Shown here: piece by piece, positions 1 through 64,000 of the stretch
Layout of the letters: each line of letters begins with the position of its first letter
How positions within the stretch are numbered: the stretch's first letter is position 1
Assembly: GCA_029939575.1 (NCBI GenBank)
Contig: JAOZSR010000007.1
Span: 2,092 to 66,091, forward strand
Reading direction: 5' to 3'
DNA from: Fidelibacterota bacterium
Lineage (GTDB): Bacteria; Fidelibacterota; UBA2242; JAOZSR01
Length of the DNA: 64,000 nucleotides
Notes under the pieces: generated by a model
The model's input: only the letters and a program-made list of their open reading frames with translations
Database searches by the model: none
What the model was told of the DNA's origin: nothing
Program-made: the position numbers and the translations under genes

Positions 1-945
1 TTTCTGCTTAATAAGCGGTGCCATATTCCATCGATTTTCATATCCTTTCCACCCATTCTTGAAATCTCCTTTAAGCAAATCCAGGAGCGATTTAGAAAAC
101 TTTGCCTCAATAAAATTTTTATCAAGTCTAAGGGCATTATCAAATTGCTTCTCTGCTTCTTTAAATTTACCCTGTAATTTCAAGATATTGCCTAAACTAT
201 TATATAAGCGTAGGTTTTGCTTATCTTTTTCCAGACCAGTTAAAAATTTATTTTCCGCTTCTTCGTAAAAACCGTTTTTCCGTAATAATAAACCTAGACT
301 GTTATAAACTTCAGAAAATCCGGGATTAATAGCTAATGCTTTATTGTAATATTTAATAGCCTGATGAAAATTATCCATTTTATCATAGGCAATTGCAGTT
401 GCTAATATTGATTCAAAAAAATCCGGTTTTATCTGTAAAGCCAGGTTAAAACATTTGAGAGCCGCTGGAATTTTATTAATCTGGAAAAGTGTTTGCCCGA
501 GATAAAAATACAAATCTTCTTTCCGGGGAAATTGTTTGATAGCATTTTGAAAAACCATAATCGCATCCCTAATCTTCCCGGATTCTTTGAGGGCCAAACC
601 TAAATCCCGATAAAAACCAAAATTTCCCGGATCAATTTTTAAGGCCTCTGAAAAATGTTCAATCGACTCAGATATCCGACCATTATTTTTTAGAAATATT
701 GCATATGAATGGTATAATAAGGATGATTTATTATTTTTAATTGCAAATCCATATAAAATTTCAGCAGAAGCAATATCTTTGTTTTTGATAAACTCATCAC
801 ATTGTTTTATAAAAAATTCATCGTCGATAGATATTTTGATATCTTTCTCTAATAATTTTTGCAGGAATGATTTTCCAATATTATACTTTTTATTGTTTAA
901 AAAATTTATCGCCTTTAGAATATCTTGATTATTAATACCTTGCAT
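1..945 (-). CDS. TPR-repeat protein with OGT/SPY-like C-terminal region (partial; C-terminus runs off window start)
   Basis: Reverse-strand translation from ATG at 943-945 gives MQGINNQDILKAIN followed by repeated TPR-like 34-aa units (AIKYYNKALAINPGFSEVYNSLG...). It ends in GDFKNGWKGYENRWN, which is typical of the TPR-to-glycosyltransferase linker in GT41-like proteins. No stop before position 1. Confidence 0.6.
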   Translation of the reverse strand, partial: MQGINNQDILKAINFLNNKKYNIGKSFLQKLLEKDIKISIDDEFFIKQCDEFIKNKDIASAEILYGFAIKNNKSSLLYHSYAIFLKNNGRISESIEHFSEALKIDPGNFGFYRDLGLALKESGKIRDAIMVFQNAIKQFPRKEDLYFYLGQTLFQINKIPAALKCFNLALQIKPDFFESILATAIAYDKMDNFHQAIKYYNKALAINPGFSEVYNSLGLLLRKNGFYEEAENKFLTGLEKDKQNLRLYNSLGNILKLQGKFKEAEKQFDNALRLDKNFIEAKFSKSLLDLLKGDFKNGWKGYENRWNMAPLIKQK

Positions 946-1250
946 TGTTTTTCCCTTAAAATAGCATTTAAATTATATTAGATAGTTTAAATCAAAATAT
1001 CAATCTAAATTCCTAATTATTTTCAATAAACATGCCTTTTTTTTCATTACTATATTTTATTGAATTTTTCTAAACACCATGGAATATTAACATATTATTG
1101 CGTTCTTCTTTGATTATTACAGTTAATTCAAGGTATATATACAGATATCCCGTTTTATATGTATTGTAATAGATTTCTATCAAGTTTTACGAAAATTTCA
1201 AGAATTTAATTTCACTACTATTGAAAAACTGACCCATATCTCTGTAATAA

Positions 1251-1278
1251 TAAACATTTTTTATTTAATTACCGATAT
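1251..1278 (+). promoter_or_regulatory. putative sigma28 (FliA/SigD-type) promoter for flagellin: TAAA (1251-1254), 16-nt spacer, ACCGATAT (1271-1278)
   Basis: Matches the TAAA-N15-GCCGATAT class III flagellar promoter consensus in 7/8 positions of the -10 box. Lies about 110 nt upstream of the flagellin start. Confidence 0.35.
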
Positions 1279-1390
1279 TCGTGGTGAGAAGTTTTTTGAA
1301 AATGAATTAGGATTATCGGCCGAATCTATATTCAAAGAGTAAATTAAACAAAGGGCGATGGATGCCCAAAAAACACACGGAGGTTTTATT

Positions 1391-2212
1391 ATGAGTAATC
1401 TAACGAGGATTGCTTCCAACACACAAGCTGCTTTCTCATTGCAAGCATTTAGCAAAGTCAATAACAAAATGGCTAAGCATCAATTAAGATTGGCAACCGG
1501 AAAAAAAATCAACTCTACTGAAGATGATCCGGCAGGCTATGCCTTGGCAAAAAGCCTGGAAAGTAGAAAACGTGGTCTTGATGTAGCTCTTCAAAACGTC
1601 AGCAATTCCAAAAATGTATTAAACATTGCTGAAGGTGGATATCAAAATGTTATGGATATTCTCCAAACCGTAAAAGAGAAAGCTACACAAGCCGCAGACT
1701 ATTCGTTAAATACATCTCAAAGATCAGCACTAAATAGTCAGGTTTCTGCATTAATCAATGAAATTGATGATATTGTAAGTGAAACAACATTTAATGGAGA
1801 CCAATTAATCGATGGTGGGTACAGTGGAAGTTTCCATACTGGTGAAGGATCTTCAGATACTTTAGCAGTTTCAATCCAGGATGCTGATTCTGCTGCACTT
1901 TCAATAAATAGTATTAGTTTGGCAAATTCCACAAGTGCTGCATCTGCAATTAGTACTGTTGATACTGCTATCGACAAATTATCGGGGTACATTCAGGATG
2001 TAGGAGAGTACAAAGTAAGATTATCATCCAAAGAACAAACTTTATCTGTCGCTTCAACAAATACTGAAGCTGTTAGGAGTTCTATTGAGGATGCTGATTT
2101 TGCCAAGGAGCAAATGGAAATCATGAAACTACAGATTTTGCAACAGACATCTGTATCATCATTTGCCCAGGCAAATTCGTCACCTCAGGTAGTATTATCT
2201 CTCTTCGGATAA
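1391..2212 (+). CDS. fliC: flagellin (short, 273 aa; conserved N- and C-terminal flagellin domains)
   Basis: N-terminus IASNTQAAFSLQAF...AGYALAKSLESRKRGLDVALQNVSNSKNVLNIAEGG and C-terminus DADFAKEQMEIMKLQILQQTSVSSFAQANSSPQVVLSLFG match the flagellin D0/D1 helices. A GGAGG RBS sits 7 nt upstream of ATG 1391; the ORF track start at 1358 is an upstream in-frame ATG. Confidence 0.9.
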   Translation: MSNLTRIASNTQAAFSLQAFSKVNNKMAKHQLRLATGKKINSTEDDPAGYALAKSLESRKRGLDVALQNVSNSKNVLNIAEGGYQNVMDILQTVKEKATQAADYSLNTSQRSALNSQVSALINEIDDIVSETTFNGDQLIDGGYSGSFHTGEGSSDTLAVSIQDADSAALSINSISLANSTSAASAISTVDTAIDKLSGYIQDVGEYKVRLSSKEQTLSVASTNTEAVRSSIEDADFAKEQMEIMKLQILQQTSVSSFAQANSSPQVVLSLFG

Positions 2213-2229
2213 AACTGGTAATTTTGATT

Positions 2230-2255
2230 AGGAGCGGGAAATTAATTCCGCTCCT
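2230..2255 (+). terminator. rho-independent terminator after flagellin (8-bp stem AGGAGCGG / CCGCTCCT, 10-nt loop)
   Basis: Perfect inverted repeat 2230-2237 / 2248-2255, 18 nt downstream of the flagellin stop. Confidence 0.5.
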
Positions 2256-2356
2256 GGTTAATTGACAAAGGAGTTTTATCATGAAAGGAAAGGGAAAATA
2301 TGAAATTAATTTCCAATGGCATAGTAATTGAAACAAAAGCGATGGAGTAAATAGTA

Positions 2357-2692
2357 ATGTTAATGAGTAATTTTATGCAAAGACAACGATTCGTACAAAA
2401 ACAAAATCCATACTTAGTTCAAAAGGTTCTCAGCGCCAGTCCAGAACAATTGATTATGTATATTTATGACGCAGCAATTGTAGCTTGTGCCAGAAAAGAC
2501 CAGGGAAAAGCAGCACAGGCAATGCAAGAACTCATCAATGCTTTAAATTTTGATGAACGAAAAATTGCCACTACTTTTTATAACATGTATCAATTCATAC
2601 TTTCTCAAATTCATAAAAAAAATTATGAAGATGCAAAAAAAATGATTAAAGAAATTCGGGAAACATGGGCAAAAGCCATGAATCTCACATAA
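2357..2692 (+). CDS. fliS: flagellar export chaperone FliS
   Basis: Motifs QNPYLVQKVLSASPEQLIMYIYDAA and ELINALNFDE fit the FliS family pattern (NPY...TASPeqL..mLYdga...L). GGAG RBS 10 nt upstream. Confidence 0.75.
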   Translation: MLMSNFMQRQRFVQKQNPYLVQKVLSASPEQLIMYIYDAAIVACARKDQGKAAQAMQELINALNFDERKIATTFYNMYQFILSQIHKKNYEDAKKMIKEIRETWAKAMNLT

Positions 2693-2702
2693 GGAAATAA
2701 AA

Positions 2703-4199
2703 ATGTCAATCTCAAGTTCATCGGTTCTTAGCGGCGGTCAATCACAAGTAGACTATTATGTCGAACAGATGATGATTTATGAGAGTCAACCGAAATATGA
2801 GTTACTCGATAAAAAATCATCACTGAATAGTAAAAGGAAAGTTTTATCCAATCTTGATTCAAAACTTTCTGCTTTACAAACTAAATCTGAACGCTTTATT
2901 GACCCAATTACTGACTATTTTTCATACAGAATTGCTTCAAGTAGTGATTCTGAGAAATTTAGTGTTAGTGCGGATTCCGGTGCACCAATTGGTAATCATT
3001 CAATTTCTGTAAACAGATTGGCAGCTTCAGATACTCGTGTTTCAAAAACTTTTACTAATACAAATTCTGATTTTACAGGTATTTCCGAAGATCAAACTTT
3101 TTCTATTGAAGTAGCACACCCAACTGATGATGATGATTCAAACAGAGAATCTATTAGCGTGACAGTCTCTGCTTCTACTTTCTCAGGAACAAATGATGAT
3201 GTGTTAAAAGGAATAGTTGATGCCATAAACAGTGCAATGTCTTCGGCACAAGGCAATGAAACTATTGATAATGATGAAGTAGCCCATGCATCAGTTGTGG
3301 AAGAAGTAGATGGAGAATCAAGAATTATTTTACGTAGTGGTCAATCTGGATATACTTACAGAATGGACTTCACTGACAGTGCCGATACCTTGTTAAATAC
3401 ACTTGAATTAAATTCAACATCCCAGGCAGCCGGAAGTTCAGGTGGGTATATCACTTCTGTTGGAACAAGTGCAAGTAACAGTAGTCTTAATAACCAATTA
3501 ACAGTTGATGGATTAACTTTTTATAGAGACAGTAATACAATAGAAGATATTTTTGATAATATTACAATAGATCTTCTGGATACTTTTTCAACAACAGAAA
3601 ATATGACTATAAGCACTGATGTTGATTCTGTTAAAAATGAGGTTCAGGAATTCTTAACATCATACAACGAAGCAATTTCCTTTCTAAGAGAAAATGCACA
3701 AATAAATACCACTACATACAAAAGTGGTGCTTTATCAAGTGATTTAACTTACAGATCAATTGGAAATGATCTTCGTTCTATCCTCCAGGGTAGTGTTGAT
3801 TCTGTTACAAATTCCAACTATTCAAAACTTTTCAATATTGGAATTGAATTTGATTCTGAAGGGAAATTGTCAATCTCTGATACAAGCAAATTTGAAAATG
3901 CAGTAAAAGCAAATTCAATATATGTATCTGATATTTTTAATAGTGATGAAGGTTTTGCAAACCAAATAAATGACTATCTTGATAATTATGTTAAAACCGG
4001 CGGTACAATAGATTCAAGTAAATCTAATCTCGATGAACAGATATTACAATTAGATAGCAGATTAACTTTAATGGATGATATGTTAGCAAAAAAAGAAACA
4101 CAATTAAGAAGTGAAATGACTGAATTACAAAGAATGATGGTGGAATTAACAAATCAACAGCAATTTTTTTCTAATTTCACTTCCATGTATGGAAATTGA
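2703..4199 (+). CDS. fliD: flagellar filament cap protein FliD
   Basis: 498 aa. The N-terminal coiled-coil segment with LDKKSSLNSKRKVLSNLDSKLSALQT and the C-terminal TELQRMMVELTNQQQFF are typical of FliD. Sits next to flagellin and flaG. Confidence 0.85.
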   Translation: MSISSSSVLSGGQSQVDYYVEQMMIYESQPKYELLDKKSSLNSKRKVLSNLDSKLSALQTKSERFIDPITDYFSYRIASSSDSEKFSVSADSGAPIGNHSISVNRLAASDTRVSKTFTNTNSDFTGISEDQTFSIEVAHPTDDDDSNRESISVTVSASTFSGTNDDVLKGIVDAINSAMSSAQGNETIDNDEVAHASVVEEVDGESRIILRSGQSGYTYRMDFTDSADTLLNTLELNSTSQAAGSSGGYITSVGTSASNSSLNNQLTVDGLTFYRDSNTIEDIFDNITIDLLDTFSTTENMTISTDVDSVKNEVQEFLTSYNEAISFLRENAQINTTTYKSGALSSDLTYRSIGNDLRSILQGSVDSVTNSNYSKLFNIGIEFDSEGKLSISDTSKFENAVKANSIYVSDIFNSDEGFANQINDYLDNYVKTGGTIDSSKSNLDEQILQLDSRLTLMDDMLAKKETQLRSEMTELQRMMVELTNQQQFFSNFTSMYGN

Positions 4200-4214
4200 T
4201 AAAAAATAGGTGAC

Positions 4215-4643
4215 GTGATGGAAAATATTAATTACATAAATGCTGGAAATTCTTTGGAAACAAGCCAAATTTCTCAAGTTCTGAGTAAAGAATCTCAGCA
4301 GCGACAAGTACAGAAAGAAATGTCTGTACAGGAGAATATTTCCATACAGGAAAAAATAATCCAGCGAACAAAAAAAATTGATGAATCAAAAGAGACCGGA
4401 AAAAAATTAAAAGTAGATGAAAATGTTGATATAACAAAATTAATCAGTAAAGTAAATGATTTTGTTCAGTCGGTAAGTACAAAAATTTCTTTTACTTATG
4501 ATGAGGAATCAGACATTCCAATTATCAAGGTTATTGATAAAGAAACTGATAATGTGGTTCGACAAATACCACCAAAAGAAATGATTGAATTATCAAAAAA
4601 AATGGACGAACTAACTGGTATAATCTATAGGGGAACAGCATAA
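4215..4643 (+). CDS. flaG: FlaG-family flagellar protein
   Basis: C-terminal block ISFTYDEESDIPIIKVIDKETDNVVRQIPPKEMIELSKKMDELTGII matches the FlaG signature (vkViD.eT.evIRqIPpee.l.l). Confidence 0.6.
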   Translation: MMENINYINAGNSLETSQISQVLSKESQQRQVQKEMSVQENISIQEKIIQRTKKIDESKETGKKLKVDENVDITKLISKVNDFVQSVSTKISFTYDEESDIPIIKVIDKETDNVVRQIPPKEMIELSKKMDELTGIIYRGTA

Positions 4644-4644
4644 T

Positions 4645-5067
4645 ATGAATGCAAATCAAAACATTTCAAATCAAATTCAAGATATTTTAAACAAAGAACT
4701 GGAGTGTTTTAATAATCTGCTTGATCAATCACAGGAATTAATAGAAAATTCTGAATCAGTATCTCTGGATTCTGTAAGGAACCTTTTAAAAGCCAGAAAA
4801 CATTGGATCGAAATATTACAAAAACTGGAAGGCAAGAAAAAGAATTTTATTATTAATAACAACCAATTTGATAAGGTAATTAAAGAAATTTCCCAAATTG
4901 CCAGAACTTTAGTTGCAATAGATGCAAAAATTTTAGATATTTTGCATATGAAAAGATTAGAACTTGTTAAAGATTTTTCAAATATAACCGATAATAAAAT
5001 CAGAAATAGTAAATTTTGTTCTTTAAATCAAGAGAACGCAAAAATTATTGATATAATACAGGAGTAA
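4645..5067 (+). CDS. hypothetical small helical protein in flagellar operon (possible FliT/FlgN-like chaperone)
   Basis: 140 aa with no recognisable catalytic motif. Called from position only; it is translationally coupled to flaG (the stop overlaps the start region). Confidence 0.3.
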   Translation: MNANQNISNQIQDILNKELECFNNLLDQSQELIENSESVSLDSVRNLLKARKHWIEILQKLEGKKKNFIINNNQFDKVIKEISQIARTLVAIDAKILDILHMKRLELVKDFSNITDNKIRNSKFCSLNQENAKIIDIIQE

Positions 5068-5070
5068 AAA

Positions 5071-5553
5071 ATGTCCATTATAAAGGGCTTATCAGGTTTA
5101 TCAAATGAGTTTCTAAAACTTAATGATGACAAAAAAACAAAAAAAGCAGAAAGCCCTGCAAAGTCGAATATTACTCTGGCAAAAAGTAATAGTTCTTCTA
5201 ACTTGGGCAAAGATAGCGTTAAGATTTCCTCTACAGGAAAAGACATGCTTGAGCAACAAAAGCAGGTTGAAATGTATGAAGAAAACTTAAAGCAAATCCA
5301 AACCCTTGGCAAAAAAGAACTCCTGAATGTTCACAATAAAATTAGTTCAAACTACTATTCTAAACCTGAAGTGTTAGCAAAAATCGTTGAAAATATCATA
5401 CCTCAGAATATTGAAGATTTCGAAGCTGTAGAAGAATCTGCAACGCCAGAAAAATTCAACAAAATCCAGGAAAATATCGCAAATAAGGTGTATGACAGTG
5501 ACGAAGTAATCGACGTTATTGCTGACAAATTACTGAATTCAGAGCCTAGTTAA
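5071..5553 (+). CDS. FlgM-like anti-sigma-28 factor with extended Lys/Ser-rich N-terminus
   Basis: The C-terminus KFNKIQENIANKVYDSDEVIDVIADKLL resembles the FlgM C-terminal sigma28-binding helix pattern (I..AI.nG.Y.vD...IADkLL). The N-terminal 100 aa look low-complexity/disordered, as FlgM is. Confidence 0.4.
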   Translation: MSIIKGLSGLSNEFLKLNDDKKTKKAESPAKSNITLAKSNSSSNLGKDSVKISSTGKDMLEQQKQVEMYEENLKQIQTLGKKELLNVHNKISSNYYSKPEVLAKIVENIIPQNIEDFEAVEESATPEKFNKIQENIANKVYDSDEVIDVIADKLLNSEPS

Positions 5554-5595
5554 ACAACTTTGACATTGAATTGAACTGAACTATTAAAAATAAAT

Positions 5596-5617
5596 ATGCC
5601 GGAATTAACTCCGGCAT
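5596..5617. terminator. bidirectional rho-independent terminator between convergent operons (stem ATGCCGGA / TCCGGCAT, 6-nt loop)
   Basis: Perfect 8-bp inverted repeat between the + strand flgM-like stop (5553) and the - strand GT stop (5665). Confidence 0.5.
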
Positions 5618-5664
5618 ATACCAATAATTAGATTAAATTATAGGAAAACTATTATTCAGAAATC

Positions 5665-7029
5665 CTATAATTTTTTGTACTCTTCAAATAATCTCATTGC
5701 GTTCTCATTATCCCCAATACTACCATATAATCCAATAATTTTCTTTAAAGTATTTTTATCCTTAGGATTTTTCTTCATAATTATTTGAAATACTTTTATA
5801 GCAGTCTTAAACTCTAATTTTTTAATTAATAAAATTCCTAATGAATTTAAAATTTGACATTCAGAATCATCCGGTTTTTCCAAATTTTCAAGATATTGTT
5901 CCAATTGTTGAATGTTGCCTGAATTAGTGTAAATCTTAATAATTTTATTTAGATTTTGATTAGATGATTGTGCATTACCTGGTAAATTCAAACATTTAAG
6001 AGATAAATCATTTTTTCCAAGTTTTTGATAAATACCGCTTAATACTTCTCTTAATTTTTCTTCTTTAATTAAAACATCACTGGAAATTGTTTTTTTAGAT
6101 TTTTGGACAACTTTTGTCATTTCAATCATTTTCTCAAGTTGCCTGGCAGCTTCTGCATAATCTTTTGTTTCATTAGCAATTTTGTATTGCATAAAATATG
6201 CACCGGATTGAACAGGTTTTATCCTGATACTCTCTAAAAAATTATTCCTTGCCTCATCATATTTTTTAACTTTAAATAAACATTCTCCCATTGTATTTAA
6301 TAGGGACGCCAGCATGCTTTTATTAAACTGTTTCTTTAATTTATAAGCAGTTTTATAATGGAATATTGCCTCATCATACTTCTCTAATAATCCAAGATTC
6401 TGGGCTAAAGTATAATGAGCGTATGCATTATTTGGATCTTCATCAACCATTTTTTCCAATAACGGCTGGTTTCGCATATTTTTTTTTCTTGCTGTTTCCG
6501 GATCATATCCATATCCAAGATGTAATAAAAAAACATCAGAGTCACGTTCTTCACCTTTTAGGCGGGCAGCACTATTTGAAATTTGTTCATGCACCCTCCC
6601 ATTAAAATTAATACCTCTGTGATTATTAAAAAGCCGATGTGCATCTGATAACATAAAATGCTGCCCACCGGGTTTTAAATTTTTAATGTGAATATTATAA
6701 ATTACCGGCTTTTTTTCAAATCGTAGTAATTTTTTTAATCGTGGAATTGAACCCGGAATTAATCTTTCATCGGCATCCAGCCAAAAAATCCAATCTTTTT
6801 TTGCGTATTTTATTGATTCATTTCTGGCTGCAGAAAAATCATCAATCCATTTAAAATTATGAATCTCTGCATTAAATTTTTTAGCAATTTCAATAGTATT
6901 ATCGGTAGATCCTGTATCAATTACTATGATTTGATCTGCAATATTTTTAATACTTTCCAAGCATTCTTCAAATACATCCTCTTCATTTTTTACTATTATA
7001 CAGACTGAAAGAGAACCGGGTTTTTTCAT
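5665..7029 (-). CDS. GT2-family glycosyltransferase fused to C-terminal TPR repeats
   Basis: N-terminus SVCIIVKNEEDVFEECLESI...IVIDTGSTDNT...DDFSAARNES...WLDADE is the GT-A (GT2) fold with its DxD motif. The C-terminal half is TPR-like helical repeats. Confidence 0.7.
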   Translation of the reverse strand: MKKPGSLSVCIIVKNEEDVFEECLESIKNIADQIIVIDTGSTDNTIEIAKKFNAEIHNFKWIDDFSAARNESIKYAKKDWIFWLDADERLIPGSIPRLKKLLRFEKKPVIYNIHIKNLKPGGQHFMLSDAHRLFNNHRGINFNGRVHEQISNSAARLKGEERDSDVFLLHLGYGYDPETARKKNMRNQPLLEKMVDEDPNNAYAHYTLAQNLGLLEKYDEAIFHYKTAYKLKKQFNKSMLASLLNTMGECLFKVKKYDEARNNFLESIRIKPVQSGAYFMQYKIANETKDYAEAARQLEKMIEMTKVVQKSKKTISSDVLIKEEKLREVLSGIYQKLGKNDLSLKCLNLPGNAQSSNQNLNKIIKIYTNSGNIQQLEQYLENLEKPDDSECQILNSLGILLIKKLEFKTAIKVFQIIMKKNPKDKNTLKKIIGLYGSIGDNENAMRLFEEYKKL

Positions 7030-7083
7030 CCAATTTTTCCTATTTTTTTATCTGATATTTCTCTGAAATAATTAATGTTCTAA

Positions 7084-8076
7084 TCAATATTTTAACTGTG
7101 GTGCCGCTTGTTCCAGCGCAATTAGTAATTTTTCAATATCTTTCAAATCAATTGCATCTGTTTCTGATTCTAATAATTTTTTGAAAGCATTATATGCAAT
7201 TTCAATTTGGCCTAAATATGTGCATGAAATAGCATATATATATTTTGAGATATCATTATTTTTATTGTAACTAATACTGTTCTGAGCATATTCCAGTGCT
7301 TCTTTATAATTATTTTCGCCTAATCCAATTTGGGCTAATCTCATAAATATTATATCAAGAATATTTACAGGTAACTGTTTCCTTTTATCATTTATGGATA
7401 ATGCTAATAAAAGATGTTTTTTTGAATTATTAATATCGTCAAGAACTTTATAAGTTTCTCCGAGTTTAAAATTTATATAACTATCATCAGGATTTTCTTC
7501 TATGGCTTTTAAAATTATTGGAAGATTTCTTTGTGCTTTTTCAATATTTTTTTCCATGTAACCATAATGATTAATAATAATCTCTGATTTTAGAACGATT
7601 CCCCGGTTTTGTTCAATTGAATTTCCAATTTGTTCATGAATCCGGTTTTGATACCGGAATTCCGGTTTATTTCGGAATAAACGCACTTGCAAATCTTCAG
7701 TATATTTTTCAAAACTCCCTTTTGCAGCAAAATTTCTGACACCAATAAAAAAACCATCAACTTGATTATTCTTTATAATTTCTTTTATACTATTTTTATG
7801 CAATTCGTCGATTTCTTCATCGGCATCCAAATGCAAAATCCAATTGTATTTTGCTTTATCCAAAGCCTCATTACGAGCTGCAGAAAAATCATCAATCCAT
7901 GTAAAATCATATATTTCAGCGCCATATTTGCTGGCGATTGTTTTTGTTTCATCGTCAGAACCACTATCTAAAATTATTATTTCATCTACAATTCCATTTA
8001 CACTTTTTAAACACCTATCCAAAACATTGGCTTCATTTTTTACAATCATGCAAAGAGAAATTTTAAAATTTTCCAT
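7084..8076 (-). CDS. GT2-family glycosyltransferase with TPR repeats (paralog of 5665-7029)
   Basis: SLCMIVKNEANVLDRCLKSV...ILDSGSDDETK...DDFSAARNEA...HLDADEE is almost collinear with the N-terminus of the neighbouring gene. Confidence 0.7.
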   Translation of the reverse strand: MENFKISLCMIVKNEANVLDRCLKSVNGIVDEIIILDSGSDDETKTIASKYGAEIYDFTWIDDFSAARNEALDKAKYNWILHLDADEEIDELHKNSIKEIIKNNQVDGFFIGVRNFAAKGSFEKYTEDLQVRLFRNKPEFRYQNRIHEQIGNSIEQNRGIVLKSEIIINHYGYMEKNIEKAQRNLPIILKAIEENPDDSYINFKLGETYKVLDDINNSKKHLLLALSINDKRKQLPVNILDIIFMRLAQIGLGENNYKEALEYAQNSISYNKNNDISKYIYAISCTYLGQIEIAYNAFKKLLESETDAIDLKDIEKLLIALEQAAPQLKY

Positions 8077-8139
8077 AATTCATTCTAATTCTTTTATTTA
8101 AACGAAGTTATTACCCCAAATAATGATAAATTCCCAATC

Positions 8140-9135
8140 CTAATCCGGAAAAATTCTATTAATATTTTTTTCAATTTCAGTAAAAATATTTTGCTGTTTA
8201 ATGTTCTCTAAAGTTTCCTTTAGTTTTTCATTATCAACCTTAAAAAAAACACCTTCAGACGTGTTCTTTTCTTTTATTATTGATTTTAATTTTATTACGC
8301 GGATTGCTTTTTTATATTCATTTAAAGGTCTTTCAAGGGTTTCCCGACATTTATCTTCAAAATATTCTATTGGAATTTCATTCATTTTACCCTGTTCACC
8401 CATAATAATTGAAATAAGACTTAATACGGCGAGTTCCTGTTTTGACCATGGTTTAAATTTAATCTCATTATTAAATCCCCGTGCTTCCATATATTTGGCT
8501 CGACTATATTCAGCCAGAATGGAAATCGTATCAAATTTATCTGTGATAAACTGCCTGCCTTTTTCATAATTCAACTCACTTTTAGCTAATTTTGAATTTA
8601 TTAAAATTCCTAATAATTTCCTGACAATTTCAGTATCAATGTTCATGATAAAAGTTATTTGCTCAACAATTTTATTCCAGTTTAAGGATTTGTTTCCAAA
8701 TTGATCTTCTTTAGTACCATTTAATAAAATATCCAAAAAATAGAAAACCTGTCTTGCTATATCTGATATTTCCATATTTCGTTGTCTTTTATCTGCTTTT
8801 CTAAGGCGTTCGACCAGAATTAAATAAAAAGAACGCATCCATGGAGGAACATCACCTAATAACTTTTGAAAAATGTTTTCATTTATTTCAAGACAAATAA
8901 CGTTAGTTAAAGCTCTAACTGTTGCTGAGCGTGGTTGACGATCTATTAATGCCATTTCACCAATAATTGCGCCAGATCCTAATTTGGCCAACACTGTCTT
9001 TTGATTCCTTATTTGAGTTGACACTTCAACCTCACCGGACTGTATAATAAACATGGAATTGCCTTTATCATTTTCCATGCATAGAAATTCACCTTTTTTG
9101 AAATTTCGAATTGCTTTTTTTTCAATAAAATCCAT
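8140..9135 (-). CDS. cyclic-nucleotide-binding (cNMP/Crp-like) domain protein with uncharacterised C-terminal domain
   Basis: N-terminal 120 aa FKKGEFLCMENDKGNSMFIIQSGEVEV...LGSGAIIGEMALID...RSATVRAL fit the cNMP-binding beta-barrel pattern. No HTH or known output domain is recognisable in the C-terminal 200 aa. Confidence 0.6.
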   Translation of the reverse strand: MDFIEKKAIRNFKKGEFLCMENDKGNSMFIIQSGEVEVSTQIRNQKTVLAKLGSGAIIGEMALIDRQPRSATVRALTNVICLEINENIFQKLLGDVPPWMRSFYLILVERLRKADKRQRNMEISDIARQVFYFLDILLNGTKEDQFGNKSLNWNKIVEQITFIMNIDTEIVRKLLGILINSKLAKSELNYEKGRQFITDKFDTISILAEYSRAKYMEARGFNNEIKFKPWSKQELAVLSLISIIMGEQGKMNEIPIEYFEDKCRETLERPLNEYKKAIRVIKLKSIIKEKNTSEGVFFKVDNEKLKETLENIKQQNIFTEIEKNINRIFPD

Positions 9136-9162
9136 AATAAATTCTTCTTATCGCCTAATTAA

Positions 9163-10248
9163 TTATTCATATTGAGCTATTAATTTCAATGCTATGTTGG
9201 CAGCATTTTGCCAATTCCACTTCTCTACCATTTGTTGTCTTGCAAATTTTCCTTTTTTAATTGCCTCGTCCCGGTTCTCATAAATGTATCTCATATAAAA
9301 TTTTAACTGCTCCATATCCGGTTGCGCCCATTTACCTGTTCCAAAATCAGTCCAATTAAAATATAAATCCTTTATGTCTTCTAACTGATAATCAAGCAGA
9401 TAGCAATTTTCCTCAGTGATAAATTCCGTCGGACCACTATAATTCGTGGCAACTACCGGTAGACCACAGGCCATAGCCTCAGTTATTGGTAAGCCCCAGC
9501 CTTCTGAACGGCTTGGAAATAAAAAAGCATCACAGGAATTATAAAGTGAGACTATGATATCATTTGATATGCTATTAAGAACTAATATTTTTTCCGGTGA
9601 TTTCAGAGATAATTTGTTAATTTCTTCCGAAACACTAAAATTTTTCATAAAAGTATTGTTAACACTTAAAACTAAATATACATCTTTTTCTGAATGGAAT
9701 TCCTGGTCAAATGCTATTATTAATTCCTTTGTGCATTTGCGTTTTTCCCATTTCCCAATATTTAAGAATTTAAAACCGGGAATTTGGTCTAAAGCCGGTA
9801 TAGAATTTTTATTTGGGTTGAATATTTCTGTATTTACTCCTTCAGGAACAACATCTATCTGTTTTGCTTTAAATCCATTTTCAATTAGTATTTGCTTATT
9901 CCAACCTGTAGTTGTCCAGATTTTGTTAGGAATTTTTAAAGGTTCCAACCATTCTTTGGGAATAATTGTTGATCCAAAAGTAGTATATCCAATATTAAAT
10001 CCAGGTAAATTATTGAAAAAAGTAAAATATCTGCCATAGCTTATCATTATAGTAACATTGTTTTGGCTATTACCATATTTCCCCAGATAATTAAAAAGTT
10101 CCTTCTTTATTGCATCTGTTCCTTTTGAAAGGTCTAATTCGGTTGAATTAAATTGTTTTCCAACAGCTTTATAAAAATTTCTTGTATGAATATTGTAACC
10201 TGTATTACCTGATATATGTCCTACTAAAAGTAGATTTTTATTTTTCAT
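9163..10248 (-). CDS. GT4-family (GT-B fold) glycosyltransferase
   Basis: The C-terminal motif FLFPSRSEGWGLPITEAMACGLPVVATNYSGPTEFI is the canonical GT4 EX7E region. Confidence 0.75.
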   Translation of the reverse strand: MKNKNLLLVGHISGNTGYNIHTRNFYKAVGKQFNSTELDLSKGTDAIKKELFNYLGKYGNSQNNVTIMISYGRYFTFFNNLPGFNIGYTTFGSTIIPKEWLEPLKIPNKIWTTTGWNKQILIENGFKAKQIDVVPEGVNTEIFNPNKNSIPALDQIPGFKFLNIGKWEKRKCTKELIIAFDQEFHSEKDVYLVLSVNNTFMKNFSVSEEINKLSLKSPEKILVLNSISNDIIVSLYNSCDAFLFPSRSEGWGLPITEAMACGLPVVATNYSGPTEFITEENCYLLDYQLEDIKDLYFNWTDFGTGKWAQPDMEQLKFYMRYIYENRDEAIKKGKFARQQMVEKWNWQNAANIALKLIAQYE

Positions 10249-10416
10249 TTTTCTTTCTAAAAATAATATTTAATTAAACTGTATTCAGTTTGGTATCAAT
10301 AATAGTAACATTCCAGTCTTCAAACTCTTTATAATTAAATTTATCAACATGTTTGAAAGCAAGATTTATCGAAAAATCACTATAATATTCATTATATTGG
10401 TAAACATTTCCTGGTT

Positions 10417-13400
10417 TTAAATATTCTCATCAATCATTTCCATCATTTCAAGAGCTGTTTCATCATTCGGTTTTATTTCCAAAATTTTTGTGACAAAAGA
10501 TTTGGCATTAACAAAATTTTCTACTTCCATAAATAATTGTGCTAATCGTGTAAGTGTCAAAACATCATCAGGAAAATTTTCTAATATATGATCAAAAGTA
10601 TGAACACCTTTTTCATATTCACCTTTTGCTATGAACACTTCAGCCAAATTTCTTTGAGCATCCAGGAATTGTGGATCCAATTCAGAGGATTTTTGAAACA
10701 TTGCAATGGCATTATCTAATTCCTGCTGTTCATAAGAAATGATTCCTAATATATTAAAAGCACCGGCATGATTTGGCTCAATCTGGAGTAATGTTTCAAT
10801 CAATTTAATTGTCTCGACATTATCTTCTTTTTCTCTGGAATCTAATATTTTATCAAAAAGTTCATTTTCATTTAACCCTGTACTCTTGACCGCTTCAGAT
10901 TTATTAATATCATTAGTAACACTTTGATTATCAGGCGAATTGGTTAATATCATATTTTCCTTTGATATATTTGCTTCATTGGGAATAAAATTCCATTTTT
11001 CATCAAATCGATTTCCCCAGCGTTTGAAAAACAATTCAAGATTTTCATTGAAATATTTAAATCTATCGTCACTAACAGCTTCATGATGAATTATTACTGA
11101 ATCGGGATTATACAATATTTTATATCCCTTATCCCTTACTTTTAAACAAAGATCAATATCTTCAACACCCATTTGATATTTCTCATCAAATTTACCAACA
11201 TTAAAAAATAATTCAGTTGGTATTAAAAGACATGCACCGGTTACCATATCAAATTCTTTTACCTGGTTTATTGCTGGAGAATTTTCATCAGCATATCTGT
11301 TTGGGTGTTCCATCAAGTAGTCAATTTGTCCATAGTTTTTAATTTGTATTGGCTCATCTAATTTTACAAACTCCACACCTGCATGCTGAACACGTCTATC
11401 AGGATATAATAATTTAGCACCTACAATTCCCGTATTCTCATTTTTTTGAAACACCTGAAATAAACTGGTCAACCAATTTTTTTCAACTTCTGTATCATTA
11501 TTTAAGAATACCAAATATTCACTTGATGCAATTTCTGCACCTCTGTTTGACCCACCGGCAAATTTTTGATTTTCCTCCAAATGAGTAATAATGACATTAT
11601 CATTTTCCTGTTCAAGATACTTTAAATATTCCCATGTAGAATCTTTGGAAGCATCATCAACTAAAACAATTTCATAATTTGGATATTTTGTATTTCTTTT
11701 AATTGATTCAATACATTTTTTGGTAAATCCTAAATTATTATATAATGTTAAAACTATTGATATTTTGGTTTTATTATTCGCAGGTTTTTTTTTTGATTTT
11801 ACACTATCTCGATTCACAAGGAGTTCTTGCATTCTATTTCTGAATTCATTTACATTTTTCACTTTAGTTATAGAATCCCATGGATCAATAAAAATATATT
11901 CAGCAGGGTCTTTCCAATTGGCGTGTTTTTTAGGTCGTACAGATTCAAATACAATTGTTGGAATATTTCCTAAAGCCGAAAAACTTTTACCCCAGGTATC
12001 TGCACCTATCAATACATCAGCTGTAGCGACTATTTGCATTTGCTCAAATATATTATAACTTCTTTTATTAATAACTTTTCCAAAAATAGGATAATCATCC
12101 TCCTCAGTTGGTATTCCAATGATAACAGGGACAATATTTTGACCGTTAAGAAAATTAATTATTCTATGCCAAAATTTCGGATCAATAATATTCTTCTTCC
12201 CTTCCACCATTCCTTTTAAACTACCTTTTGGGTTAATTACTACCTGAAAATCCGTAATTTTTTCAGTCTTAAAATTATTTACCCAATTACATTTTTCAGT
12301 TAATCCATATTTCTTAAATACATTTAAATCTGATGTCCATTCTTCAAGGTAAGTATTTCTTGGTGTAGCACCGAGTCCCTTTACATTTTTGATTTGAGTT
12401 AATATTTGCCTGTATATACCATGAAATTTAAGGTTTACGGGATATGGTAAGAAAAATATTTTCTTCAGTTTTGGAAAACAATTAAAAAATTGTTCCATTA
12501 CATTAATATTGTTAGGAATACATAAAACAATTTGTTCCGGTTCCTGATCATAAAATGACGATAAGAGTAAACAGGCATCTCCAATTCCTCCCATATGCAC
12601 ATAAATATGACCTATGGATTCAAAAATACTGGCTAAATAGTGAACAAAAATATCAGTATATTCTTCAACAAAATCAAAATTATTAGGTTCAATAATTTCT
12701 GACAGAAAGATTGCATTTCCTTTTATTTCTTTTATTAATTTACACTTATCGCTTGTAAAATATTTTGGGTGAAATTTTATTAATGGCTTCAGATTTTGTA
12801 AACTTGCCTGCTCAGGAGATATTTTTGCTATTTGGTTAACTAATTCCAACAATTTACTGCTATCACCTGTTTTTGTTGCAAGTTGAAGCTGTTGTTTAAT
12901 ATCTTCAATAACTGATTTACTATCCTTTGTTTTACTATTCTCTTTTTTATCTATTTCTTCTGAAATCATATTTTCCAAAATATCAATTGCATTTTCTTCA
13001 TTGGCTTTTAAAGGTACCTGTTTTGATGTTTCTATATCATTAATATTATCCGTTTTTTCCAAAATTTCCAGTAACTCTAGCGCATCTTTATTATCAGGCT
13101 CAACTTCAAGCACTTTATTTATAAATTTTATCGCCATATCCTTTTTTCCAACTTCAAAATAGAGTTGCCCCATTCGGTTAAGAACAAGTACATCATTAGG
13201 ATGTTCTCCCAAAATTTCATCAAAAATATTTATTCCTTTTTCATAATCACCTTTGGACAACATTACTTCTGCAAGATTTCGTTTTGCATCCAGTAAATCA
13301 TGATCATTTTCAATAGCCTGGGAAAAAGACTGAATAGCTTTTTCTAAATCACCTTCTTCAAAATTGATGATTCCAACCATATTATATGCAGCAGCATAAT

Positions 13401-16400
13401 CCGGTGCAATATTTAATATATTTTCTAAATATTCTTTACACGCTACAATATCCCCTGACTCTTTGGCTTTAAGAACTTTTTCAAAGAGTATATCCGGCGT
13501 TGAATCAATATTTTTAGTACTTCCGGTGTTACTTATGAAATGTTGTATTAAATTTTGTATTTCAATATTGTCACTATCAACAATAATTGCCTTTTTAAGA
13601 TATAAAAAGGCATCATCAAAACGATCATTTTCAAGTAATAATTCAATGATCATTACAATAGTTGTAATATCATTTGGAAAACTTTTATTCAGTTTTATTA
13701 ATCGATTAAATGCTTCCTCGTATTTATTTTCAACAATATCAATTTCTGCTAATTTCCTACTTATTTTTATACAGGCAGGACTAAATTTTTCAGATTTTTC
13801 TAATAAATTATAAGCTGCTTTATTATCATTATTAAGAAGATGAATATTACTGGCTAAAATTATCGCTTTTGTATAAAAAGGAAAATCTGTAAGCAAATGT
13901 TTAATTTTCTCAAAAGCTTTTTTATATTCACCGGCATCTGTAAACTTCTCACAATCCTGGTATATAGATTCAAAATCCTCAAAATTTGGAAGAATAGTTT
14001 TCCCTGCTAATTTATTTTTTATTTTACTGTAAATCTCAAACATCAATTTTTCTTCTTCAAAATCATTCTCCAAATCATCTATTTTCGGAGTAGTTTTGAT
14101 ATGTTTTTCTTTCCTTGCGTAAAATCTAATCTCTTCGCCAAATCCCTCTTTTTCAATTAATTCTACTATTGAATGAATATCAGTATCATTATTTATATCA
14201 AACATGGCATTAATAGTTTTATTAAGGTTACTGTCACTATAATCACCGGTAATAGTATAAATTTTTTCAATTTTAAAACCATATCGATGCAGTTCTCGTT
14301 TTAAAATATCAATATAAAAATGAACATAATGATATGCAGGATCTAACAAAAACCATTGATCTTTTAAAAATAACGACATAAAAGAACCAAAATTTGGTAC
14401 AGCACCACAAAACATGCCACCAGGTTTAAGAATATTGTTAATCTTTTTAAGCGCTACAAGAGTATATGGTATATGTTCAAAAACATGAGACATTGTAACT
14501 ACATTAAGAGAATTTTCATTAAAATCCTGCTGGTCAAACTGAATATTGGAAACATTTATATTGAGTACATTTTTAGCGTATTCTACATTTTTTCTGGTAA
14601 CTTCAATTCCTTGTACATCAAATCCTTTTTGACGGGCATTATACAGTAATCCGCCCCAACAACAACCAATATCAAGAAATTTGCCTTCGGGCTTTGTGAA
14701 TTCCAATATTTCATTCATAAAATTTTTACGAAATTGTGAGTGTTTAGGTATATCAGCAACAGAATCAGGAGGTTTATGTGAATCTACATCACCATAACTT
14801 TGATAAAGTTTTTCCATTGCCTCGCGGGTAAGCCGGGTTCTTAGATAAATACTATTGCAATCTACACATTGAACGATATCATTACTATTTCTAATAACTT
14901 TTGATTTGCCACTATTACAGAAAGGACATTTTATTTTCTGATAGTTTTCCTGGATTTCATCCAGGCTGTCATATTCAGAAATTAAATTTTCATTTTTCTT
15001 TTCTTGATTATTAAATCTTACTATTGGTTTTTTTGTTAATTGAAGAATACGATTTTGCAAAATAGCAGAGGAATTATCCCAACTAAACTCTTCTTTAGCA
15101 TATTTTGATGCAATTTGTCCTATTTTTTTAATATTTTCAGGATTCTTGTATGCAAAATGCATCTTTTTAGCCAAATCTTCTATACTTGGTTCAAACAGCC
15201 ATGGATTATTTACTAATTCTTCTTCACCAATTTTTGTATCCTTATATTTCACTTTCCTGGCATCTATAAATATTGAGTTTTCATCATTACAAAAATCAAG
15301 ACAAGCCCCACCTCTGGTAACTATAGGTGAAATACCACAACTCATGGCTTCTAAAATAGGCAATCCAAATCCTTCTCCCCTATAAGGATGAACCAGACAA
15401 TTACAGGCTGTATATAGGCCAATAAGTGATGGCTCATCAAGATACTTATCAATATATTCGATTTCCGGTAACGAGTGATCCTGCTGAATTTTTCTAATTT
15501 CTGCTTTATTATTCTTTCCCCGATAAAATGAATCTCCACCCATATCTTTAATCACAAGACAAACATCATCTTTACTGGAGAACTGTTTTTTATAAGATTC
15601 CAGCAGTATATCTATTCCTTTTCTATAGATTGTTCCGCCTAAAAACAGGAATTTAAATTTTTTCTTCGTTTTAAGCTGATATGGTGGCACATTAGGATTA
15701 AATTTTTCATAATCTATTCCATTAGGTATTACAAATACCCGATCAGATGGAACACCACTGTCAAGATAAATTTTCTTAACATAGTTACTTGGCACCCAGA
15801 ATTCATCAACATCTCTGGAAAATACTTTCACCCAATTTTTTGGTAAATAGCCGAACTCCCAAGGTTGAATGATAACCCAATGCCCCTTTTCCGGAGCTGT
15901 TAAGTTGGGTGGCCATTGATGCCGGACATGAACATCAACTTTTGCTAACTTCCTATTTACTCTTTGTTTTATTTTTCTAAATGGGCTTTTCTTTCCTGGT
16001 ATAAACTGATCCTTTTCATAGGGTAAAACAGAAACATTAAATCCACCATTAATAATTCTTAAGGTTTGTTCGCGGTTTACAAGAGCCAGAGAATGATAAA
16101 CAAATTGGGAACCTTCCCAAATAACATTTATATCAGATTTTGATTGCTGCTCGCTTACAGATAGTAATTCTCTCTCAATTTTCGATCTATATTTCAAAAA
16201 ATTATCAAAATATTCATACCAACGTTTAATAAAAATAGTTAAGTTTTTTTCCACATTATCAAACCGACCGTCTGATTTTCCTTCATAATGAATGACAATA
16301 GAATCAGGGGTATAAATTACACGTTTCCCCATTTCTCTTATTTTAAGACAAAGATCAATATCCTCACACCCGTTAATATATATTTCATCAAACCCACCTA

Positions 16401-19400
16401 TTTCATTAAATAGTTTTTTGGAGATCAAAAGACAGGCACCTGTAACCATATCTAAATCACGTTGATATGAAACAGCAGAATCATTCTCAGCAATATTCCT
16501 GTTAGGGTGGTCAGGAACCCACCGAATCTCACCATAGCCTTTTATATTTTTAGGTTTTATTAATTTTAAAAGTTCAATACCGGCATGCTGAATTTTTCGA
16601 TTCTGATAGATTAATTTTGCTCCAATAACTCCTGCATTTTTCTCTCTTTTATGTATTTTCAGAAGATTATGTAGCCATCCTGTTTGAACCTCGGTATCAT
16701 TATTTAAAAATACGAGTACTTCTCCCTTGGATATTTCTACGCCCTGATTATTGGCGGCAGCGAAATATTTGTTTTTTTCATTATGAATTACCTGAATATT
16801 TTCAAAATTGCTGTTTAATTCATCAATATACTCCCTGGTTTCATCATTAGAAGCATTATTAATAAAAATGATTTCATAATTTGGATACAATGTATTATCA
16901 AAAATTGCCTGAACACATTTTTTTGTGTATTCACATTTATTAAATAACGGGATAATAATGGATACCTGAGTATAATAATTATCAATAATATTCTTCAAAT
17001 ATTCTTTTCTATCTAATACTCTGTTATTTTCTACCGATTGTTGTCCATTTTGAATAGATGGTAAAATTTTTAATAATAATTTTTTGAAATTTTCAAAATT
17101 AGTTACTTTTGTTATTGACTTCCAGGGGTCAATAAAAATAGATTCTGCAGGATCTTTCCAATTCTTATATTTTGCAGGACGGAGACTTTCAAATACTATT
17201 GTCGGGATTTCTCCTAAAGCTGAAAAAGATTTTGCCCATGTATCTGCACCAATTACTAAATCTGCAGATGCCACTAATTGCATTTGTTCATAAAGATCAT
17301 AACTCCGCTTGTCAATCATTTCACCGGTTTTATAATAAATATCCCGTTCTTCCGGTATGCCGATTATTATAGGTTTAATATTTTCATCATTCAGAGTTGC
17401 TACAATTTTTTCCCAGTATAATGGATTGATAATATTTTTCTTTCCATTCATCATACCTTTCATGCTACCCTGGGGATTAATTATTACCTGGAAATCGACA
17501 ATTTTTTGGGTTTTAAAGAGATTAATCCATTCACATTTCTGATTAAGATTATATTTTGTAAAGACATCAAATGTGTTTAACCATTCTTCAATATAATTAT
17601 CTTTCGGTGTGGCGCCTAATCCTTTCACATTACTTATCTGATGAAAAATTTGGCGGTAAATATTATGGGAAATATTATTTTTTGGCATTGGTAGAAAAAA
17701 CACATTTTTTAATTTTGGAAAAGACGAAAAAAACTTTTTCATAGTGCTAATAGAATTAGGTATACTCAAGATAACCTGTTCCGGATCTGCATCATAAAAT
17801 GATGATAATAGTAAACACGCATCTCCAATTCCACCCATATGAACATAAATAGGTCCTAATTCTCTAAAAATACTGGCAATATGGTGGGTTACCGGCTTTA
17901 AATATTTTTTAGCTTCTAATAAATTTTTGGGTTCAATATTTCCTGATAGATAAACAAATTTTCCATCTATTTTTTCTATTAATTTTTTTATTGCAATTAC
18001 CGCAACTTCTTTTTCCCATTTCAAATAAAATCTTGAGGCAGCTTCCATATTTAATCGATCTATTTCAGCCTGATTAGGATTTGACTGAGCTTCATGATGG
18101 ATAAGTACACATTTTGGATCATATATAACTTTTTTTCCTGCTGCTTTCACTTTAAAACATAGATCACTATCTTCAAAATACATTCCATAAGCTTCATCCC
18201 AACATCCAATTTGGTTAAAAAAATCAGTTTCCATAAATACACAGGCTCCGGTAACAACAGGAAATTCTTCTACTTTATTAATTTTAGGATTATCGGGAGA
18301 AGTACCTCTTAAACGATGAGCTGGCCAAACTGAATATATTGTGCTGATATTCTGAAATAAATCGAGGCCACAGTGCTGAACTGTCCCATTAGGATAGAGT
18401 AGTTTCGCCCCTACAATGCCAATATTTTCATCACTTTTAAGGCGATTTATTCCTACAGTCATCCAATTTTCTTGAACCTCAGTATCATTATTCAAAAAGC
18501 AAATATATTTATTTTTAGCAAATTTCGCCCCTGCATTGCAACCTCTGGCAAATCTAAGATTATCATCGTTATATACACCACGAATATTTGCATGGGCTTT
18601 TTCCATTTCCTTAACATATTGCCTTGTATTATCTTTTGAGCCATTATCAACGAGAATAATTTCATAATTAGGATATTTTGTGTTTTGAAAAATTGAATTA
18701 ACACATTGGCGGGTAAATTTAACATTGTTATAAAGAGGAATTACAATTGATACTTTTGGAATTCCTGATTCAGATTTTTTGACAGGAAAATTATTCGGTT
18801 TTGCAACAATATTTTTGCTATCTTTTTCTACAAAAAAATTATCTATCCAATTACAAATAGCAATGCACTTTTCTTGGTTCGGACGAAAATCAATACCATT
18901 TTTCTGTTTTTTCTCTTTAATTCTGGATCGCAATTCTGTAATCCTGGAGTTAGTGGAATTGGTTTTCAGGAAGTTAAATAGCTCATCTGCGTCCCTATTA
19001 AAGTTAATTATTCCTTCTCTGGTCAGATGGTTACATTGAGTTATTTTTTCTTTAGAAAACATTTCATATAAATATGGATATGGTACTATAGTACAAGGGA
19101 CACCTGCTATTAATGCCTCCCAGATTATTGATGAAAAATGAGGACTTACCAATAAATCAGTAACAGCAAGTACTTCTGGATTTTTGTCAATGGTAAAAAC
19201 CATGTTTTGATTGATATTATTTTTTGAGGCCAATTTTTTCACGTAATTTTGAATACCAATATAAGTATCTGAAAACTGATCAAAAATTGGATGCATTTTA
19301 AAAATTAACTCTACCTCCGAAATATTTGGCAATTGAAAAATCTTTAATAAAATTTGTTTGTTATGTTCAGCCTGTTCCATAAAATCAAACTGTACTTTTG

Positions 19401-20130
19401 AAGGCAAAATTACTTCACACCATGACCAGCAATATGTTATAACTATTTTATTTTTATTAATTCCTAAAACATCACAGGCTTTTTCACGAGATAAATTCGG
19501 ATCATAGGCAATTGGAATAGGTATTCCTAAAGGTAAAATTTCCTGTGATTTATCTAAAAATTCATTCCAAACATCCTTTTCCATTTGATTATTCATACAA
19601 ATGTAATCAGAATTAAAATTTGGATATGGAAATTTTCCTGGTTTCCAAATTTCTTTATCAGGACGAATATTTGAATCATATCCATGTGATATATTTAAGG
19701 TTGGTATTCCATTCTTTTTTGCTTCCAGAACAAAAGGAGCCCGTTCACCCGAATAGTCAGCACTAGTGATAAATAAATCAATTTTATTCTCTTTAATGTA
19801 TTCTTTAAACATTTCTAATTTTACAAATATTCTAAAAACCGTCTCAGAGATATGTTTAACATCCTGCTTTTCAAGAGGTTCTACAGTTTTTGTTTCCAGA
19901 ATTTTTTGCAAATTATTCTCTGTAAATCTCAATAATCTATAAACATTATCACTGTATTCCGGAAGAATTGTATTGATATTTATATTGACAACATCTTCTA
20001 TAAATGATATTCTGGTATTATTTCCAAAATTTTCATTTTTATAAGTTATAACATTATATCGCTGACATAACTCTGATAATAATTCACTATGTCTAATACC
20101 AAATAATCCAGTAACAAAAATATTTTTCAC
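10417..20130 (-). CDS. giant 3237-aa multidomain protein, N- to C-terminus: unknown domain, GT2, GT9-like, GT2, GT4, Zn-ribbon + class I SAM methyltransferase, TPR block, GT9-like, GT2, TPR block
   Basis: Uninterrupted 9.7 kb ORF in AT-rich DNA. GT2 motifs occur three times: VSIVIPLYNN...DNGSKDNT...FLNNDTE (around nt 18760), VSIIIPLFNK...NNASNDET...FLNNDTE (around 16975) and ISIVLTLYNN...DDASKDST...FLNNDTE (around 11765). The GT9-like motif IYVHMGGIGDACLLLSSFYD occurs twice (around 17855 and 12610). GT4 motif: HPYRGEGFGLPILEAMSCG. The methyltransferase has CPFCNSG...CVDCNS followed by LDIGCCWGG. TPR-like repeats: AAAYNMVGIINFEEGDLEKAIQSF... Confidence 0.8.
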   Translation of the reverse strand: MKNIFVTGLFGIRHSELLSELCQRYNVITYKNENFGNNTRISFIEDVVNININTILPEYSDNVYRLLRFTENNLQKILETKTVEPLEKQDVKHISETVFRIFVKLEMFKEYIKENKIDLFITSADYSGERAPFVLEAKKNGIPTLNISHGYDSNIRPDKEIWKPGKFPYPNFNSDYICMNNQMEKDVWNEFLDKSQEILPLGIPIPIAYDPNLSREKACDVLGINKNKIVITYCWSWCEVILPSKVQFDFMEQAEHNKQILLKIFQLPNISEVELIFKMHPIFDQFSDTYIGIQNYVKKLASKNNINQNMVFTIDKNPEVLAVTDLLVSPHFSSIIWEALIAGVPCTIVPYPYLYEMFSKEKITQCNHLTREGIINFNRDADELFNFLKTNSTNSRITELRSRIKEKKQKNGIDFRPNQEKCIAICNWIDNFFVEKDSKNIVAKPNNFPVKKSESGIPKVSIVIPLYNNVKFTRQCVNSIFQNTKYPNYEIILVDNGSKDNTRQYVKEMEKAHANIRGVYNDDNLRFARGCNAGAKFAKNKYICFLNNDTEVQENWMTVGINRLKSDENIGIVGAKLLYPNGTVQHCGLDLFQNISTIYSVWPAHRLRGTSPDNPKINKVEEFPVVTGACVFMETDFFNQIGCWDEAYGMYFEDSDLCFKVKAAGKKVIYDPKCVLIHHEAQSNPNQAEIDRLNMEAASRFYLKWEKEVAVIAIKKLIEKIDGKFVYLSGNIEPKNLLEAKKYLKPVTHHIASIFRELGPIYVHMGGIGDACLLLSSFYDADPEQVILSIPNSISTMKKFFSSFPKLKNVFFLPMPKNNISHNIYRQIFHQISNVKGLGATPKDNYIEEWLNTFDVFTKYNLNQKCEWINLFKTQKIVDFQVIINPQGSMKGMMNGKKNIINPLYWEKIVATLNDENIKPIIIGIPEERDIYYKTGEMIDKRSYDLYEQMQLVASADLVIGADTWAKSFSALGEIPTIVFESLRPAKYKNWKDPAESIFIDPWKSITKVTNFENFKKLLLKILPSIQNGQQSVENNRVLDRKEYLKNIIDNYYTQVSIIIPLFNKCEYTKKCVQAIFDNTLYPNYEIIFINNASNDETREYIDELNSNFENIQVIHNEKNKYFAAANNQGVEISKGEVLVFLNNDTEVQTGWLHNLLKIHKREKNAGVIGAKLIYQNRKIQHAGIELLKLIKPKNIKGYGEIRWVPDHPNRNIAENDSAVSYQRDLDMVTGACLLISKKLFNEIGGFDEIYINGCEDIDLCLKIREMGKRVIYTPDSIVIHYEGKSDGRFDNVEKNLTIFIKRWYEYFDNFLKYRSKIERELLSVSEQQSKSDINVIWEGSQFVYHSLALVNREQTLRIINGGFNVSVLPYEKDQFIPGKKSPFRKIKQRVNRKLAKVDVHVRHQWPPNLTAPEKGHWVIIQPWEFGYLPKNWVKVFSRDVDEFWVPSNYVKKIYLDSGVPSDRVFVIPNGIDYEKFNPNVPPYQLKTKKKFKFLFLGGTIYRKGIDILLESYKKQFSSKDDVCLVIKDMGGDSFYRGKNNKAEIRKIQQDHSLPEIEYIDKYLDEPSLIGLYTACNCLVHPYRGEGFGLPILEAMSCGISPIVTRGGACLDFCNDENSIFIDARKVKYKDTKIGEEELVNNPWLFEPSIEDLAKKMHFAYKNPENIKKIGQIASKYAKEEFSWDNSSAILQNRILQLTKKPIVRFNNQEKKNENLISEYDSLDEIQENYQKIKCPFCNSGKSKVIRNSNDIVQCVDCNSIYLRTRLTREAMEKLYQSYGDVDSHKPPDSVADIPKHSQFRKNFMNEILEFTKPEGKFLDIGCCWGGLLYNARQKGFDVQGIEVTRKNVEYAKNVLNINVSNIQFDQQDFNENSLNVVTMSHVFEHIPYTLVALKKINNILKPGGMFCGAVPNFGSFMSLFLKDQWFLLDPAYHYVHFYIDILKRELHRYGFKIEKIYTITGDYSDSNLNKTINAMFDINNDTDIHSIVELIEKEGFGEEIRFYARKEKHIKTTPKIDDLENDFEEEKLMFEIYSKIKNKLAGKTILPNFEDFESIYQDCEKFTDAGEYKKAFEKIKHLLTDFPFYTKAIILASNIHLLNNDNKAAYNLLEKSEKFSPACIKISRKLAEIDIVENKYEEAFNRLIKLNKSFPNDITTIVMIIELLLENDRFDDAFLYLKKAIIVDSDNIEIQNLIQHFISNTGSTKNIDSTPDILFEKVLKAKESGDIVACKEYLENILNIAPDYAAAYNMVGIINFEEGDLEKAIQSFSQAIENDHDLLDAKRNLAEVMLSKGDYEKGINIFDEILGEHPNDVLVLNRMGQLYFEVGKKDMAIKFINKVLEVEPDNKDALELLEILEKTDNINDIETSKQVPLKANEENAIDILENMISEEIDKKENSKTKDSKSVIEDIKQQLQLATKTGDSSKLLELVNQIAKISPEQASLQNLKPLIKFHPKYFTSDKCKLIKEIKGNAIFLSEIIEPNNFDFVEEYTDIFVHYLASIFESIGHIYVHMGGIGDACLLLSSFYDQEPEQIVLCIPNNINVMEQFFNCFPKLKKIFFLPYPVNLKFHGIYRQILTQIKNVKGLGATPRNTYLEEWTSDLNVFKKYGLTEKCNWVNNFKTEKITDFQVVINPKGSLKGMVEGKKNIIDPKFWHRIINFLNGQNIVPVIIGIPTEEDDYPIFGKVINKRSYNIFEQMQIVATADVLIGADTWGKSFSALGNIPTIVFESVRPKKHANWKDPAEYIFIDPWDSITKVKNVNEFRNRMQELLVNRDSVKSKKKPANNKTKISIVLTLYNNLGFTKKCIESIKRNTKYPNYEIVLVDDASKDSTWEYLKYLEQENDNVIITHLEENQKFAGGSNRGAEIASSEYLVFLNNDTEVEKNWLTSLFQVFQKNENTGIVGAKLLYPDRRVQHAGVEFVKLDEPIQIKNYGQIDYLMEHPNRYADENSPAINQVKEFDMVTGACLLIPTELFFNVGKFDEKYQMGVEDIDLCLKVRDKGYKILYNPDSVIIHHEAVSDDRFKYFNENLELFFKRWGNRFDEKWNFIPNEANISKENMILTNSPDNQSVTNDINKSEAVKSTGLNENELFDKILDSREKEDNVETIKLIETLLQIEPNHAGAFNILGIISYEQQELDNAIAMFQKSSELDPQFLDAQRNLAEVFIAKGEYEKGVHTFDHILENFPDDVLTLTRLAQLFMEVENFVNAKSFVTKILEIKPNDETALEMMEMIDENI

Positions 20131-20143
20131 AACACCCTCGATG

Positions 20144-20872
20144 TTATAATTTATTCACAATTAGCTGAGAAATAATAAACCGATAATCCTGTTTTAGAAA
20201 ATTGACAAAATACGGAATATCATTGGTATTTTTCTTATCAAGTATATAATCATAGAAAACTTCAACTTTACTATCAATATCTTTCATTTTATCAAATTCA
20301 GTCTGCATTATTTTCTTAAGTTGATCTTTCATAGATTCATAATTAAATGAGATTTTTGCAAGGCAATGTGGACATAATTTTTCTATATCAACAAGATAAT
20401 CCAATTTAATAATCTGATCGAGTTCCTGATCGCAAGCCTTACATGTACATTTTAAATTCATATGTACAACACCATATGGAAGAGAAATTTTTAAATCGGA
20501 TATATTAATACCATATATTTTATCCTGACCTGTAGCATGAAATTTTTTCACCCATTTAGAAATCATTCCTTTTTTATTACCAGATATATTATTTTTTATA
20601 TCTTTGTTGCCAGTCTCAAGAAATACTCTGAGTAAATAACTATTCAATTTTGGGTCATCTTTATCCAAATTACTTTTAATTTTATTATAAAAGTTTATAG
20701 ATTCTGTAATTTTTCCTAATAGAAGCAAACTATAAACAATCTCCTTATGAAAATCTAAATTACTTGTATGATTTTGTATTATTGAATTAGCATATTTTAT
20801 CGCCTCTTCTGATTTTCCGGCAATATTTAATTGTTGCATTTTCTTTACTGGAGATTCAACGTTTTCTTTCAT
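20144..20872 (-). CDS. hypothetical protein with Cys-rich zinc-ribbon-like segment (CTCKAC...CPHC)
   Basis: 242 aa, helical N-terminus, with CxCxxC...CxxC in the middle. Its stop lies 14 nt upstream of the giant gene start, so the two look co-transcribed. Confidence 0.4.
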   Translation of the reverse strand: MKENVESPVKKMQQLNIAGKSEEAIKYANSIIQNHTSNLDFHKEIVYSLLLLGKITESINFYNKIKSNLDKDDPKLNSYLLRVFLETGNKDIKNNISGNKKGMISKWVKKFHATGQDKIYGINISDLKISLPYGVVHMNLKCTCKACDQELDQIIKLDYLVDIEKLCPHCLAKISFNYESMKDQLKKIMQTEFDKMKDIDSKVEVFYDYILDKKNTNDIPYFVNFLKQDYRFIISQLIVNKL

Positions 20873-20984
20873 TATATTGCTTTCTAATATCTGTGAATAA
20901 GATATTTATTATTATTAATTATACTCGTCCTTAAAATGGCATTGACTAGGTAGGTAAACATTTCCTTATACCAATATTAAAATT

Positions 20985-22193
20985 TTATTTACCTACTTTT
21001 GCAGCTATATCTGTTTTGGCAATTATTTCTTTTAAATCTAAATCAGAGGGAGGTTCTTGCTCCCATAATGGATTTTTCAATTTCCAATCTCCATTATCAT
21101 CCAGTTCCCACATATCACCTCTAAAAGAATTTGTGACATCCCAAAATTCTTTTTCGCTGATATCAATATATTCACAAAAGTTTTTAATATATTTATTCCC
21201 ACATTTTCCATCAAAAGTTTTAATAAGTGCTATACCTTCGGCTCTTGATATCAACCCATAACGGATATCATAATTAACATGATCTGTAGCCTGACCAAAA
21301 CCAAATTTTACATGTTTCATCATCTGATTTACTTCTAACAAATCTCCACTACCATCCAATTGTGAATACCTGTTATAAGTACCTAAATTATCAAGATTTC
21401 TATCTTTTGATCTTATTGTAAGTCCATTTTTTAATGAAAAGAGTAAATTATGTTGAAATGAATATTCTTTTACATAATAATTCATCCAGATCCCTCTTAT
21501 ATCCATTTCCCTCAATTTATTAGCATCATAGTGAAATAAAAACATATCATCTTCTTCTACTAATCCTTCTTTAATAAATGGCTCAATTCCTTCTATTAAT
21601 GTATTATGTTTATTAGCAATTAGCGCATCATCACCAGTACCTAACTCAGATTTGCTATCACCAAATGTTAATCCAACATTTTCACCCTGTATGATTAATG
21701 GAATATCAAATTTTTGTGCTATAATATAGGTTACAGCATAAAGAACATATTCAGTGGTTCTACCTGGGTTAAGATTATCATAGAAGTCACGTTTAATTAA
21801 TTTTTTTTGAACTATTGAATTCGCTCGTAAAGCAATAGTATCAAATCCAAGATTTTTTAAGTTCTCAATATTTTTCAAACCAATTTCAGAAATATTTCCA
21901 GGTTCGCAGTTTACAAGTAATGGTCTTAATCCCAGTACATCCCTGGCATAAAGGGCCTGAAAGGTACTATCCTTTCCGCCACTGACACCAATAGCACATT
22001 CATATGGTGTTCCACGTTTTTTAGCTTTTCTTTTAGTTTCAACAACAATTTCATTTAATTCTTTCTGCCGCTGATTCCAATCAATGGTGGTCTCCATTTT
22101 TTCTTTCCATAAACATCCACCGCATACTCCTTCTTCATTAAAATATATATTTGGTCTTGTATCAGGCTGAACACACTTTGTGCAATATTTCAT
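20985..22193 (-). CDS. N-acetyl-sugar amidotransferase (PP-loop ATPase; PseA/WbpG family)
   Basis: N-terminal CTKCVQPDTRPNIYFNEEGVCGGC zinc ribbon followed by the SGGKDS PP-loop. This layout is typical of flagellin-modification PseA and LPS WbpG amidotransferases. Confidence 0.75.
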   Translation of the reverse strand: MKYCTKCVQPDTRPNIYFNEEGVCGGCLWKEKMETTIDWNQRQKELNEIVVETKRKAKKRGTPYECAIGVSGGKDSTFQALYARDVLGLRPLLVNCEPGNISEIGLKNIENLKNLGFDTIALRANSIVQKKLIKRDFYDNLNPGRTTEYVLYAVTYIIAQKFDIPLIIQGENVGLTFGDSKSELGTGDDALIANKHNTLIEGIEPFIKEGLVEEDDMFLFHYDANKLREMDIRGIWMNYYVKEYSFQHNLLFSLKNGLTIRSKDRNLDNLGTYNRYSQLDGSGDLLEVNQMMKHVKFGFGQATDHVNYDIRYGLISRAEGIALIKTFDGKCGNKYIKNFCEYIDISEKEFWDVTNSFRGDMWELDDNGDWKLKNPLWEQEPPSDLDLKEIIAKTDIAAKVGK

Positions 22194-22214
22194 CTATTCC
22201 TTCTCCCTAAAATT

Positions 22215-22781
22215 TTATTTAATTTTTAGAAAATCTTCTTTTAAAAGTCCCATTTGGATTACATCAACATATTCACCATTTCTATAATGATGATTTCTGA
22301 AAACTCCTTCAACTTTCCAACCAAGTCGCTCATGAAGTTCTGGTAAGCCCGGAATTTCTGTACCACCGTATAAACGATTAAGATTTAATTTGTTAAACGC
22401 ATATTTCATTAATATTTTTAGTACTTCAAAATAATGCATAACCCTGTATTCCGGAATTCCAATCATTCCATTTAATGTAGCATTTCGATTAACCCAATCG
22501 ATTTTATCAATGCTAAAATTCCCAAAATGTTTGCCAGTTGTTTTGCAACATGCAGCAAAAACAATATGGTTAGGACTTTTAACATTCTCAAAAAAATTAT
22601 CCAGATCTTTTTCTGTAGTAGGCCAACGTCGGAAATGATCAGAATAAATTGTCAGATCAGGATTATTTAACCAGGATAAATATTCAGGGCGAATATCTTC
22701 TTTTAATAAAGGGCGTAAATAAGTGATTTTCCCTTCGAGAAAAGTATACTGATTTTTTACTTTTTGTTTACTGTCTTCCAT
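22215..22781 (-). CDS. GNAT-family N-acetyltransferase (PseH/LegH-like candidate)
   Basis: 188 aa; sits next to nonulosonate pathway genes; C-terminal segment looks like a GNAT acyl-CoA-binding fold. Called from context plus general shape, so confidence is moderate. Confidence 0.55.
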   Translation of the reverse strand: MEDSKQKVKNQYTFLEGKITYLRPLLKEDIRPEYLSWLNNPDLTIYSDHFRRWPTTEKDLDNFFENVKSPNHIVFAACCKTTGKHFGNFSIDKIDWVNRNATLNGMIGIPEYRVMHYFEVLKILMKYAFNKLNLNRLYGGTEIPGLPELHERLGWKVEGVFRNHHYRNGEYVDVIQMGLLKEDFLKIK

Positions 22782-22810
22782 AATGATTGTTCCAAAAATT
22801 ATTAATTTTA

Positions 22811-23878
22811 TTAAACTTTAAAATTATTGATTGATTGTTTATACTGTTCCCATTGACCGACATCTATCCAAGATTTATCCGATACAGGGAAAACTCCGAC
22901 ATTTATATTATTTTCTTTAATTTTGTTAACTAAACTTACCATATCAAAAGGTTCGTTTTCAGGGATATATTTTAAAACACTCGCATTAATGAGATACATG
23001 CCGGTATTTACTAAAAAATCGAATTCCGGTTTTTCATATATCGTTTTTAATGATCCTTGATTTTCATGAGTACAGACTCCATAGGGTATTGTAAATTGCT
23101 TCATTGAAGTCACAATTGTCAAATCAAAGCCATTATCTTTATGAAAATTATATATTGCATCATAATCGGTTTTCACAATAATATCACAATTTGACATAAA
23201 AAATGGTCCGTTTATGACACCATCAATCAATTTTAATGCACCTGCGCTTCCCAACGGCTTATTTTCTTCAATATATTTTATAGAATAATCAACATCTTCA
23301 TTATCAAAATATGCCTTGATCATTTTATCTTTATAAAAAACAGATAAATAAAAATCTTTCATTCCAAAATTTGCATATTCATCCATTATTATCTCAATAA
23401 TTGGTTTTTCTCCTATTGGGATGAGTGCTTTTGGTAATATTCTGGTAAATGGATCGAGTCTGGTCCCTTTCCCTCCTGCCATAATTACAACCGGTAAATC
23501 AAGATTAGATTCATTTTTTACTTTTTTACCTTTAATAATTTTAATATCATCTTTGTTAATAATATTTATTAATTTGCCATCATCAAGTACCGGAAGTAAT
23601 TCAACACCACTACCTTTATTAAAAAACTTTTCCAGATTAGATTTGGAATAATTCTTACTAATACATTGAAAATGTTTATTAGCAATTTGCATGATGTTTT
23701 GATTTAAAGCAACTCCGGACAACACAGCACGACGAAAATCACCATCAGTTACAATTCCCACAACTTTATGATTATCATCAATGATTACAATAAATCCAAA
23801 TCCGGCATTATCCATTTGCTTGATACCATCACGAATGTTGGAATTCATACTAACCTGAAATTCCCCAATATCTATCAT
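22811..23878 (-). CDS. CBS-domain sugar-phosphate nucleotidyltransferase (PtmE-like)
   Basis: N-terminal tandem CBS-like segments (VVGIVTDGDFRRAV). They are followed by the nucleotidyltransferase motif VVIMAGGKGTRLDPFTRILPKALIPIG. This architecture matches the Campylobacter legionaminic-acid GDP-sugar enzyme PtmE. Confidence 0.7.
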   Translation of the reverse strand: MIDIGEFQVSMNSNIRDGIKQMDNAGFGFIVIIDDNHKVVGIVTDGDFRRAVLSGVALNQNIMQIANKHFQCISKNYSKSNLEKFFNKGSGVELLPVLDDGKLINIINKDDIKIIKGKKVKNESNLDLPVVIMAGGKGTRLDPFTRILPKALIPIGEKPIIEIIMDEYANFGMKDFYLSVFYKDKMIKAYFDNEDVDYSIKYIEENKPLGSAGALKLIDGVINGPFFMSNCDIIVKTDYDAIYNFHKDNGFDLTIVTSMKQFTIPYGVCTHENQGSLKTIYEKPEFDFLVNTGMYLINASVLKYIPENEPFDMVSLVNKIKENNINVGVFPVSDKSWIDVGQWEQYKQSINNFKV

Positions 23879-24963
23879 AATGATTCCTGCAAATTAATTA
23901 CTCTATGAAATAAATCAATAAAATTTGATATTGAATTTAAATTCTGTTTTCTTACTTTCATTTTCCTTTGTTGCTTAATTAGTCTCTTAAGTATAGGTAA
24001 AATATCACTTTCTTTAGTAACAAGAAATATGCCATCTCGTCTGTCGATATTATCAATTCGAATTTTTTTATTAGGTTGAATACTTAATACCTGACTCCCC
24101 AATAACATTGCTTCATATAGCAAAACAGAATACAAACCTACAACTAATCTTGATTGATATACTAATTTCCAGGAGTTTGTATCTGCTTTGGAGATAAATA
24201 TTTCAATTTTATTTTTATAATAATCAATAATTTCATGTATTTTTTTAGAAATAAATCCTCTCGGATGTGGTTTATAAATAATTGAATATTGCTGATTATA
24301 TTCCTTATTTAATTGAATAATATTTTTTATTGTTAATTCAAAAACTTCAATTTCTGTAAATCCCAGGGTTTTCTTTTCATCTTCACCCATTATTGGATTA
24401 AAAGGATCTCCAACAAAAAGTATTTGCCCCTTATTATAATTACTTTGCATATTTCTATTATTATCCAGAAAATTATTTATCTTATCATAAAGCGGGCTAC
24501 CGGTAATCACTATTTTTTCCTGTGGACATCCCTCCTCTATCATACTATCTGCCATTATTTTATCAATAACTGCTACATAATCTGGTAATAAATTATAATG
24601 TTTCCCGGAATCAGGTTTTAATGTAAATCGTTGCCAGTAATTTACCCATGTATCAACAAATCCAATTGATGGGATATTATGCTCTTGAGCCCATTTCCAA
24701 AACAACCCATCATCAGCTACATTATCAGAGGTTCCGGAAAAAACAACTAAGGGATTAATCTCTTCAAGAATATTTACAACATCATAGAAATTAGTGTATT
24801 GAAAAAAATTATACCCCTCTTTTTTCCAATAATCAGCGGCATGGGATGCTGCGAAAAGAAATGGTGAAAATCCGGCCTTAATCAAAGAATCTATTATCGA
24901 CGAAATAAGTCGGGCTGAGCCGATTTGTCTAACAATGATTGCAATTGGTTTATTCATCATCAA
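23875..24963 (-). CDS. hypothetical GT-B-like protein (possible PseG/NeuC/LegG-type hydrolase or TagF-like transferase)
   Basis: 362 aa. The alternating beta-alpha character and the KPHPRG motif suggest a Rossmann-like GT-B or TagF-like fold. No definitive motif seen. Overlaps neighbouring genes by 4 and 14 nt. Confidence 0.3.
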   Translation of the reverse strand: MMMNKPIAIIVRQIGSARLISSIIDSLIKAGFSPFLFAASHAADYWKKEGYNFFQYTNFYDVVNILEEINPLVVFSGTSDNVADDGLFWKWAQEHNIPSIGFVDTWVNYWQRFTLKPDSGKHYNLLPDYVAVIDKIMADSMIEEGCPQEKIVITGSPLYDKINNFLDNNRNMQSNYNKGQILFVGDPFNPIMGEDEKKTLGFTEIEVFELTIKNIIQLNKEYNQQYSIIYKPHPRGFISKKIHEIIDYYKNKIEIFISKADTNSWKLVYQSRLVVGLYSVLLYEAMLLGSQVLSIQPNKKIRIDNIDRRDGIFLVTKESDILPILKRLIKQQRKMKVRKQNLNSISNFIDLFHRVINLQESL

Positions 24964-26317
24964 TAATATTGTCTATAGCTTGAGCAGGATCCATAAATCC
25001 GGTTTCAGAATCACCTCCTAATTTTTCCTGTATTTGTGTGCTATTTTCAATTACTTTTATTATTGCATTGACAAAATCCTGCATATCATTAATAGTCAAA
25101 GGTTCTCTGACTAAAGGTGATATAATCATTTCTTCTTCATAAAGTTTTTCTACTACCGGGCAGAGACCTTTTTCATACTTATAATCAATATCATTGTAGG
25201 TAAAAGGAAATCCTTTTTTACCAATAGCAATTTGTTGTTGATATATTTTTTCCAGATACAATGGTTTTACATAAGCTTCAGCCAGAGGTGTTGTTTCCCA
25301 TATCCTAGGTTTAGGTAATTCAGCTGCAACCGATCTAACAAATAAATTTCGGGATAAACCAATTATTTCAGCATTGTATCTAATTGGAAACATATAATAA
25401 GCATGAGTCATATCATTTTTTAATTTCTGAACAGTAAGCCCATCTATATTCTCTAATCTTTCTGTAACATATTTTGCTAACTTTTGGCGATGTTTTAAAA
25501 TTTTATCAAGTTTTTGAAATTGTACTGTTGCGATGGTAGCGAGTAATTCTGTAAATCTAAAATTTCCACCAATAACATTTGCAAGGGTATCAAGTTCATA
25601 CATATCTACGGCATTTTCACCATGATTACGAATTAATTGGCAACGATGAGCTAAATCATCATTTTCGGTAACAAGTAATCCTCCTTCGCCTGTGTGAATA
25701 TGTTTATGATAGTTTAGGCTGAATCCTCCAATATCACCGATTGTTCCAACAGGTTTTCCTTTATAAAAAACACCTGGTGCCTGAGCAGCATCCTCTATTA
25801 CTTTTATTCCCAAAGGTTTGGTGATCTTTAATATTTCATCCATATCCGCCGGATGACCAAAAAGATGAACAACAACAACTGCTTTAGTACGTTCTGTAAT
25901 TCTTTCCTTTATAGATTTTGGGTCAATGCAGTAATTTTCAGGATCAATATCTGCAAATATTGGTATTCCACCATAAAACATTGCCGCAGTTGCGGATGCA
26001 GACATCGTATAGGGTGGACAAATCACCTCATCACCAGGCTCTATTCCGACAGCGCCAAAAGCAACCTGTAAACCGGCAGTCCATGAACTCACTGAAATCG
26101 CATGTTTAAAACCATATTTCTCTGCCCATGTATTTTCAAACTTACGAACTTCCGGACCACCTAGGAATAATTTGCCTGCTGCACCAAGAAAACCGGACAA
26201 ATTTCCCGTTTTTATAACTTTGGTTGCTGCATCAATTTCCGCCTGCCCCATAGTAATTCGATCAGGAAATTCTTCAGTTCTTAATGGATTGCCACCTAAT
26301 ATTGCAGGTAAACTCAT
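24950..26317 (-). CDS. DegT/DnrJ/EryC1-family PLP-dependent sugar aminotransferase (long form)
   Basis: FENTWAEKYGFKHAISVSSWTAGLQVAF...IEDAAQAPG...GDIGGFSLNYHKHI (the PLP lysine region) is typical of PseC/LegC-type aminotransferases. Confidence 0.75.
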   Translation of the reverse strand: MSLPAILGGNPLRTEEFPDRITMGQAEIDAATKVIKTGNLSGFLGAAGKLFLGGPEVRKFENTWAEKYGFKHAISVSSWTAGLQVAFGAVGIEPGDEVICPPYTMSASATAAMFYGGIPIFADIDPENYCIDPKSIKERITERTKAVVVVHLFGHPADMDEILKITKPLGIKVIEDAAQAPGVFYKGKPVGTIGDIGGFSLNYHKHIHTGEGGLLVTENDDLAHRCQLIRNHGENAVDMYELDTLANVIGGNFRFTELLATIATVQFQKLDKILKHRQKLAKYVTERLENIDGLTVQKLKNDMTHAYYMFPIRYNAEIIGLSRNLFVRSVAAELPKPRIWETTPLAEAYVKPLYLEKIYQQQIAIGKKGFPFTYNDIDYKYEKGLCPVVEKLYEEEMIISPLVREPLTINDMQDFVNAIIKVIENSTQIQEKLGGDSETGFMDPAQAIDNIIDDE

Positions 26318-26376
26318 AACTGCTCCTTTATAATTTCAATTTTTTTTACTTTACCGTACTTAAATAATTTTCGGAT

Positions 26377-27348
26377 TTATATTTTTGCTTTGGATTGAAT
26401 TTTATTCGTTATATTATTACATACTTCTAAAGTTTTTAAATCATCAGTAATTGGGCAAATAATTTTTTCTTTTCCCTTTAAAAAATTATAAACATGATCG
26501 GCTGTATGGTATAGGGAATTAGTTAATTGTGTACGAATTTCAGTCGTTTTTTTCAAAGAATGATAGTCTGTAAATATTTTATCACGAATCGATTGCTGAA
26601 ATTCTATAAAGAATCCCGATTCTGTAATCCGAACACGGCCTTTTTCAAAAAAGAAGTCAATTTCAAAAATTCCATAAACTTTACAATCTATATGATTTAA
26701 GTAAAATAAAGTCCCATTCTGAAATTTCAATATTCCTGATACTGATGGATCATCCTGAAAAAAATCATATTTAAAGTCAGTAATTTCTATATTGTTAATT
26801 TCACCGATATAATATCTTAATAAATCAATCATATGAGAGCCATTATGCAAAATACCTTTTCCGTAATAGCCGGTTCCAGCGAGATAATTTCCGAGTTCAT
26901 TGTTAATTTTATTCTTCAGTTCGATATATTCCGGAACGAATCTTCTTCGATAATTGACTAAAGCAGGAATATTTTTATCATAATAATGTTTTATAACTTC
27001 CTTGGATTTTGCAAAACTTTGGGTCAGAGGTTTTTCCGCAATTACAAATTTAATCGGTAATTCTGCAATCTTCATAAGAATATCATAATGATATTCCGTA
27101 GATGCTGCTACAACCACAACATCAATTTTATGATTTGAAAACGCTGTTTCAAAACAAGTAAAATATTGTGTTTGCCAGCGTTCTGCTGCCTTTCTGGCTT
27201 GCTTTTCATTGGTATCTACAAAACCTATAAGATTAAAATGAGCATGTTTACAAAAAGCATGGGCGTGAGTAATAACATGTTCGTCTTCAGGATGGTCATA
27301 AAAAGCACCGATATTTCCGGCACCTATGATTAAAACATTATATTTCAA
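26377..27348 (-). CDS. Gfo/Idh/MocA-family NAD(P)-dependent oxidoreductase
   Basis: N-terminal Rossmann VLIIGAGNIGAFY followed by EKPL, characteristic of Gfo/Idh/MocA sugar dehydrogenases. Confidence 0.7.
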   Translation of the reverse strand: MKYNVLIIGAGNIGAFYDHPEDEHVITHAHAFCKHAHFNLIGFVDTNEKQARKAAERWQTQYFTCFETAFSNHKIDVVVVAASTEYHYDILMKIAELPIKFVIAEKPLTQSFAKSKEVIKHYYDKNIPALVNYRRRFVPEYIELKNKINNELGNYLAGTGYYGKGILHNGSHMIDLLRYYIGEINNIEITDFKYDFFQDDPSVSGILKFQNGTLFYLNHIDCKVYGIFEIDFFFEKGRVRITESGFFIEFQQSIRDKIFTDYHSLKKTTEIRTQLTNSLYHTADHVYNFLKGKEKIICPITDDLKTLEVCNNITNKIQSKAKI

Positions 27349-27359
27349 TATGTTGCGCC

Positions 27360-28067
27360 TTATTTTTCGTTTTGTTTCATTAAAAATACTGCTTTGGCAA
27401 ATTTCAAATCATCATAATCATCGATATCAACAGCAGATTCCCATGGAATTGGAAAAAATTTATGTTTTGGGCCATAAAAGCTACCGGCCTTTTTTAGTTG
27501 ATCAACCTTTGCAATCCAAATTGCACCTGTTGGACAATAAAGGTCTTCCAAATCCTGAGATCTTGTAAAAACTCCTCCAGGAAAAATAAAATCAGGCTGA
27601 TTATCTTTTTTCAACTTAGCAGCCCACCATGGATTCATCCACCCAAACTTGAAACAGGAAAGTTGAAAATCATTATGTCGATTTTTAAAATTATCTAAGG
27701 CTGCTAAAATATCTGACGTTCCTCTGATTGGTGTATTTGCCATTAACTGGACAACAATGTCGTAGCTTTCATGCCAATAATTTTCTGCTTGTGAAACACA
27801 ATGGATTGTGGCAGCACTAACCGGAGTAATGTCATCATTGTATTTATCACGTAGAAAAGGAGTATCATTATTGAATTTTTTAGCCGTATTAATTATTTTC
27901 TGATTATCAGTACTGACAACAATCCGATCAAAAACATTTGCATCCTGAGCTGCTTGTATCGTCCAGGCAATCATAGGTTTGCCCATAAAATCAATTATAT
28001 TTTTATAGGGTATACGTTTAGAACCGCCTCTTGCTGGAATAACAGCAATAATTTTTGGTTTATTCAT
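27360..28067 (-). CDS. acylneuraminate cytidylyltransferase family (CMP-nonulosonate synthetase; NeuA/PseF/LegF-like)
   Basis: N-terminal AVIPARGGSKRIPYKNI is the signature of CMP-NeuAc-synthetase-family enzymes. Confidence 0.85.
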   Translation of the reverse strand: MNKPKIIAVIPARGGSKRIPYKNIIDFMGKPMIAWTIQAAQDANVFDRIVVSTDNQKIINTAKKFNNDTPFLRDKYNDDITPVSAATIHCVSQAENYWHESYDIVVQLMANTPIRGTSDILAALDNFKNRHNDFQLSCFKFGWMNPWWAAKLKKDNQPDFIFPGGVFTRSQDLEDLYCPTGAIWIAKVDQLKKAGSFYGPKHKFFPIPWESAVDIDDYDDLKFAKAVFLMKQNEK

Positions 28068-28079
28068 GTAAACACCCAG

Positions 28080-29153
28080 TTATTTTATATCTTCCCACAT
28101 TATCAATTCGTCATCCTGTATATCATGATTTACTGTTCGTCCAATTAAGTATTCTACTTCATTTGGCTGCACTCCTCGCCCAGGTCTTTTAAAATCCAAA
28201 TCTTCCCTTCTCAGGATTGTTCCTTTTTTTATTTGCCCATTAGCAACGACACTCCTTCTAAATGCTTTTCTTTGCTCCATTTCTTCCTCAGAAACCCTGC
28301 GTTGATAAGATCCTTTTGCTGCTATAATACGGCGGCCTTCATTAATAATAACATTCATATCAGATTCATCAGCAGATACAGCATGATCCCAACCTGCCAT
28401 TTTTTTATCAAGAGTGAAATGTTTTTCAATAACAACTGCTCCCATAGCAATTGCAGCGAGAGGAATTGAATATCCAATTGAATGATCTGAAAAGCCAACC
28501 GGTACATCAAAAGTATCGTTTAAAGTAATCATATTATTTAAATTTATCATCTCATCCTTAGGTGGATAAATTGATACACAGTGCAATAAAATTACTTCTT
28601 CATTACCATTTTTATATATTGTATTTAATGCACGGTCAATTTCTGCCAGTGTTCCCATTCCCGTAGACAATATTATAGTTCGATTCTTTTTTGCAACGTA
28701 GGCCAAAAGATCGGGATTATTTAAATCCATTGATGCAATTTTAAAAAATGGTACATCCAACTTTTCCAGCATATCAACTTCTTCATAAGAAAAGACAGAC
28801 GAACAAAAAGAAATACTATTTTCATCACAATGATTTTTTAATTCTATATGGTCAGATTCTGAAAGAGAAAATTTTTCTACCATCTGTTCCAGTGTTCCGA
28901 ATTGTTTATCGACAAACTGACTTTTTTCTTTATAAAAATGTTTATTAAATAGTGTATTTTTTGTCCATGACTGAAATTTGGCCGCATCACAATTTAGTCC
29001 TGACAAAGATTCAATCATTTTTTTTGCTAACTCCATATTACCATTATGATTAGCGCCAATATCAGCTATTACATAGGGATAATCATTTTCCATAAACTTA
29101 TTAAAAAAATCAGTCGACATATTTCCTCCATTCCGAATAGGGTAAGATTTCAC
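28080..29153 (-). CDS. nonulosonic acid synthase (NeuB/PseI/LegI family) with C-terminal SAF domain
   Basis: YVIADIGANHNGNMELAKKMIE..., FSDHSIGYSIPLAAIAMGAVVIEKHFTLDK and the C-terminal SAF-like tail are typical of NeuB-family PEP-condensing synthases. Confidence 0.85.
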   Translation of the reverse strand: MKSYPIRNGGNMSTDFFNKFMENDYPYVIADIGANHNGNMELAKKMIESLSGLNCDAAKFQSWTKNTLFNKHFYKEKSQFVDKQFGTLEQMVEKFSLSESDHIELKNHCDENSISFCSSVFSYEEVDMLEKLDVPFFKIASMDLNNPDLLAYVAKKNRTIILSTGMGTLAEIDRALNTIYKNGNEEVILLHCVSIYPPKDEMINLNNMITLNDTFDVPVGFSDHSIGYSIPLAAIAMGAVVIEKHFTLDKKMAGWDHAVSADESDMNVIINEGRRIIAAKGSYQRRVSEEEMEQRKAFRRSVVANGQIKKGTILRREDLDFKRPGRGVQPNEVEYLIGRTVNHDIQDDELIMWEDIK

Positions 29154-30012
29154 TCCACCATCCTTTATATATTTTTTGAAAATTATTATTGATTATTTGT
29201 TTATATTTCATCAAAAAATTTGAATCTTTACAACGATCATCTAAATCAATAATTTCATTGAATTTTTTAGTATATAATAATTGCATCTCTTTTTGCGTAC
29301 AATTTTTCACTAAATATGAAAAATGTAAAAGTTTTGTCTTTATTCCCATTTTTAATTTGTCATTACTTAAATTCTGACTTATACCTACAGTGTTATCTCC
29401 AGTCTGTCTATAGTATGTTTTGCCATCACATTTCTGACCCACTGCACCAGTTGCTAGCAGTTGGGTAAATATCCACCAATCAATAGCAATAACGTCAGAA
29501 GGAATTTTAATATTGCGTAATTTTTCAACATTTACAGCAGTATTACTCAATCCAAACAAATTGTAGTCCGTAATATCCATAACTGAACTATATTTTTTTT
29601 CATAATTTATAGATAAAGAGGAGTCAATCTCATTACCGCCTTTATCAACAGGAACTAAATCGTTATATACAAAATCGGATTGTTGTAATAAATTTATACT
29701 ATTAATAATCCTATCTTTTGAAAAAAAATCATCTGCATCAGAAAAAACCAGTTTCTCAAATTTATGTTTAATAGCAAAATCTAAAATATCCTGTCGTAAT
29801 TCTGCTTTACTGTGATTCTGCTGGTTTTTTAAAATATGAATATTAAAATAATCTTTAGGCAATTTTAAATCATCGATCCCATCATAGATTACCAGGAGAT
29901 CAAATTTGTTTTCAGTTTGATGTATTAATGAATCAAAATAATCTCTTAAGAAAGGAATGACCTTGGGAAAGACAACTACTGAAATTAGCGTATTATGCCT
30001 TTTTATTTCCAA
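29110..30012 (-). CDS. hypothetical protein (possible GT-A-like fold)
   Basis: 300 aa with no clear motif. Within the operon its 3' end overlaps the NeuB-like start by 44 nt, so the true start or stop may differ. Confidence 0.3.
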   Translation of the reverse strand: MEIKRHNTLISVVVFPKVIPFLRDYFDSLIHQTENKFDLLVIYDGIDDLKLPKDYFNIHILKNQQNHSKAELRQDILDFAIKHKFEKLVFSDADDFFSKDRIINSINLLQQSDFVYNDLVPVDKGGNEIDSSLSINYEKKYSSVMDITDYNLFGLSNTAVNVEKLRNIKIPSDVIAIDWWIFTQLLATGAVGQKCDGKTYYRQTGDNTVGISQNLSNDKLKMGIKTKLLHFSYLVKNCTQKEMQLLYTKKFNEIIDLDDRCKDSNFLMKYKQIINNNFQKIYKGWWSEILPYSEWRKYVD

Positions 30013-30014
30013 AT

Positions 30015-30692
30015 TTACTGACCTTTATTGTTTGAATAAATAAAAACATGATTCCCTTTACGAATAAAAGCTCCGGGTTTCCCCGGATAAGTTACAGCTC
30101 TGATACGTCGATTTATTTCATTTTCATCCATCCTACAAGTGATTTCACAAAGACTATTTAATTCATTTCGGGTATAGGGACGCCTTTGCCATTTTTCTCC
30201 ACAAAAATGTAAATTTTGTCCTGAAAAAATTTTATCAACTATTATTTTAAAAGAGTCAAATATTTTGTCATAACATTTTTGAGTTACAGAATATACAGAA
30301 TCATATTTATCTATTTTGAACCTTATTACATCGATAATTCGCCCGGTATCCACTTTATCTTCCATTATATGAGATGTAATTCCGTATATAGGTTCTTCGT
30401 TATATAATGCAAAATTTACACAACCGATTCCCGGATATTCAGGGGGACCGGTATGAAAATTAATTGCCCAATCACGAGTATTATTTAGTAGTTTAGCAGG
30501 AATAATCCATGGTGACAGATATGAAATAAGTAAATCACATTTATATTTAACATCTAAAACAGGAAATGGATCTTTTGTATCACCAATGAACACATCAATA
30601 TTATCAGTATATTTTTTTAAATAATCTATTGCTTCCGTGAGATGCGGGCGTTCTTTGGCAAATAGAGCAACTTTTTTTTTATTTCTGACCAT
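30015..30692 (-). CDS. formyltransferase-domain protein (sugar N-formyltransferase candidate)
   Basis: WAINFHTGPPEYPGIGCVNFALYNEE resembles the Fmt/PurN formyl-transferase catalytic core (HxSLLPkyrG). The tetrahydrofolate-binding fold is typical of sugar N-formyltransferases. Confidence 0.65.
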   Translation of the reverse strand: MVRNKKKVALFAKERPHLTEAIDYLKKYTDNIDVFIGDTKDPFPVLDVKYKCDLLISYLSPWIIPAKLLNNTRDWAINFHTGPPEYPGIGCVNFALYNEEPIYGITSHIMEDKVDTGRIIDVIRFKIDKYDSVYSVTQKCYDKIFDSFKIIVDKIFSGQNLHFCGEKWQRRPYTRNELNSLCEITCRMDENEINRRIRAVTYPGKPGAFIRKGNHVFIYSNNKGQ

Positions 30693-31845
30693 TTTTCAAA
30701 ACTCCAATGACATATTCTTGCTGCTCCTGACTTAAATTTACACTTGCTGGAATATTCAAAGTCCTTTCAACCAATTGATAACACCTCTCCAGTTTATATG
30801 TTTGATAATTATTATAAGGTTTCTGCAAATGATTGAGAAACCAAATAGGTCTGCTCTGAATTTTTTCACTTTCTAAATAAGACATAAGTTCATCTCGGTC
30901 TTTCCCGTAAACTTTTGCATCAATTTGTAAACAATACATCCAATAATTGGATTCTGCATATTCAGGAGTATCACTTAGTTTTACTCCTCTTGTTAATTTT
31001 ATAGCCTGTTTATATTTCAGATAATTAGTTTTTTTTATTTTCAAATACTCCGGTAATTTCTCCAGTTGGCCAACTCCCATAGCAGCCTGGATATTTGTAA
31101 GACGGTAATTATATCCAATTTCATGGTGAATATATTTTACAGGATCATCTTTGGCCTGAGTTGTTAAATAACGCACCTTATTTGCATATTTCTGATTATC
31201 AGTCAGGATCATACCACCACCACCACAGGTGATAATTTTATTCCCGTTAAAAGAAAGACATCCTAAATCTCCAAGAGTTCCAGTGTGTTTTCCTTTATAT
31301 TTGCCATCGGTATAAGATGTACCCAAACTTTCACTGGCATCTTCAATAATTTTAATATTCCGCTTTTTACACAAGTCGATCAGATCATCTAAATAACAGG
31401 CATTACCAAAAATATGAACCGGAATAATTGCAGAAATTCTTTTATTTGTTTTTTTATTATAAGTAAAACCATTTTTAAAAATAGTTGCTTCTCTGATGAA
31501 CTCAATTGTCTTTTCTACATCAATATTATAATAATCATCTGCATCCATAAATATAGGATCTGCATTGCAATATTTAACTACATTAATTGGTGATATAAAA
31601 GTAATTGTCGGAACAATAACCTCATCATCAGGTTTTACTCCGGCTACAATTAAAGCAATATGCAAAGCAGCTGTACCATTTACAACAGCAATAGCATATT
31701 TTGCACCAGTATATTCTGCTATTTTTTCTTCAAATAAATCAACATATTTTCCGGCTGAAGAGACCCACTCTGTGTCAAGACACTCATTAATATATTTCTT
31801 TTCATTTCCTTGAATACTCGGTACTGACAAAGGAATAAATTCCAT
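30679..31845 (-). CDS. DegT/DnrJ/EryC1-family PLP-dependent sugar aminotransferase (second copy)
   Basis: EKIAEYTGAKYAIAVVNGTAALHIAL...IIEDASESLG...GDLGCLSFNGNKIIT is the classic aminotransferase layout with its lysine region. Confidence 0.75.
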   Translation of the reverse strand: MEFIPLSVPSIQGNEKKYINECLDTEWVSSAGKYVDLFEEKIAEYTGAKYAIAVVNGTAALHIALIVAGVKPDDEVIVPTITFISPINVVKYCNADPIFMDADDYYNIDVEKTIEFIREATIFKNGFTYNKKTNKRISAIIPVHIFGNACYLDDLIDLCKKRNIKIIEDASESLGTSYTDGKYKGKHTGTLGDLGCLSFNGNKIITCGGGGMILTDNQKYANKVRYLTTQAKDDPVKYIHHEIGYNYRLTNIQAAMGVGQLEKLPEYLKIKKTNYLKYKQAIKLTRGVKLSDTPEYAESNYWMYCLQIDAKVYGKDRDELMSYLESEKIQSRPIWFLNHLQKPYNNYQTYKLERCYQLVERTLNIPASVNLSQEQQEYVIGVLKNGQK

Positions 31846-31857
31846 TAAATTTCCTCA

Positions 31858-32850
31858 TTAAAGTGTTTGATAAAGTTGTAGAATTTTATCTGCAATTTGT
31901 GGAGATGTTAATCCATACTTTTCTAACAAATCGTTGTATTCTCCTGATTTTCCATAAAGATCCGGATGTCCCAGGATTAGCTGCGGAGGTGAATTTTTCA
32001 ATGTAGATTTGTATTCTGCTATTGCGCTTCCCAAACCACCGATAATATTATGTTCTTCTATAGATACAATCAGATTAGTTCCTTCACAGGCGTTTTTAAT
32101 TGCCATCGTATCCAAAGGTTTAATTGTATGCATATTTACAACACAAGCAGATATTCCCTTTTCCAATAATAAATTAGAAGTTTGTAGGGCTTCATAAACC
32201 ATAGTTCCACAAGCGAATATTGTGATATCTTTTCCATTTTTCAGGATATTTGCTTTTCCAATTTCAAAATCATAATCATCTTCATAAACCATTGGATTTG
32301 GAGTTCCACCAGTTAATCGAATATAGATAGGTCCTTTATGTTTCATAGATGCAATAGTAGCTTTTACAGTTTCCCCACTATCGGCAGGAGAAATTACCGT
32401 CATACCGGGAATTGCCCGCATTATGGCAATATCTTCAATACTGCAATGAGTATATCCAAGTGTGCCAAGTACAATACCGGCAGATAAACCAACCATACAA
32501 ACATCATTGTTCATATACCCAAGATTTACCTTGATTTGTTCACAACAGCGCATGGTTTGAAAAGGTGCAAAAGTCGAAGTTATTACCTTATGCCCCTCAC
32601 TTGCCAGACCTGCTGCTATCCCCATCATATTTTGTTCTGCAATACCAACATCCAGATATTTTTCAGGATGGGTTTTACGAAACCTATCCAACCCTGCAGA
32701 AGTGGAAACATCAGCTGTCAAAATCATGAGGTTTTCCATTGTTTTACCTAATTCAACTGCAGTTAATCCAAATGCAGCTCTGGAGCCTATTCTTGACCAA
32801 ATTTTCATTGTCGCTTTATTTATTTTCATGATTTTTATTCCTAATCCCAA
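31858..32850 (-). CDS. transketolase, C-terminal (pyrimidine-binding) subunit of a split transketolase
   Basis: IAEQNMMGIAAGLASEGHKVITSTFAPF and the C-terminal domain are typical of TktB-type small subunits. Confidence 0.8.
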   Translation of the reverse strand: MGLGIKIMKINKATMKIWSRIGSRAAFGLTAVELGKTMENLMILTADVSTSAGLDRFRKTHPEKYLDVGIAEQNMMGIAAGLASEGHKVITSTFAPFQTMRCCEQIKVNLGYMNNDVCMVGLSAGIVLGTLGYTHCSIEDIAIMRAIPGMTVISPADSGETVKATIASMKHKGPIYIRLTGGTPNPMVYEDDYDFEIGKANILKNGKDITIFACGTMVYEALQTSNLLLEKGISACVVNMHTIKPLDTMAIKNACEGTNLIVSIEEHNIIGGLGSAIAEYKSTLKNSPPQLILGHPDLYGKSGEYNDLLEKYGLTSPQIADKILQLYQTL

Positions 32851-33689
32851 TTTAATTCATCAAGAGCAATTTTATATTGTGATTTTGTCAAAATCGCATG
32901 GTGCCAGTCATTATTATTCTCAGCAAATTGAAAACCTTTTCCTTTGATAGTATGTGCGATAATAGCCACAGGTTTACCAGATTTCTTTTTTAATTTAAAT
33001 AAATCGTACATTTCTTTAATATTATGTCCATCGGTTTCATAAGTATCCCAACCAAAACTAGACCACTTTTCCTTTAAATTGCTAACATCCATTACTTCAG
33101 AGTTAGACCCACCTAACTGGAATTTATTATAATCAATAATAGTTGTCAGATTATCTAATTTGAATTGTGCTCCTGCCATAGCGGCCTCCCAAATTGCTCC
33201 TTCATTACATTCACCATCACCAATCAAAACAAATACTTTGAAATCTTTTTGTCTTTTTTTACCTGAAAAGGCAACTCCAACTCCAAGTGATAATCCCATT
33301 CCCAGGCTTCCATTGGAAAACTCTATTCCTTTTTTCCGGTTCATTACAGGATGTCCTACCAGATCGCTATCAGTTTTTTCAAAAGTTAACAAATTTTCAT
33401 CTGACATTAAACCAATTTCGGCTAATGCAGAATAATATCCAAGTACACCATGTCCTTTACTCAAAATAAACCTATCACGTTCAGGATTCTCAGGATTTGA
33501 AATATCATATTTCATAATACCACCATAAAGTGTAGCTGTAATATCAACTATTGATAATCCACCACCAAAATGAGAGCTTAACTTCCCGGCTTCCAATGAC
33601 ATATCAATAATTTTTTTTCGCATATTTTTTGCCATTTTTGTGATTTTTGTAATGATTTTATCATTGTTATCCATTTTACAAACCTCCAT
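32841..33689 (-). CDS. transketolase, N-terminal (thiamine-diphosphate-binding) subunit
   Basis: GHGVLGYYSALAEIG...VLIGDGECNEGAIWEAAMAGAQFKLDNL is the TPP-binding GDG...N motif of transketolase N-terminal subunits. Overlaps the downstream subunit by 10 nt. Confidence 0.8.
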   Translation of the reverse strand: MEVCKMDNNDKIITKITKMAKNMRKKIIDMSLEAGKLSSHFGGGLSIVDITATLYGGIMKYDISNPENPERDRFILSKGHGVLGYYSALAEIGLMSDENLLTFEKTDSDLVGHPVMNRKKGIEFSNGSLGMGLSLGVGVAFSGKKRQKDFKVFVLIGDGECNEGAIWEAAMAGAQFKLDNLTTIIDYNKFQLGGSNSEVMDVSNLKEKWSSFGWDTYETDGHNIKEMYDLFKLKKKSGKPVAIIAHTIKGKGFQFAENNNDWHHAILTKSQYKIALDELNWD

Positions 33690-34455
33690 CTACCCGTAGA
33701 ACCTGCCCCGTAATAAAAGAAGACATTTCTGAGGCCAGAAATAAAGCGGTATTTGCAATTTCTTTCGGTTGACCAACACGCCGTAACGAAGTACGCTGCA
33801 CAACGTTTTCCAAAACTTCTTTTGGTGTATTTAATTCCATCATATCGGTTTGTGTTAATCCCGGAGCAATTCCGTTGACTCTAATATTAGATAACCCCAA
33901 TTCCCGAGACATGACAACACTCGATGTAATTACCGCTGATTTTGTAGCTGCGTATGCCATTCTGCCTTCATTACATTCATAAGCTGCGCTTGATGCAATG
34001 TTTATCACACTACCCTTTTTTTCTTTTATCATTAATTTAATAATATATTGGCTAAATTTAATTTGTGAGAAAAAATTAATATCAAATAATTCTTTCATTT
34101 TATCTACAGAAGTCATTTGGAATAAAGCTGTAAAAATTGCACCGGCATTATTAACCAATATATCAACTGGTTGTTTTGCTGATCTAATTGATTTGATAGC
34201 ATCTTTCATTTGTTTTTCATCTATAAGATCAAAATAGAGAGGATTTATTTGTACATTATTATCTTTAGCAAGTTGTTCTGTAAATTCTATAAAATCAGGG
34301 CTAGATTTCCTCGCACACGCCCAAACGTTGGCACCATTAATTGCAAAGATTTCAGTAATTGCTTTACCAATCCCCCTATTACTCCCTGTTACAATTGCAG
34401 TTTTCCCTGATAATAACACATTCTCTCCTTCAATTTTCTTTTTTGATATAATCAT
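33676..34455 (-). CDS. SDR-family oxidoreductase (FabG/PtmA-like)
   Basis: TAIVTGSNRGIGKAI (TGxxxGxG) and YAATKSAV (YxxxK) are the SDR signatures. Start chosen at the internal Met (MIISKK); the ORF track extends to 34506. Confidence 0.75.
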   Translation of the reverse strand: MIISKKKIEGENVLLSGKTAIVTGSNRGIGKAITEIFAINGANVWACARKSSPDFIEFTEQLAKDNNVQINPLYFDLIDEKQMKDAIKSIRSAKQPVDILVNNAGAIFTALFQMTSVDKMKELFDINFFSQIKFSQYIIKLMIKEKKGSVINIASSAAYECNEGRMAYAATKSAVITSSVVMSRELGLSNIRVNGIAPGLTQTDMMELNTPKEVLENVVQRTSLRRVGQPKEIANTALFLASEMSSFITGQVLRVDGGL

Positions 34456-35488
34456 CTTTGGTAAAAATCTCTCTTGCATCCAATGGATTAAACACAGACA
34501 TTCCATCCCGTTGCATAAATTTTTTTACAAAATCGACATCTTCACCTGCAAGACAGAGTTTGCTATAATTATGAAAATATTTAATACTAAACCCGTATTC
34601 CGATATATCTTTTAAACTCTGCTCAAACACATTCCCAATTTTAATATGCAAATATGGACAAACCAGTACATCACCAATTGGAGTTATATATAAGCGATTA
34701 ACAGTATTACATCCAATTATTTTTTCATATTGCTTATCAAAAGGATTCCAGAGGTCACGAAGTATATTTTGATATTTTTTTCTTAAATATATTAAATATT
34801 TTAAGTCATCTTCATTTAACATTACATCAGTATGATCCTGCCAGCAACCAGATGGAACTGCGGCATTAATTAATGTTGTATAACCATGTTTTTTAGAATA
34901 TTCACACAACTTTTCAATATCCGGTGATTTAATGTTGTAATGTCCTACAGTAATATTTAAATAAGGTGTCATCCCTGTTTTTTGAACAAATTTCAAAGCC
35001 TCAATAGCTTTTTTCCAGGCACCGCTTTTACCACGGAATTTATCATGAATTTCCGGATCGGCACTATCAATACTGACAGAGACACGGCTGACTCCTGCCT
35101 CAGCTAATTGTTTTGCTATAGATTCATCAAGGAGAAAGCCATTGGTTGTAAGATATAAATAAAATCTTTCCGGTTTGATAGCAGTTAATACATCAAATAA
35201 TTTTTGTGGACGGATTAATAACTCACCACCCTGTAAATCAAATTCAAAAATTCCAAGTTCATCAGCCTGGTTAGCAATATCGCCCATTTTTTCTACTGGC
35301 AATTCCTCTTTAATATGATCTCCCTGAGAAGATCTAGTAAAACAATGCTCACAATGAAAATTACAGGCATTATTATAATTTACGTCAATGCCTCGCTGTT
35401 TTACACCTATTTCACCATTATTTTTTCGAAGAGCAGTATGAAAGCTTCTAAATTTCTCAAATACTCTGGGTTTGTCAATAATTGACAT
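34430..35488 (-). CDS. radical SAM enzyme
   Basis: CNFHCEHC (CxxxCxxC) near the N-terminus followed by the GGE motif (DLQGGELL). No obvious cobalamin-binding N-terminal domain. Confidence 0.7.
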   Translation of the reverse strand: MSIIDKPRVFEKFRSFHTALRKNNGEIGVKQRGIDVNYNNACNFHCEHCFTRSSQGDHIKEELPVEKMGDIANQADELGIFEFDLQGGELLIRPQKLFDVLTAIKPERFYLYLTTNGFLLDESIAKQLAEAGVSRVSVSIDSADPEIHDKFRGKSGAWKKAIEALKFVQKTGMTPYLNITVGHYNIKSPDIEKLCEYSKKHGYTTLINAAVPSGCWQDHTDVMLNEDDLKYLIYLRKKYQNILRDLWNPFDKQYEKIIGCNTVNRLYITPIGDVLVCPYLHIKIGNVFEQSLKDISEYGFSIKYFHNYSKLCLAGEDVDFVKKFMQRDGMSVFNPLDAREIFTKDDYIKKEN

Positions 35489-35522
35489 TATTAATAACTC
35501 CTAATAATTTATTTGTATTATA

Positions 35523-35999
35523 TTACATTTTTTTCGTTACTCGAAATTGTTTTAAAATATCTGGCATTACTATCTGAAAATCAGCCTGACATGAAATTTC
35601 ACCATTAACTGAGCCTGTACCTGTACAATTTCCGATTCCACGTTTCCATGATAATAATTTAGTATCCAAATAAAGACGATCTCCTGGTAAAACTTTTCGC
35701 TTTAGTTTAATATTGTTCGCTGATAATAAATACACTACTTTCCCTTTATTTCCATTTAAAGTTAAAACAGTCAGAGCGCACATTTGAACTAATGCTTCAA
35801 TTTGCAACATCCCGGGCATATTTGGATCGCCGGGAAAATGGACAGGAAAAAACCATTCATCTTCATTTAACAATTTATATCCCTTTGCACTGATTCCGGG
35901 AATAACCTCTTCTGCAAAATCAATCATGCGATATGGTGGTCTGTTTTGTTCATATTCATGAATTTCATTCACATTTAATTTTAATGGCATTAAAGGCAT
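35523..35999 (-). CDS. FabZ/FabA-like hot-dog-fold (3R)-hydroxyacyl-ACP dehydratase
   Basis: HFPGDPNMPGMLQIEALVQ matches the FabZ active-site motif (HFPgxPvmPGvL..Ea.aQ). Confidence 0.7.
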   Translation of the reverse strand: MPLMPLKLNVNEIHEYEQNRPPYRMIDFAEEVIPGISAKGYKLLNEDEWFFPVHFPGDPNMPGMLQIEALVQMCALTVLTLNGNKGKVVYLLSANNIKLKRKVLPGDRLYLDTKLLSWKRGIGNCTGTGSVNGEISCQADFQIVMPDILKQFRVTKKM

Positions 36000-36013
36000 A
36001 ATAAATCCATTTT

Positions 36014-37213
36014 CTATTGAATATTAATTATTCTTGATAAATTTCCTATAACATCATATCCATCCCAGATAGGTCCTATATCAAGAGCCTTCCCTACTGG
36101 TACTACTCTATCAATTCCCTTCAACCTATTATGAAAAATAAAATCTAAAAAAATCTTTTTTTCAAAACCAAAATAGGTTAATGTTTGAAAAGAACTGTCA
36201 ACTAAATGGCTTATCGAATTTATATCACTTGTTTCAAATTCATAAAAATATCCAAACTTTCCAATTAGTTGTTCCTTATTTTCAGGAAGTGCCTCAAGAC
36301 TAATCCGATATAAATTAACTCCATTACTCTTAAATGAAATATTCGATTCCATGTCAATAGCATTCCGGCATAATTGCATATATTTATCAACAGTTTGGAT
36401 ATATTCCATATGATATTTTTTTTCAACAATTCGACTGACAGCCTGCCAAAAAACCTCTTTACCCTTTTTATCACTTTTCCCTAACCATATTACTAATCGG
36501 GGAGACGAACAAGCATTTTGGTCCATCAAATATGTATCATTATAAAATTGCGTTGCAAGTTTTTCCAGATTATTTTCATCTAACTGAATAATTTTTTGAG
36601 CATTAAGCACACAGATAGAATAGCGATCAGAAAAAGCAATTTCAATACATCGGGCAGGAACCATTATTTTTCTGATATTGAATATTGTACTATTTCCTCC
36701 CCAAATAACCCGGGCATCACAGTGTTTAGAAAATTCACCGGTTATTTCATCGTTTTTTTTATAACGAACCACTACAGTATTTTCTTTAAAATTATGATAT
36801 TTTTTTTCTGATAATAACATGTTTAAATCATTACAAATAATATCTATTTGGGGAAATTTTTTTGAAGGAGTTCTGACAATATTGGCATTTCCCGCTAACA
36901 TACTAAAAACCAGGGAAAAGGCAAAATTTATAGGAACATTTGATGGAGTAATATGAAAAGCAAGGCCTCTACCAATTCTATTCTTATTATCATGAAATTC
37001 TGATTTCATTTTTTGGACATTGGCTTTTCGACACCAAAATGAAAAAGTTGCAATATCCGGATATTTTGCAACGTTCCTGTTTTTCCTTAAGATTGATGAA
37101 AATTCATTAAGAAATTCACAAACTAAATCATTATACGGAACCATTGGTCTGACGTCAATTTCAGATTGTCCAACTAAATATTCGATATGCGAATTCTCAG
37201 GCAATTGTATCAC
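36014..37213 (-). CDS. LuxC-family acyl-CoA/acyl-protein reductase-like protein
   Basis: 399 aa; reads as a divergent aldehyde-forming acyl-reductase of the LuxC family. No individual motif was checked. Its neighbour is LuxE-like, which supports the pairing. Overlaps that LuxE-like gene by 17 nt. Confidence 0.5.
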   Translation of the reverse strand: MIQLPENSHIEYLVGQSEIDVRPMVPYNDLVCEFLNEFSSILRKNRNVAKYPDIATFSFWCRKANVQKMKSEFHDNKNRIGRGLAFHITPSNVPINFAFSLVFSMLAGNANIVRTPSKKFPQIDIICNDLNMLLSEKKYHNFKENTVVVRYKKNDEITGEFSKHCDARVIWGGNSTIFNIRKIMVPARCIEIAFSDRYSICVLNAQKIIQLDENNLEKLATQFYNDTYLMDQNACSSPRLVIWLGKSDKKGKEVFWQAVSRIVEKKYHMEYIQTVDKYMQLCRNAIDMESNISFKSNGVNLYRISLEALPENKEQLIGKFGYFYEFETSDINSISHLVDSSFQTLTYFGFEKKIFLDFIFHNRLKGIDRVVPVGKALDIGPIWDGYDVIGNLSRIINIQ

Positions 37214-38279
37214 TGCATCCCCGTATTTCCGCTGAAGTTACTCTTCCATTAATTTTAAAATATTTCCCTTTTCTGCCACAAGAGCAATCATCCTCACCAA
37301 GAATTTGCCCGATATCCTCTGTTAAAATATTATGACCCGGATAACTTTTTGGTAAAAGTGAAATTAATTGTACTAATCCGGATTCTCCGACTTTACAAAG
37401 AGATAAATCAGCCCGTCTAATTAAAATATCTGAATAAATAGATGTATGCAGATGCCCTTCTTCACATTCAATAAAAACTGAACCGGTTTGCTCGACCATA
37501 CCATAATAATTATGAACCCTATTAAGTCCACAACTTTTGTTCAAAGCCTTTTTGTAAGAATCATTATCAACAGATTCCTCGGTTAATTTTTTCCATCCTC
37601 CACCATGAAATAGAATTGCATTTTCTAAAGGCAATCGAATTCCTAAGTCAAGTAATTTTTGATGAAAATATTTCCAAACAACAAAAGTAAATCCAAAAAG
37701 CAATATTTTATCATTTTTGTATTTTTCACAAAATATCTGCACATTTTCAATATCCAGTTCCATATTTTCATCTAAAGCATATTGATGATTTCTACCAAAT
37801 GTTGAAAACCCCAGTATTCCGGCACCACGTGCTGAAAAAAGAGTCCTGTCTTTTAACACAGATGGCGTATCTATAATCAGCATAGGCAGACGTTTTTTGC
37901 CAATAAAATTTGTAACAATTTTAGATAGTACTTTGATTTGATTTTTTGCTGCAGTTTTATCGAGAAAAATTTTTGAAACCCGGTTTCCACCAGTTCCTGA
38001 AGAAGTCATGGTTTTGAATATTTCAGATCTTTTAATACTAAACAAATCATACTCCTTAAATAACCTGACAGGAATGAATGGAATCTCACTTAACTTGTGG
38101 GTTTGTGTGGGATCATAATTTAGTAAATTCAGGATATTACGATAATGATCAGAATTTTGATAATGATGTAAAGTCATTTCATTGACAACCTGTAAAAATA
38201 GTTTATTTTTCTCTTCTTTATTTAATCCATAAGGACAATTTTCAATTATTTGATCAATATTAAACAATCTGATTCTCAT
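37197..38279 (-). CDS. LuxE-family acyl-protein synthetase-like (adenylate-forming)
   Basis: The TSSGTGG motif (phosphate-binding loop of LuxE/PaaK-type adenylating enzymes) and a length of 360 aa fit the LuxE family. Confidence 0.55.
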   Translation of the reverse strand: MRIRLFNIDQIIENCPYGLNKEEKNKLFLQVVNEMTLHHYQNSDHYRNILNLLNYDPTQTHKLSEIPFIPVRLFKEYDLFSIKRSEIFKTMTSSGTGGNRVSKIFLDKTAAKNQIKVLSKIVTNFIGKKRLPMLIIDTPSVLKDRTLFSARGAGILGFSTFGRNHQYALDENMELDIENVQIFCEKYKNDKILLFGFTFVVWKYFHQKLLDLGIRLPLENAILFHGGGWKKLTEESVDNDSYKKALNKSCGLNRVHNYYGMVEQTGSVFIECEEGHLHTSIYSDILIRRADLSLCKVGESGLVQLISLLPKSYPGHNILTEDIGQILGEDDCSCGRKGKYFKINGRVTSAEIRGCSDTIA

Positions 38280-39685
38280 TAATTTAATTCAGAGTATAAT
38301 ACTTTCCCGGAATCATTTCTGGGAATATTATCAATAAATTTCATTTTAAAACCAGCTAAGTTGATACCTATTTTAGTTGAAATATATTTTAATACCTTTG
38401 TTTTATCAACATTCCCAGTAAAATAAATTACAAGATTATCATCTGTTCCGGCACAGGCACAGTTATAACCTTTGGTTTTTAACAATTGCTCAACTTCATC
38501 AAGATTAACCCGTTTACCATACATTTTCAAAAATCGTTTCATTCGACCTGTAATATAGAAAAATCCATCGTCATCCCGTTTTGCCATGTCACCTGTATGT
38601 AATATTCCTTTATTTTCATCACCTTTGGAAAGATCAGCAATACATTGAGCATATCCCAGAGTTACATTTTTTCCCTTATATACTAATTCACCGGAAACAT
38701 TATTTTGCTCAATCTTTTGATTATTCAGGTCTTCCAGCCAAAATTGCCCGCCCGGAATTGCAATTCCCATACTGCCCAGTTTTTTTTCTGCAAATTCCCA
38801 GGGTAAATATGACATTCTTGCTGTTGCTTCTGTCTGACCATACATTACAATAAATTTCATATTTTTAGATCTACAAATTTGATTGAATTCAGCAATTATT
38901 TCCTTATTTAGTTTTCCTCCGGCCTGAGTTAATACACGTAAATCCGGTAAATCCATTCTTTCAAAACGTAATTTCTTTAACATTTCATAAATATATGGCA
39001 CTCCACCAAAAGTAGTTGCTTTATACTTTTTTATTTGAGTCCAAAACTTTTTCTCCATCAAAGTTGAATCAGTCATAATAATTGAAGCACCACATAAAAA
39101 ATGGCTGTTTATAATTGATAACATAAAAGTATAACTCATTGGCATTGTAGCAATGGGACGGTCTTTTGGACTAATCTCCAAATATTGGGCAATTGATTCT
39201 GCATTACTATTTATATTTTCATAAGATTGGCGGACAAATTTTTGACTACCTGTACTACCGGATGTTGTCAGCAATAGCGCCAGGTTCGAATCTATCTTAT
39301 GATGTTTATTAAATTGAGTTTTCACTAAAGAATATGCAGAATCTGAAAAAGTCACATCACCATCAATTTTCAGAGGTTTTGATGAATTGGGACGAAAAAT
39401 AAAATTGGGTTGATACTGATTTACCAAGGTTATGAGTAAATCCTGGTCAATTGTGTTATGAATAAGACAAATAACTGCTTTTGCTCGTAAGGCTCCAATA
39501 TATCCGGCAACTGATTCAAAACTATTTTGACAGATAGCAAAAACCAGATCACGGTTTTCCAAAAATTTACCAATCTCATCAGCTTTCTGTATTAATTTCT
39601 GATAAGTTATTTTTTTTCCGCTACTGGTAATAATAGCCAGTTTGTCCTTGTATTTATCAATATCATCATAATAATTCATATTCAC
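38279..39685 (-). CDS. AMP-dependent synthetase/ligase (acyl-ACP/CoA ligase)
   Basis: LLTTSGSTGSQKFV (AMP-binding motif I), YGQTEA (motif II), GDMAKRDDDGFFYITGRMKRFLK (motif III and hinge). Confidence 0.75.
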   Translation of the reverse strand: MNMNYYDDIDKYKDKLAIITSSGKKITYQKLIQKADEIGKFLENRDLVFAICQNSFESVAGYIGALRAKAVICLIHNTIDQDLLITLVNQYQPNFIFRPNSSKPLKIDGDVTFSDSAYSLVKTQFNKHHKIDSNLALLLTTSGSTGSQKFVRQSYENINSNAESIAQYLEISPKDRPIATMPMSYTFMLSIINSHFLCGASIIMTDSTLMEKKFWTQIKKYKATTFGGVPYIYEMLKKLRFERMDLPDLRVLTQAGGKLNKEIIAEFNQICRSKNMKFIVMYGQTEATARMSYLPWEFAEKKLGSMGIAIPGGQFWLEDLNNQKIEQNNVSGELVYKGKNVTLGYAQCIADLSKGDENKGILHTGDMAKRDDDGFFYITGRMKRFLKMYGKRVNLDEVEQLLKTKGYNCACAGTDDNLVIYFTGNVDKTKVLKYISTKIGINLAGFKMKFIDNIPRNDSGKVLYSELN

Positions 39686-39727
39686 TCCATTTGGTTAAAT
39701 CTTCAAAATTTTAATTATTTCATGGAG

Positions 39728-39967
39728 TCACATTTCAATTTTATATTTTTTCAAAATTTCTTTTCCTTTATTATATGAACTAAAATCAATAACATCATCA
39801 GTTTCAAGCATAATTTCAAATGCTTCTTCTAAGGATGCGATTAAAGACATATGCCCTACTGAATCCCATTCCGGAATTGTATTATATTCAAGTTCAGCGT
39901 TTAATTTACTTGCCTCAATTGAAAAGTTTTCCATAAATGCCTGATTATATTTTTCCTGGTTATTCAT
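39728..39967 (-). CDS. acyl carrier protein-like (phosphopantetheine attachment)
   Basis: 79 aa, acidic, with WDSVGHMSLIASLEEAF containing the DS(x) phosphopantetheinylation motif. Confidence 0.6.
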   Translation of the reverse strand: MNNQEKYNQAFMENFSIEASKLNAELEYNTIPEWDSVGHMSLIASLEEAFEIMLETDDVIDFSSYNKGKEILKKYKIEM

Positions 39968-39988
39968 ATCTAATTTCCTTTTTTTTAA

Positions 39989-40966
39989 TTATTTAAGGTT
40001 CTGATAATTTTTTGAATAGGGATTTTTAAGTATCCCATCCTTTAATAATTTATAAATTTCCCAGATTCCATCAGAAACTCTTTTATTTATTTCATATCCT
40101 AAACAATCTTTAATTTTTGAAAATTCAACCCTATAATCACGAGGATCTTCATCTTTTTTCACATAAGATATTTTAGCATTAGGGATCATTTCCGACATTA
40201 TTTCAGCCAGCATTTTTTTCTGATAATTTTCCTGAGTATCACCAACACCAAAAACCTGTTGATTTACTTTTTCTTTTGGACTTTCGAGTACCAGAATACA
40301 TGCTTTTGCTAAATCTTCAACATGACAATAAGGACGCCAGAACTGTTCTCCAAAAATCACTAATTCTTTACCCAAAGTTAATTCTCTGGCAAATTCATTT
40401 ACTGTCAAATCAAAACGCATACGAGGTGAGATTCCATAAACAGTGGAAAAACGTAATGCAGTGGGAGATAAACTTTTTATTGATTCACTTTCGAGTATAT
40501 ATTTTTCGAACTTTACTTTTAATTTCGCATAAAGAGAAACCGGATTAAGAGGTGATTTTTCATTAACATACCCTGTTCCTTCCATTTTTCCATAATTGCT
40601 ACAAGTTGATGCAAAAATAAATCGTTGAATTGTTTTACTTTCATTGCATTTATCAAATAATAGTTTTGATCCTTCCCAATTAGTTTGAGTTGCAATCTGC
40701 GGATCTTTGGCACATGCCGGATCGCCGACTATTGCTGCAAGATGTACGACACTATCAATATTTTCAAGACTTTTTTCAATATCTTCTTTCTTCCTTATAT
40801 CACCTCTGAAAAATTCAAAATTTGGATGAGAATATATACTTAACAATGATTCTCCTCCAAAATTCAAAATATCCATCCCTCTGACAAAATATCCTTTAGA
40901 TAAAAGTTTTCGGGTTAAAATAGAGCCAATATAACCTGCGCAGCCTGTAACTAAAACACGCCTCAT
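39989..40966 (-). CDS. NAD-dependent epimerase/dehydratase (extended SDR)
   Basis: N-terminal VLVTGCAGYIGSIL Rossmann motif and a length of 325 aa, typical of nucleotide-sugar epimerases/dehydratases. Confidence 0.75.
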   Translation of the reverse strand: MRRVLVTGCAGYIGSILTRKLLSKGYFVRGMDILNFGGESLLSIYSHPNFEFFRGDIRKKEDIEKSLENIDSVVHLAAIVGDPACAKDPQIATQTNWEGSKLLFDKCNESKTIQRFIFASTCSNYGKMEGTGYVNEKSPLNPVSLYAKLKVKFEKYILESESIKSLSPTALRFSTVYGISPRMRFDLTVNEFARELTLGKELVIFGEQFWRPYCHVEDLAKACILVLESPKEKVNQQVFGVGDTQENYQKKMLAEIMSEMIPNAKISYVKKDEDPRDYRVEFSKIKDCLGYEINKRVSDGIWEIYKLLKDGILKNPYSKNYQNLK

Positions 40967-40968
40967 GA

Positions 40969-42267
40969 TTATTTTCCTCCGGGAATTAGAGTTAATATTT
41001 CTTTAATCGGCATACAGTATTTATCCGCTTCAAGAGCTCGTTCATTCTCTAAAATACTTTTTGCAGTATTTAACATAGCCGGATATGCGCTTCTTAATAA
41101 TTGATTAGCATAAATAACAACAGAAATTCCAGAATCAATCAATTCTTTTTCTGTAATCTTACAATAGGTTGAAGGCACAACTACTACAGGAACGCGTTTT
41201 TTAAAATTATTATAGGATTGACAAAATTCTAATATTTCATCGGGACTTTTTTCTTTGCTATGTATCATAATAGCATCTGCTCCTGCACGAATATAAGCAT
41301 TAGCACGAATCAGGGCATCGTCAATACCCTTTTTCAAAATCAGGCTCTCGATTCTGGCAATAATCATAAAATCATTTGTCACCTGGGCTTCTTTACCTTG
41401 TTTAATTTTATCACAAAAATGCTCAATATCATCCTGTTTTTGTTTAACATCAGTTCCAAAAAGCGAATTTTTCTTTAAACCAATTTTATCTTCGATAATT
41501 ATTGCTGAAATACCAAGTCGCTCAAGGCTTCGGACTGTAAAAACAAACCGTTCTGAAATACTCCCGGTATCACCATCAACAATTATTGGTTTTGTTGTTA
41601 CTTCCAGAATGTTATTTATAGTTGACATGCGGGAGGTGAAATCTACTAATTCAATATCAGGTTTGCCTTTGGCTGTGGAATCAGTAAGACTACTAATCCA
41701 AATCCCATCAAATTCATTAATTTTTTCTTTCTTCTGAACCTGTACATTTTCGGCGATAAGCCCAGTTAATCCATTATGAGCCTCAATAACTCTTACAATG
41801 GGTTTTGCTTCAATTAATCTCCGGAGTTTTGCTCTTCTGATTTCTGAAGTTGTGCCTACTTCTTTAATACGTGCATTGAGATATGTAGATGAAACACCTT
41901 CGGTATATGGTACTTCTATTAATTTTCCACCCCATTTTTTTAATGTATCAATTACCCGTTTCCTGGTTTCGTGCTGCACACCGGTTTTCCAATCATCTCC
42001 ATGTACAACAAAATCCGGTTTGTACTTTTCTAAATTTGGAACATAATCAAGAGTTTCCTGAGGAAAAACCTGGCTCACTCCTTTAATATTTCGAATAATT
42101 TCTTCACGTTGTTTATAATTCATATATGGCAAACGTTTATAACTTGCTATTGCCTGATCTGTAAGTAATCCAACAATAACTTCCCCATATTCCCTGGCTT
42201 TTTTAATAACGTTTAAATGTCCGGGATGTATCAGATCAGCACTCATTCCTATATATACTTTTTCCAT
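40969..42267 (-). CDS. bifunctional cytidylyltransferase / phosphoenolpyruvate phosphomutase (Fom1-like Ppm-CyTase fusion)
   Basis: N-terminus: [15 protein letters not shown] (HxGH nucleotidyltransferase motif). C-terminus: VDGDTGSI and [15 protein letters not shown], which match the PEP mutase/isocitrate-lyase-superfamily catalytic motifs (vDaDtGfG; EDK..PKrcgH region). Confidence 0.8.
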
Positions 42268-42295
42268 AATTTCACCTATATCAATTAATTATAAC

Positions 42296-43624
42296 TTATA
42301 TATTTACTTTATCTTTAAAATCTTTCGGTAATCCCGGATAATTGTATGGAGGATGAACATTTTCTCCCGGAGGTGGCAATTTCCCACCATACCAGGCGGA
42401 TGTATCTTTATGAATATCACATATAAATCTGCTAACCAGAGCTAACTGTTCATAATAACTGAGATTAGAAATTTTTTCTACGGATTTGATTTTTTCGGGG
42501 TTTAGTTTTTGTATAATTTCAGTTAAATTTGTTACCCAAATATCGCACATTCTTTTCCTGAACATCTTAGTCTTATTTTCTAAATATTCTGATTTATATG
42601 AAGGTTCATCAAAAACTTTTATGTCTTCCAACGTCCAATCATATCTTAATGGATGACGAGCAAAATCATTTAATAAATTTCGATTTTCACCTGGGTCAGA
42701 TAAGAGATCATAAAGTTCTTCCTGAGAGCCGGTTATGGCGGTATGAGGACTATAATGAGCAATATATTTCCATTGATCTTTAAGAATAGAGGTTACCCGG
42801 TGAGGTTGCATTTTATACATTGTATCAGAAATAATTTCTTCTGCTACTTCAATCACATTATCAGTAATCAGCGGATTTAATTGCATTAAATGATGATTTT
42901 CATTAATAATACGCGGTTTATCTGCTGTAATAAAACAAGGTACCCTAATTATTGTCTCATATAAAAAGAAAGCATGACCAATTAAATTATTATGTTCTTT
43001 TGACATATCTCCATGATCAGAATAAAAAATCAAGGTTGTATCATCCAAATTAATTTGATCATATAAAATTCCGAGAGCCTGATCATCTTCTCTGATAATT
43101 CTTTTTAACATTTGAGGATCATCAGGATTTTCCGGAGTTACAGGCGGAACTGCAGAACATGAATGATAAAACAAAAAATATGGATCGTCAACATCTTTAA
43201 TTGTATCTAATATATTTTGAATTGTTTTTTTTGTTGTGCCTTGTTCAATAATAACTCTTTCTGCATCATCTCCCATATAAATACCATCAGCATAATCCTG
43301 AATATATTTTTCAGTAAATAAAATAAAATTTTTTCTACCGGTATCTTTCATTTTCTTAAAAATATTATCTGCATAAAATTGTGGTTTATCCTCAGGATAA
43401 GTAAATCTATCAAACTGATAAGGTAATCTATTATTTATAATTGCACTGAGCGTCATTACTGTAGAAGCAGAATTAGAATACATTTTTTTAAATACAATAC
43501 TTTTTTGTGCTATTCTATCCATGTTAGGTGTTGGAAATCTTCCACCAAAAGTCGAATATAAATTTTGACTTCTACTATCAATCGAAAACATTATAATATT
43601 TTTCTTAGGTTTAAAATTCACCAT
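42296..43624 (-). CDS. sulfatase / alkaline-phosphatase-superfamily protein (no obvious TM anchor)
   Basis: N-terminal IIMFSIDSRSQ and mid-protein IFYSDHGDM resemble the metal-binding motifs of sulfatase/phosphoethanolamine-transferase catalytic domains. Confidence 0.55.
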   Translation of the reverse strand: MVNFKPKKNIIMFSIDSRSQNLYSTFGGRFPTPNMDRIAQKSIVFKKMYSNSASTVMTLSAIINNRLPYQFDRFTYPEDKPQFYADNIFKKMKDTGRKNFILFTEKYIQDYADGIYMGDDAERVIIEQGTTKKTIQNILDTIKDVDDPYFLFYHSCSAVPPVTPENPDDPQMLKRIIREDDQALGILYDQINLDDTTLIFYSDHGDMSKEHNNLIGHAFFLYETIIRVPCFITADKPRIINENHHLMQLNPLITDNVIEVAEEIISDTMYKMQPHRVTSILKDQWKYIAHYSPHTAITGSQEELYDLLSDPGENRNLLNDFARHPLRYDWTLEDIKVFDEPSYKSEYLENKTKMFRKRMCDIWVTNLTEIIQKLNPEKIKSVEKISNLSYYEQLALVSRFICDIHKDTSAWYGGKLPPPGENVHPPYNYPGLPKDFKDKVNI

Positions 43625-43635
43625 AATTTTCCTTA

Positions 43636-44745
43636 CTAATAAATTTCTTTTAAAATATTTACAATCTTATCTGGAGTTAAATCAACAATATTGTTCTCAA
43701 TACGTCCCTTTGCCATACTTTGCTTTGAAAGAAAATTTAACTCTTCCTCTTTCACTCCATAATGAGATAATTTAAAACCAATTTTTTCATTTATACTTAA
43801 TAGGATATCATGCCAAAAAATTTCTATATTTTTAGAGCCTGTTAATGCTAAAATTTGCTTGATTTCTGTTTTGATTTTTGGATAATTTATTTTTAATAAA
43901 GAATAAAGTGACATTGAACATGCAATACCATGAGGAATATTATAATATAATGTTAATGGATAACTAATAGAATGAGCAGCTCCTGTTTTAGTATTTGAAA
44001 AGGCTAATCCTGCATACATAGAAGCTAAAATTAATTCTTTCCGCATTTCCTTTGATATTGCTTTCTCTATTTTTGTTATACAATTATAAATTATTACAAT
44101 TGCAGAAATTGCTAATCTTGTAGAAACAGGATTCCTGTTTTTATTCCAGATAGCTTCAAAAGCATGAGATAGAGCATCTAAGGTAGAAATAATAGAATTT
44201 TCCAAGGATAAGGTCGATAATAAGTCAACATTATAAATTGCAAAATCCGGATAGTTTCCCACATCAGAAACAGATATTTTCTTTTTATTTTTTTTATCCC
44301 ACACTGTTGCCCACATTGTTAATTCACTTCCGGTACCATGGGTTGATGGAGCAACAATAAAAATAGGTTTTTTGAATTTTTCAGGATTTAATTTCAATAA
44401 ATTGTTAATATTTTTTTCATGGGTATATAATGACATTCGTACAGTTTTTGCCGTATCAATTACCGAACCACCACCGATTGCAATAATTAAATCCGGTTTT
44501 ATTTTCCAGGCATAATCAATAGAACTTTGGCAACTTTTTAACGACGGATTCAATTCATATTCCGAAAAAACATTTAAATTTGGTTTTGCCTGAGATAATT
44601 TTTTAAAATATTCGGTTTCAATAAAATGTTTATAGCAAAACAGAATAATTTTGTTCTGATCAAAATTATCTATTTGACTTATTAAAGTATCAACCAAATC
44701 ATCTGAATGAAATATTGTAACCGGATTATAGTATTGCCAATTCAT
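43636..44745 (-). CDS. iron-containing alcohol dehydrogenase (phosphonoacetaldehyde reductase candidate, FomC/PhpC-like)
   Basis: GGGSVIDTAK and the downstream His-rich metal-binding region are typical of group III Fe-ADH. Adjacent to ppd and ppm. Confidence 0.7.
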   Translation of the reverse strand: MNWQYYNPVTIFHSDDLVDTLISQIDNFDQNKIILFCYKHFIETEYFKKLSQAKPNLNVFSEYELNPSLKSCQSSIDYAWKIKPDLIIAIGGGSVIDTAKTVRMSLYTHEKNINNLLKLNPEKFKKPIFIVAPSTHGTGSELTMWATVWDKKNKKKISVSDVGNYPDFAIYNVDLLSTLSLENSIISTLDALSHAFEAIWNKNRNPVSTRLAISAIVIIYNCITKIEKAISKEMRKELILASMYAGLAFSNTKTGAAHSISYPLTLYYNIPHGIACSMSLYSLLKINYPKIKTEIKQILALTGSKNIEIFWHDILLSINEKIGFKLSHYGVKEEELNFLSKQSMAKGRIENNIVDLTPDKIVNILKEIY

Positions 44746-45845
44746 TTTTTTAAGGAATCCATAAATTTTAATTTCATTTCTACTGGTGTAATATTTGGTC
44801 TCTTCAGATCTTTAATAGTTCCTTGTTTAATAGGAATATGCAGAAAAACCGGGCCGGAAGTTTTTGAGAATTTTAGCAAATATTTTTTAAATTCATCGGG
44901 ATTATTAATCGTTAAACTTTCATTATAGCCACATTCTTTCGCAATTTTTGGGAAATTACATTTTGAAGAAGTTGTTTTTTGACCACCTGTTGATTCATAA
45001 ACCTGATTATCAAAACATATATGCACAAAATTTTCAGGTTTATAAAATCCAACAGTTGACAGAGTTCCCATTTTCATCAATAAAGCTCCATCACCATCTA
45101 AGACAAAAATTCTTCTATCAGGAAATGATTTGGCAATTCCAAGACCAATTGATGCTAAACATCCCATAGAGCCCATCATATAAAATTTCCCTGCAATATC
45201 TGATGTCTGGTAAAGTTCTCTTCCGGAAAACCCGGTCGCTCCCAGGAGAATATCATCTTTTTGTGAAACCTCTGATAATTTTTCCAGATAATCTAACCTG
45301 GAATACAAAGCTAATTTTTCTTTACATCCTTCGTTAAATTTTTCAAAATATCCTTTTTCGATTATAAATGCATAAGGAGTAGATTGTTTATTAAAATGAT
45401 TAAATGCGGTTTTAATTTGCTTATTTAAATCTTCCGGGGAATCATTCTCTTTAAGTAAAAGACTGTAAGGAATGCTAAAAACTGACAATAATTCCCGAAT
45501 TGTATCTCCCATAATTTTATGCTGCGGTGCATCATTCATGCCTGGCTTAGCTCTCCATGAAATAAGTAACAAGGCTGGTAATTTATACATTAATTGCAGA
45601 GATGATAATGGATTAATTGCATTACCATATCCATCATTTTGCATATAAACTACCGGGACATTATCTGAAAGGGCGATGCCAGCTGCAATTCCCATTGCTT
45701 CTCCCTCTGAAGAGCAGGTATAATTATTCACTTTTTCATGAAATTCAATGTAATTAATCAGATCTTTAAAAACAGAACAGGGAACGCCGGAAAAATTTAG
45801 TAATTTATTGTTAATTAACGAATTTATAAAAGTTTGTGGTTTCAT
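44742..45845 (-). CDS. ppd: phosphonopyruvate decarboxylase-like TPP enzyme
   Basis: 367 aa. TPP-binding motif VLDGDGALLMKMGTLSTVG. The length and architecture fit the Ppd/sulfopyruvate-decarboxylase family. It is the first gene of the long operon and overlaps the Fe-ADH by 4 nt. Confidence 0.7.
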   Translation of the reverse strand: MKPQTFINSLINNKLLNFSGVPCSVFKDLINYIEFHEKVNNYTCSSEGEAMGIAAGIALSDNVPVVYMQNDGYGNAINPLSSLQLMYKLPALLLISWRAKPGMNDAPQHKIMGDTIRELLSVFSIPYSLLLKENDSPEDLNKQIKTAFNHFNKQSTPYAFIIEKGYFEKFNEGCKEKLALYSRLDYLEKLSEVSQKDDILLGATGFSGRELYQTSDIAGKFYMMGSMGCLASIGLGIAKSFPDRRIFVLDGDGALLMKMGTLSTVGFYKPENFVHICFDNQVYESTGGQKTTSSKCNFPKIAKECGYNESLTINNPDEFKKYLLKFSKTSGPVFLHIPIKQGTIKDLKRPNITPVEMKLKFMDSLKK

Positions 45846-45942
45846 TATTTTACTATTTCCTCAAATAATTATTCTTTAGTCAAACACGGCTCCGCCCTGT
45901 TAGTCACATTTTATAATAATTATATGACAAACCGGGCATAAA

Positions 45943-45964
45943 TATATGTTAACCTGGTAAGTTT
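45943..45964. terminator. hairpin (CCTGGTAA / TTACCAGG, 6-nt loop) between csrA and the ppd operon start; possible csrA terminator
   Basis: Perfect 8-bp inverted repeat in the 380-nt AT-rich intergenic region. Confidence 0.3.
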
Positions 45965-46227
45965 ATTTACCAGGCTATAAAAAATATAAAATGGCTAGAT
46001 TAATTCTAAATTTCATTAACTTCATGTTAGTCTTTTTTCAATTTTACTCTTTACTTATTTTATTAGATGTTAATGATTATATCTATATTTTATCTTTAGT
46101 AAAAATAAGATGATTTATACAATATTTTATTTTTTCCAAAAATATCCCTATATAATAACTAACTACTAATCCAATTATGTTACGTGCTTTTATTATCCTA
46201 CCTTTTGGTGTAATCCAACGATGCATA

Positions 46228-46461
46228 TTATTTAGTTCCTATAAACAATTGTTTAAGCATATGCGGTTTGAGATTTTTGGTTACTAAGGAGGCCTTGTTT
46301 TCCTCTTGAATTTTTTCGTAAATCTCTTCACGATGGACTGGAATTTCAATAGGAGCGTCTATTCCGATTTTTGCATGACCGCTGGTTGTTTCTAATAATT
46401 TTATAACGACATTGCTTCCTATCCGAATACTTTGATTACATTTCCTTGTAAGAACTAGCAT
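46228..46461 (-). CDS. csrA: carbon storage regulator CsrA
   Basis: MLVLTRKCNQSIRIGSNVVIKLLETTSGHAKIGIDAPIEIPVHREEIYEKI is near-consensus CsrA. Confidence 0.85.
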   Translation of the reverse strand: MLVLTRKCNQSIRIGSNVVIKLLETTSGHAKIGIDAPIEIPVHREEIYEKIQEENKASLVTKNLKPHMLKQLFIGTK

Positions 46462-46545
46462 TCTCCCTCCCTGGAGATTTAATATTTAATAAATTGACTA
46501 TAATTACAGAAATTCTCATGGGAATTTTCCTTATCTTATTAAAAA

Positions 46546-46977
46546 TTATAAAAGAGTATCTAAACGATTTTGTGATGATAATTGATTAGAATCCAAAATT
46601 ACCTGGTTACCTCTCATATTTGAAAGATTAATTATTATTGGTGCTTTAGTATTTGCAGTAAATTGCTGTTCCTCCTGATTTGCTCTCAGTATCACATACA
46701 TTTCCACATTGTTAGGATCTTTAATATCCAATTTGCGCAATTCAGCGGATGGAATTTTCATATACTCATAACTACTTAATAATTGTGCATTTATCACAAT
46801 CATTGCGATATCTTCATATTCTTTTGCCTGAAACATTTTAAATGGAGGATATTCCTCGATATCTTCGAGATAAAACTCTTTCACGTCTTCAAATCCTGGA
46901 ATTCCATATTTAAAGACAACTACCTGCTGCTCAGCAACATCAGGGAGTTCTTTCGTAGCTAACATTTCTTTTTGCAC
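46546..46977 (-). CDS. fliW: flagellar assembly factor FliW
   Basis: VVVFKYGIPGFEDVKEFYLEDIEEYPPFKMFQAKEYEDIAMIVINAQLL fits the FliW pattern. Paired with csrA as in other flagellated bacteria. Confidence 0.8.
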   Translation of the reverse strand: MQKEMLATKELPDVAEQQVVVFKYGIPGFEDVKEFYLEDIEEYPPFKMFQAKEYEDIAMIVINAQLLSSYEYMKIPSAELRKLDIKDPNNVEMYVILRANQEEQQFTANTKAPIIINLSNMRGNQVILDSNQLSSQNRLDTLL

Positions 46978-47001
46978 GTTTCTTGGTAACCTTTCCTTTT
47001 T

Positions 47002-47883
47002 TTACCTTAGAAAATTCAATATATTCAAGTGTATTGCATCTGAAGTTGTTTGAAGAGCTGCCTTATAAGCCATTTCTTCCGCATTATATTGAGTAATAGC
47101 ATCAACAAAATCAGTATCTTCTGTTTTGGATAAATATGATTTTAAATTCAAGTTGCTGTTTTCTAACCTTTTGCCTGTCATTTCTATTTGAATTGACAAG
47201 GAACCCATTCCCGCGGACAAAGCTAAAACATTATCGGAAACTTCATCTAATTTGGACAGAGAGTTATCAATTGCAGTTTCATCACCGGCACGTAAATTAT
47301 CTCTTAATTCTGTGAGTGAAGAAAATAATTCCTTATCAATAAGCTGAGTACCATCTAAATTAATTTCAACATTATAATTTTCAGCGATTCGACGATTAAT
47401 TTTTTTTGAATTTCCATTATATGTAATTGATGTGCCATCAAATTCAAAAGGTTTGTCGCCTTTTATTTTGTTGCCTCCGAACAAATATTTTCCGGAAAAG
47501 GAAGAATTAGCCAAAGTTATTACTTCTTCTAAAATATCTTCAATCTGGTCACTAATTGTATTTTTTACAGATTGATCGGCACTATTCCCAGCTCCCTGTA
47601 TAGTTAAATCTTTTGCTTTGATCAGGTCAGTATTTATTCTATCAAGAATACTTATTGTATCATCAACCCAACCCTGAGCATCTGCAACGTTTGCCAGATA
47701 TTGTTCATTTATGACTATTTCGTTTCTAAATCTGGTAGCCCGAGTAAAGGCCACAGGGTCATCTGATGCTCTTTGAAACTGTTTTCCTGTTGCAATATCG
47801 GTCTGATGTCCATTCATTGTATTTCGGCTTGTATTCAGACTTTTTATTAGATTCCGTGTAATCATTGATTCTGTTACACGCAT
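47002..47883 (-). CDS. flgL: flagellar hook-associated protein 3 (FlgL)
   Basis: N-terminal MRVTESMITRNLIKSLNTSRNTMNGHQTDIATGKQFQRASDDP and a flagellin-like C-terminus. Sits next to flgK. Confidence 0.8.
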   Translation of the reverse strand: MRVTESMITRNLIKSLNTSRNTMNGHQTDIATGKQFQRASDDPVAFTRATRFRNEIVINEQYLANVADAQGWVDDTISILDRINTDLIKAKDLTIQGAGNSADQSVKNTISDQIEDILEEVITLANSSFSGKYLFGGNKIKGDKPFEFDGTSITYNGNSKKINRRIAENYNVEINLDGTQLIDKELFSSLTELRDNLRAGDETAIDNSLSKLDEVSDNVLALSAGMGSLSIQIEMTGKRLENSNLNLKSYLSKTEDTDFVDAITQYNAEEMAYKAALQTTSDAIHLNILNFLR

Positions 47884-47917
47884 ATCAAACTCCTTTCCTC
47901 ATCTCTTTCAATTTCCC

Positions 47918-49276
47918 TTAAATTAAATTCAGTACAGTTCTAGACATTTCATCTACAGTATTAATTATTTTCGCGGCTGCCTGGTATGCCTGTTCATACT
48001 GTGTTAATTGTATTAATTCTTCATCAAGTGATACGCCGGAAACAGAATCCTGTTGATTCTTTAGGCTTTGCACTACCATTCCCTGGCTTTCATTTAAAAA
48101 ACTAGATTCCTGTACTTTACTTCCTACCTGTCCAATTAAAGAATTATAATATTCAGATATTGTGTTCCCTTCTAAATTATTTCTAAACTGAATATCATAA
48201 ATAGCCTGGGCTATAGTCCCGTTTCCTGCTTCATCAAGATTCGCTGATGCAGCTATTAAAGATGGATCTTCTTTAATATTTTCATTTAACTGTAAATCAC
48301 CGGCACCCGTTGGATTACTATTAAAAAAATTAATTCCGGTAATCCCACTCAGGTTATATCCCCTTGCATGAATAGTATTAATTTGTTTAGCCATATTTAC
48401 AGCCAAATTATCCAGTTGATTTATATAATCAGGAATATAGGTATTGTTAATCTGTAACAAACTTCCCATTTCACCAGATTGAATATTTAGGGTTCTGTTA
48501 TTATCAATTGTTTTTATTGAAACTTTTACTGTGCCGTTTATTATTTTTGATTCTGTGGTTAATAAATTCGTTTTATCACCCGATACCAGAATATTCCCGG
48601 CTGAAGATAATGTTAATTGTCCATTGTCATTTTCACGGGCATCTATATCAAGTACTTTTGATAATTCTGATACAATTATATCCCGTTGATCTAATAAATC
48701 ATTTGATGGATTAACATTTATCTGCTTATTAATAATTTTTATCTGATTGAGTTTCTGATTTACTTCATTAACTTTACCATTTAACTCAGAACTAATTTCT
48801 GATTGTAAGTTTGTCAAATTCTTACTGACTCTGTTAAACGTCTGAGTAAGGCTAATACTTTTATCTCTTACAATTGTCCTTGTATACTGTTTATCCGGTT
48901 CATTGGCTAAATCGCTCCAGGCATTCCAAAATTCAGAAATTACATTTGATAAACCTGATTCATAAGGTTCACCAAAAACATCTTCAATTTGGGTAAATAT
49001 CTTTTCGTCCATTTCAAATTTGCCATTATTCTGGTATTCAAGATTTAATTGATTATCAACAAATTTATTCCTGATTCTTGACAGAGATTCAGACGAAACA
49101 CCACTACCAAGCTTAGAAAAACGAATATGATTTTCACGAAGTTCCTCAAATTGTGCTTTTCTCCTTGTATATCCATCAGTATTAATATTGGCAATATTAC
49201 GTGAAACTGTATTTATTGCGTTTCTATGAGTCATTAAGGATCTTTTTGAAATATCTAATATACTTGATAAGGACAT
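47918..49276 (-). CDS. flgK: flagellar hook-associated protein 1 (FlgK)
   Basis: MSLSSILDISKRSLMTHRNAINTVSRNIANINTDGYTRRKAQFEE is the FlgK N-terminus; 452 aa. Confidence 0.85.
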   Translation of the reverse strand: MSLSSILDISKRSLMTHRNAINTVSRNIANINTDGYTRRKAQFEELRENHIRFSKLGSGVSSESLSRIRNKFVDNQLNLEYQNNGKFEMDEKIFTQIEDVFGEPYESGLSNVISEFWNAWSDLANEPDKQYTRTIVRDKSISLTQTFNRVSKNLTNLQSEISSELNGKVNEVNQKLNQIKIINKQINVNPSNDLLDQRDIIVSELSKVLDIDARENDNGQLTLSSAGNILVSGDKTNLLTTESKIINGTVKVSIKTIDNNRTLNIQSGEMGSLLQINNTYIPDYINQLDNLAVNMAKQINTIHARGYNLSGITGINFFNSNPTGAGDLQLNENIKEDPSLIAASANLDEAGNGTIAQAIYDIQFRNNLEGNTISEYYNSLIGQVGSKVQESSFLNESQGMVVQSLKNQQDSVSGVSLDEELIQLTQYEQAYQAAAKIINTVDEMSRTVLNLI

Positions 49277-49283
49277 AATTCCC

Positions 49284-49820
49284 TCAAATCTGATAATTTA
49301 GCATCTTATTATTAATAGCTTCAGTGCTATTCATATATCCATTAATATTGTATGTCTCAGAAGTTTTATCCCTGGTATAAAGATAGAGATTAATCAATTC
49401 TTTAACATGACAAAGAGAAATATTTAATAAATAAGAATTTTCGCCATTTAATTTAGTAACATTATTTAAACTTCTTTTTAATTTATATCTAAGTGTTGTC
49501 AATTTTACAGAATTTTCCGGAGCTGCAAAATTAATAATTTCTTTTAATGTCATAAGGATATTTTTAGAAGAATAAACACGAGCCAATTTTTTTACTATCT
49601 CTATTCTTTCTTCCTCAATTTCTTTACATATTTTTGTTTGACGCGCTTCTTCTGAAATTGTAGATTGTAATAATTCAACATCTCCCTGAACAATTAATTT
49701 TTGTTTAGTCTTTAATATATTAACAAGTTTATCATAATCCTGATTCTCAATCTTTAAGATTTCAATTAATTTTGTAAACAATATAGGCGATTTTTCTTTT
49801 TTCATCTTATTCATCCTCAT
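49284..49820 (-). CDS. FlgN-like flagellar chaperone (putative)
   Basis: 178 aa helical protein immediately upstream of flgK and flgL. Called from position and composition. Confidence 0.4.
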   Translation of the reverse strand: MRMNKMKKEKSPILFTKLIEILKIENQDYDKLVNILKTKQKLIVQGDVELLQSTISEEARQTKICKEIEEERIEIVKKLARVYSSKNILMTLKEIINFAAPENSVKLTTLRYKLKRSLNNVTKLNGENSYLLNISLCHVKELINLYLYTRDKTSETYNINGYMNSTEAINNKMLNYQI

Positions 49821-50196
49821 TAAAACCTAAGGGATTCATTAATGCGGGGTTTTGTAAATAATTATTTTTTAATTCTGACAACTGGGAGATATCACCTTTT
49901 CCTTTTAAAGAATTAAAAATCATATCAGATAATCCGATTCCACCATTATGGGCAACTGCTTTACCCATAACCGAACTGAACATCATGGTGGATAAATTCT
50001 GTTTATCCCCTGAATCTGTTTTGGGGATTGTTTTTTCCATAGCTTTAAAAATCTGAGTGATAAAAATAGCTTCCAGATCATTTGCTTTTTCTCTTAATAA
50101 AATATCGCGCCCATTTTGTTTGTCTGATAATTTTTTATTCTGATTAACAGATTTCTTCAGAATTTCGTTCATATTATTATTTATATTTATCTTCAT
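49807..50196 (-). CDS. flagellar rod-binding protein (FlgJ N-terminal-domain-like)
   Basis: DLEAIFITQIFKAMEKTIP matches the Rod-binding domain motif (LEavFl.qmLKsMr). Confidence 0.55.
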   Translation of the reverse strand: MKININNNMNEILKKSVNQNKKLSDKQNGRDILLREKANDLEAIFITQIFKAMEKTIPKTDSGDKQNLSTMMFSSVMGKAVAHNGGIGLSDMIFNSLKGKGDISQLSELKNNYLQNPALMNPLGFNEDE

Positions 50197-50206
50197 TTTT
50201 TCACTC

Positions 50207-51343
50207 TTATATAATAACTAATTTTGCATTTAATGCGCCTGCTTCTTTAATAGACTGAAAAATTGCGATTATATCCCTTGGTTTCAGGCTCAATTCGTTC
50301 ATTGCCGCAGCCAGATCACGAACACTTGTAGTTGGTTTTATTACTGCAGCTTTTGCTTCCTGTTCCTGTACCTGTGTTTGAGTAACATATTCTACAATTG
50401 TTTGTCCTGTACTTGTAAAAGGAGCAGAAGGTTGTGAAATAATAGGCGTTCTTTTAATTTGAATTGTTAATGAACCATGTGATATCATCACTTCATTAAT
50501 TTTCACATTGCCACCTGCAACAACAGTTCCGGTTCTTTCGTTAATTACTACCCTGGCTTCAATATCAGGTACAACTTGTAAGGTTTCTATACTTGCAATA
50601 AAAAATATAGCATCCTCCTGGGTTTGGATATTGGCTGGCATATTGATTTCAACAACACCGGCATTTACAGGTTTTGCCAAAGGAATTCCGGAAACAGAAA
50701 CATTATTGATAGATTCACTAATTCTCGATACTGTCACAAAATCAGCATTATTCAACAATAATCTAATTGGCTGGGAAGGATCAAATTTTTCAGTTTCAGA
50801 TATTTTCATTAAAGAACCACCGTTAGGAACACGTCCAACAAGAGCATGATTCTTTTTTACTTTTTCACCGGCTGTTGTCTCTATATTATATCCACCAATT
50901 GAAATAGGTCCCTGTGCATTTCCATAGTATACTCCATCATTACCCACCAGAGGCGTCATCAATAAAACACCACCTTCGAGACTTGTAGCATCACCAAGAG
51001 AAGATACAAGAACATCAAATTTTGACCCAATTCTTCCGAAAGCCGGTTTCATGGCCGTTACCATTACAGCTGCAACATTTCTGGTTCTTAAATGCGCTTT
51101 ATCGACGGTAATTCCAAATCGTTCCAGCATATTGCTAATAGATTGAACAGTAAAGACAGCACCAAAACTCCGACTGGCACGATCACCTGTACCATCAAGA
51201 CCTGTTACTAATCCATATCCAACGACAGATTCCTGATTGGCATTTTCAAAAGTTACAATATCCTTAATTCTTACCTGCGAAAAAGCTATTTGCAAAAGCA
51301 GAAAACTAATTATACTTAGTTTATATAATTGATTAATCTTCAT
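50207..51343 (-). CDS. flgI: flagellar P-ring protein FlgI
   Basis: RIKDIVTFENANQESVVGYGLVTGLDGTGD is the FlgI signature. N-terminal signal peptide present. Confidence 0.9.
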   Translation of the reverse strand: MKINQLYKLSIISFLLLQIAFSQVRIKDIVTFENANQESVVGYGLVTGLDGTGDRASRSFGAVFTVQSISNMLERFGITVDKAHLRTRNVAAVMVTAMKPAFGRIGSKFDVLVSSLGDATSLEGGVLLMTPLVGNDGVYYGNAQGPISIGGYNIETTAGEKVKKNHALVGRVPNGGSLMKISETEKFDPSQPIRLLLNNADFVTVSRISESINNVSVSGIPLAKPVNAGVVEINMPANIQTQEDAIFFIASIETLQVVPDIEARVVINERTGTVVAGGNVKINEVMISHGSLTIQIKRTPIISQPSAPFTSTGQTIVEYVTQTQVQEQEAKAAVIKPTTSVRDLAAAMNELSLKPRDIIAIFQSIKEAGALNAKLVII

Positions 51344-51975
51344 TATATTGATATCCCCATAATCGCAATGGCAAGCAAACCGACGCCTATAACCCAGGTG
51401 CCGACTTTTTGAAGAGTACCTGGTTTAACCAGTTTATTAGTAATACCACTTTTTTTATAATTAATTTTTGCATTGGCAATATTATAAGAATACACAGTAT
51501 TATCGGTCATTATATCTCTTTGCCTGACAAGTCCTTCTAACTGCATTAGATTTTTCTCACCATTTATTTCAACCGTCCGTTCACCTTGTATTTTTAGTAT
51601 ACCATTTTCGTTTTGTTCAACAATGATTGCCGAAATTTTGCCTGTTAATCTTTCTGACTGCGAAGATTCAGCATCACCATCATGACTATTAGCTATCGAA
51701 CTTGAAGCACCGAACATTGGCAAAAATTCTGTCAACTTTCCAAGATTTCCCGAAGTTGAACCGTTGGCAGAAAAATCTGATTGTTTGGAACTTGAAGATT
51801 CTGATTCGCTTTTGGCATCGGCAGTTTCAATTATCAATACAGTAATAACATCACCAACATTATTTGCTTTAATATCAGAAAACATGGAATGTTTAACACC
51901 GTTATAAAGTTGCCCAAATAGTAAATTGGTCAAAACAAACCAGAAAATTATTGATATATATTGTAATTTATTCAT
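51343..51975 (-). CDS. flgH: flagellar L-ring protein FlgH
   Basis: Signal peptide followed by KANNVGDVITVLIIETADAKSESES, matching the FlgH core (A.rvGDiiTV.i.E...A). Confidence 0.8.
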   Translation of the reverse strand: MNKLQYISIIFWFVLTNLLFGQLYNGVKHSMFSDIKANNVGDVITVLIIETADAKSESESSSSKQSDFSANGSTSGNLGKLTEFLPMFGASSSIANSHDGDAESSQSERLTGKISAIIVEQNENGILKIQGERTVEINGEKNLMQLEGLVRQRDIMTDNTVYSYNIANAKINYKKSGITNKLVKPGTLQKVGTWVIGVGLLAIAIMGISI

Positions 51976-51979
51976 TTTC

Positions 51980-52684
51980 TCACTTTATATTTACAACAAC
52001 AACATTAGGCGTTAATATAGTGCCTTTAACAAATTTTCGTGAAGTTTCACACATTACCCTGATTTTATCACCAATAACACCGCTTTCTTTGGCTTTTCCA
52101 TCAGCTTCTATTAAAATATGATTTCGAACAAATTGTAATGTAATATTTTCACCCCGTTCTATGTCCGGTTTTACATATAACATATCTCTTTTTATTTGAT
52201 CGCCAGCCCGAATCACCTGCTTTGTAACAAGTCCTTTGACCTGCTCTATAGATTTGACAATGTTAAGATTATTATTTGTAATTAATACTGTCTTAATTTC
52301 CAGTTTATTCTCATCTAACCATTCATTTCTTTTCAAATCTGTTTTAGCAACCAGTATTTTCATTTTGGCAGAAACAGTGACAGTAATACGGTAATTCTCA
52401 ATAGTACCATTTTTAAGAAAAACTTTTAATTTTAAGGTTTGATGTCCTAATCCAGGTACGGCGTTCCGTGATTCAACTAATATTTTTGAATTTGCTGAAA
52501 TTTTTAAATTATCCGGGTAATGTAATAGTTTCATAAAAATATCAGATTCATCAACTCCAATTTTTTGAGCAAAATAGCCTGTAATATTTTCCAATACTAT
52601 TTCTTTCGATGATTGACTTCCTAAGGACAGGCTTGTCAATATTGTTATCAAAATAATTAATATTACAGGTTTTTTACTTAACAT
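51980..52684 (-). CDS. flgA: flagellar P-ring assembly chaperone FlgA (SAF domain)
   Basis: Signal peptide; the C-terminal segment IRAGDQIKRDMLYVKPDIERGENITLQF matches the FlgA/SAF pattern. Confidence 0.7.
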   Translation of the reverse strand: MLSKKPVILIILITILTSLSLGSQSSKEIVLENITGYFAQKIGVDESDIFMKLLHYPDNLKISANSKILVESRNAVPGLGHQTLKLKVFLKNGTIENYRITVTVSAKMKILVAKTDLKRNEWLDENKLEIKTVLITNNNLNIVKSIEQVKGLVTKQVIRAGDQIKRDMLYVKPDIERGENITLQFVRNHILIEADGKAKESGVIGDKIRVMCETSRKFVKGTILTPNVVVVNIK

Positions 52685-52694
52685 ATTTCTATCT

Positions 52695-53483
52695 CTATCG
52701 TTTCAAATTATTTGTCATTGCCAGGAGTTCGTCAGCGGTTTTTACGGTTTTTGAATTTATTTCATAAGTACGTTGAGCAACGATCAGATCGACCATTTCA
52801 CGAACAACATCTACATTAGATTTTTCAAGATAACCCTGGTACAATGTTCCAAAACCTTCTTCTCCCGGTAGTCCAAAATTTGGTCGTCCCGATGCTTCGG
52901 TTTCAACATAGAGATTACCACCTATTGCAGATAAACCGGCAGGATTCATAAAATTAGATAATTCAACCTGTCCTATTTCTTCCGATTCACTTTGTCCGTC
53001 ATAAAGAACTGATAAAACTCCATCTTCACTAATATTTAAACTTGAAACTCCTGATGGAATTGAAATTTCCGGATACATAAACAATCCCGATGATGTTACA
53101 ATATTGCCGGATCCATTAACTCTAAAAGAACCATCTCTTGTATAAGCAAAGGAGCCGTCACTTTTTTGTACCTGAAAAAAACCTCTGCCTTTGATAGCCA
53201 TATCAAGTGGATTTTCCGTTTCCTCAATTGTTCCTTGTGAAAATGAACGAAAAGTAGATATTGGTTTGTTTCCATGACCAATTTGAATTTCACCCGGTTT
53301 TTCTTTTCCATCTCTTCTATCTGAAGCTCCTGATTGAATTGTCTGATACAGTAAATCCTGAAATTCCAGAGAATTCTTTTTAAACCCTGTTGTATTTACA
53401 TTTGCTAAATTATTTGCAATTGTATCAACATGTAATTGTTGGGCTTCCATACCAAGAGCTGCTGTTCTTAATGAGCGAATCAT
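52695..53483 (-). CDS. flgG: flagellar distal rod protein FlgG
   Basis: MIRSLRTAALGMEAQQLHVDTIANNLANVNTTGFKK and C-terminal DLIVAQRTYEINSK are near-consensus FlgG. Confidence 0.9.
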   Translation of the reverse strand: MIRSLRTAALGMEAQQLHVDTIANNLANVNTTGFKKNSLEFQDLLYQTIQSGASDRRDGKEKPGEIQIGHGNKPISTFRSFSQGTIEETENPLDMAIKGRGFFQVQKSDGSFAYTRDGSFRVNGSGNIVTSSGLFMYPEISIPSGVSSLNISEDGVLSVLYDGQSESEEIGQVELSNFMNPAGLSAIGGNLYVETEASGRPNFGLPGEEGFGTLYQGYLEKSNVDVVREMVDLIVAQRTYEINSKTVKTADELLAMTNNLKR

Positions 53484-53499
53484 TATATTCTCCCTTTAT

Positions 53500-54210
53500 T
53501 TAATATCTACTTAGTTTTGATGAAGCATCACCCAAAACTCTGTCGAGTGCTTTAATAGTTCTTTGGGCAGATTCAAAATTTCTTTTTAATTCAATTAATT
53601 GAACCATTTCCTTAACAGGATTTATATTTGAACCTTCAAGTTTTCCCTGTACAATATTTGGTTCATCCACTATTTCCGGGTAATTTCTCCCTGAATATGT
53701 GAAAAAATTTCCTCTTCCTTTATTAATTTTCCCGTCTTCCGGCAAACGTGAGATTAATAATTTTCCAATTAAGTTTGAGTCTGCAAAAATTTCTCCCGAT
53801 GAATTAATATTCAATTCCGATTTTTTCTGTCCGTCAATAGAAACATTTATCAAACCACTATGTCCTAATACTCCATAACCTTCTTTAGTTACTAAAAAAC
53901 CTTCACTATCAACTGTAAAATGTCCATCACGAGTATATTTGGTATCACCGTCAGTATCTATTGTAAAAAAACCTTCTCCGGTAATTGCCATATCCAAAGG
54001 ATTTCCGGTATCTTTTAATGCTCCCTGGGAATAATCCCGATAAGAATTCATTTTCATTCTCGAAGATTCTTTATTTTTAAGAAGTTCAAAAAATGGAATA
54101 TCCTTTTTAAAGCCTGTAGTATTGGCATTAGCCAAATTATTTGCCACCAGATTATTCTTATTGTTTTGAATAACCATATTATTTTTTAATTCACTTAATC
54201 TAAAATCCAT
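53500..54210 (-). CDS. flgF: flagellar proximal rod protein FlgF (FlgG paralog)
   Basis: LVANNLANANTTGFKK plus the C-terminal rod motif. Start chosen at the internal Met with a GGAG RBS 10 nt upstream; the ORF track extends to 54267. Confidence 0.7.
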   Translation of the reverse strand: MDFRLSELKNNMVIQNNKNNLVANNLANANTTGFKKDIPFFELLKNKESSRMKMNSYRDYSQGALKDTGNPLDMAITGEGFFTIDTDGDTKYTRDGHFTVDSEGFLVTKEGYGVLGHSGLINVSIDGQKKSELNINSSGEIFADSNLIGKLLISRLPEDGKINKGRGNFFTYSGRNYPEIVDEPNIVQGKLEGSNINPVKEMVQLIELKRNFESAQRTIKALDRVLGDASSKLSRY

Positions 54211-54242
54211 TGTCAATTGCTCCTTTTCTGATATCTTAAAAG

Positions 54243-54257
54243 GCAACAATATTGCCA
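54243..54257 (-). promoter_or_regulatory. sigma54 (RpoN) -24/-12 promoter for the rod/ring operon: TGGCAA-tattg-TTGC on the - strand
   Basis: Reverse complement of 54242-54257 is TGGCAATATTGTTGCC. GG and GC are spaced 12 nt apart, as in the consensus TGGCAC-N5-TTGCW. About 33 nt upstream of the flgF start at 54210. Confidence 0.5.
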
Positions 54258-54544
54258 TTAGAAACAATTAACAAAAATGCTGAATTTTTCCTAATTTTTA
54301 TTATTCTACTTAAAAATTGATATTTATAGAATTACAAGGTTATAACAAGTAAAAATTCAACTTTTTTCAAACAATAATTCCTATAATCACTTCTAATCAA
54401 ATAATCGGAATTTCTTATCGTCAAAAGGAATATTTTTCCTCTTCAAATATTTTCTAACACATAAATATCTACATATTATTTATTGTTTTTATAGAAGTTA
54501 TAAAAATAGTTAAAAAATGAATATTTTTATTTTTTTTAATTTAA

Positions 54545-54680
54545 TGATGGTTTCGTAAAAAGAATCGAAGCTGTCTTTCCGTCGAAAGCCGGACATAGTC
54601 TGAGGCAGCGTAGCAACGAAGAATCTCGTTGACAATCGACTGGGATTCTTCGTTTGAAACTCTTTCAGATTGACATGATT
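54545..54680. ncRNA. GC-rich (about 45%) structured island in an AT-rich intergenic region; candidate small RNA or regulatory element
   Basis: Local inverted repeats CGAAGAATC / GATTCTTCG (18-nt loop) and CTTTC / GAAAG; no ORF longer than 28 aa. Strand unknown. Confidence 0.25.
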
Positions 54681-55028
54681 TCCACTTTTTACAAACCCGT
54701 TAATTTAATGATTATAAATGATGTTGACGAAATGATTAATTATATCTAAGGATTTTCTCTTTGGTCATTCAAATTCAATCCCATTATGATTGTAACTTAA
54801 TATTTTTATTCAAAGATGAATATTGAATATCTACTAAAAAATTATTAAACTATTAACAAATTATTAATAATTACTAAAAATTATGGATAAACTTAATGAA
54901 ATTTACAAAAAAGGTTGAACAAGCAATTGAACCTGGCAAAAAAACAGTTTATTTCATAAAATAGGAATTAAATAACTTATTGTTTTTGAATCAGTTCTTA
55001 ATAAAGAAAATATCATAAAGTAGATAAT

Positions 55029-55340
55029 ATGGCATATATTCGAGGAACATTTCAAATTCTAAAAAAACTTACTCCAATGTTGCTTAAAACTGCAACGATT
55101 AGTTCTGATGTGAAAAATTTATTATCCGGTGAAAAAAATTCTAATAACATTGCATCCAGAGTTGAGTCTATTGAAGCGAGTCTCAAAAAACAAGCAGAAT
55201 TAAATGAGCAAATTAATTCTCAGACAGAACTTTTACTCAAATTAATTGCGAAACACCAGCACTTTACAATTATTTTAAGTCTGTTACTCTTTTTATCACT
55301 TGGAATTGGAACTATTCTGTTAATTTTACATTTTAACTAA
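55029..55340 (+). CDS. small hypothetical membrane-anchored protein (C-terminal TM helix)
   Basis: 103 aa; C-terminal FTIILSLLLFLSLGIGTILLIL is hydrophobic. Confidence 0.3.
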   Translation: MAYIRGTFQILKKLTPMLLKTATISSDVKNLLSGEKNSNNIASRVESIEASLKKQAELNEQINSQTELLLKLIAKHQHFTIILSLLLFLSLGIGTILLILHFN

Positions 55341-55383
55341 CAACTTTTTAATACCTTAATAAACAGCCAGATAGGAGATTATT

Positions 55384-57345
55384 ATGAAAACCAGATCATT
55401 ATTATTTTCAATAATTATTCTGTTATTTCTCTTCAATTTTTTAATTTCTCAGGAAAATCCACAAATTTTTAAAATGATAGAATCTGCCGGAGAAAGCAGT
55501 GACCATGCGCTGGCAGATAAAATTATGATTTTTGATAGTACAAAAGTTGACGTAATGGAGTCCGGTTTAAGTTATGTTTATATTCATAAGTTAATTAAAG
55601 TACTCACACTCCAGGGAGCAAAAAATCTTAGAACTATCCATTTTGATTACGACACTTTATCAGCTTTTATTGAAATTAAAGAAGCCACAATTTTTAAGAA
55701 AGATGGCAGAGTAATAAAAATTGCCAAAGATCATATTTATGATTATCCGGCACCTGCCCGTGCCATTTACTGGGGCATGAGAAACAAAATGATTGCTTAT
55801 GGCAGGCTTGAGGTTGGTGATGCTGTTTCATATAAATTAATGCGAAAAGGCTTTACCTATGCCCTGCTTATGGACTCGGAAGATGAACGCTATATTCCAC
55901 CGATGAAAGGTCATTTTTATGATATTGTTCCTTTCTGGTCTTCATATCCGATTCTTGAAAAATACTATGAAGTTTCTATCCCTTTAACAAAAAATATCCA
56001 GTATGAGATTTATAATGGCGAATTACAAGCTTCAAAATTTATTCACCAGGATAAAACAGTTTATTCCTGGAAAAAAGTTGATATTAAACCTTTTAAAAAT
56101 GAATCAAATATGATAGCGATTTCTGATGTTGCTCCCAAACTACTACTTTCCACTTCACCCGATTGGGAAGCCAAATCTACCTGGTTTTATGGTGTAAATG
56201 AAGATTATGGTAGTTTTGAATTTACAGAAGAGATCAAAAATAAAACATTGGAGATAATTCAAGGAGCTAAAACAGATCTCGAAAAAATCACCAGACTTAC
56301 ACACTGGGTTGCTGAAGAAATTCGTTATTCCGGTTTATCAATGGGACCTGGCGAAGGTTTTACACTCCATAAAGGTGAAATGACATTTAGAGACCGTTGT
56401 GGAGTTTGCAAAGACAAAGCCGGAATGCTCATTACAATGCTCCGGGCAGCTGGATTTGAATCCTACGCTGCTATGACAATGGCAAGATCCAGAATCGATA
56501 AAATTCCAGCAGACCAGTTCAATCATTCGGTAACTATTGTCAAACTGGACGGCAAATATAAACTTCTTGATCCGACCTGGGTTCCAGGTGTAAGAGAACT
56601 ATGGTCAAGTGCTGAGCAACAGCAAGAATACTTAATGGGAATTCCGGAAGGCGCAGGTCTTATGTCAACACCTATTTCGCCGCCCTCAGAACATTATTAC
56701 CGGGTCAAAGGGAAATCTGCTCTTCAGGTTGATGGTACAATTATGGGTGAATTCACTATAGAAGTGGAAAAACAATCTGATGCCCGTTTTCGCCGTATTT
56801 TTCGAGGCAATTATATAAATACCTGGCAGGATTTCTTTGAAAAAATGATGTATCATATTTCCCCTGCAACAAAGATCAATAATCTTGAATATACAGACCC
56901 TTACGATCTTTCGAAACCAATGAGAATTACAATAAGTTATGAAATCCCAAAATATGCTTTATTAACAGAAAAAGAGATCATTTTTACACCGGTTGTAGCT
57001 ACTTATATTTTTTGGGATCGCCGATTAAATCATCATCTTTTTATGAATTTGGATGAAGATAAAAAATTTGGCTTTCGTACAAGTTGTTCCAGATTAGTTG
57101 AATTTGACGAAACAATTCAACTACCTTCAGGAACTAAAATTGGATATTTACCCGAATTTGAGAAATTCGATGGTTCCGGTGCTTCTTTCAGCTCAAATTA
57201 CAAAGAAAATGGTAACAAATTAGTTTTCCATCAAAAATTAGTTCTGAAAAAACGTAGATATGAGAAAGAAGACTGGAAGAGTTTTCAAAATTCGGTAAAA
57301 GCCAGTAAAGACGTTGCTAATACTGCGATAATTCTGAAAAGATAA
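55384..57345 (+). CDS. secreted DUF3857 / transglutaminase-like / DUF3858 protein
   Basis: Signal peptide (LLFSIIILLFLFNFLISQ). Central RDRCGVCKDKAGMLITMLRAAG is the transglutaminase-like Cys core. Confidence 0.65.
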   Translation: MKTRSLLFSIIILLFLFNFLISQENPQIFKMIESAGESSDHALADKIMIFDSTKVDVMESGLSYVYIHKLIKVLTLQGAKNLRTIHFDYDTLSAFIEIKEATIFKKDGRVIKIAKDHIYDYPAPARAIYWGMRNKMIAYGRLEVGDAVSYKLMRKGFTYALLMDSEDERYIPPMKGHFYDIVPFWSSYPILEKYYEVSIPLTKNIQYEIYNGELQASKFIHQDKTVYSWKKVDIKPFKNESNMIAISDVAPKLLLSTSPDWEAKSTWFYGVNEDYGSFEFTEEIKNKTLEIIQGAKTDLEKITRLTHWVAEEIRYSGLSMGPGEGFTLHKGEMTFRDRCGVCKDKAGMLITMLRAAGFESYAAMTMARSRIDKIPADQFNHSVTIVKLDGKYKLLDPTWVPGVRELWSSAEQQQEYLMGIPEGAGLMSTPISPPSEHYYRVKGKSALQVDGTIMGEFTIEVEKQSDARFRRIFRGNYINTWQDFFEKMMYHISPATKINNLEYTDPYDLSKPMRITISYEIPKYALLTEKEIIFTPVVATYIFWDRRLNHHLFMNLDEDKKFGFRTSCSRLVEFDETIQLPSGTKIGYLPEFEKFDGSGASFSSNYKENGNKLVFHQKLVLKKRRYEKEDWKSFQNSVKASKDVANTAIILKR

Positions 57346-57350
57346 GGAGA

Positions 57351-59201
57351 ATGATGATGCTTTCTAAAAGAAATCAATTTAATACACTAATAATCTTTTT
57401 ATTCCTGTTAAATTTTATTTTTGCCAATACAAAATATGATGCTGAATTTCTTGAAATTACTAAAGAATATCAACTTCACAGCAATGGTGAGATAAGTTAT
57501 ACTTATCATCATAAAGTTAAAATAAATAGTTATCTCGCAACGAATAGACTTTTTGGTGAAGATTTTATTATTTATAATCCAAAATATCAATCACTGGATA
57601 TCATTAAGTCATTGACTATTATGAAAGATAGCAGCGAAGTAATATCTCCTCCAAATGCCTTTAATGAGGTTCTTCCACGAGGAGCCTCCAATGCTCCTCT
57701 TTATAATCATCTTCGTGAAATGGTTGTTACTCATCCTGGAATAGAACGGGGGTGTATCGTTGATTTTTCATATAAAATTACTAACCGAAAAGATTTCCAG
57801 CCGGGATTAATGGGCGAAGAAATATTTAGCGCTCTATATCCAATTAAATCAATGATTGTAAAAATTATAGTACCGGAAAATACTGAACTCAAATTTGACT
57901 TTATGAATTGTGATATCGACTCAACTCCAGAGGTAAATATCACTGATAACGGAGAAAAAACATACAAATGGCATCATGAAAATATTAAAGCCGTAAAAAA
58001 AGAGAATAATCAATTATCTATGGGAGAATATAAACCAAGATTAGTCTTTTCAACAATTGATTCCTGGGATTTTATTTATGATTATCTTAATCCTTCAAAA
58101 AATGGTTTATTGAATCTTAGTGCTAAAGTTGAAACAAAAATTGACAATTTAATTGACGGAATTATAGTTCCACAGGAAAAACTTACAAGGCTACAAAAAG
58201 CAATCGCTACTGAAACCGGACATGTGAAAATTTCTCCGGAATTGACAGGTTTTAAACCTTTGGCAGCAGAAATCACTTTTTTTCAAAACACAGGAACAAA
58301 CTATGATAAAGCTTTTTTACTATCCTCATTATTAAAATATTGTGGTGCGTCTTCCTATCCAATATTAGTATCCCGTTATAATCAATTTTCAGAAGTTGTA
58401 CCGTCTTTACTTCAATTTGACGATATCATTGTTAAAGCTGCATTCACAGGACAAGATGCGCACTATTTTCATCCATCAAAAGATCTTAAGATTGATATTC
58501 GCAGCACACTTTCTCAAAAAACTTTATTTTATTTAAATAATTCAAAAAATAATCTTCATAAAAGTAAAAACTACGACAGAAAAGATAATAAATTATGTAT
58601 CAATACGAACCTGGTTATTAACGATGATTTATCCTATTCCGGAAATAATAATCTAAATTTATCAGGTAAATATAATTCTTATTATGAAATTAGCAACTCC
58701 AATAAAGCAATTGAAAATCTAATCTCCAGGGCCTATAAGTCTATTTCAATAAAAAATAGTAACCTGACCTTTCTTTCAAAGGAAGGATGTAGTGCTAATA
58801 TCAATTTTACTTCCAAAGAAAAATTAAAAACTGAGCATGGATATTTCCGATTTACAATCCCTGATTTTAAGAATAGTTTTAATAGTGATCATATATCCTT
58901 AGCCATTAGAAACCGCAAAACACCAATAAATATTAACTATCCATTTTTTGAATCTTATACATATTCTATTGAACTTCCTGAAAATTATAATCTTATAACA
59001 CCAGAAATTTCTCAAAAACTAAAAAACAAAATCGGACAAATCGAAATTAGCCTTAATAAGACAGCTGGCAAAATAATTTTAACCAGAATGTTATCAATTA
59101 ACAATGCCATTATTTTTCCTGAAGAATATCGGGATTTACGAAATCTAATCGTTAAATGGCAGGAAAATCATTATCGTAACTTGATATTTAAGAAGAAATA
59201 A
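57351..59201 (+). CDS. secreted DUF3857-like protein, paralog/partner of 55384-57345
   Basis: Signal peptide (LIIFLFLLNFIFA) and the same overall architecture, without an obvious catalytic Cys. Starts 6 nt after the upstream gene. Confidence 0.45.
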   Translation: MMMLSKRNQFNTLIIFLFLLNFIFANTKYDAEFLEITKEYQLHSNGEISYTYHHKVKINSYLATNRLFGEDFIIYNPKYQSLDIIKSLTIMKDSSEVISPPNAFNEVLPRGASNAPLYNHLREMVVTHPGIERGCIVDFSYKITNRKDFQPGLMGEEIFSALYPIKSMIVKIIVPENTELKFDFMNCDIDSTPEVNITDNGEKTYKWHHENIKAVKKENNQLSMGEYKPRLVFSTIDSWDFIYDYLNPSKNGLLNLSAKVETKIDNLIDGIIVPQEKLTRLQKAIATETGHVKISPELTGFKPLAAEITFFQNTGTNYDKAFLLSSLLKYCGASSYPILVSRYNQFSEVVPSLLQFDDIIVKAAFTGQDAHYFHPSKDLKIDIRSTLSQKTLFYLNNSKNNLHKSKNYDRKDNKLCINTNLVINDDLSYSGNNNLNLSGKYNSYYEISNSNKAIENLISRAYKSISIKNSNLTFLSKEGCSANINFTSKEKLKTEHGYFRFTIPDFKNSFNSDHISLAIRNRKTPININYPFFESYTYSIELPENYNLITPEISQKLKNKIGQIEISLNKTAGKIILTRMLSINNAIIFPEEYRDLRNLIVKWQENHYRNLIFKKK

Positions 59202-60162
59202 TCTGCTTTTCTAAATTCTCGATGATTTCAAGTGTGTTTGATATAGATTCAGATTTAACTAATTGCTCTCTAAATTGAGATGCGCCTGGAAAGCCTTTGA
59301 AATAGGAACTATAAAATTTTCGCATAATTGGATACCAGTTTCCCCATCCTCTATATTCTATTTCCAGGTTAATCAGATTTTTACATAGTTGTATTTTGTC
59401 TATTAATGGTCTTTCAACAGGAGTATCCCCAGTAGCAAGATATTTTTTAATATCATTAAAAAGCCAGGGATTACCAATGGCGGCACGCCCGATCATGATT
59501 CCATCACAACCGGTTCTGTCTAACATCTGTTTAGCATCGAAAGGTGTGATTATATTCCCGTTACCAATAACCGGAATATCCACAGCACGTTTAATTTCGG
59601 TTATAATATTCCAGTCCGGTTTACTTGAAAAAACATCAGAGGCTGTGCGAGGATGAATAGTCAAAGTTGTAATTCCCTGGTCTTCTAAAATTTGAGCAAC
59701 TTCAACCGCAACAATATTTTTATGGTTCCATCCACTTCTAATTTTGGCAGTCACAGGAGTTTTTACAGCTTTTACTACTTTTCCTGCTATTTTAGACAGG
59801 AGATTTAAATCATTCAATAATGCAGCTCCTGCGTTTTTCGCCACAACTTTTTTAACCGAACACCCCATATTGATATCAATCACATCCGGCTGGAATTTTT
59901 CTTCAATCATTTTAGCAGAATTCGCCATAGCAACAGGATCATGCCCAAATATCTGGATTCCAAGTGGACGTTCAATGTCATCGTAATCGAGATATGATTC
60001 CGTTTTTTCAGAACCTCTGACAATTCCTTCAGAACTTACAAATTCTGTAAAAACAAGATCAGCGCCTAATCTTTTACAAATAGTTCTGAAAGCTCGGTCA
60101 GAATAACCAGCCATTGGTGCAAATATAACAGGAGTTTCTATTTCGTAATTACCTATTTTCAT
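59188..60162 (-). CDS. dusB: tRNA-dihydrouridine synthase (DusB-like)
   Basis: VIFAPMAGYSDRAFR, DINMGC and IHPRT are the Dus TIM-barrel motifs. Start chosen at MKIGNYE. Confidence 0.8.
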   Translation of the reverse strand: MKIGNYEIETPVIFAPMAGYSDRAFRTICKRLGADLVFTEFVSSEGIVRGSEKTESYLDYDDIERPLGIQIFGHDPVAMANSAKMIEEKFQPDVIDINMGCSVKKVVAKNAGAALLNDLNLLSKIAGKVVKAVKTPVTAKIRSGWNHKNIVAVEVAQILEDQGITTLTIHPRTASDVFSSKPDWNIITEIKRAVDIPVIGNGNIITPFDAKQMLDRTGCDGIMIGRAAIGNPWLFNDIKKYLATGDTPVERPLIDKIQLCKNLINLEIEYRGWGNWYPIMRKFYSSYFKGFPGASQFREQLVKSESISNTLEIIENLEKQIISS

Positions 60163-60394
60163 ACCGCAAATATATAAAATTATCAATACTCAAACAATTT
60201 AAAACTTACATACAGCCTATTTCAAAAGAAATATCCGAAAGCAACTATTCAAATTGTTGTATAAAGTATAAAATACAGAACCTCTATTTTATAAATCATT
60301 ATAATAGATAACTTTATATATTATTGATAATACGTATCAAGTCATCTATAAACCTGAAATATGTGGATATAAAATTACCTGATTAAAATTGGGA

Positions 60395-60844
60395 TTAATT
60401 AATATATTTTGTTTGAACTTCTTTTTGTAAACCGGTCCAGAGTAAAAATGTACAAGATAGCAACAATAAAAAATCTTCAAAAATTCGCATCCAGCCAACT
60501 TTTGACGCAACCGGATCCAGTGAAAAACATCCGCACTCAATATCTAATCCTCTGGCAATCGCACTATATATAAGTCCGATAAAAAGGATATTAAAACAAC
60601 ATAATACAAAAGCAGCTGAATTCACCCAAATATTCAATAAAAGCATAATTCCTAAGCCAGCTTCAATCCAGGGTACAAAAACAGCAACAAGGTTTAAAAA
60701 TTCAATAGGTAAAACTTTATAATGGTAAACTACCTCTGCAAATCTAGCTGGAAAAATTATTTTATCCATAGAGGCATAAAGGAAAATAAATCCCAATACA
60801 ATTCTTACAATTTCCCGAATGATATAATATTTTTCATTTTTCAT
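60395..60844 (-). CDS. MauE/DoxX-family membrane protein
   Basis: Four hydrophobic helices and a CGCF motif, as in MauE-like thiol-oxidoreductase membrane proteins. Confidence 0.5.
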   Translation of the reverse strand: MKNEKYYIIREIVRIVLGFIFLYASMDKIIFPARFAEVVYHYKVLPIEFLNLVAVFVPWIEAGLGIMLLLNIWVNSAAFVLCCFNILFIGLIYSAIARGLDIECGCFSLDPVASKVGWMRIFEDFLLLLSCTFLLWTGLQKEVQTKYIN

Positions 60845-61401
60845 AGGTTTTCTCCTACTGAAACCTGGTAATTAGACTCTAGCCATTCCAGCCAACCACC
60901 CAGAAAAAAATGTACATTGCCAAAACCCATAGCCTCTAATTGCATAGCAAGATCAAGACTGAGTGTGCAATCAAAAGAATCGCAATAAATAATTATTTTT
61001 TTCATAACATCAAGACTATTTATTTCTATTTCTGAAATGCTGATTTCTTCTATTGGAATATTAATCGCCCCAGGTATGTGTCCTTTGATATATTCTTCAT
61101 GAGCCCGCGCATCAATAAACAATGTCCCACCCTCCCCAAAACATTTTAAAGTTTGCTCAAGGTTAATTTCCCGGGCCGGACTAAATTCTTCGTATAATTT
61201 AGCAGTCTCTTCTGCAGAATTTTTTGATTCTTTCATGAATATTGGGATTTTTAAAGAATTTCCCTTTACTATAACTTCATTATACCTAGTTATTAGATTA
61301 ACACCATTTGGGGAAATCCAGTTAAAAATGAGAGCGAATAAACAAAAAATGACACAAACGAAAATTGATCTTATAAAAATTTGTTTCATTTTAGCGTTCA
61401 C
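60841..61401 (-). CDS. membrane-anchored rhodanese-domain sulfurtransferase
   Basis: N-terminal TM helix; LFIDARAHEEYIKGHIPGAINIP and the active-site loop YCDSFDC. Confidence 0.65.
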   Translation of the reverse strand: MNAKMKQIFIRSIFVCVIFCLFALIFNWISPNGVNLITRYNEVIVKGNSLKIPIFMKESKNSAEETAKLYEEFSPAREINLEQTLKCFGEGGTLFIDARAHEEYIKGHIPGAINIPIEEISISEIEINSLDVMKKIIIYCDSFDCTLSLDLAMQLEAMGFGNVHFFLGGWLEWLESNYQVSVGENL

Positions 61402-61559
61402 AATAAAACACCTCCAGCATTTATTAATATTGGAAATTATGTAATATTTTTGAGCTTTGCACTAATTTTTTTAGATATGCACAATTAAGTAAAAAATAAA
61501 ACCTGATTTATGGGAAATCCATGGCTTTGGATTAGTCAAATTTGAATTTGTAAACAAAA

Positions 61560-62771
61560 TTAACAGTTAAGTAATCTTGCCATAACCTTTCGACTATTTG
61601 AGTAATCCAGGGCTGTATCTCGTGAAATAATTTCCTTTTTGTAAAGCATTAATAAATCCTGCTCCATTGTTGCCATTCCTGCTTTTTTCCCTTGCATGAT
61701 CATTTGGTAAATTTCACTTATATTTTTATTTCTAATTGCTGCTTTTACAGAGGAAGTAACATTCAAAATTTCTTTAGCCAATGTTAATTTTCCCTGAGTA
61801 TCAGGAATCAATTTCTGTGAAATTACCAGGCTCAGGCAATCTGCCAATCGCATCCTGACCCGATCCTGTTCTTCACTGGGAAACTCACCAATTATTCGAT
61901 GCAGGCTTTCAATGGCAGAACTTGTATGAAGTGTTGTAAAAACCTTATGTCCACTGTCAGTTACTTCAAGAACAGTTGCTATAGTTTTTGAATCCCTCAT
62001 CTCTCCAACAACAATAACATCAGGATCCTGGCGCAATGCCTGAATTGCTCCATCTTTGAATCCTAATACATCTCCTCCAACTTCTCTATGCCGAATAATA
62101 GAATTATGGGATTTATGAATATATTCAATAGGATTTCCTATTATTACAATATGTCCCTGGTAACTTTTATTATTCATATCAACTATAGAATCTAATGAGC
62201 AACTTTTTCCGGCACCTGTAATCCCGGTAATTAAAATTAATCCTGACTTTTCATGCTTAACATTTAATTTTTTTACAATTGCAGGTGGAAATCCTAAACT
62301 CTCCATAGGAAAAAGATATTGATTAATTCGCCTAAAATTTGCTACAAGATTATTGTTTTCAAAGTAAACATCTCCACGAAAACGTGAACTATTTTTATCT
62401 CCATCAAATAATAGCCCAAGGGAAAAATCTACATTCTTTTGCTTAAATAAGACTACTTTCTGTTCATCTGAAAGAATACTTAATAATATAGCGGTTATTT
62501 CATCTTCACTATATGTGGGCACATCATCACGAGGACCTTTGTTGCCAAAAATTCTAAACCAAACTTTTCCCTGCGCTCCCTCTCCCCCAATATCCATGTC
62601 AGAAGCATCAAATTCTTTCATTTTAGCAAGGATAATTCTTAATTGGTCGTAGGCCTCTTCCCGCCATTTTTTATTAAAATTTATTAATTTATTAATGTTC
62701 TTAAATCGTTCTGTACCATATAAATATTCAGGTAAGGTAACCTGCATTTCCGGTGTAAAACTTAATCCCAT
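61560..62771 (-). CDS. pilT: PilT/PilU-family type IV pilus retraction ATPase (N-terminally extended)
   Basis: ASDMDIGGEGAQGKVWFRIFG (PilT N-terminus), GITGAGKS Walker A, GEMRD, TLHTSSA His-box. Confidence 0.75.
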   Translation of the reverse strand: MGLSFTPEMQVTLPEYLYGTERFKNINKLINFNKKWREEAYDQLRIILAKMKEFDASDMDIGGEGAQGKVWFRIFGNKGPRDDVPTYSEDEITAILLSILSDEQKVVLFKQKNVDFSLGLLFDGDKNSSRFRGDVYFENNNLVANFRRINQYLFPMESLGFPPAIVKKLNVKHEKSGLILITGITGAGKSCSLDSIVDMNNKSYQGHIVIIGNPIEYIHKSHNSIIRHREVGGDVLGFKDGAIQALRQDPDVIVVGEMRDSKTIATVLEVTDSGHKVFTTLHTSSAIESLHRIIGEFPSEEQDRVRMRLADCLSLVISQKLIPDTQGKLTLAKEILNVTSSVKAAIRNKNISEIYQMIMQGKKAGMATMEQDLLMLYKKEIISRDTALDYSNSRKVMARLLNC

Positions 62772-62792
62772 ATTATCCCCCGATAGCTCCGG

Positions 62793-63659
62793 TTATCTTT
62801 CACCAGTTACAAGTTTTAGCATCACAATTCTTTGTGCCGATTTTCGCCATTTTAAATAGTTACAATTAACCAGGTTAATTATAAAGCGTCTTAACAATTT
62901 TTCATCTTGCCCTGCAAAATGATTTAGAATTACCTTTCTGTCAAAATATTTAATATTAACATCGGTTTCAGCCCTAAGTTTTGTTTCAGAAACTGATGAT
63001 ACTATGAAGCTTTCTTCTCTCCATGAATCCCATTTTTGTAAATAATCTATTGTTGTATTACTGAGCCATACTGATACTTCACCACTTTCAACAAGAATAA
63101 TAGAATCTTTACAGTCATCTGAATCAAGGATAATATTGTCACCCTCCTGAAACGAGATAACATTTCCTATATCAAGAAAGGCAATTTTTTCTTCCGGAGT
63201 AAAACCTCTTAATATAGTTGGCTCTCCTTTAACAGAAATCGCAGCACTTTCTTCACCCGGGTCAAAAACTTTTAAAAGCGGGCCATATAAGTCTTGTGAA
63301 TATTGAAGCCCATCATCTACGGCTTTTAATAATTCATCAGCATTTATTGGTTTTGATAGATATTGGTATGCTCCGGCATGAACAGCTTTAATAGCACCCT
63401 CAATACTTGAAAAGCCGGTCAATACTATTATCACAGCTAAAGGATGACTCTTCTTGATTAATTTCATTAATTCAAAACCATCAATTTTTGGCATGGCCAT
63501 ATCAATCAAATAAAGATCGAAATCATCATTATCCATTTTTTCAAGAGCATCCTGACCATCAACTGCGAGAGTAATTCGGTATCCTTCTTCCTCCAGGAAA
63601 TCTTTACATATCTCTCTTACACCTTGCTCATCATCTACAACCAAAATATGTTTTTTCAT
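62793..63659 (-). CDS. response-regulator receiver domain fused to a cNMP-binding-like domain
   Basis: ILVVDDEQGVREI...DLYLIDMAMPKIDGFEL (REC Asp pocket). C-terminal FQEGDNIILDSDDCKDSIILVESGEVSV is cNMP-binding-like. The ATG at 63659 is preferred over the upstream TTG at 63689. Confidence 0.65.
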   Translation of the reverse strand: MKKHILVVDDEQGVREICKDFLEEEGYRITLAVDGQDALEKMDNDDFDLYLIDMAMPKIDGFELMKLIKKSHPLAVIIVLTGFSSIEGAIKAVHAGAYQYLSKPINADELLKAVDDGLQYSQDLYGPLLKVFDPGEESAAISVKGEPTILRGFTPEEKIAFLDIGNVISFQEGDNIILDSDDCKDSIILVESGEVSVWLSNTTIDYLQKWDSWREESFIVSSVSETKLRAETDVNIKYFDRKVILNHFAGQDEKLLRRFIINLVNCNYLKWRKSAQRIVMLKLVTGER

Positions 63660-63710
63660 ATTTTCAAGTCCTTGTTTATTTCTTTCCAATATCCAGTAAC
63701 AAAAATATAA

Positions 63711-64000
63711 CTATTCAGTTTCAGAAGTTTCTCTAAATTCCTGTACTATCTTCAAATGCTTTAAATCTTCAATTTTAAGCAAATGTTTTTTTATCGCTTC
63801 AACACCATCATAAATCTGATCACTCGTTTTTTTAAGTTTTTCATCATTATATTTTTCTGAAGCATTCTTTATCCGCCTTCCGGATAAAGAAAATATTGTT
63901 AACGGATTATTGATATCATGATCCAAATGAGAAATTTGAGCTGCCAATTTTAATGCTTCAACATAATCATTATTTTTACGTTTTAGTAAAAAAAACTGCT
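63711..64000 (-). CDS. partial signal-transduction protein with HisKA-like H-box (N-terminus beyond window end)
   Basis: Reading frame open to position 64000. LKLAAQISHLDHDINNPLTIFS resembles a histidine-kinase phospho-acceptor H-box. Only about 60 aa follow it, so no HATPase domain is present. Confidence 0.4.
   Translation of the reverse strand, partial: QFFLLKRKNNDYVEALKLAAQISHLDHDINNPLTIFSLSGRRIKNASEKYNDEKLKKTSDQIYDGVEAIKKHLLKIEDLKHLKIVQEFRETSETE

Follow-up and report, generated by a model that had tools for sequence, protein, structure and literature searches.

Organization of the locus

The window, meaning the whole 64,000-nucleotide stretch that was analysed, contains a glycosylation island of about 45 kb flanked by fliC and fliD on one side and by flgL, flgK, flgI and flgG on the other. 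A giant gene for a multi-domain protein lies inside this island. The relevant features are as follows, the domains being given in order from the N-terminus.

1358..2212, plus strand: gene for a flagellin of 284 aa, probably the acceptor substrate
2703..4199, plus strand: FliD filament cap gene
10417..20130, minus strand: giant ORF, 3,237 aa, GTG start, without internal stop
18001..18768, minus strand: GT2-1 (aa 455-710), outside the duplicated unit
16126..18018, minus strand: module copy 1 (aa 705-1335), supported by BLASTN, BLASTP, Smith-Waterman alignment and shuffles
17050..17985, minus strand: X1 (aa 716-1027), predicted GT-B fold and remote GT9 relative by AlphaFold2, Foldseek and profiles
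16201..16980, minus strand: GT2-2 (aa 1051-1310), adjoining X1 C-terminally
15031..16113, minus strand: GT4, of GT-B type (aa ~1340-1700), 68% identical to the domain in the protein L002
14161..14973, minus strand: Zn-ribbon and class I SAM methyltransferase (aa ~1720-1990)
13051..14133, minus strand: TPR1 (aa ~2000-2360), matching the C-terminal TPR region of L002
10903..12774, minus strand: module copy 2 (aa 2453-3076), supported as copy 1
11815..12741, minus strand: X2 (aa 2464-2772), 64% identical to X1 without any indel
10999..11778, minus strand: GT2-3 (aa 2785-3044), adjoining X2 C-terminally, sister to GT2-2
10420..10998, minus strand: TPR2 (aa 3045-3237), C-terminal TPR unit

The first half of the protein runs from a weak GT-B-like domain through GT2-1, X1 and GT2-2 to GT4, and is followed by the Zn-ribbon, the methyltransferase, TPR1, a linker, X2, GT2-3 and TPR2. 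The Pfam search placed the three GT2 domains above the gathering score of PF00535, with 292.5 bits over three stretches. No transmembrane segment was detected in the giant (maximum Kyte-Doolittle 19-residue mean of 1.52), and its sequence predicts a soluble protein with seven putative glycosyltransferase domains and one putative methyltransferase. The interior of the island contains sugar-biosynthesis genes and many generic sugar-modification genes, and both nonulosonic acid biosynthesis genes and the flagellin gene are found in the window together with the giant gene.

Two collinear copies of an X-GT2 module

The initial annotation had described two collinear segments about 5.2 kb apart, each followed by a GT2 domain, and had proposed self-alignment as a check. 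The comparison of the giant with itself confirmed this arrangement, with significant collinear similarity extending far beyond short motifs. The module comprises about 630 aa, consisting of X, an unannotated domain of about 310 aa, and the Pfam GT2 domain behind it. Copy 1 includes GPIYVHMGGIGD, beginning at aa 759 (nt ~17855), and copy 2 includes GHIYVHMGGIGD, beginning at aa 2507 (nt ~12610), so that the two are offset by 1,748 aa (5,244 nt). The copies share 52% identity in protein and 62-66% in nucleotide sequence. BLASTP of aa 676-1335 against aa 2430-3076 gave 49.9% identity over 667 columns (669 bits, E = 0), and BLASTN gave 65.6% identity over 1,734 nt (E = 3e-102). The score of the module was 1740, when compared to 48 +/- 7 for 200 shuffles (z = 246). 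The alignment contained few short indels and ran collinearly through the linkers; X1 and X2 were 64% identical over 272 aa, and GT2-2 and GT2-3 were 48% identical over 246 aa, both with zero indels. A duplicated unit was thus present as described, while its proposed length of 1.6 kb was too short; the unit was nearer 1.9 kb (aa 705-1335) because an N-terminal extension of X of about 45 aa and the GT2 tail are included. The TPR unit was also repeated, as aa 2169-2359 matched aa 3040-3235 by BLASTP with 36% identity (E = 2.5e-41).

Two antisense ORFs had been pointed out as translating into similar peptides. They indeed encode GSIKIDSAGSFQF... (17084-17293) and GSIKIYSAGSFQL... (11720-12058), and both are the mirror of the best-conserved coding stretch (DPAE.IFIDPW) rather than independent features.

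The X domain is a remote relative of GT9

A single copy of X had no sequence match in Pfam, NCBIfam or PDB. The segments aa 701-1050 and aa 2441-2790 matched no Pfam family at E <= 1, nor did they reach the gathering score of PF01075. The label 'GT9-like', which started as a guess, nevertheless holds as remote homology because a fold search, a weak profile match and a profile-profile comparison agreed. The AlphaFold2 model of X1 (pLDDT 92, pTM 0.90) was searched against PDB with Foldseek, and nine of the ten top matches were GT9 structures (WaaC, WaaF, TibC and Veillonella GT9), the tenth being a 2-epimerase. The best E-value was 5e-6 with a probability of 1.00, at TM-scores of only 0.41-0.49 and 10-15% identity to the GT9 structures. 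The X family profile (A3) found WaaF (1psw, E = 0.0019) as its sole plausible match in PDB, and hhalign of A3 against three PF01075-bearing segments gave a probability of 96.9% (E = 1.5e-10, 206 columns). The model and profiles thus bear X out, at the level of remote homology, as a divergent two-Rossmann GT-B domain related to GT9.

This two-Rossmann fold is common to X and the GT9 heptosyltransferases (WaaC/HepI, WaaF/HepII), including TibC, a protein heptosyltransferase in the BAHT family. In the alignments, the G-D motif of the N-terminal part of X and the D-(S/T)-x motif of its C-terminal part match those of GT9. X is, in contrast, about 40 residues shorter and has its own signature, GGxGD...W...DTWxK...F...W, of which GGxGD and DTWxK are invariant. 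Heptose-nucleotide pathway genes were not noticed among the island ORFs scanned. The family comprises about 220 clusters at a 50% identity level, coming mostly and perhaps exclusively from uncultured bacteria, including MAGs labelled as Verrucomicrobiota, Bacteroidota/Ignavibacteria/Calditrichota, Syntrophales and Acidobacteriota-type taxa.

Origin of the second module

The nearest relative, L002, is a MAG protein of 2,155 aa with the order GT2-X-GT4-methyltransferase-TPR and one X. Its GT2 is 59% identical to GT2-1, its X 57-60% identical to those of the giant, and its GT4 and methyltransferase are 68% and 54% identical to their counterparts, while the N-terminal domains of the two proteins are unrelated. 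GT4 directly follows X in L002, with no GT2 between them. L002/L063 (2,155 aa), L003/P0003 (1,511 aa) and L004 all have a single X with no GT2 behind it. In the 59 GTDB loci, a GT2 stands immediately upstream of X 19 times and immediately downstream never (0/59); in the 150 best library representatives, the only other case of the X-then-GT2 order was a distant protein, P0090. A second X domain was absent from all of the roughly 210 further X-bearing proteins and loci covered, namely these 150 representatives and 62 loci. Likewise, the word-filtered search of 5.8 billion clusters returned no protein with more than 55% coverage of the module, and an intermediate carrying X-GT2 without the second copy was not found.

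The phylogeny that had been suggested as a further check placed the copies as each other's closest relatives. X1 and X2 are 64% identical, when compared to 55-61% with the best outsiders, and were sisters in 84 of 100 neighbour-joining bootstraps with 38 library representatives and in 100% of 500 replicates after the GTDB relatives L002/L003 were added. GT2-2 and GT2-3 were sisters in 75 of 100 replicates, in neighbour-joining trees that, as for X, were built on short domains, with the GT2 sampling consisting of X-bearing proteins and the word-filtered database search. GT2-1 grouped in the same GT2 tree with the GT2 domains preceding X in other proteins and is, by this comparison, the ancestral GT2. 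The best external GT2 in the word-filtered search (5.8 billion clusters) reached 44% identity, lower than the 48% between the copies, and a 7-aa insertion is common to GT2-2 and GT2-3 while GT2-1 is without it.

Domain shuffling is rife in the family, as seen in the widely varying architectures of X-bearing proteins and in the unrelated N-termini of the giant and L002, and the two modules could in principle have been recruited separately from different donors by shuffling or horizontal transfer. We regard this as very improbable; the sister relationships of both domain pairs, the collinear linkers, the common insertion and the near-absence of the X-to-GT2 order elsewhere stand against it, and separate recruitment looks refuted by the trees, linkers and insertion. 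The old in-frame duplication followed by divergence, as originally proposed, accordingly stood: sister domains, collinear linkers, the common insertion and single-X relatives show, as far as sequence comparison reaches, that an [X-GT2] module was duplicated in frame, diverged thereafter, and did so specifically in the present lineage.

The ancestral core would have been GT2 - X - GT4 - methyltransferase - TPR. Once the lineage had separated from its closest relatives in the sample, a GT2 would have come to sit directly behind X, and the resulting [X-GT2] unit of about 630 aa would have been duplicated in frame, so that the second copy and a TPR unit extend the protein past the ancestral C-terminus, which, judged by L002, is the end of TPR1. 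As the simplest route, we infer that the 3' block X-GT2-GT4-MT-TPR was duplicated in tandem and that the second GT4-MT was then lost; the copies lie 1,748 aa apart, which is also the period of this block. TPR2 is 42% identical to a TPR unit of L002 and only 36% to the giant's own TPR1, and these identities therefore neither support nor exclude the tandem-block model.

Alternatively, X2-GT2-3-TPR2 may once have been a separate, truncated tandem paralogue downstream of the giant gene and joined to it by loss of a stop codon, in which case the duplication need not have been intragenic. Several features would fit such a fusion: the C-terminus of L002 aligns at aa ~2354, a charged non-homologous linker of about 100 aa (aa 2361-2463) separates the ancestral end from X2, the end of TPR2 (...ALEMMEMIDENI before the stop codon) resembles a natural C-terminus such as the ...ALELLEILEK closing TPR1, and stand-alone X proteins and X-GT2 proteins (P0090) exist. 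A separate X gene further downstream did not turn up in any relative, however, each of the 62 loci having one X, and we consider this route the less probable one, though a serious candidate. It is a variant of the same duplication, because X2-GT2-3 must still derive from X1-GT2-2 according to the trees.

Conservation of the two copies

Both copies retained 19 of the 20 family-conserved X positions, and the twentieth showed the same T-to-S change in both. The dN/dS ratio between the copies was approximately 0.17 for X and 0.28 for GT2 (dN 0.28-0.45), with synonymous sites being saturated (dS ~1.5). These ratios, well below 1, indicate that both copies are under purifying selection, and both are probably catalytically active because of this selection and the retention of the family-conserved residues. 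Each of the three GT2 domains carries the NNDTEV and ED(I/S)DLC motifs. The first nucleotide-binding Asp is replaced by Asn in GT2-2 (INNASND), while it is retained in GT2-1 and GT2-3 (VDNGS / VDDAS); donor use or activity may therefore differ in GT2-2.

This Asn would also suit a copy that had become non-catalytic, with a structural, sugar-binding or regulatory role and no new transfer steps, and other multi-domain glycosyltransferases are known to carry duplicated GT domains without activity. The retention in both copies of the 19 conserved X residues and of the GT2 motifs NND and ED.D, together with the low dN/dS of both domains, argues against such a loss, which appears quite unlikely to us.

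Association with flagellin loci and proposed role

The X family is tied to flagellin loci. Of the 62 homologous loci, which span several phyla, 20 had flagellin or FliD no more than 10 kb from X; among the 31 loci with a length of 18 kb or more, the count was 16. This proximity in about 50% of the well-covered loci compares with approximately 1% expected for a random gene by our estimate. NeuB-type genes were not present within 10 kb of X in the homologous loci, and nonulosonic acid genes are not general there.

From this genomic context, the giant is likely a soluble enzyme for flagellin-glycan assembly. It would build an O-linked glycan stepwise on flagellin in the cytoplasm before export, with the TPR regions holding flagellin. 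The additional [X-GT2] pair would add two more transfer steps from its presumed donors, either as a repeat or as a different extension or branch. The earlier suggestion that the modules add a repeated disaccharide unit is speculative, and the divergence of the copies (64% identity in X, 48% in GT2, and the D-to-N change in GT2-2) speaks for two distinct steps no less than for a repeat.

The classical target of GT9 enzymes is the LPS core. TibC demonstrates that the GT9 fold can glycosylate proteins in the cytoplasm. An acceptor other than flagellin, such as an LPS or capsule precursor or another protein, with an incidental flagellar location, would agree with this classical role, with the half of the well-covered X loci that had no flagellin within 10 kb, and with the many generic sugar-modification genes in the island. 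We nevertheless consider it unlikely, given the position of the island between fliC/fliD and flgL/flgK, the recurrent proximity to flagellin or FliD in several phyla, the TPR regions in a protein without a membrane segment, and the lack of any gene of the Wzx, Wzy or O-antigen ligase type in the ORFs scanned. Taken as a whole, a lineage-specific [X-GT2] duplication in a multi-catalytic enzyme, with both copies probably active and likely building a flagellin glycan, is the account that we hold with good confidence.

Comparison with known glycosylation systems

FlmG of Caulobacter and Brevundimonas is a cytoplasmic protein consisting of TPRs and a GT-B domain of about 290 aa, encoded with flagellar and legionaminic/pseudaminic-type sugar genes (PMC7591256; 10.1101/2022.03.25.485807). 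When compared by layout and setting, the giant resembles FlmG in combining TPR and GT-B in one polypeptide without a membrane segment. FlmG is, however, a two-domain protein of 596 aa said to be confined to Caulobacterales (10.1101/2023.12.03.569772), whereas the giant, at 3,237 aa, comprises about ten domains, and members of the X family occur in several phyla. Some Maf proteins (MAF_flag10) also carry TPR domains and are encoded in flagellin glycosylation islands (10.1101/2023.12.03.569772), as is the giant with its TPRs. In contrast, Maf proteins are flagellin nonulosonic acid transferases with the GT-A-type MAF_flag10 domain, and MAF_flag10 (PF01973) was neither among the matches listed for the giant (25 of 46 families) nor in the scanned segments and island ORFs.

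X is a real unannotated family strongly tied to flagellin loci in poorly studied phyla, and the conserved GT2-X-GT4-TPR-methyltransferase core may form a machine that glycosylates flagellin and differs from both Maf and FlmG. We tentatively propose, as a possibility slightly short of even, that X is an undescribed GT9-related GT-B family marking a third class of cytoplasmic flagellin glycosyltransferases beside these two. Such a class would be built on this conserved core, and the window would show it enlarging its glycan-building capacity via duplication of a two-enzyme module. The X family and the core are possibly more useful than the duplication itself; if confirmed, they would extend the knowledge of flagellar glycosylation outside Proteobacteria and Firmicutes and provide modular parts for glyco-engineering.

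That glycan-assembly enzymes gain steps through internal duplication of catalytic modules is already recognised and is ordinary in their evolution. Examples are KpsC, which has two beta-Kdo transferase modules, and WbdA, WbbB and related O-antigen polymerases, which carry several GT modules in one soluble polypeptide, some of them internally duplicated and diverged to successive or alternating steps. The module organisation of such multi-module glycosyltransferases is diverse (PMC11231755). The duplication in the giant is clean and datable. An unduplicated relative is at hand, each copy is intact, and the two have diverged far enough to have taken on different specificities. While enzymes of the KpsC, WbdA and WbbB type act on lipid-linked glycans at the membrane, the duplicated unit of the giant is a pair of GT-B and GT-A domains, and its setting is flagellar.

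Duplicated module in the giant glycosyltransferase

The ORF 10417-20130 (-) is uninterrupted from a GTG start and encodes the giant protein, a 3,237-aa multi-domain glycosyltransferase. Its domain order was assigned with Pfam and custom-built HMMs as follows, where X denotes a domain of about 310 aa without annotation. No segment reached transmembrane-level hydrophobicity, and the protein was thus predicted to be soluble.

Domains of the giant protein (all encoded on the minus strand)
aa 1-450 (window 18781-20130), (-): weak GT-B/MurG-like region
aa 455-710, (-): GT2-1
aa 716-1027, (-): X1
aa 1051-1310 (window 16201-16980), (-): GT2-2
aa ~1340-1700, (-): GT4
aa ~1730, (-): Zn-ribbon
aa 1806-1955, (-): SAM methyltransferase
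aa ~2000-2360, (-): TPR1
aa 2361-2463, (-): charged linker
aa 2464-2772, (-): X2
aa 2785-3044, (-): GT2-3
aa 3045-3237, (-): TPR2

The initial annotation had proposed two collinear GT9-like + GT2 segments in this gene, lying about 5.2 kb apart. Indeed, the two peptides it had pointed out start at aa 759 (nt ~17855) and aa 2507 (nt ~12610), giving an offset of 1,748 aa or 5,244 nt. When the protein was split and the halves were aligned to each other by BLASTP, aa 676-1335 matched aa 2430-3076 with 49.9% identity over 667 columns (669 bits, E = 0), and the copies were also alignable by BLASTN at the nucleotide level (65.6% identity over 1,734 nt, E = 3e-102). The similarity therefore extends well beyond short shared motifs. 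The module alignment scored 1740, compared with 48 +/- 7 for shuffled sequence. Smith-Waterman alignment showed 64% identity between X1 and X2 over 272 aa and 48% between GT2-2 and GT2-3 over 246 aa, both without any indel; the few, short indels were confined to the linkers. The module, initially sized at 1.6 kb, is nearer 1.9 kb. The antisense ORFs in the two copies do translate to similar peptides as had been described, but as mirror images of the most strongly conserved coding stretch they carry no independent significance. BLASTP detected a second repeat as well, the C-terminal TPR unit (aa 2169-2359 and 3040-3235, 36% identity).

Origin of the two copies

X1 and X2 were 64% identical, while the best outsiders shared 55-61% identity. 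In neighbour-joining trees the two grouped together in 84/100 replicates with 38 representatives of the X-bearing library proteins, and in 100% of 500 replicates when the closest GTDB relatives were added; the clade comprising X1, X2 and the single-X relatives L002 and L003 had 99% support. GT2-2 and GT2-3 were likewise sisters (75/100) and have in common a 7-aa insertion missing in GT2-1, which grouped with the GT2 domains directly preceding X in other proteins. In a word-filtered search of 5.8 billion protein clusters, no hit spanned more than 55% of the whole module, and external GT2 identity did not exceed 44%. The linkers flanking X are alignable between the copies too, and the X-GT2 pair was therefore duplicated as one unit.

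Synonymous sites between the copies were saturated (dS ~1.5), with dN of 0.28 for X and 0.45 for GT2. Windowed pS revealed no tract of recent gene conversion between them, the values being 0.5-0.8 except in one window. This window (17836-17985 versus 12592-12741; aa 716-765 versus 2464-2513) showed pS of 0.34 in a small sample, with a protein identity of 46%.

The sister status of the copies, the saturated dS, the collinear linkers and the existence of relatives with a single X all agreed with the old in-frame module duplication followed by divergence that the initial annotation had put forward, and this main interpretation is correct.

Relatives lacking the duplication

A scan of GTDB identified 61 X loci, all in MAGs and each with one X, labelled as Verrucomicrobiota, Bacteroidota/Ignavibacteria/Calditrichota, Syntrophales and others. 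The query was a 12-sequence alignment; a 4-sequence version retrieved nothing, and a 78-sequence alignment was too diverse for patterns. The closest relative, L002, was recovered a second time as metagenome contig L063 and encodes a 2,155-aa product with GT2 (59% identical to GT2-1), X (57-60%), GT4 (68%) and methyltransferase (54%) domains plus TPR. A metagenome scan found no nearer relatives or intermediates; besides L063 it added only an incomplete L003-like contig, L064.

GT4 directly follows X in L002, and the C-terminus of the L002 protein coincides with the end of TPR1. Compared with this ancestor-like form, the giant protein has gained GT2-2 between X1 and GT4, and X2-GT2-3-TPR2 past the former C-terminus. 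A GT2 lay directly upstream of X in 19/59 loci and directly downstream in 0/59, and of the 150 best library representatives only the distant P0090 had the order X-GT2. The giant protein and the L002 protein have unrelated N-terminal regions, of ~460 aa and ~470 aa (L002 7712-9120), respectively, the latter opening with a methyltransferase-like motif. The 5' end of the gene was thus swapped as well.

The present arrangement could have arisen by tandem duplication of an X-GT2-GT4-methyltransferase-TPR block, the length of which equals the 1,748-aa period, with later loss of the second GT4-methyltransferase part. It is equally possible that a duplicate gene was fused to the giant gene afterwards. 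TPR2 shared 42% identity with a TPR unit of L002, compared with 36% with TPR1.

The X domain as a remote GT9 homologue

Single-copy X gave no meaningful match against Pfam, NCBIfam or PDB sequences, and its matches to seipin and flavodoxin were dismissed as compositional noise. The X family has no Pfam or NCBIfam model. When 1.84 billion cluster representatives were searched exhaustively with HMMER, X relatives were detected in 221 clusters at 50% identity (E <= 0.001), many in multi-domain proteins of 1,000-3,800 aa and others as stand-alone proteins of ~260-360 aa. Word-indexed homologue search recovered few of these, two with X and five with a 78-sequence profile. The usual setting was a GT2-X-GT4 core plus TPR and methyltransferase domains, often adjoining flagellin, FliS or FliD.

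The AlphaFold2 model of X1, built from the 78-sequence alignment, was of high confidence (pLDDT 92, pTM 0.90), with two Rossmann-like halves. Nine of its ten best Foldseek matches in PDB were WaaC, WaaF, TibC or a Veillonella GT9 (E ~5e-6, probability 1.00), with TM of only 0.41-0.49 and identity of 10-15%. The sole plausible match of the X family profile among PDB sequences was WaaF (E = 0.0019), and its profile-profile alignment to three genuine PF01075 segments reached 96.9% probability (E = 1.5e-10, 206 columns), pairing GGxGD of X with the G-D motif of GT9 and DTWxK...IPT with D-S-x...P-x-V. The predicted fold, the WaaF match and the profile-profile score together demonstrated that X is a remote homologue of GT9, lying outside GT9 by the Pfam criterion; the earlier label "GT9-like" is apt in this sense. 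HepI uses the Asp of its N-terminal motif as catalytic base, to which D770 in X1 and D2518 in X2 would correspond.

X also occurs together with bona fide GT9 (PF01075) in the same polypeptide, namely in P0113 (X 77-358, GT9 476-609), P0090 (X 81-362, GT2 387-645, GT9 786-900) and P0010 (X 1293-1566, GT9 1681-1843). These two related types of GT-B are thus found side by side, and one does not stand in for the other.

Conservation in at least 80% of 145 X domains was seen at 20 positions, of which 19 were identical in both X1 and X2; the twentieth carried the same T-to-S change in each. NNDTEV and ED(I/S)DLC are kept in all three GT2 domains. Near aa 1090, GT2-2 has IIFINNASNDET, where GT2-1 has IILVDNGSKDNT and GT2-3 has IVLVDDASKDST; GT2-2 alone thus carries Asn in place of the first conserved Asp, a residue usually in contact with the nucleotide. 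The dN/dS of the module was 0.17-0.28.

Flagellar island and possible role of the giant protein

The giant gene is located within a ~45-kb island of sugar-modification genes, with fliC/fliD on one side and flgL/flgK/flgI/flgG on the other.

Genes around the giant gene
1358-2212: flagellin (fliC)
2703-4199: fliD
5665-10248: several stand-alone GT2 and GT4 genes
8140-9135, (-): 331-aa protein with N-terminal cyclic-nucleotide-binding domain
20985-22193: WbuX amidotransferase
22811-31845: legionaminic/pseudaminic-type nonulosonic acid genes (LegC-family aminotransferase, NeuB-like synthase, CMP-sugar synthetase, hydrolysing-type 2-epimerase, CBS-nucleotidyltransferase)
31858-33689: transketolase, split
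34430-35488: radical SAM protein
35523-39685: FabA-like, LuxC, LuxE and AMP-binding genes
40969-42267: PEP mutase fused to cytidylyltransferase-like domain
42296-43624: sulfatase-family protein
43636-44745: Fe-alcohol dehydrogenase, phosphonate type
44742-45845: phosphonopyruvate decarboxylase
47002-53483: flgL, flgK, flgI, flgG

The LuxC/LuxE-type genes correspond to acyl activation, and the phosphonate genes (40969-45845) suggest possible decoration of the flagellin glycan with a phosphonate, for example 2-aminoethylphosphonate or hydroxyethylphosphonate. The cyclic-nucleotide-binding protein, whose gene lies among those for glycosyltransferases immediately downstream of the giant gene, may regulate the island. 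At 55384-59201 (+), on the strand opposite to the giant gene, a neighbouring pair of large ORFs (653 and 616 aa) had no NCBIfam match at E <= 1e-10.

Flagellin or FliD was encoded within 10 kb of X in 20/62 loci; among the 31 loci covered by 18 kb of sequence or more, the corresponding count was 16. We estimate ~1% for a random gene. A function of X as the Leg/Pse transferase predicted co-occurrence with nonulosonic acid genes, which the X loci did not show, and no donor is therefore claimed for X.

FlmG works in the cytoplasm, binding flagellin through its TPRs and transferring the sugar through a GT-B domain (PMC7591256; 10.1101/2022.03.25.485807). By analogy, we propose that the giant protein is a flagellin-glycan assembly enzyme, in which two further transfer steps would come from the additional X-GT2 pair. 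The suggestion of the initial annotation that the duplicated modules may add a repeated disaccharide unit is speculative. The proteins P0099, P0116 and P0119 (~600 aa) were considered as FlmG orthologues and rejected, having no TPR matches and N-termini that were not TPR-like by eye. Module duplication is a familiar evolutionary pattern in multi-domain glycosyltransferases; more notable than the duplication are the X family, which has been without annotation, and its tie to flagellin loci.

Follow-up and report, generated by a model that had tools for sequence, protein, structure and literature searches.

The biosynthesis of sialic-acid-like sugars (nonulosonic acids, NulOs) by bacterial gene clusters is already known, and the cluster studied here is of this kind. 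The flagellin legionaminic acid (Leg) locus of Campylobacter jejuni and C. coli includes LegB, LegC, LegH, LegG, LegI, and LegF together with PtmA, PtmE, PtmF, PtmG, and PtmH. Leg routes vary from that of C. jejuni in enzymes and nucleotide carrier, as seen in the "original" Leg pathway of Bacillus subtilis sps (PMC7439481). In addition, N-formylated NulOs have been reported. For instance, Halorubrum makes 5-N-formyl-Leg and has a leg cluster with a predicted formyltransferase (PMC6137143), and measurements on anammox Ca. Kuenenia, whose leg cluster carries a formyltransferase, showed formylated CMP-NulOs (SugarBase preprint, 10.64898/2026.04.20.719630). Furthermore, Cj1427 of C. jejuni HS:5 oxidizes C4 without dehydration, and its 4-keto product goes to a PLP-dependent, glutamate-requiring C3-dehydratase (PMC10680097).

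A glycosylation island between flagellar genes

The window (the whole 64-kb stretch of DNA analyzed) comes from an uncultured low-GC bacterium. All ORFs named in the preliminary description were found on the minus strand with the same coordinates, and the family matches were far above chance (HMM E values down to 4e-144). The functional unit is far larger than the interval 20985-31845 described at first: it is one island of ~41 kb, from 45845 down to 5665, and all of its genes are co-directional on the minus strand. The island is bordered by fliC/fliS/fliD/flaG on one side and csrA/fliW/flgL/flgK on the other, which bears out the earlier description of a flagella-associated cluster for a CMP-nonulosonate. 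The features are as follows.

1358..4643, plus strand: fliC, fliS, fliD, flaG (left border)
5665..20872, minus: glycosyltransferase block with two GT2-TPR proteins, a cNMP-binding protein, a GT4, a 3237-aa multi-GT/methyltransferase/TPR protein, and a 242-aa ORF (no Pfam match)
20985..22193, minus: N-acetyl-sugar amidotransferase (NASAT; WbuX/WbpG/PseA/PtmG family), TIGR03573 312 bits, cut-off 203
22215..22781, minus: GNAT N-acetyltransferase, Acetyltransf_3 36 bits
22811..23878, minus: PtmE-like protein, Pfam CBS and NTP_transferase (sugar-1-phosphate nucleotidyltransferase)
23875..24963, minus: 362-aa GT-B-like protein, distant relative of UDP-GlcNAc 2-epimerase, Epimerase_2 35 bits
24950..26317, minus: second DegT-family aminotransferase (DegT2), 455 aa, DegT 282 bits
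26377..27348, minus: PtmF-like Gfo/Idh/MocA oxidoreductase, GFO_IDH_MocA 62 bits
27360..28067, minus: CMP-nonulosonate synthetase (cytidylyltransferase), CTP_transf_3 89 bits
28080..29120, minus: NeuB-family nonulosonate synthase, NeuB and SAF, 265 bits
29110..30012, minus: protein of ~300 aa with predicted GT-A fold, conserved neighbor of this NeuB clade
30015..30692, minus: short sugar N-formyltransferase, 225 aa, Formyl_trans_N 39 bits, cut-off 26
30679..31845, minus: LegC-family 4-aminotransferase, TIGR04181 480 bits, cut-off 420
31858..39967, minus: inserted acyl/ketol module with split transketolase, radical SAM/SPASM protein, FabZ-like protein, LuxC, LuxE, AMP-ligase, and a small carrier-protein-like ORF
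33676..34506, minus, within the preceding interval: FabG/PtmA-like classical SDR, adh_short_C2 180 bits
39989..40966, minus: extended SDR of 6VO6 (Cj1427-like) type, best PDB match 6VO6/6VO8, 190 bits
40969..45845, minus: phosphonate module with cytidylyltransferase-PEP mutase fusion, sulfatase-family protein, Fe-ADH, and phosphonopyruvate decarboxylase
46228..51343, minus: csrA, fliW, flgL, flgK, flgN, rod-binding protein, flgI (right border)

Two ORFs within 20985-31845, namely 23875-24963 (362 aa) and 29110-30012 (300 aa), had been omitted before. The NeuB ORF, called as 28080-29153, was revised to 28080-29120 (346 aa). Met12 is most likely its start, because among the 120 matches listed nearly all homologues are 335-353 aa long and the closest are 345-346 aa. 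Similarly, alignments of the FabG/PtmA-like SDR start near residue 30, and its true start is probably internal.

Comparison with the known NulO loci

The island shares with the C. jejuni/coli locus the flagellar context, the LegC-family aminotransferase, the NeuB-family synthase, the CMP-synthetase, the PtmE-like, PtmF-like, and PtmA-like proteins, and a PtmG-like amidotransferase giving acetamidino derivatives. The PtmE-like protein matches PtmE in size and architecture, and the PtmF-like protein has 323 aa versus 326 aa for the "oxidoreductase" PtmF (PMC4481668). Homologues of the PtmE-like protein occur in related loci at 48-53% identity (L001, L003, L006) and 42% (L008). The LegC-family protein is 67% identical to that of L005 and 43% to that of L001, both of which are also above the cut-off. 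Thus, the early chemistry is Leg-like, as first described: the LegC family is above its cut-off and the Ptm-like proteins accompany it. However, no orthologue of LegB, LegH, LegG, PseB, PseG, or PseH reached its family cut-off, and the claim of a near-complete Leg/Pse route does not hold. Three textbook Leg enzymes are absent, and unrelated proteins stand in their place: a Cj1427-like SDR for LegB, the formyltransferase in the LegH slot, and the GT-A-fold and distant Epimerase_2-like proteins for LegG. The sugar may therefore be neither legionaminic nor pseudaminic acid. The window also adds an extra aminotransferase, the acyl module, and the phosphonate module.

The anammox leg-type cluster (L015, Ca. 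Brocadia) has a CBS-nucleotidyltransferase, a CMP-transferase, and a radical SAM gene, as does the window, but its radical SAM protein is not close to that of the window (24% identity over 123 residues). Unlike the window, it carries a PIG-L deacetylase along with canonical LegB (508 bits) and NeuB (516 bits) and with NeuC/LegG (405 bits). It lacks the amidotransferase and the GT-A partner and is not in a flagellar context. Halorubrum sp. PV6 also has a predicted formyltransferase in its leg cluster, and its N-formylated NulO was demonstrated on glycoproteins. However, that system is archaeal, serves N-glycosylation, and has canonical LegB, LegC, LegG, LegH, LegI, and LegF. The B. subtilis pathway differs in being UDP-linked, in using the SpsM dehydratase and SpsG, in serving the spore crust, and in having no formyl- or amidotransferase.

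The translation of the amidotransferase retains an intact PP-loop (SGGKDS) and tetracysteine (C4xxC7...GxC24xxC27), the motifs defined for NASAT proteins (PMC10607449), and it matches the Legionella pneumophila NASAT (8WEX) with 114 bits. The enzyme is predicted to convert N-acetyl to acetamidino. It had been called PseA-type; the family assignment stands on all the sequence features, and PtmG/NASAT-type is the better label. The DegT2 protein retains the PLP lysine (motif NYHKHIHTGEGG), and its nearest solved structures include inosose and Kdo8N transaminases. In a Planctomycetia locus (L008), a DegT2 homologue (47% identity) follows the Gfo gene, and a GNAT homologue (35% identity) comes after both. 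L003 and L013 each have an SDR similar to the FabG/PtmA-like one next to their GT-A/NeuB pair.

The formyltransferase aligns over ~175 residues with solved sugar N-formyltransferases, namely those for GDP-perosamine and dTDP-Qui4N, and weakly with PseJ. Its family has >1200 homologues of ~220 aa, and its Asn-His-Asp triad (N78-F-H80, D115) is invariant in 15 homologues. Homologues follow LegB and LegC directly in L015 (47% identity) and in Dissulfurispira (L016), and in L001, L003, L012, and L013 the same slot is taken by a PglD-like N-acetyltransferase. Together with the Kuenenia precedent, the triad, the acetyltransferase slot, and the LegC adjacency make it very likely that the gene encodes a genuine sugar N-formyltransferase, as had been suggested. 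It might instead formylate another amine, such as a DegT2 product, or use another one-carbon or acyl donor: its N-terminus is ~30 residues shorter than those of the aligned enzymes, and the second aminotransferase offers another possible amine. We regard this as improbable, given the invariant triad, the adjacency kept across phyla, and the acetyltransferase position; moreover, the solved short formyltransferase PseJ is of similar size. Formylation of the LegC product thus remains our preferred reading. In the window, the placement of the gene suggests formylation at N7, whereas N5 was reported for Halorubrum sp. PV6.

By its sequence, the synthase is placed in a clade separate from both PseI and canonical NeuB/LegI. 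It scores 343 on the NeuB/LegI model TIGR03569 (cut-off 399.65) and 270 on the PseI model TIGR03586 (cut-off 340). Its best solved relative is PseI (8H2C, 172 bits), ahead of B. subtilis SpsE (148) and NmNeuB (147). The cytidylyltransferase scores 167 on the PseF model (cut-off 205.7). Since both proteins are below every equivalog cut-off, Leg, Pse, or another stereoisomer cannot be called. In a pseudaminic-type pathway, the roles of PseH, PseG, PseI, PseF, and PseA would fall to the GNAT, the 362-aa protein, the synthase, the cytidylyltransferase, and the amidotransferase, respectively. The 8H2C match, PseF as the top NCBIfam match of the cytidylyltransferase, and a weak PseH match of the GNAT (35.7 bits, cut-off 93) would agree with it. 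It is nevertheless very improbable: the PseC (224 and 202, cut-off 423) and PseB (48, cut-off 408) models are under cut-off like the others, the synthase scores higher on NeuB/LegI than on PseI, the aminotransferase passes the LegC model, and relatives of the module have LegB rather than PseB.

There are two candidates for nucleotide removal. The GT-A-fold protein (AF2 pLDDT 92; top Foldseek matches GT2 enzymes) has an invariant D92xD94D95 in its family. Its gene adjoins NeuB in each of about 11 related loci of diverse phyla (L001, L003, L005-L013, L016), directly upstream in all but L010, and no intact NeuC/LegG was found in these loci. The pair of a ~340-bit NeuB and a GT-A protein (L016, L012, and the window) is thus anticorrelated with NeuC/LegG, which accompanies the canonical NeuB of L015. 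On two grounds, its position and the absence of LegG, the GT-A protein may be an NDP-sugar hydrolase in place of LegG/PseG; it could also be an ordinary glycosyltransferase. The 362-aa protein has no NCBIfam match. Its family (~2600 representatives) has an invariant H233-P234, and the family profile matches 4NEQ (E = 3e-6) and KpsC/SiaD (E ~ 0.05). Candidate roles are an NDP-sugar hydrolase/epimerase or a ulosonic-acid transferase.

Proposed C4 oxidation and biosynthetic route

The SDR at 39989-40966 had been put forward as the 4,6-dehydratase. This was not supported: it scores 83 bits on the LegB model (cut-off 475), and the catalytic Glu is absent, with STCSNYG in place of the STSEVYG of the LegB family. 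Where it has Cys-Ser, GMD has Ser-Glu and RmlB has Asp-Glu. Its best solved relative, 6VO6/6VO8, which we believe to be the Cj1427 C4-dehydrogenase of Huddleston et al. 2020, also lacks the dehydratase Glu; the identity is only ~40%, and the SDR presumably acts on an NDP-HexNAc, the substrate of Cj1427 being a heptose. In L001, a homologue with 68% identity is located between the remnant of a legB pseudogene, which it closely follows, and LegC, which comes immediately after it; this arrangement indicates that LegB was replaced by the SDR. The SDR would thus be an NDP-sugar C4-dehydrogenase in the LegB role, and the product may retain the C9 hydroxyl. In the window, the SDR and LegC are 8 kb apart with the acyl module between, which counts against this explanation.

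A decorated ordinary 9-deoxy Leg (e.g. Leg5Am7Fo) is the other reading, with the SDR as a 4,6-dehydratase with odd residues or a LegB/PglF-type enzyme outside the window; a true 4,6-dehydratase could lie beyond these 64 kb, the only part of the genome visible. The LegC score and Ptm-like genes fit it, and closely related versions of this GT-A/NeuB module come with bona fide LegB (466-512 bits). The Cys-Ser pair, C4 oxidation without dehydration by Cj1427, and the decayed legB of L001 speak against it, and we consider it possible but somewhat unlikely.

We therefore consider it fairly probable that the island core makes a CMP-activated 5,7-diamino NulO via a non-canonical, Leg-like route. Against this, the synthase, CMP-transferase, GNAT, and DegT2 are all under every equivalog cut-off. 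Each function in the route is assigned from homology, from motifs, or from where the gene lies, rather than from measured activity. The PtmE-like nucleotidyltransferase would supply an NDP-HexNAc, perhaps aided by the Gfo, DegT2, and GNAT proteins and by the PtmA-like SDR. C4 would be oxidized by the Cj1427-like SDR, and the LegC-family enzyme would introduce the 4-amine. This amine, N7 in the finished sugar, would be formylated from N10-formyl-tetrahydrofolate. The GT-A-fold protein and/or the 362-aa protein would remove the nucleotide, the divergent NeuB would condense the free sugar with PEP, and the cytidylyltransferase would form the CMP-sugar. Finally, the NASAT would convert N-acetyl to acetamidino, and the downstream TPR-containing glycosyltransferases may place the glycan on flagellin. 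The product is probably N-formylated and amidinated; our best guess is a 5-acetamidino(or acetamido)-7-formamido nonulosonate, stereoisomer unspecified.

The target of the glycan

The island, or at least its NulO part, might serve a surface polysaccharide or another protein, the flagellar position being coincidental. Homologous NulO modules adjoin Wzx/Wzy, ABC-transporter, and capsule genes, and those of L003, L012, and L013 lie in capsule/O-antigen-like contexts, so the module itself is not flagella-specific. In addition, no Maf-type flagellin NulO transferase, a further difference from the C. jejuni/coli locus, was found among the island and flank ORFs scanned, and the flagellin is short (284 aa), its variable region being small. 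However, genes for Wzx, Wzy, Wzz, or an ABC exporter were not found among the island ORFs scanned, the flagellar genes flank the island tightly, and the island encodes soluble GT-TPR proteins, an architecture of known flagellin glycosyltransferases such as FlmG. A non-flagellin target is thus unlikely, and flagellin is preferred.

The phosphonate module scores above cut-off on TIGR02320 (409, cut-off 320) and TIGR03297 (384, cut-off 312). The trio of PEP mutase, decarboxylase, and Fe-ADH also adjoins the related NulO clusters of L001 and L012.

Gene order and flagellar setting of the island

The G+C content of the window is about 31%. All sizeable ORFs from 45845 down to 5665 are on the minus strand, and the junctions between them are short or overlapping. 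In profile scans, every ORF named in the preliminary description was found in place with strong family matches. In addition, we found two ORFs in the same interval that it had not mentioned, encoding proteins of 362 aa and 300 aa.

Genes of the island and of its borders
1358-4643: fliC (284-aa flagellin), fliS, fliD and flaG; left border
10417-20130, minus strand: 3237-aa ORF with three GT2 domains, a GT4 domain, a SAM-methyltransferase and two TPR blocks
20985-22193, minus strand: WbuX-type amidotransferase (TIGR03573, 312 bits, cut-off 203)
22215-22781, minus strand: GNAT (family match)
22811-23878, minus strand: CBS and NTP_transferase protein, 355 aa (family match)
23875-24963, minus strand: 362-aa protein
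24950-26317, minus strand: second DegT aminotransferase, DegT2 (family match)
26377-27348, minus strand: Gfo/Idh/MocA oxidoreductase, 323 aa (family match)
27360-28067, minus strand: CTP_transf_3 (family match)
28080-29153, minus strand: NeuB with SAF domain (family match)
29110-30012, minus strand: 300-aa protein with predicted GT-A fold
30015-30692, minus strand: Formyl_trans_N protein, 225 aa (Pfam, 39 bits, cut-off 26)
30679-31845, minus strand: LegC family aminotransferase (TIGR04181, 480 bits, cut-off 420)
31858-39967, minus strand: acyl/ketol module (AMP-ligase, LuxE, LuxC, FabZ-like, radical SAM/SPASM, FabG-like SDR, split transketolase)
39989-40966, minus strand: extended SDR
40969-45845, minus strand: phosphonate module (cytidylyltransferase-PEP mutase fusion, sulfatase-family protein, Fe-ADH that is PsrA-like but below cut-off, phosphonopyruvate decarboxylase)
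46228-51343: csrA, fliW, flgL, flgK, flgN, rod-binding protein and flgI; right border

Sugar biosynthesis and glycosyltransferase genes thus lie between the flagellin gene and the hook-associated genes. No Wzx/Wzy-type export gene was seen in the island. Meanwhile, no MAF_flag10 match to a Maf-type nonulosonic acid transferase was found in any ORF or in the scanned segments of the giant protein, which at full length was judged on the best 25 of 42 Pfam families. Therefore, with flagellar genes on both sides, the locus is a flagellar glycosylation island. The link to flagellin sought in the preliminary description is supported by this position between fliC/S/D/flaG and csrA/fliW/flgL/K. Promoter-like sites (94, against 86±7 in shuffles) and terminator-like sites (6, against 5.5) occurred at chance level, so these scans give no information on operon structure.

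At the island border, csrA (77 aa, 46228-46461, minus strand) is directly downstream of fliW, and the two form a FliW-CsrA pair for translation control of flagellin. Further along, the plus strand encodes two neighbouring DUF3857 proteins (55384-59201). One of them contains a transglutaminase-like core domain, the other a clear DUF3858 domain, and they show no relation to the sugar island.

Pathway tests and the proposed first step

The preliminary description had proposed a near-complete legionaminic (Leg) or pseudaminic acid (Pse) route, and this part of it did not hold. Leg-like early steps are supported, and the LegC family aminotransferase scores above its cut-off. However, three defining tests of the canonical Leg pathway failed. 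The LegB model TIGR04180 gave 83 bits against a cut-off of 475; no LegH-type Hexapep/PglD_N protein was present among the island ORFs scanned, the slot after LegC being held by the formyltransferase; and no island ORF had an NCBIfam match to LegG (NeuC family, TIGR03568), on which the true NeuC of the Candidatus Brocadia locus L015 scored 405 bits. All Pse tests failed as well: PseB (48 against 408 bits), PseC (224 and 202 against 423.5), PseH (36 against 93), PseI (270 against 340) and PseF (167 against 206) stayed below cut-off, and PseG had no NCBIfam match among the island ORFs. The NeuB homologue scored higher on the NeuB/LegI model TIGR03569 (343 bits, cut-off 399.65) than on PseI. With both the synthase (the LegI role) and the CMP-transferase (the LegF role) below every equivalog cut-off, a stereochemical call between Leg and Pse is not borne out. 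It should be noted that Leg routes can be differently constructed, as in B. subtilis (PMC7439481).

The sole extended SDR of the island (39989-40966) had been named as a candidate 4,6-dehydratase, a choice that does not hold: the protein is not a LegB. On the LegB model, the SDRs of five related loci from other assemblies (L003, L012, L013, L015 and L016) reached 466-513 bits. In the alignment, the LegB-family proteins of L003, L012 and L013 carry STSEVYG, whereas the window SDR carries STCSNYG; its homologues in L001, L006, L007 and L011 have STCSIYG, STCSNYG or SSCSVYG. The Glu at the STSEVYG position is the base for dehydration in 4,6-dehydratases such as RmlB and GMD. The window SDR keeps YAKLK and lacks this Glu. 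Furthermore, its closest solved structures are 6VO6/6VO8 (190 bits, all others at most 96), which we take to be C. jejuni Cj1427. An extended SDR with YxxxK, without the dehydratase acid/base and nearest to 6VO6, is what a Cj1427-type enzyme looks like in sequence; its biochemical marks would be tightly bound NADH that alpha-ketoglutarate re-oxidizes and a 4-keto sugar that is set free. Cj1427 oxidizes C4 of GDP-heptose without dehydration and requires alpha-ketoglutarate for turnover (PMC10680097).

In the Marinimicrobia MAG locus L001, a 68% identical SDR homologue stands immediately before the LegC-family gene. Directly upstream of this SDR, at L001 1-260, there is an N-terminal legB remnant (MKKILVTGASGFIGSHL...NSWG*) cut by a stop codon. 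This remnant is evidence that LegB was displaced by a Cj1427-like SDR.

Thus, we propose that the first step would be a C4 oxidation without 6-deoxygenation, and for this reason the product sugar may keep its C9 hydroxyl. There are two real alternatives: a 4,6-dehydratase could be encoded beyond the window, or this SDR family could have an unexpected dehydratase chemistry.

The synthase, its partner and the predicted N-substituents

The NeuB homologue is roughly as far from solved PseI as from SpsE and NeuB, and belongs to a large, mostly metagenomic clade. Met12 is its probable start (346 aa): among the homologues listed, nearly all have 335-353 aa and the closest have 345-346 aa. In each related locus examined (L001, L003, L005-L013 and L016), the synthase adjoins a homologue of about 300 aa of the protein at 29110-30012. 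Except in L010, this gene is directly upstream of the synthase, often overlapping it. The loci with the pair come from Marinimicrobia, Bacteroidales/Bacteroidia, Atribacterota, Planctomycetia, Delta- and Alphaproteobacteria MAGs, an Asgard archaeon, Dissulfurispira thermophila and several other contigs; a profile search of genome contigs with the alignment of the 300-aa family returned seven loci, with the genome of the window not among them.

The model of the 300-aa protein (pLDDT 92, from a 19-sequence alignment) has a GT-A fold, its best Foldseek matches are GT2 enzymes, and a DxDD motif is invariant in the family. Intact NeuC/LegG is absent from all of these loci (L001, L003, L005-L013 and L016). 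Meanwhile, in the Brocadia locus a canonical NeuB (516 bits on TIGR03569) occurs together with NeuC, and the GT-A partner is absent. It is plausible from this distribution that the GT-A protein does the nucleotide removal for this synthase clade.

In L003 and L012 (both at 11852-12850), there is also a second, highly divergent NeuB paralogue of 332 aa, about 25% identical to the window NeuB (134 bits on TIGR03569) and placed between the CMP-transferase and the CBS-nucleotidyltransferase.

The 362-aa protein matches Pfam Epimerase_2 with only 35 bits, phmmer gave no match in the PDB, and its single-sequence AlphaFold model has a pLDDT of 42. Its family profile is distantly linked to UDP-GlcNAc 2-epimerases (E=3e-6), with marginal links also to KpsC and to SiaD, a polysialyltransferase. 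This GT-B-like family, large and uncharacterised, has about 2600 representatives at E<=0.001 and an invariant His-Pro; tblastn found no homologue of the protein in L001-L013. It could be a hydrolase/epimerase or a nonulosonate transferase.

The prediction of an N-formyl substituent fared better. In NeuB-type condensation, the hexose 4-amino nitrogen becomes N7 of the nonulosonate. About 175 residues of the 225-aa formyltransferase align with sugar N-formyltransferases of solved structure (GDP-perosamine formyltransferase 5VYT, 4NV1, 6NBP and WlaRD), and its match to the short PseJ is weak. By this alignment, the catalytic Asn-x-His and Asp of the Formyl_trans_N core are N78, H80 and D115, and they are invariant across 15 homologues with 45-55% identity to the window protein, from a family that counts more than 1200 members of about 220 aa. 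The strongest argument for the role of the gene is its position. In L001, L003, L012 and L013, the space between the LegC-like aminotransferase and the GT-A/NeuB pair contains a PglD-like hexapeptide acetyltransferase, immediately after the aminotransferase in the last three and separated from it by phosphonate genes in L001; in the window, the formyltransferase takes this slot. In addition, homologues with 46-47% identity stand immediately after the LegB- and LegC-family genes in L015 and in the Dissulfurispira thermophila locus L016, and tblastn found none in L001-L013. The predicted use of N10-formyl-tetrahydrofolate and the acceptor amine are taken solely from this conserved position after LegC, which points to the hexose 4-amino group as the target.

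In the anammox bacterium Ca. Kuenenia, formylated CMP-nonulosonates have been measured and tied to a cluster with a formyltransferase (preprint 10.64898/2026.04.20.719630), and Halorubrum sp. PV6 produces 5-N-formyl-legionaminic acid, with a predicted formyltransferase inside its leg cluster (PMC6137143). Thus, a predicted N-formyl group is well supported, yet not new in kind; the window locus would work like these anammox and Halorubrum clusters. The radical SAM protein of the window was also compared with its counterpart in the Brocadia cluster, and close homology was rejected (24% identity over 123 residues).

The prediction of an acetamidino derivative likewise holds. The protein at 20985-22193 passes the model of the N-acetyl sugar amidotransferases (WbuX, WbpG, PseA and PtmG), of which PtmG, not PseA, is the Leg-specific paralogue in C. 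jejuni. Its match to 8WEX, the enzyme of Legionella pneumophila, scores 114 bits. Both defining motifs of these enzymes, the PP-loop SGGXDS and the tetracysteine CXXCXn[GN]XCXXC (PMC10607449), are intact as SGGKDS and CTKC...GVCGGC. The expected product group is acetamidino.

Neighbouring modules and the possible product

The gene order Gfo/Idh/MocA, DegT2, GNAT recurs in the Planctomycetia locus L008, and an SDR and a DegT gene follow NeuB in L013. The nearest solved relatives of DegT2 include inosose and Kdo8N transaminases, whose substrates are not nucleotide-linked. The three genes look like a unit that would oxidize, transaminate and acetylate. A role as makers of a 3-amino sugar for the nonulosonate was rejected on chemical grounds, because the hexose O3 becomes the ring oxygen. 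The unit could be the source of a third nitrogen on the sugar. It could also supply an amino-sugar precursor and in this way correspond to the PtmF/PtmA segment of C. jejuni (PMC4481668). The PtmE/PtmF/PtmA-like genes (CBS-NTP 355 aa, Gfo 323 aa and an SDR), candidates for GDP-sugar supply, match those of C. jejuni in domain architecture and size. On the whole, the locus would work like the Campylobacter Leg/Ptm flagellin system.

The trio of PEP mutase, decarboxylase and Fe-ADH also stands beside related nonulosonic acid clusters in two other assemblies (L001 3124-6734 and L012 1-3000), which suggests that the glycan is decorated with phosphonate; an MpnS/HEPD-like gene was not seen with the module. 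The acyl/ketol module, which includes a 79-aa carrier-protein-like ORF (39728-39967) with a DSVGH motif and no Pfam match, separates the Cj1427-like SDR from LegC in the window, and the two are adjacent in L001. A possible role of this module is the synthesis of an unusual N-acyl or ketol substituent. The 3237-aa ORF contains an internal repeat of about 300 aa without Pfam match (...HMGGIGDACLLLSSFYD... is present twice), and is a candidate enzyme for multi-step assembly of the flagellin glycan.

It is possible, although we consider it rather unlikely as a whole, that the island encodes an undescribed nonulosonic acid and not Leg or Pse. A Cj1427-like C4-dehydrogenase would stand in for the 4,6-dehydratase, and the C9 hydroxyl would be kept. 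The product would be a 5,7-diamino-3,5,7-trideoxy-nonulosonate with 7-N-formyl and 5-acetamidino groups, and the place of LegG/PseG would be taken by a GT-A-fold NDP-sugar hydrolase that feeds a co-evolved NeuB clade. Under the same reading, a third acetamido group might come from the Gfo/DegT2/GNAT unit, and the phosphonate of the adjoining module could be attached at the free C9 hydroxyl. It is less likely that the SDR shares the heptose specificity of Cj1427, in which case the product would be a ten-carbon ulosonic acid. If the product is instead plain Leg5Am7Fo, the locus is merely another decorated-Leg flagellar island.

On flagella and surfaces, nonulosonic acids control motility, phage recognition and immune evasion, and the mapping of their chemical diversity is still under way. 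The window and its relatives in Marinimicrobia, Bacteroidia, Atribacterota, Planctomycetia, delta- and alphaproteobacteria, Asgard archaea and the cultured Dissulfurispira point to a widespread synthase clade with a GT-A-fold partner and not LegG/PseG; in a subset of these loci, a C4-dehydrogenase appears to replace the dehydratase. If these replacements are true, they would provide new enzymes with which N-formyl, and perhaps also 9-hydroxy, diamino sialic acid analogues could be made chemoenzymatically, and 'Leg' or 'Pse' annotation would mislabel a sizeable share of environmental clusters.

In addition, the segment at 5665-10248 (minus strand) encodes two GT2-TPR proteins, a GT4 protein and one of 331 aa that has a cyclic-nucleotide-binding domain, all inside the island. 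Regulation of flagellin glycosylation by a cyclic nucleotide is possible.

Follow-up and report, generated by a model that had tools for sequence, protein, structure and literature searches.

The catalytic pair and its start codons

The locus lies in a 64-kb stretch of Fidelibacterota DNA, hereafter the window (the whole of the sequence analyzed), and contains two neighboring reverse-strand genes that we call TktN and TktC (Table 1). Original prediction and database searches agree that they encode a transketolase (TK) split into an N half and a C half: the longest ORF at 32841-33689(-) matches Pfam PF00456 Transketolase_N (E 4e-37), and the longest ORF at 31858-32850(-) matches PF02779 Transket_pyr (1.6e-34) and PF02780 Transketolase_C (2.8e-28). 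Among PDB structures, the split transketolase of Carboxydothermus hydrogenoformans (ChTK; 6YAK/6YAJ) is closest, each half matching one of its two chains with a score far beyond chance level (TktN vs 6YAK chain N, E 1.5e-63; TktC vs 6YAJ, 9e-66). These matches confirm, at the level of sequence, that TktN and TktC together make up a split transketolase-type enzyme. Against NCBIfam NF004559, whose cut-off of 488 is set for a full-length protein, the halves reach 270 and 245 bits, such that either half alone falls below the cut-off and their sum exceeds it. No second transketolase-like sequence was found within the 64-kb window, the part of the genome that the analysis covered.

TktN most likely starts at the ATG at 33674, which has a GGAGG 8 nt upstream, and the protein read from this ATG is identical to a database protein (P0001); TktC most likely starts at the ATG at 32829, with an AGGA upstream. 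The two genes had been described as overlapping, but the 10-nt overlap arises because the longest ORF was taken for each, and an 11-nt spacer is more likely. Gene calls on a near-identical sibling contig (L087), also of 277 aa and 323 aa, agree with these starts.

Table 1. Features of the window discussed in the text
Feature	Position	Strand	Evidence
GNAT	22215-22781	(-)	Pfam/NCBIfam
CBS+nucleotidyltransferase	22811-23878	(-)	Pfam/NCBIfam
Epimerase_2-like	23875-24963	(-)	Pfam/NCBIfam
Second DegT aminotransferase	24950-26317	(-)	Pfam/NCBIfam
Gfo/Idh/MocA oxidoreductase	26377-27348	(-)	Pfam/NCBIfam
CMP-sugar synthetase	27360-28067	(-)	Pfam/NCBIfam
NeuB-type synthase	28080-29153	(-)	Pfam/NCBIfam
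Rest of nonulosonic-acid pathway (the seven rows above)	22215-29153	(-)	Pfam and NCBIfam matches
Formyltransferase-fold protein, 225 aa, candidate N-acyl/N-formyl transferase	30015-30692	(-)	PF00551 7.5e-10, partial match
LegC-family sugar C4 aminotransferase	30679-31845	(-)	TIGR04181 479.9 bits, cut-off 420
TktC, pyrimidine-binding + C-terminal subunit	31858-32829	(-)	323 aa; PF02779, PF02780
TktN, ThDP-binding (PP-domain) subunit, transketolase-like	32841-33674	(-)	277 aa; PF00456 Transketolase_N E 4e-37
FabG-like SDR	33676-34479	(-)	PF13561 7.8e-53
Radical SAM / SPASM-type enzyme	34430-35488	(-)	PF04055 8.4e-26, PF13186; CxxxCxxC motif
FabZ-like 3-hydroxyacyl-ACP dehydratase	35523-35999	(-)	PF07977 2.9e-19
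LuxC-like acyl-thioester reductase, predicted aldehyde-forming	36014-37213	(-)	PF05893 2.3e-26
LuxE-like acyl-protein synthetase, carboxylate-adenylating	37197-38279	(-)	PF04443 5.3e-56
AMP-binding (ANL-family) ligase, presumed carrier-protein loader	38279-39679	(-)	PF00501 6.2e-48
Carrier protein, ACP-like, 79 aa	39728-39967	(-)	Conserved in 46 related loci
NAD-dependent epimerase/dehydratase, candidate sugar 4,6-dehydratase	39989-40966	(-)	PF01370 3.9e-43

A nine-gene cassette inside a nonulosonic-acid island

TktN and TktC belong to a cassette of nine genes, contiguous on one strand at 31858-39967 of the window, with the order ACP, AMP-ligase, LuxE, LuxC, (FabZ), (radical SAM), SDR, TktN, TktC, where brackets mark optional members. 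The SDR stop codon lies 1 nt from the TktN start, and the two genes are predicted to be translationally coupled. The radical SAM enzyme has only remote PDB relatives (MoaA and BlsE), and the FabZ-like protein reaches 98 bits against NF000582 FabZ (cut-off 113). The LuxC-like gene noted upstream in the original prediction is real by its Pfam match, and at least 95% of 50 homologues share the Cys of its DQNACSSP motif. True LuxC is distant: the protein scores 31.7 bits against the LuxC equivalog model (cut-off 750), and its best match in a PDB search has an E of only 0.0077. Since the LuxE-like protein likewise scores 71.3 bits against its equivalog model (cut-off 550), the predicted LuxC and LuxE membership holds only at the Pfam family level. 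The AMP-ligase had no PDB match at 1e-25, and the 79-aa carrier protein had no Pfam match and carries an invariant W-D-S motif where carrier proteins have their phosphopantetheine-attachment Ser.

The cassette lies in a legionaminic-acid-type pathway downstream of flagellar genes. FlgI, FlgN, FlgK, FlgL and FliW are encoded directly upstream of the island on the same strand, and downstream is a 3237-aa protein with three GT2 domains together with GT4, methyltransferase and TPR domains. The earlier description of a glycan operon can be narrowed to a nonulosonic-acid island; the aminotransferase placed downstream of the pair is also real, a LegC-family enzyme above its cut-off. Other pathway models stay below theirs, with only 83 bits for LegB (cut-off 475; the epimerase/dehydratase of Table 1), 343 for NeuB (cut-off 400) and 167 for PseF (cut-off 206). 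The island in the window has no PglD/LegH-type N-acetyltransferase, which fits replacement of the usual N-acetyl group. The formyltransferase-fold protein has no homologue in the 85 other loci compared (L001-L085) and is present on the sibling contigs L087 and L088. Neither Maf (PF01973) nor a flagellin gene was identified in the window; the predicted decorated sialic-acid-like sugar probably goes on the flagellum.

Phosphonate genes are also present. PEP mutase (TIGR02320, 409 bits, cut-off 320) and phosphonopyruvate decarboxylase (TIGR03297, 384 bits, cut-off 312) are encoded 7-12 kb upstream of the transketolase in the same operon-like array, and the window also has a phosphonate-type Fe-alcohol dehydrogenase, a cytidylyltransferase fusion and a sulfatase-like transferase.

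The catalytic core is kept and the acceptor pocket is altered

We found that the ThDP/metal motif GDG...N and the PP, Pyr and C-terminal domains are all present in TktN/TktC. Across 22 homologues, TktN His40, His80, His113, His263 and the motif GDGECNEG...N188 do not vary, and TktC keeps Glu72, the cofactor-activating Glu, and His135, the equivalent of E. coli transketolase (EcTK) His473, such that the canonical catalytic set of Glu plus His26, His66, His100, His261 and His473 (E. coli numbering) is fully kept.

On the other hand, the canonical phosphate-binding set Arg358/Ser385/His461/Arg520 is not complete. Arg358 and Ser385 are kept as Arg24 and Ser51, two of the four ligands are lost (His461 to Ser123, Arg520 to Gly182), and Asp469, which reads the 2-OH of the acceptor and the 4-OH of the donor, is replaced by Leu131 (all in TktC longest-ORF numbering). 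Arg91 has become Glu104, the Glu468 position holds Thr, and several further polar pocket residues are replaced by hydrophobic ones. Residues were mapped via an alignment to human TK, in which R318, S345, H416 and R474 land at their published numbers. In EcTK, R358, S385, H461 and R520 bind the substrate phosphate, while D469 reads the sugar hydroxyl and its stereochemistry (PMC11387542); D469 forms a salt bridge with R91, and the D469T and R520Q variants shift the enzyme towards non-phosphorylated, non-hydroxylated aldehydes (PMC5073344; PMC7661550). Judged by this alignment, the window transketolase has lost the housekeeping sugar-phosphate pocket and is not a canonical pentose-phosphate transketolase. 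With Asp469 gone, a ketose donor would also lose a contact at its 4-OH, which makes the donor uncertain. The retention of all catalytic His suggests a true ketol (dihydroxyethyl) donor, unlike that of the anisomycin enzyme AniP.

Relatives also have altered pockets. Position 131 of TktC is L, F, S or Q among 54 cassette enzymes, and the cassette TktC pocket as a whole has a small residue at 461 (A/G/S/T), L/F and rarely S/Q at 469, and a residue other than Arg at 520, which in the window are S, L and G. The best 40 matches in a library of 50%-identity representatives all have a non-canonical pocket. The original prediction called for a phylogeny against housekeeping Tkt, and in a neighbor-joining tree of 83 TktC sequences (no bootstrap) the canonical RSHDHR sequences, comprising ChTK, Dehalococcoidales and one archaeon, form one clade, and the window TktC falls in the other, non-canonical clade.

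These results bear on whether the pair could be a housekeeping pentose-phosphate transketolase encoded in the island by chance. The intact catalytic core would allow it, and housekeeping tkt, which had been taken to be normally a single gene, is not always so: split genes serve as the only transketolase in C. hydrogenoformans and in archaea (PMC7661550). However, the window enzyme has lost two of four phosphate ligands together with Asp469 and Arg91, sits outside the canonical clade, and is predicted to be translationally coupled to cassette genes. Its orthologues also travel with the cassette in organisms that have ordinary tkt genes, such as Paraburkholderia and SAR11. We rejected a housekeeping role, which we consider extremely improbable, on the pocket residues, tree position and cassette linkage; the view of the pair as dedicated and biosynthetic, by contrast, is supported.

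The altered transketolase travels with the cassette

To our reading of 84 related loci, 53 have the cassette, with hosts that include SAR11, Burkholderia, gut Firmicutes and Bacteroidales, and Methanoregula; a Tannerella MAG locus (L072) carries it. All five close homologues with readable contigs share the same cassette setting, and the nine-gene set is also found in L001, L003, L005, L086, L087 and many genome loci. The altered TktC pocket is present in 53/53 cassette-linked loci, and cassette linkage in 0/10 loci with a canonical H/D/R pocket, a canonical sample that is small, biased by the scan patterns and flanked only briefly in nine of its ten loci. Cassette-type homologues reach 65-70% identity, and a protein search of a plasmid collection gave matches of at most 44% identity, mainly Rhizobium-type split transketolases, and nothing closer. 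No published description of the cassette was found in the literature searched.

Gene order is shuffled between taxa, and the sub-modules SDR-TktN-TktC and AMP-LuxE-LuxC remain intact. The SDR is the most constant partner of the pair, with a homologue in 63 of the 79 TktN-bearing loci that immediately precedes TktN in almost every gene order; LuxE follows in 50 related loci, the AMP-ligase in 48, the carrier protein in 46, FabZ in 33 and the radical SAM enzyme in 24. The cassette usually has amino-sugar or nonulosonic-acid genes and N-acyltransferases next to it. Sugar genes among these neighbors are sugar dehydratases/epimerases (22 loci), DegT aminotransferases (18), NeuB (17) and CMP-sugar synthetases (12), as are N-acyltransferases of the PglD-like (16) and Antibiotic_NAT (8) types. 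These recurrent neighbors are the setting of N-acylated amino sugars. In at least one locus, from Lachnoclostridium (L012), SDR-TktN-TktC occurs without ACP, ligase, LuxE or LuxC within 9-10 kb, in an island that also encodes an ATP-grasp ligase, Maf and pseudaminic-acid genes. Tethering to a carrier is thus not a requirement, and a free aldehyde or some other compound could serve as acceptor.

The same loci speak to a role in phosphonate metabolism, in which the transketolase would extend phosphonoacetaldehyde made by the upstream PEP mutase and phosphonopyruvate decarboxylase. Apart from the nearness of these genes, phosphonoacetaldehyde has no 2-OH and would fit the loss of Asp469, and the reaction would parallel the split-transketolase homologues of phosphonothrixin biosynthesis, where one of two ThDP-dependent enzymes is reportedly such a homologue. 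The phosphonothrixin study is cited, as work on two ThDP-dependent enzymes, in PMC11387542. Nevertheless, homologues of PEP mutase and phosphonopyruvate decarboxylase occur in 0/85 related loci, on which count we rejected this acceptor, and the Fe-alcohol dehydrogenase, cytidylyltransferase fusion and sulfatase-like transferase already explain a hydroxyethyl-phosphonate decoration. We see hardly any chance that the pair acts on a phosphonate.

A model for polyhydroxy N-acyl groups on nonulosonic acids

Most likely, the cassette makes an unusual side chain of a sialic-acid-like sugar. In the model that we prefer, with about even confidence, TktN/TktC would be a ThDP-dependent heterotetramer that forms C-C bonds within a conserved cassette for glycan tailoring, making a polyhydroxy N-acyl group on a nonulosonic acid. 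A small dicarboxylic acid would first be loaded on the 79-aa carrier protein by the AMP-ligase, and its free distal carboxylate would be adenylated by LuxE and then reduced to an aldehyde by LuxC. With a ketose phosphate or hydroxypyruvate as donor, the transketolase-like enzyme would add a dihydroxyethyl (C2 ketol) unit to this LuxC-made aldehyde, which would be non-phosphorylated and lack a 2-hydroxyl. The FabG-like SDR would convert the new ketone into a polyol chain, FabZ and the radical SAM enzyme may tailor the chain further in the window variant, and an N-acyltransferase would move the acyl group onto the amino group introduced by LegC. The resulting legionaminic-acid-type sugar, bearing an unusual N-acyl group instead of acetyl, would be CMP-activated and probably transferred to flagellin. 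Domain identities, the conserved catalytic core, the altered pocket, the linkage of the genes and their spread across taxa are observed, whereas we infer in which order the steps run, which acid is used and how long it is, and what the donor and final acceptor are.

Several observations support this model. The coupling to a LuxC-like aldehyde-forming step, already suspected in the original prediction, extends to a LuxE/LuxC pair linked in 53 loci of many phyla, so that the most economical interpretation has a C2 ketol transferred to an aldehyde that LuxC produces; two carboxylate-activating enzymes with one carrier and one reductase fit a dicarboxylic acid substrate. The kept catalytic core, the altered pocket, the recurrent amino-sugar and N-acyltransferase neighbors, the V. 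cholerae O1 genes assigned to a hydroxy-acyl group (PMC3441752) and the lack of a PglD/LegH-type enzyme in the island also speak for it, as does Rif15a/b, for which biochemistry has established that a two-subunit transketolase can pass a C2 unit to an acceptor other than a sugar (PMC6002545). Against the model count the great distance of the LuxC-like protein from true LuxC, the donor uncertainty that comes with the loss of Asp469, the locus L012 with its SDR-TktN-TktC but no carrier genes nearby, and the small, biased sample of canonical split transketolases.

The pair may instead act on a sugar, as first proposed, transferring the C2 ketol onto a free aldose aldehyde or onto the keto group of a nucleotide-activated 4-keto sugar, to give a chain-extended or branched sugar that the SDR would reduce and an aminotransferase possibly aminate. 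NeuB-type pathways go through free 2,4-diamino-2,4,6-trideoxyhexose, an intermediate that bears an aldehyde, and the Lachnoclostridium locus places SDR-TktN-TktC without ACP, ligase, LuxE or LuxC inside a Maf/pseudaminic-acid island. On a sibling metagenome contig, TktC and LegC are fused in frame, and this fusion, if functional, would hint at a closer tie to the sugar aminotransferase than our main model assumes. However, ACP, ligase, LuxE and LuxC co-occur with the pair in 46-50 loci compared with 17 for NeuB, and a sugar acceptor has a 2-substituent and many hydroxyls, at odds with a more hydrophobic pocket that lacks Asp469. LegC scores like an ordinary core-pathway enzyme, and we know of no chain-extended or branched sugar product for nonulosonic-acid loci. 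A sugar-directed reaction is thus unlikely in our view.

Because the transketolase co-occurs more with SDR, ACP, ligase, LuxE and LuxC than with sugar-core genes, an acyl or ACP-bound aldehyde is more likely as its acceptor than a nucleotide-sugar aldehyde, and an N-acyl side chain more likely as its product than a higher-carbon amino sugar. The nucleotide-sugar-type acceptor and higher-carbon amino sugar first proposed accordingly fit poorly with the locus counts (SDR 63 and LuxE 50 vs NeuB 17), and the downstream aminotransferase proposed as a partner of the transketolase is a LegC-type C4 enzyme of the core pathway and no obvious partner. The earlier remark that attributes C2-unit transfer to split transketolases of polysaccharide loci found no support from any paper in the literature searched.

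A further reading concerns N-glycolyl groups, which together with N-glyceroyl groups occur on nonulosonic acids in Tannerella, a genus of which one MAG has the cassette. The dihydroxyethyl-ThDP formed from a ketose would be oxidized and the glycolyl unit passed to a carrier protein, an amine or a hydroxyl, yielding an N-glycolyl nonulosonic acid. The cassette does include a carrier protein, and possible precedents are Rif15 in rifamycin L and QncN/L-type glycolyl-ACP systems; the two-subunit Rif15a/b turns the C2 unit of Xu5P/F6P into a glycolate ester (PMC6002545). On the other hand, the core cassette contains nothing that could act as oxidant, whether a lipoyl/E2 component, a quinone or a flavoenzyme, and such a route leaves LuxE, LuxC, the second adenylating enzyme, the SDR and FabZ without a role, so that we rate glycolyl supply as quite unlikely.

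Returning to the preferred model, we can also suppose, more tentatively and with less than even confidence, that a natural transketolase lineage extends a carrier-tethered (or free) omega-oxo acid by a C2 ketol, yielding N-substituents of a new polyhydroxy-acyl class on nonulosonic acids as well as on other amino sugars, a previously undescribed decoration route for surface glycans in bacteria and archaea. Such a transketolase would be the first to use an acceptor bound to an acyl carrier.

Transketolases are textbook enzymes of central metabolism, and to our knowledge only a few natural ones work in biosynthesis (Rif15, AniP and the phosphonothrixin enzymes). The altered-pocket enzymes form a large natural lineage, as seen in the best 40 cluster representatives, and since evolution changed the same positions that engineers mutate for non-phosphorylated aldehydes, they are ready-made biocatalyst candidates. 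Microbes that are very abundant or live with hosts (SAR11, gut anaerobes, Burkholderia) carry the cassette in surface-glycan and probable flagellin-glycosylation loci, where our model predicts that sialic-acid-like sugars bear a new acyl decoration; decorations of this kind affect motility and recognition by phages and by the immune system. Automatic annotation calls these proteins plain "transketolase", which can inflate pentose-phosphate pathway reconstructions in MAGs.

Comparison with known systems

ChTK (6YAK/6YAJ) is similar to the window enzyme in architecture, with one chain carrying the PP domain and the other the Pyr and C-terminal domains, about 50% identity, and the same ThDP/metal ligands and catalytic His. 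It differs in having the canonical R-S-H-E-D-H-R pocket and in being its organism's only transketolase (PMC7661550), whereas the window enzyme groups in another clade and forms part of a biosynthetic cassette. AniP, of anisomycin biosynthesis, is likewise a transketolase-family enzyme of secondary metabolism in which the phosphate-binding residues are not conserved, and it does not take phosphorylated acceptors (PMC11387542). However, AniP is a single chain without the His-rich motif and uses aromatic 2-keto acid donors, while the window enzyme keeps the catalytic His. Engineered EcTK variants (D469T, R520Q, S385Y and others) are changed at the same pocket positions, with a shift from phosphorylated 2-hydroxylated aldoses to non-phosphorylated aliphatic, aromatic and carboxylated aldehydes (PMC5073344; PMC7661550); these are single-chain laboratory enzymes, whereas the window enzyme represents a natural lineage with substitutions at all of His461, Asp469, Arg520 and Arg91.

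By description, Rif15a/Rif15b resembles the window pair as a split transketolase encoded by adjacent genes in a biosynthetic cluster, and it uses Xu5P or F6P as the source of a C2 unit, which it passes to an acceptor that is not a sugar (PMC6002545). Its acceptor is a quinone carbonyl, though, its product is a C-O linked glycolate ester, and it has no ACP, LuxE/LuxC or SDR partner. The Vibrio cholerae O1 tetronate module (wbeK-O), again by description, resembles the cassette as a glycan-locus gene set for a short N-acyl hydroxy-acyl group; Morona et al. reportedly described it in 1995 as an ACP, an AMP-ligase, a LuxE/LuxC-like protein, an alcohol dehydrogenase and an acyltransferase. The genes VC0248-VC0252 have been assigned to a hydroxy-acyl group that acylates perosamine (PMC3441752). 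In contrast to the cassette, this module has no transketolase, FabZ or radical SAM enzyme, and its aldehyde is merely reduced to an alcohol. Finally, the island shares with the legionaminic pathway (LegB/C/H/G/I/F + PtmE) a LegC above its cut-off, a NeuB-type synthase, a CMP-sugar synthetase, an Epimerase_2-like enzyme and a CBS-nucleotidyltransferase, and departs from it in the missing PglD/LegH-type N-acetyltransferase, in the LegB, NeuB and PseF models that stay below their cut-offs, and in the nine extra cassette genes inserted.

A split transketolase with an altered acceptor pocket

The TktN and TktC genes, which encode the N subunit (ThDP-binding) and the C subunit (pyrimidine-binding and C-terminal domains) of a split transketolase (TK), lie in a long minus-strand gene array that runs through this part of the window, whose G+C is ~31%. 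The top PDB matches are both chains of the reconstituted split TK of Carboxydothermus hydrogenoformans (ChTK; 6YAK/6YAJ; E = 1.5e-63 and 9e-66; ~50% identity), which, together with the Pfam matches, bears out the two TK halves at the coordinates in the table. The gene overlap in the original prediction is doubtful, since the preferred starts leave an 11-nt gap: the likeliest TktN start is ATG 33674, preceded by GGAGG and 1 base past the SDR stop, and that of TktC is ATG 32829, preceded by AGGA and 11 nt past the TktN stop. On a near-identical sibling contig, the called genes have products of 277 and 323 aa, in agreement with these starts. No further transketolase-like sequence was found in the window.

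In an alignment of the window enzyme with human TK and ChTK, R318, S345, H416, D424, Q428, and R474 of human TK land exactly on their published numbers, and this supports the residue assignments. The window enzyme keeps its ThDP/metal motif and activating Glu, along with the counterparts of E. coli His26, His66, His100, His261, His473, Arg358, and Ser385. E. coli His461, Glu468, Asp469, and Arg520 correspond to Ser123, Thr130, Leu131, and Gly182 of TktC (longest-ORF numbering), and Arg91 corresponds to Glu104 in the N subunit. In E. coli TK, R358, S385, H461, and R520 are the ligands of the substrate phosphate, and D469 senses the sugar hydroxyl and its stereochemistry (PMC11387542); D469 also forms a salt bridge with R91, and D469T and R520Q opened the pocket to non-phosphorylated, non-hydroxylated aldehydes (PMC5073344), the same positions being summarized in PMC7661550. 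To judge from the aligned residues, the acceptor funnel lacks half of its phosphate ligands and its 2-OH reader, the ketol-transfer core is catalytically complete, and the active site appears to belong to a transketolase that uses another acceptor. The dedicated role that had been proposed for the pair is upheld: it is very probably not a housekeeping TK, and a housekeeping role seems highly improbable.

The altered pocket occurs with a widespread gene cassette

TktN relatives, sought among 5.8 billion proteins, number in the thousands (best, 63-70% identity). All five close homologues with readable contigs lie in the same gene set, from carrier protein through TktC and including FabZ and the radical SAM enzyme, and these loci are flanked by NeuB and CMP-synthetase genes, lipopolysaccharide glycosyltransferases, or a Maf-type protein. 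Scanning one genome for each GTDB species gave 80 loci; these and the five earlier ones were queried by tblastn with the window proteins. A locus counted as cassette-linked if it had two or more of the ACP, ligase, LuxE, and LuxC genes within 10 kb; by this measure, 53 of the 84 loci having a TktC were linked, 9 lacked these genes, and 22 could not be judged because of a short flank. Carriers include 13 SAR11 genomes, Rhodospirillales, Kordiimonadales, and Hirschia; Burkholderia, Paraburkholderia, and Pseudoduganella; Lachnospiraceae, Christensenella, Ruminiclostridium hungatei, and Saccharibacillus; Bacteroidales, one Tannerella MAG, and Aquirufa; Synergistaceae and Aminicenantales; and two Methanoregula (archaea). 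Cassette-bearing isolates are Paraburkholderia strydomiana, Pseudoduganella ginsengisoli KCTC 42409, Ruminiclostridium hungatei DSM 14427, and Saccharibacillus deserti, among others.

The cassette core consists of ACP, ligase, LuxE, LuxC, SDR, TktN, and TktC, which confirms the LuxC link of the original prediction; FabZ and the radical SAM enzyme are optional members, present at 33 and 24 loci, respectively. Gene order varies by lineage, while the blocks SDR-TktN-TktC and ligase-LuxE-LuxC stay whole, a pattern expected of functional coupling rather than chance adjacency. A B12-binding radical SAM enzyme of ~580 aa lies beside the cassette in five loci (L003, 12016-13770; L006, 5329-7071; L004; L008; and L010) and is a possible methylase of the same side chain. 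None of the curated NCBIfam models names any cassette member, and we did not find this gene combination described in the literature searched, which covered subscription journals only partly.

Every cassette-linked TktC (53/53) is non-canonical, with A, G, S, or T at position 461 (E. coli numbering), L or F (rarely S or Q) at 469, and a residue other than Arg at 520. No cassette genes were found at the 10 loci with canonical H/D/R, which are mostly from Dehalococcoidales, were picked by scan patterns, and in many cases are short on one flank. Other positions that discriminate the groups change mostly from polar to hydrophobic and line the funnel. A neighbor-joining tree (no bootstrap) places a canonical clade of ChTK, Dehalococcoidales, and one archaeon apart from a non-canonical clade that includes the window enzyme. 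An exhaustive HMMER search of a 50%-identity representative library gave 2027 matches at E ≤ 1e-30; the best 40 representatives all have a non-canonical pocket, and the best 150 include 41 canonical ones. With ~100 of these best 150 non-canonical, the split TK-like enzymes that have an altered pocket form a very diverse set. Cassette-free non-canonical groups of split TKs were also seen (L059, L069, L076, L077, L085, and L080-L082), their pocket signatures being R-T-E-L-H in Spirochaetia and Christensenellaceae, and G-L/Q-K in Verrucomicrobiota, a beta-proteobacterium, and Nitrospiraceae. The window TK belongs to a natural, widespread lineage with a re-shaped acceptor site that has been recruited into glycan tailoring.

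The cassette lies in a nonulosonic-acid island

Features around the split transketolase genes, in window coordinates
Feature	Position	Strand	Remarks
FlgI, FlgN, FlgK, FlgL-like, FliW (flagellar)	46546-51343	-	Farthest upstream of the features listed
Phosphonate module	40969-45845	-	Directly upstream of cassette
Epimerase/dehydratase		-	Between phosphonate module and carrier-protein gene
Cassette		-	Order: 79-aa carrier protein, AMP-ligase, LuxE-like, LuxC-like, FabZ-like, radical SAM/SPASM, FabG-like SDR, TktN, TktC
TktN ORF	32841-33689	-	PF00456 Transketolase_N, E 4e-37
TktC ORF	31858-32850	-	PF02779 Transket_pyr, 1.6e-34; PF02780 Transketolase_C, 2.8e-28
LegC-family aminotransferase		-	Downstream of TktC; TIGR04181, 480 bits (cut-off 420)
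Formyltransferase-fold protein, 225 aa	30015-30692	-	Partial Formyl_trans_N match, residues 62-142
NeuB-type synthase, CMP-sugar synthetase, Gfo/Idh/MocA oxidoreductase, second DegT aminotransferase		-	Downstream of a GT2-like protein
Epimerase_2-like protein, CBS-nucleotidyltransferase, GNAT		-	Following these
ORFs of 242 and 402 aa	20144-20872 and 20985-22193	-	Between GNAT and giant glycosyltransferase
3237-aa protein (giant glycosyltransferase)	10417-20130	-	3 GT2, GT4, and SAM-methyltransferase domains; several TPR blocks
GT4	9163-10248		Same group downstream of giant glycosyltransferase
Cyclic-nucleotide-binding-domain protein	8140-9135	-	Downstream of giant glycosyltransferase
Two GT2-TPR proteins	5665-8076	-	Downstream of giant glycosyltransferase

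The genes around the cassette form a nonulosonic-acid island of the legionaminic-acid type next to flagellar genes, and therefore probably a flagellin glycosylation island; the label is only probable because neither a Maf-type (PF01973) transferase nor a flagellin gene was identified in the window. The Maf role might be filled by the 242-aa or the 402-aa ORF, both without a Pfam match; the latter has a single remote homologue, in L067. The 3237-aa protein is a candidate multi-step protein (flagellin?) glycosyltransferase, and a comparable giant multi-GT protein (>2808 aa) follows the cassette in L001. We read the cyclic-nucleotide-binding protein, the GT2-TPR pair, and the GT4 as further glycosylation genes of the same island.

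The phosphonate module includes a cytidylyltransferase-PEP mutase fusion (TIGR02320, 409 bits; cut-off 320), a phosphonopyruvate decarboxylase (TIGR03297, 384 bits; cut-off 312), a phosphonate-type Fe-alcohol dehydrogenase scoring below the model cut-off, and a sulfatase-fold protein, which suggests that a CMP-activated hydroxyethyl- or aminoethyl-phosphonate decorates the same glycan. PEP mutase and phosphonopyruvate decarboxylase homologues are absent from all 85 related loci, so the module is an independent neighbor, and a TK directed at phosphonates is most improbable.

We clustered all ORFs of the related loci and scanned cluster representatives against Pfam. The recurrent neighbors are sugar epimerases/dehydratases (22 loci), DegT aminotransferases (18), NeuB (17), PglD-like hexapeptide N-acyltransferases (16), CMP-sugar synthetases (12), and Antibiotic_NAT-type N-acyltransferases (8, often directly after TktC), the genetic setting of N-acylated amino sugars. 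The window lacks a PglD/LegH-type acetyltransferase, and in it the candidates for acyl transfer are the GNAT, whose homologues adjoin the cassette in L006 and L053, and the formyltransferase-fold protein after LegC. The gene for the latter, adjoined by a GT2-like gene on the side away from LegC, occurs on the sibling contigs and in none of the 85 other loci, and may encode a lineage-specific N-formyl or N-acyl transferase.

A proposed acyl-chain extension route

The FabG-type reductase is tightly linked to the TK; the carrier protein, two carboxylate-activating enzymes, and thioester reductase are frequently linked, and the carrier-protein Ser and the Cys of LuxC (the thioester reductase) are both conserved. 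We propose that a small dicarboxylic acid would be thioesterified onto the carrier, its free carboxylate converted to an aldehyde by LuxE and LuxC, a dihydroxyethyl unit added by the transketolase, and the resulting ketone reduced by the SDR. In the window's sub-family, FabZ and the radical SAM enzyme would tailor the chain, and an N-acyltransferase would transfer the product to the amino group that LegC contributes to the nonulosonic-acid precursor. For example, an oxalyl chain could pass through glyoxylyl-ACP to 2,4-dihydroxy-3-oxobutanoyl-ACP, with keto and hydroxy groups at C3, the site of FabG- and FabZ-type action, and a malonyl chain through 3-oxopropanoyl-ACP to 3,5-dihydroxy-4-oxopentanoyl-ACP. 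Because loss of Asp469 removes a contact to the 4-OH of a ketose donor, hydroxypyruvate is a donor candidate beside Xu5P and F6P. We give this overall model about an even chance of being correct.

A TK that instead supplies glycolyl groups would leave most cassette genes without explanation and no oxidant is present, which makes it quite improbable. The original prediction had the TK act on an aldose or a nucleotide-sugar-derived aldehyde, with the downstream aminotransferase possibly helping to make a higher-carbon amino sugar or amino-polyol; that acceptor and that role are probably wrong, and a sugar-directed TK is unlikely, if less so than glycolyl supply. Sibling metagenome contig L088 (JGI 3300005264, 5388-7460) bears on this, as a 78-nt in-frame deletion (~31810-31887 in window terms) removes the last 10 TktC codons, the spacer, and the first 12 LegC codons, giving a 690-aa TktC-LegC fusion gene call. 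Possible explanations of the fusion are a natural variant, a defective allele, and an assembly error; a functional fusion would favor a closer link between TK and sugar.

Counter-evidence to acyl-chain extension on a carrier comes from the well-flanked locus L012 (Lachnoclostridium sp. UBA5725, 4403-16048), a flagellin-type island which holds Maf, PseB/PseF/PseH(GNAT)-like genes, SDR-TktN-TktC, GT4, a TupA-like ATP-grasp ligase, and a different radical SAM/SPASM enzyme, with no carrier protein, AMP-ligase, LuxE, or LuxC in the island. The TK-SDR pair therefore does not always need the carrier module, and L012 looks like a carrier-free form of the pathway, whose TK might use a free aldehyde-acid, to be ligated afterward by the ATP-grasp enzyme, or something else.

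The acyl-chain extension model has precedents. Rif15a/b is a two-subunit TK that takes a C2 unit from Xu5P or F6P and passes it to a non-sugar acceptor (PMC6002545), and hydroxy-acyl supply has its counterpart in the Vibrio cholerae O1 tetronate genes VC0248-VC0252, which have been assigned to making the hydroxy-acyl group for perosamine (PMC3441752).
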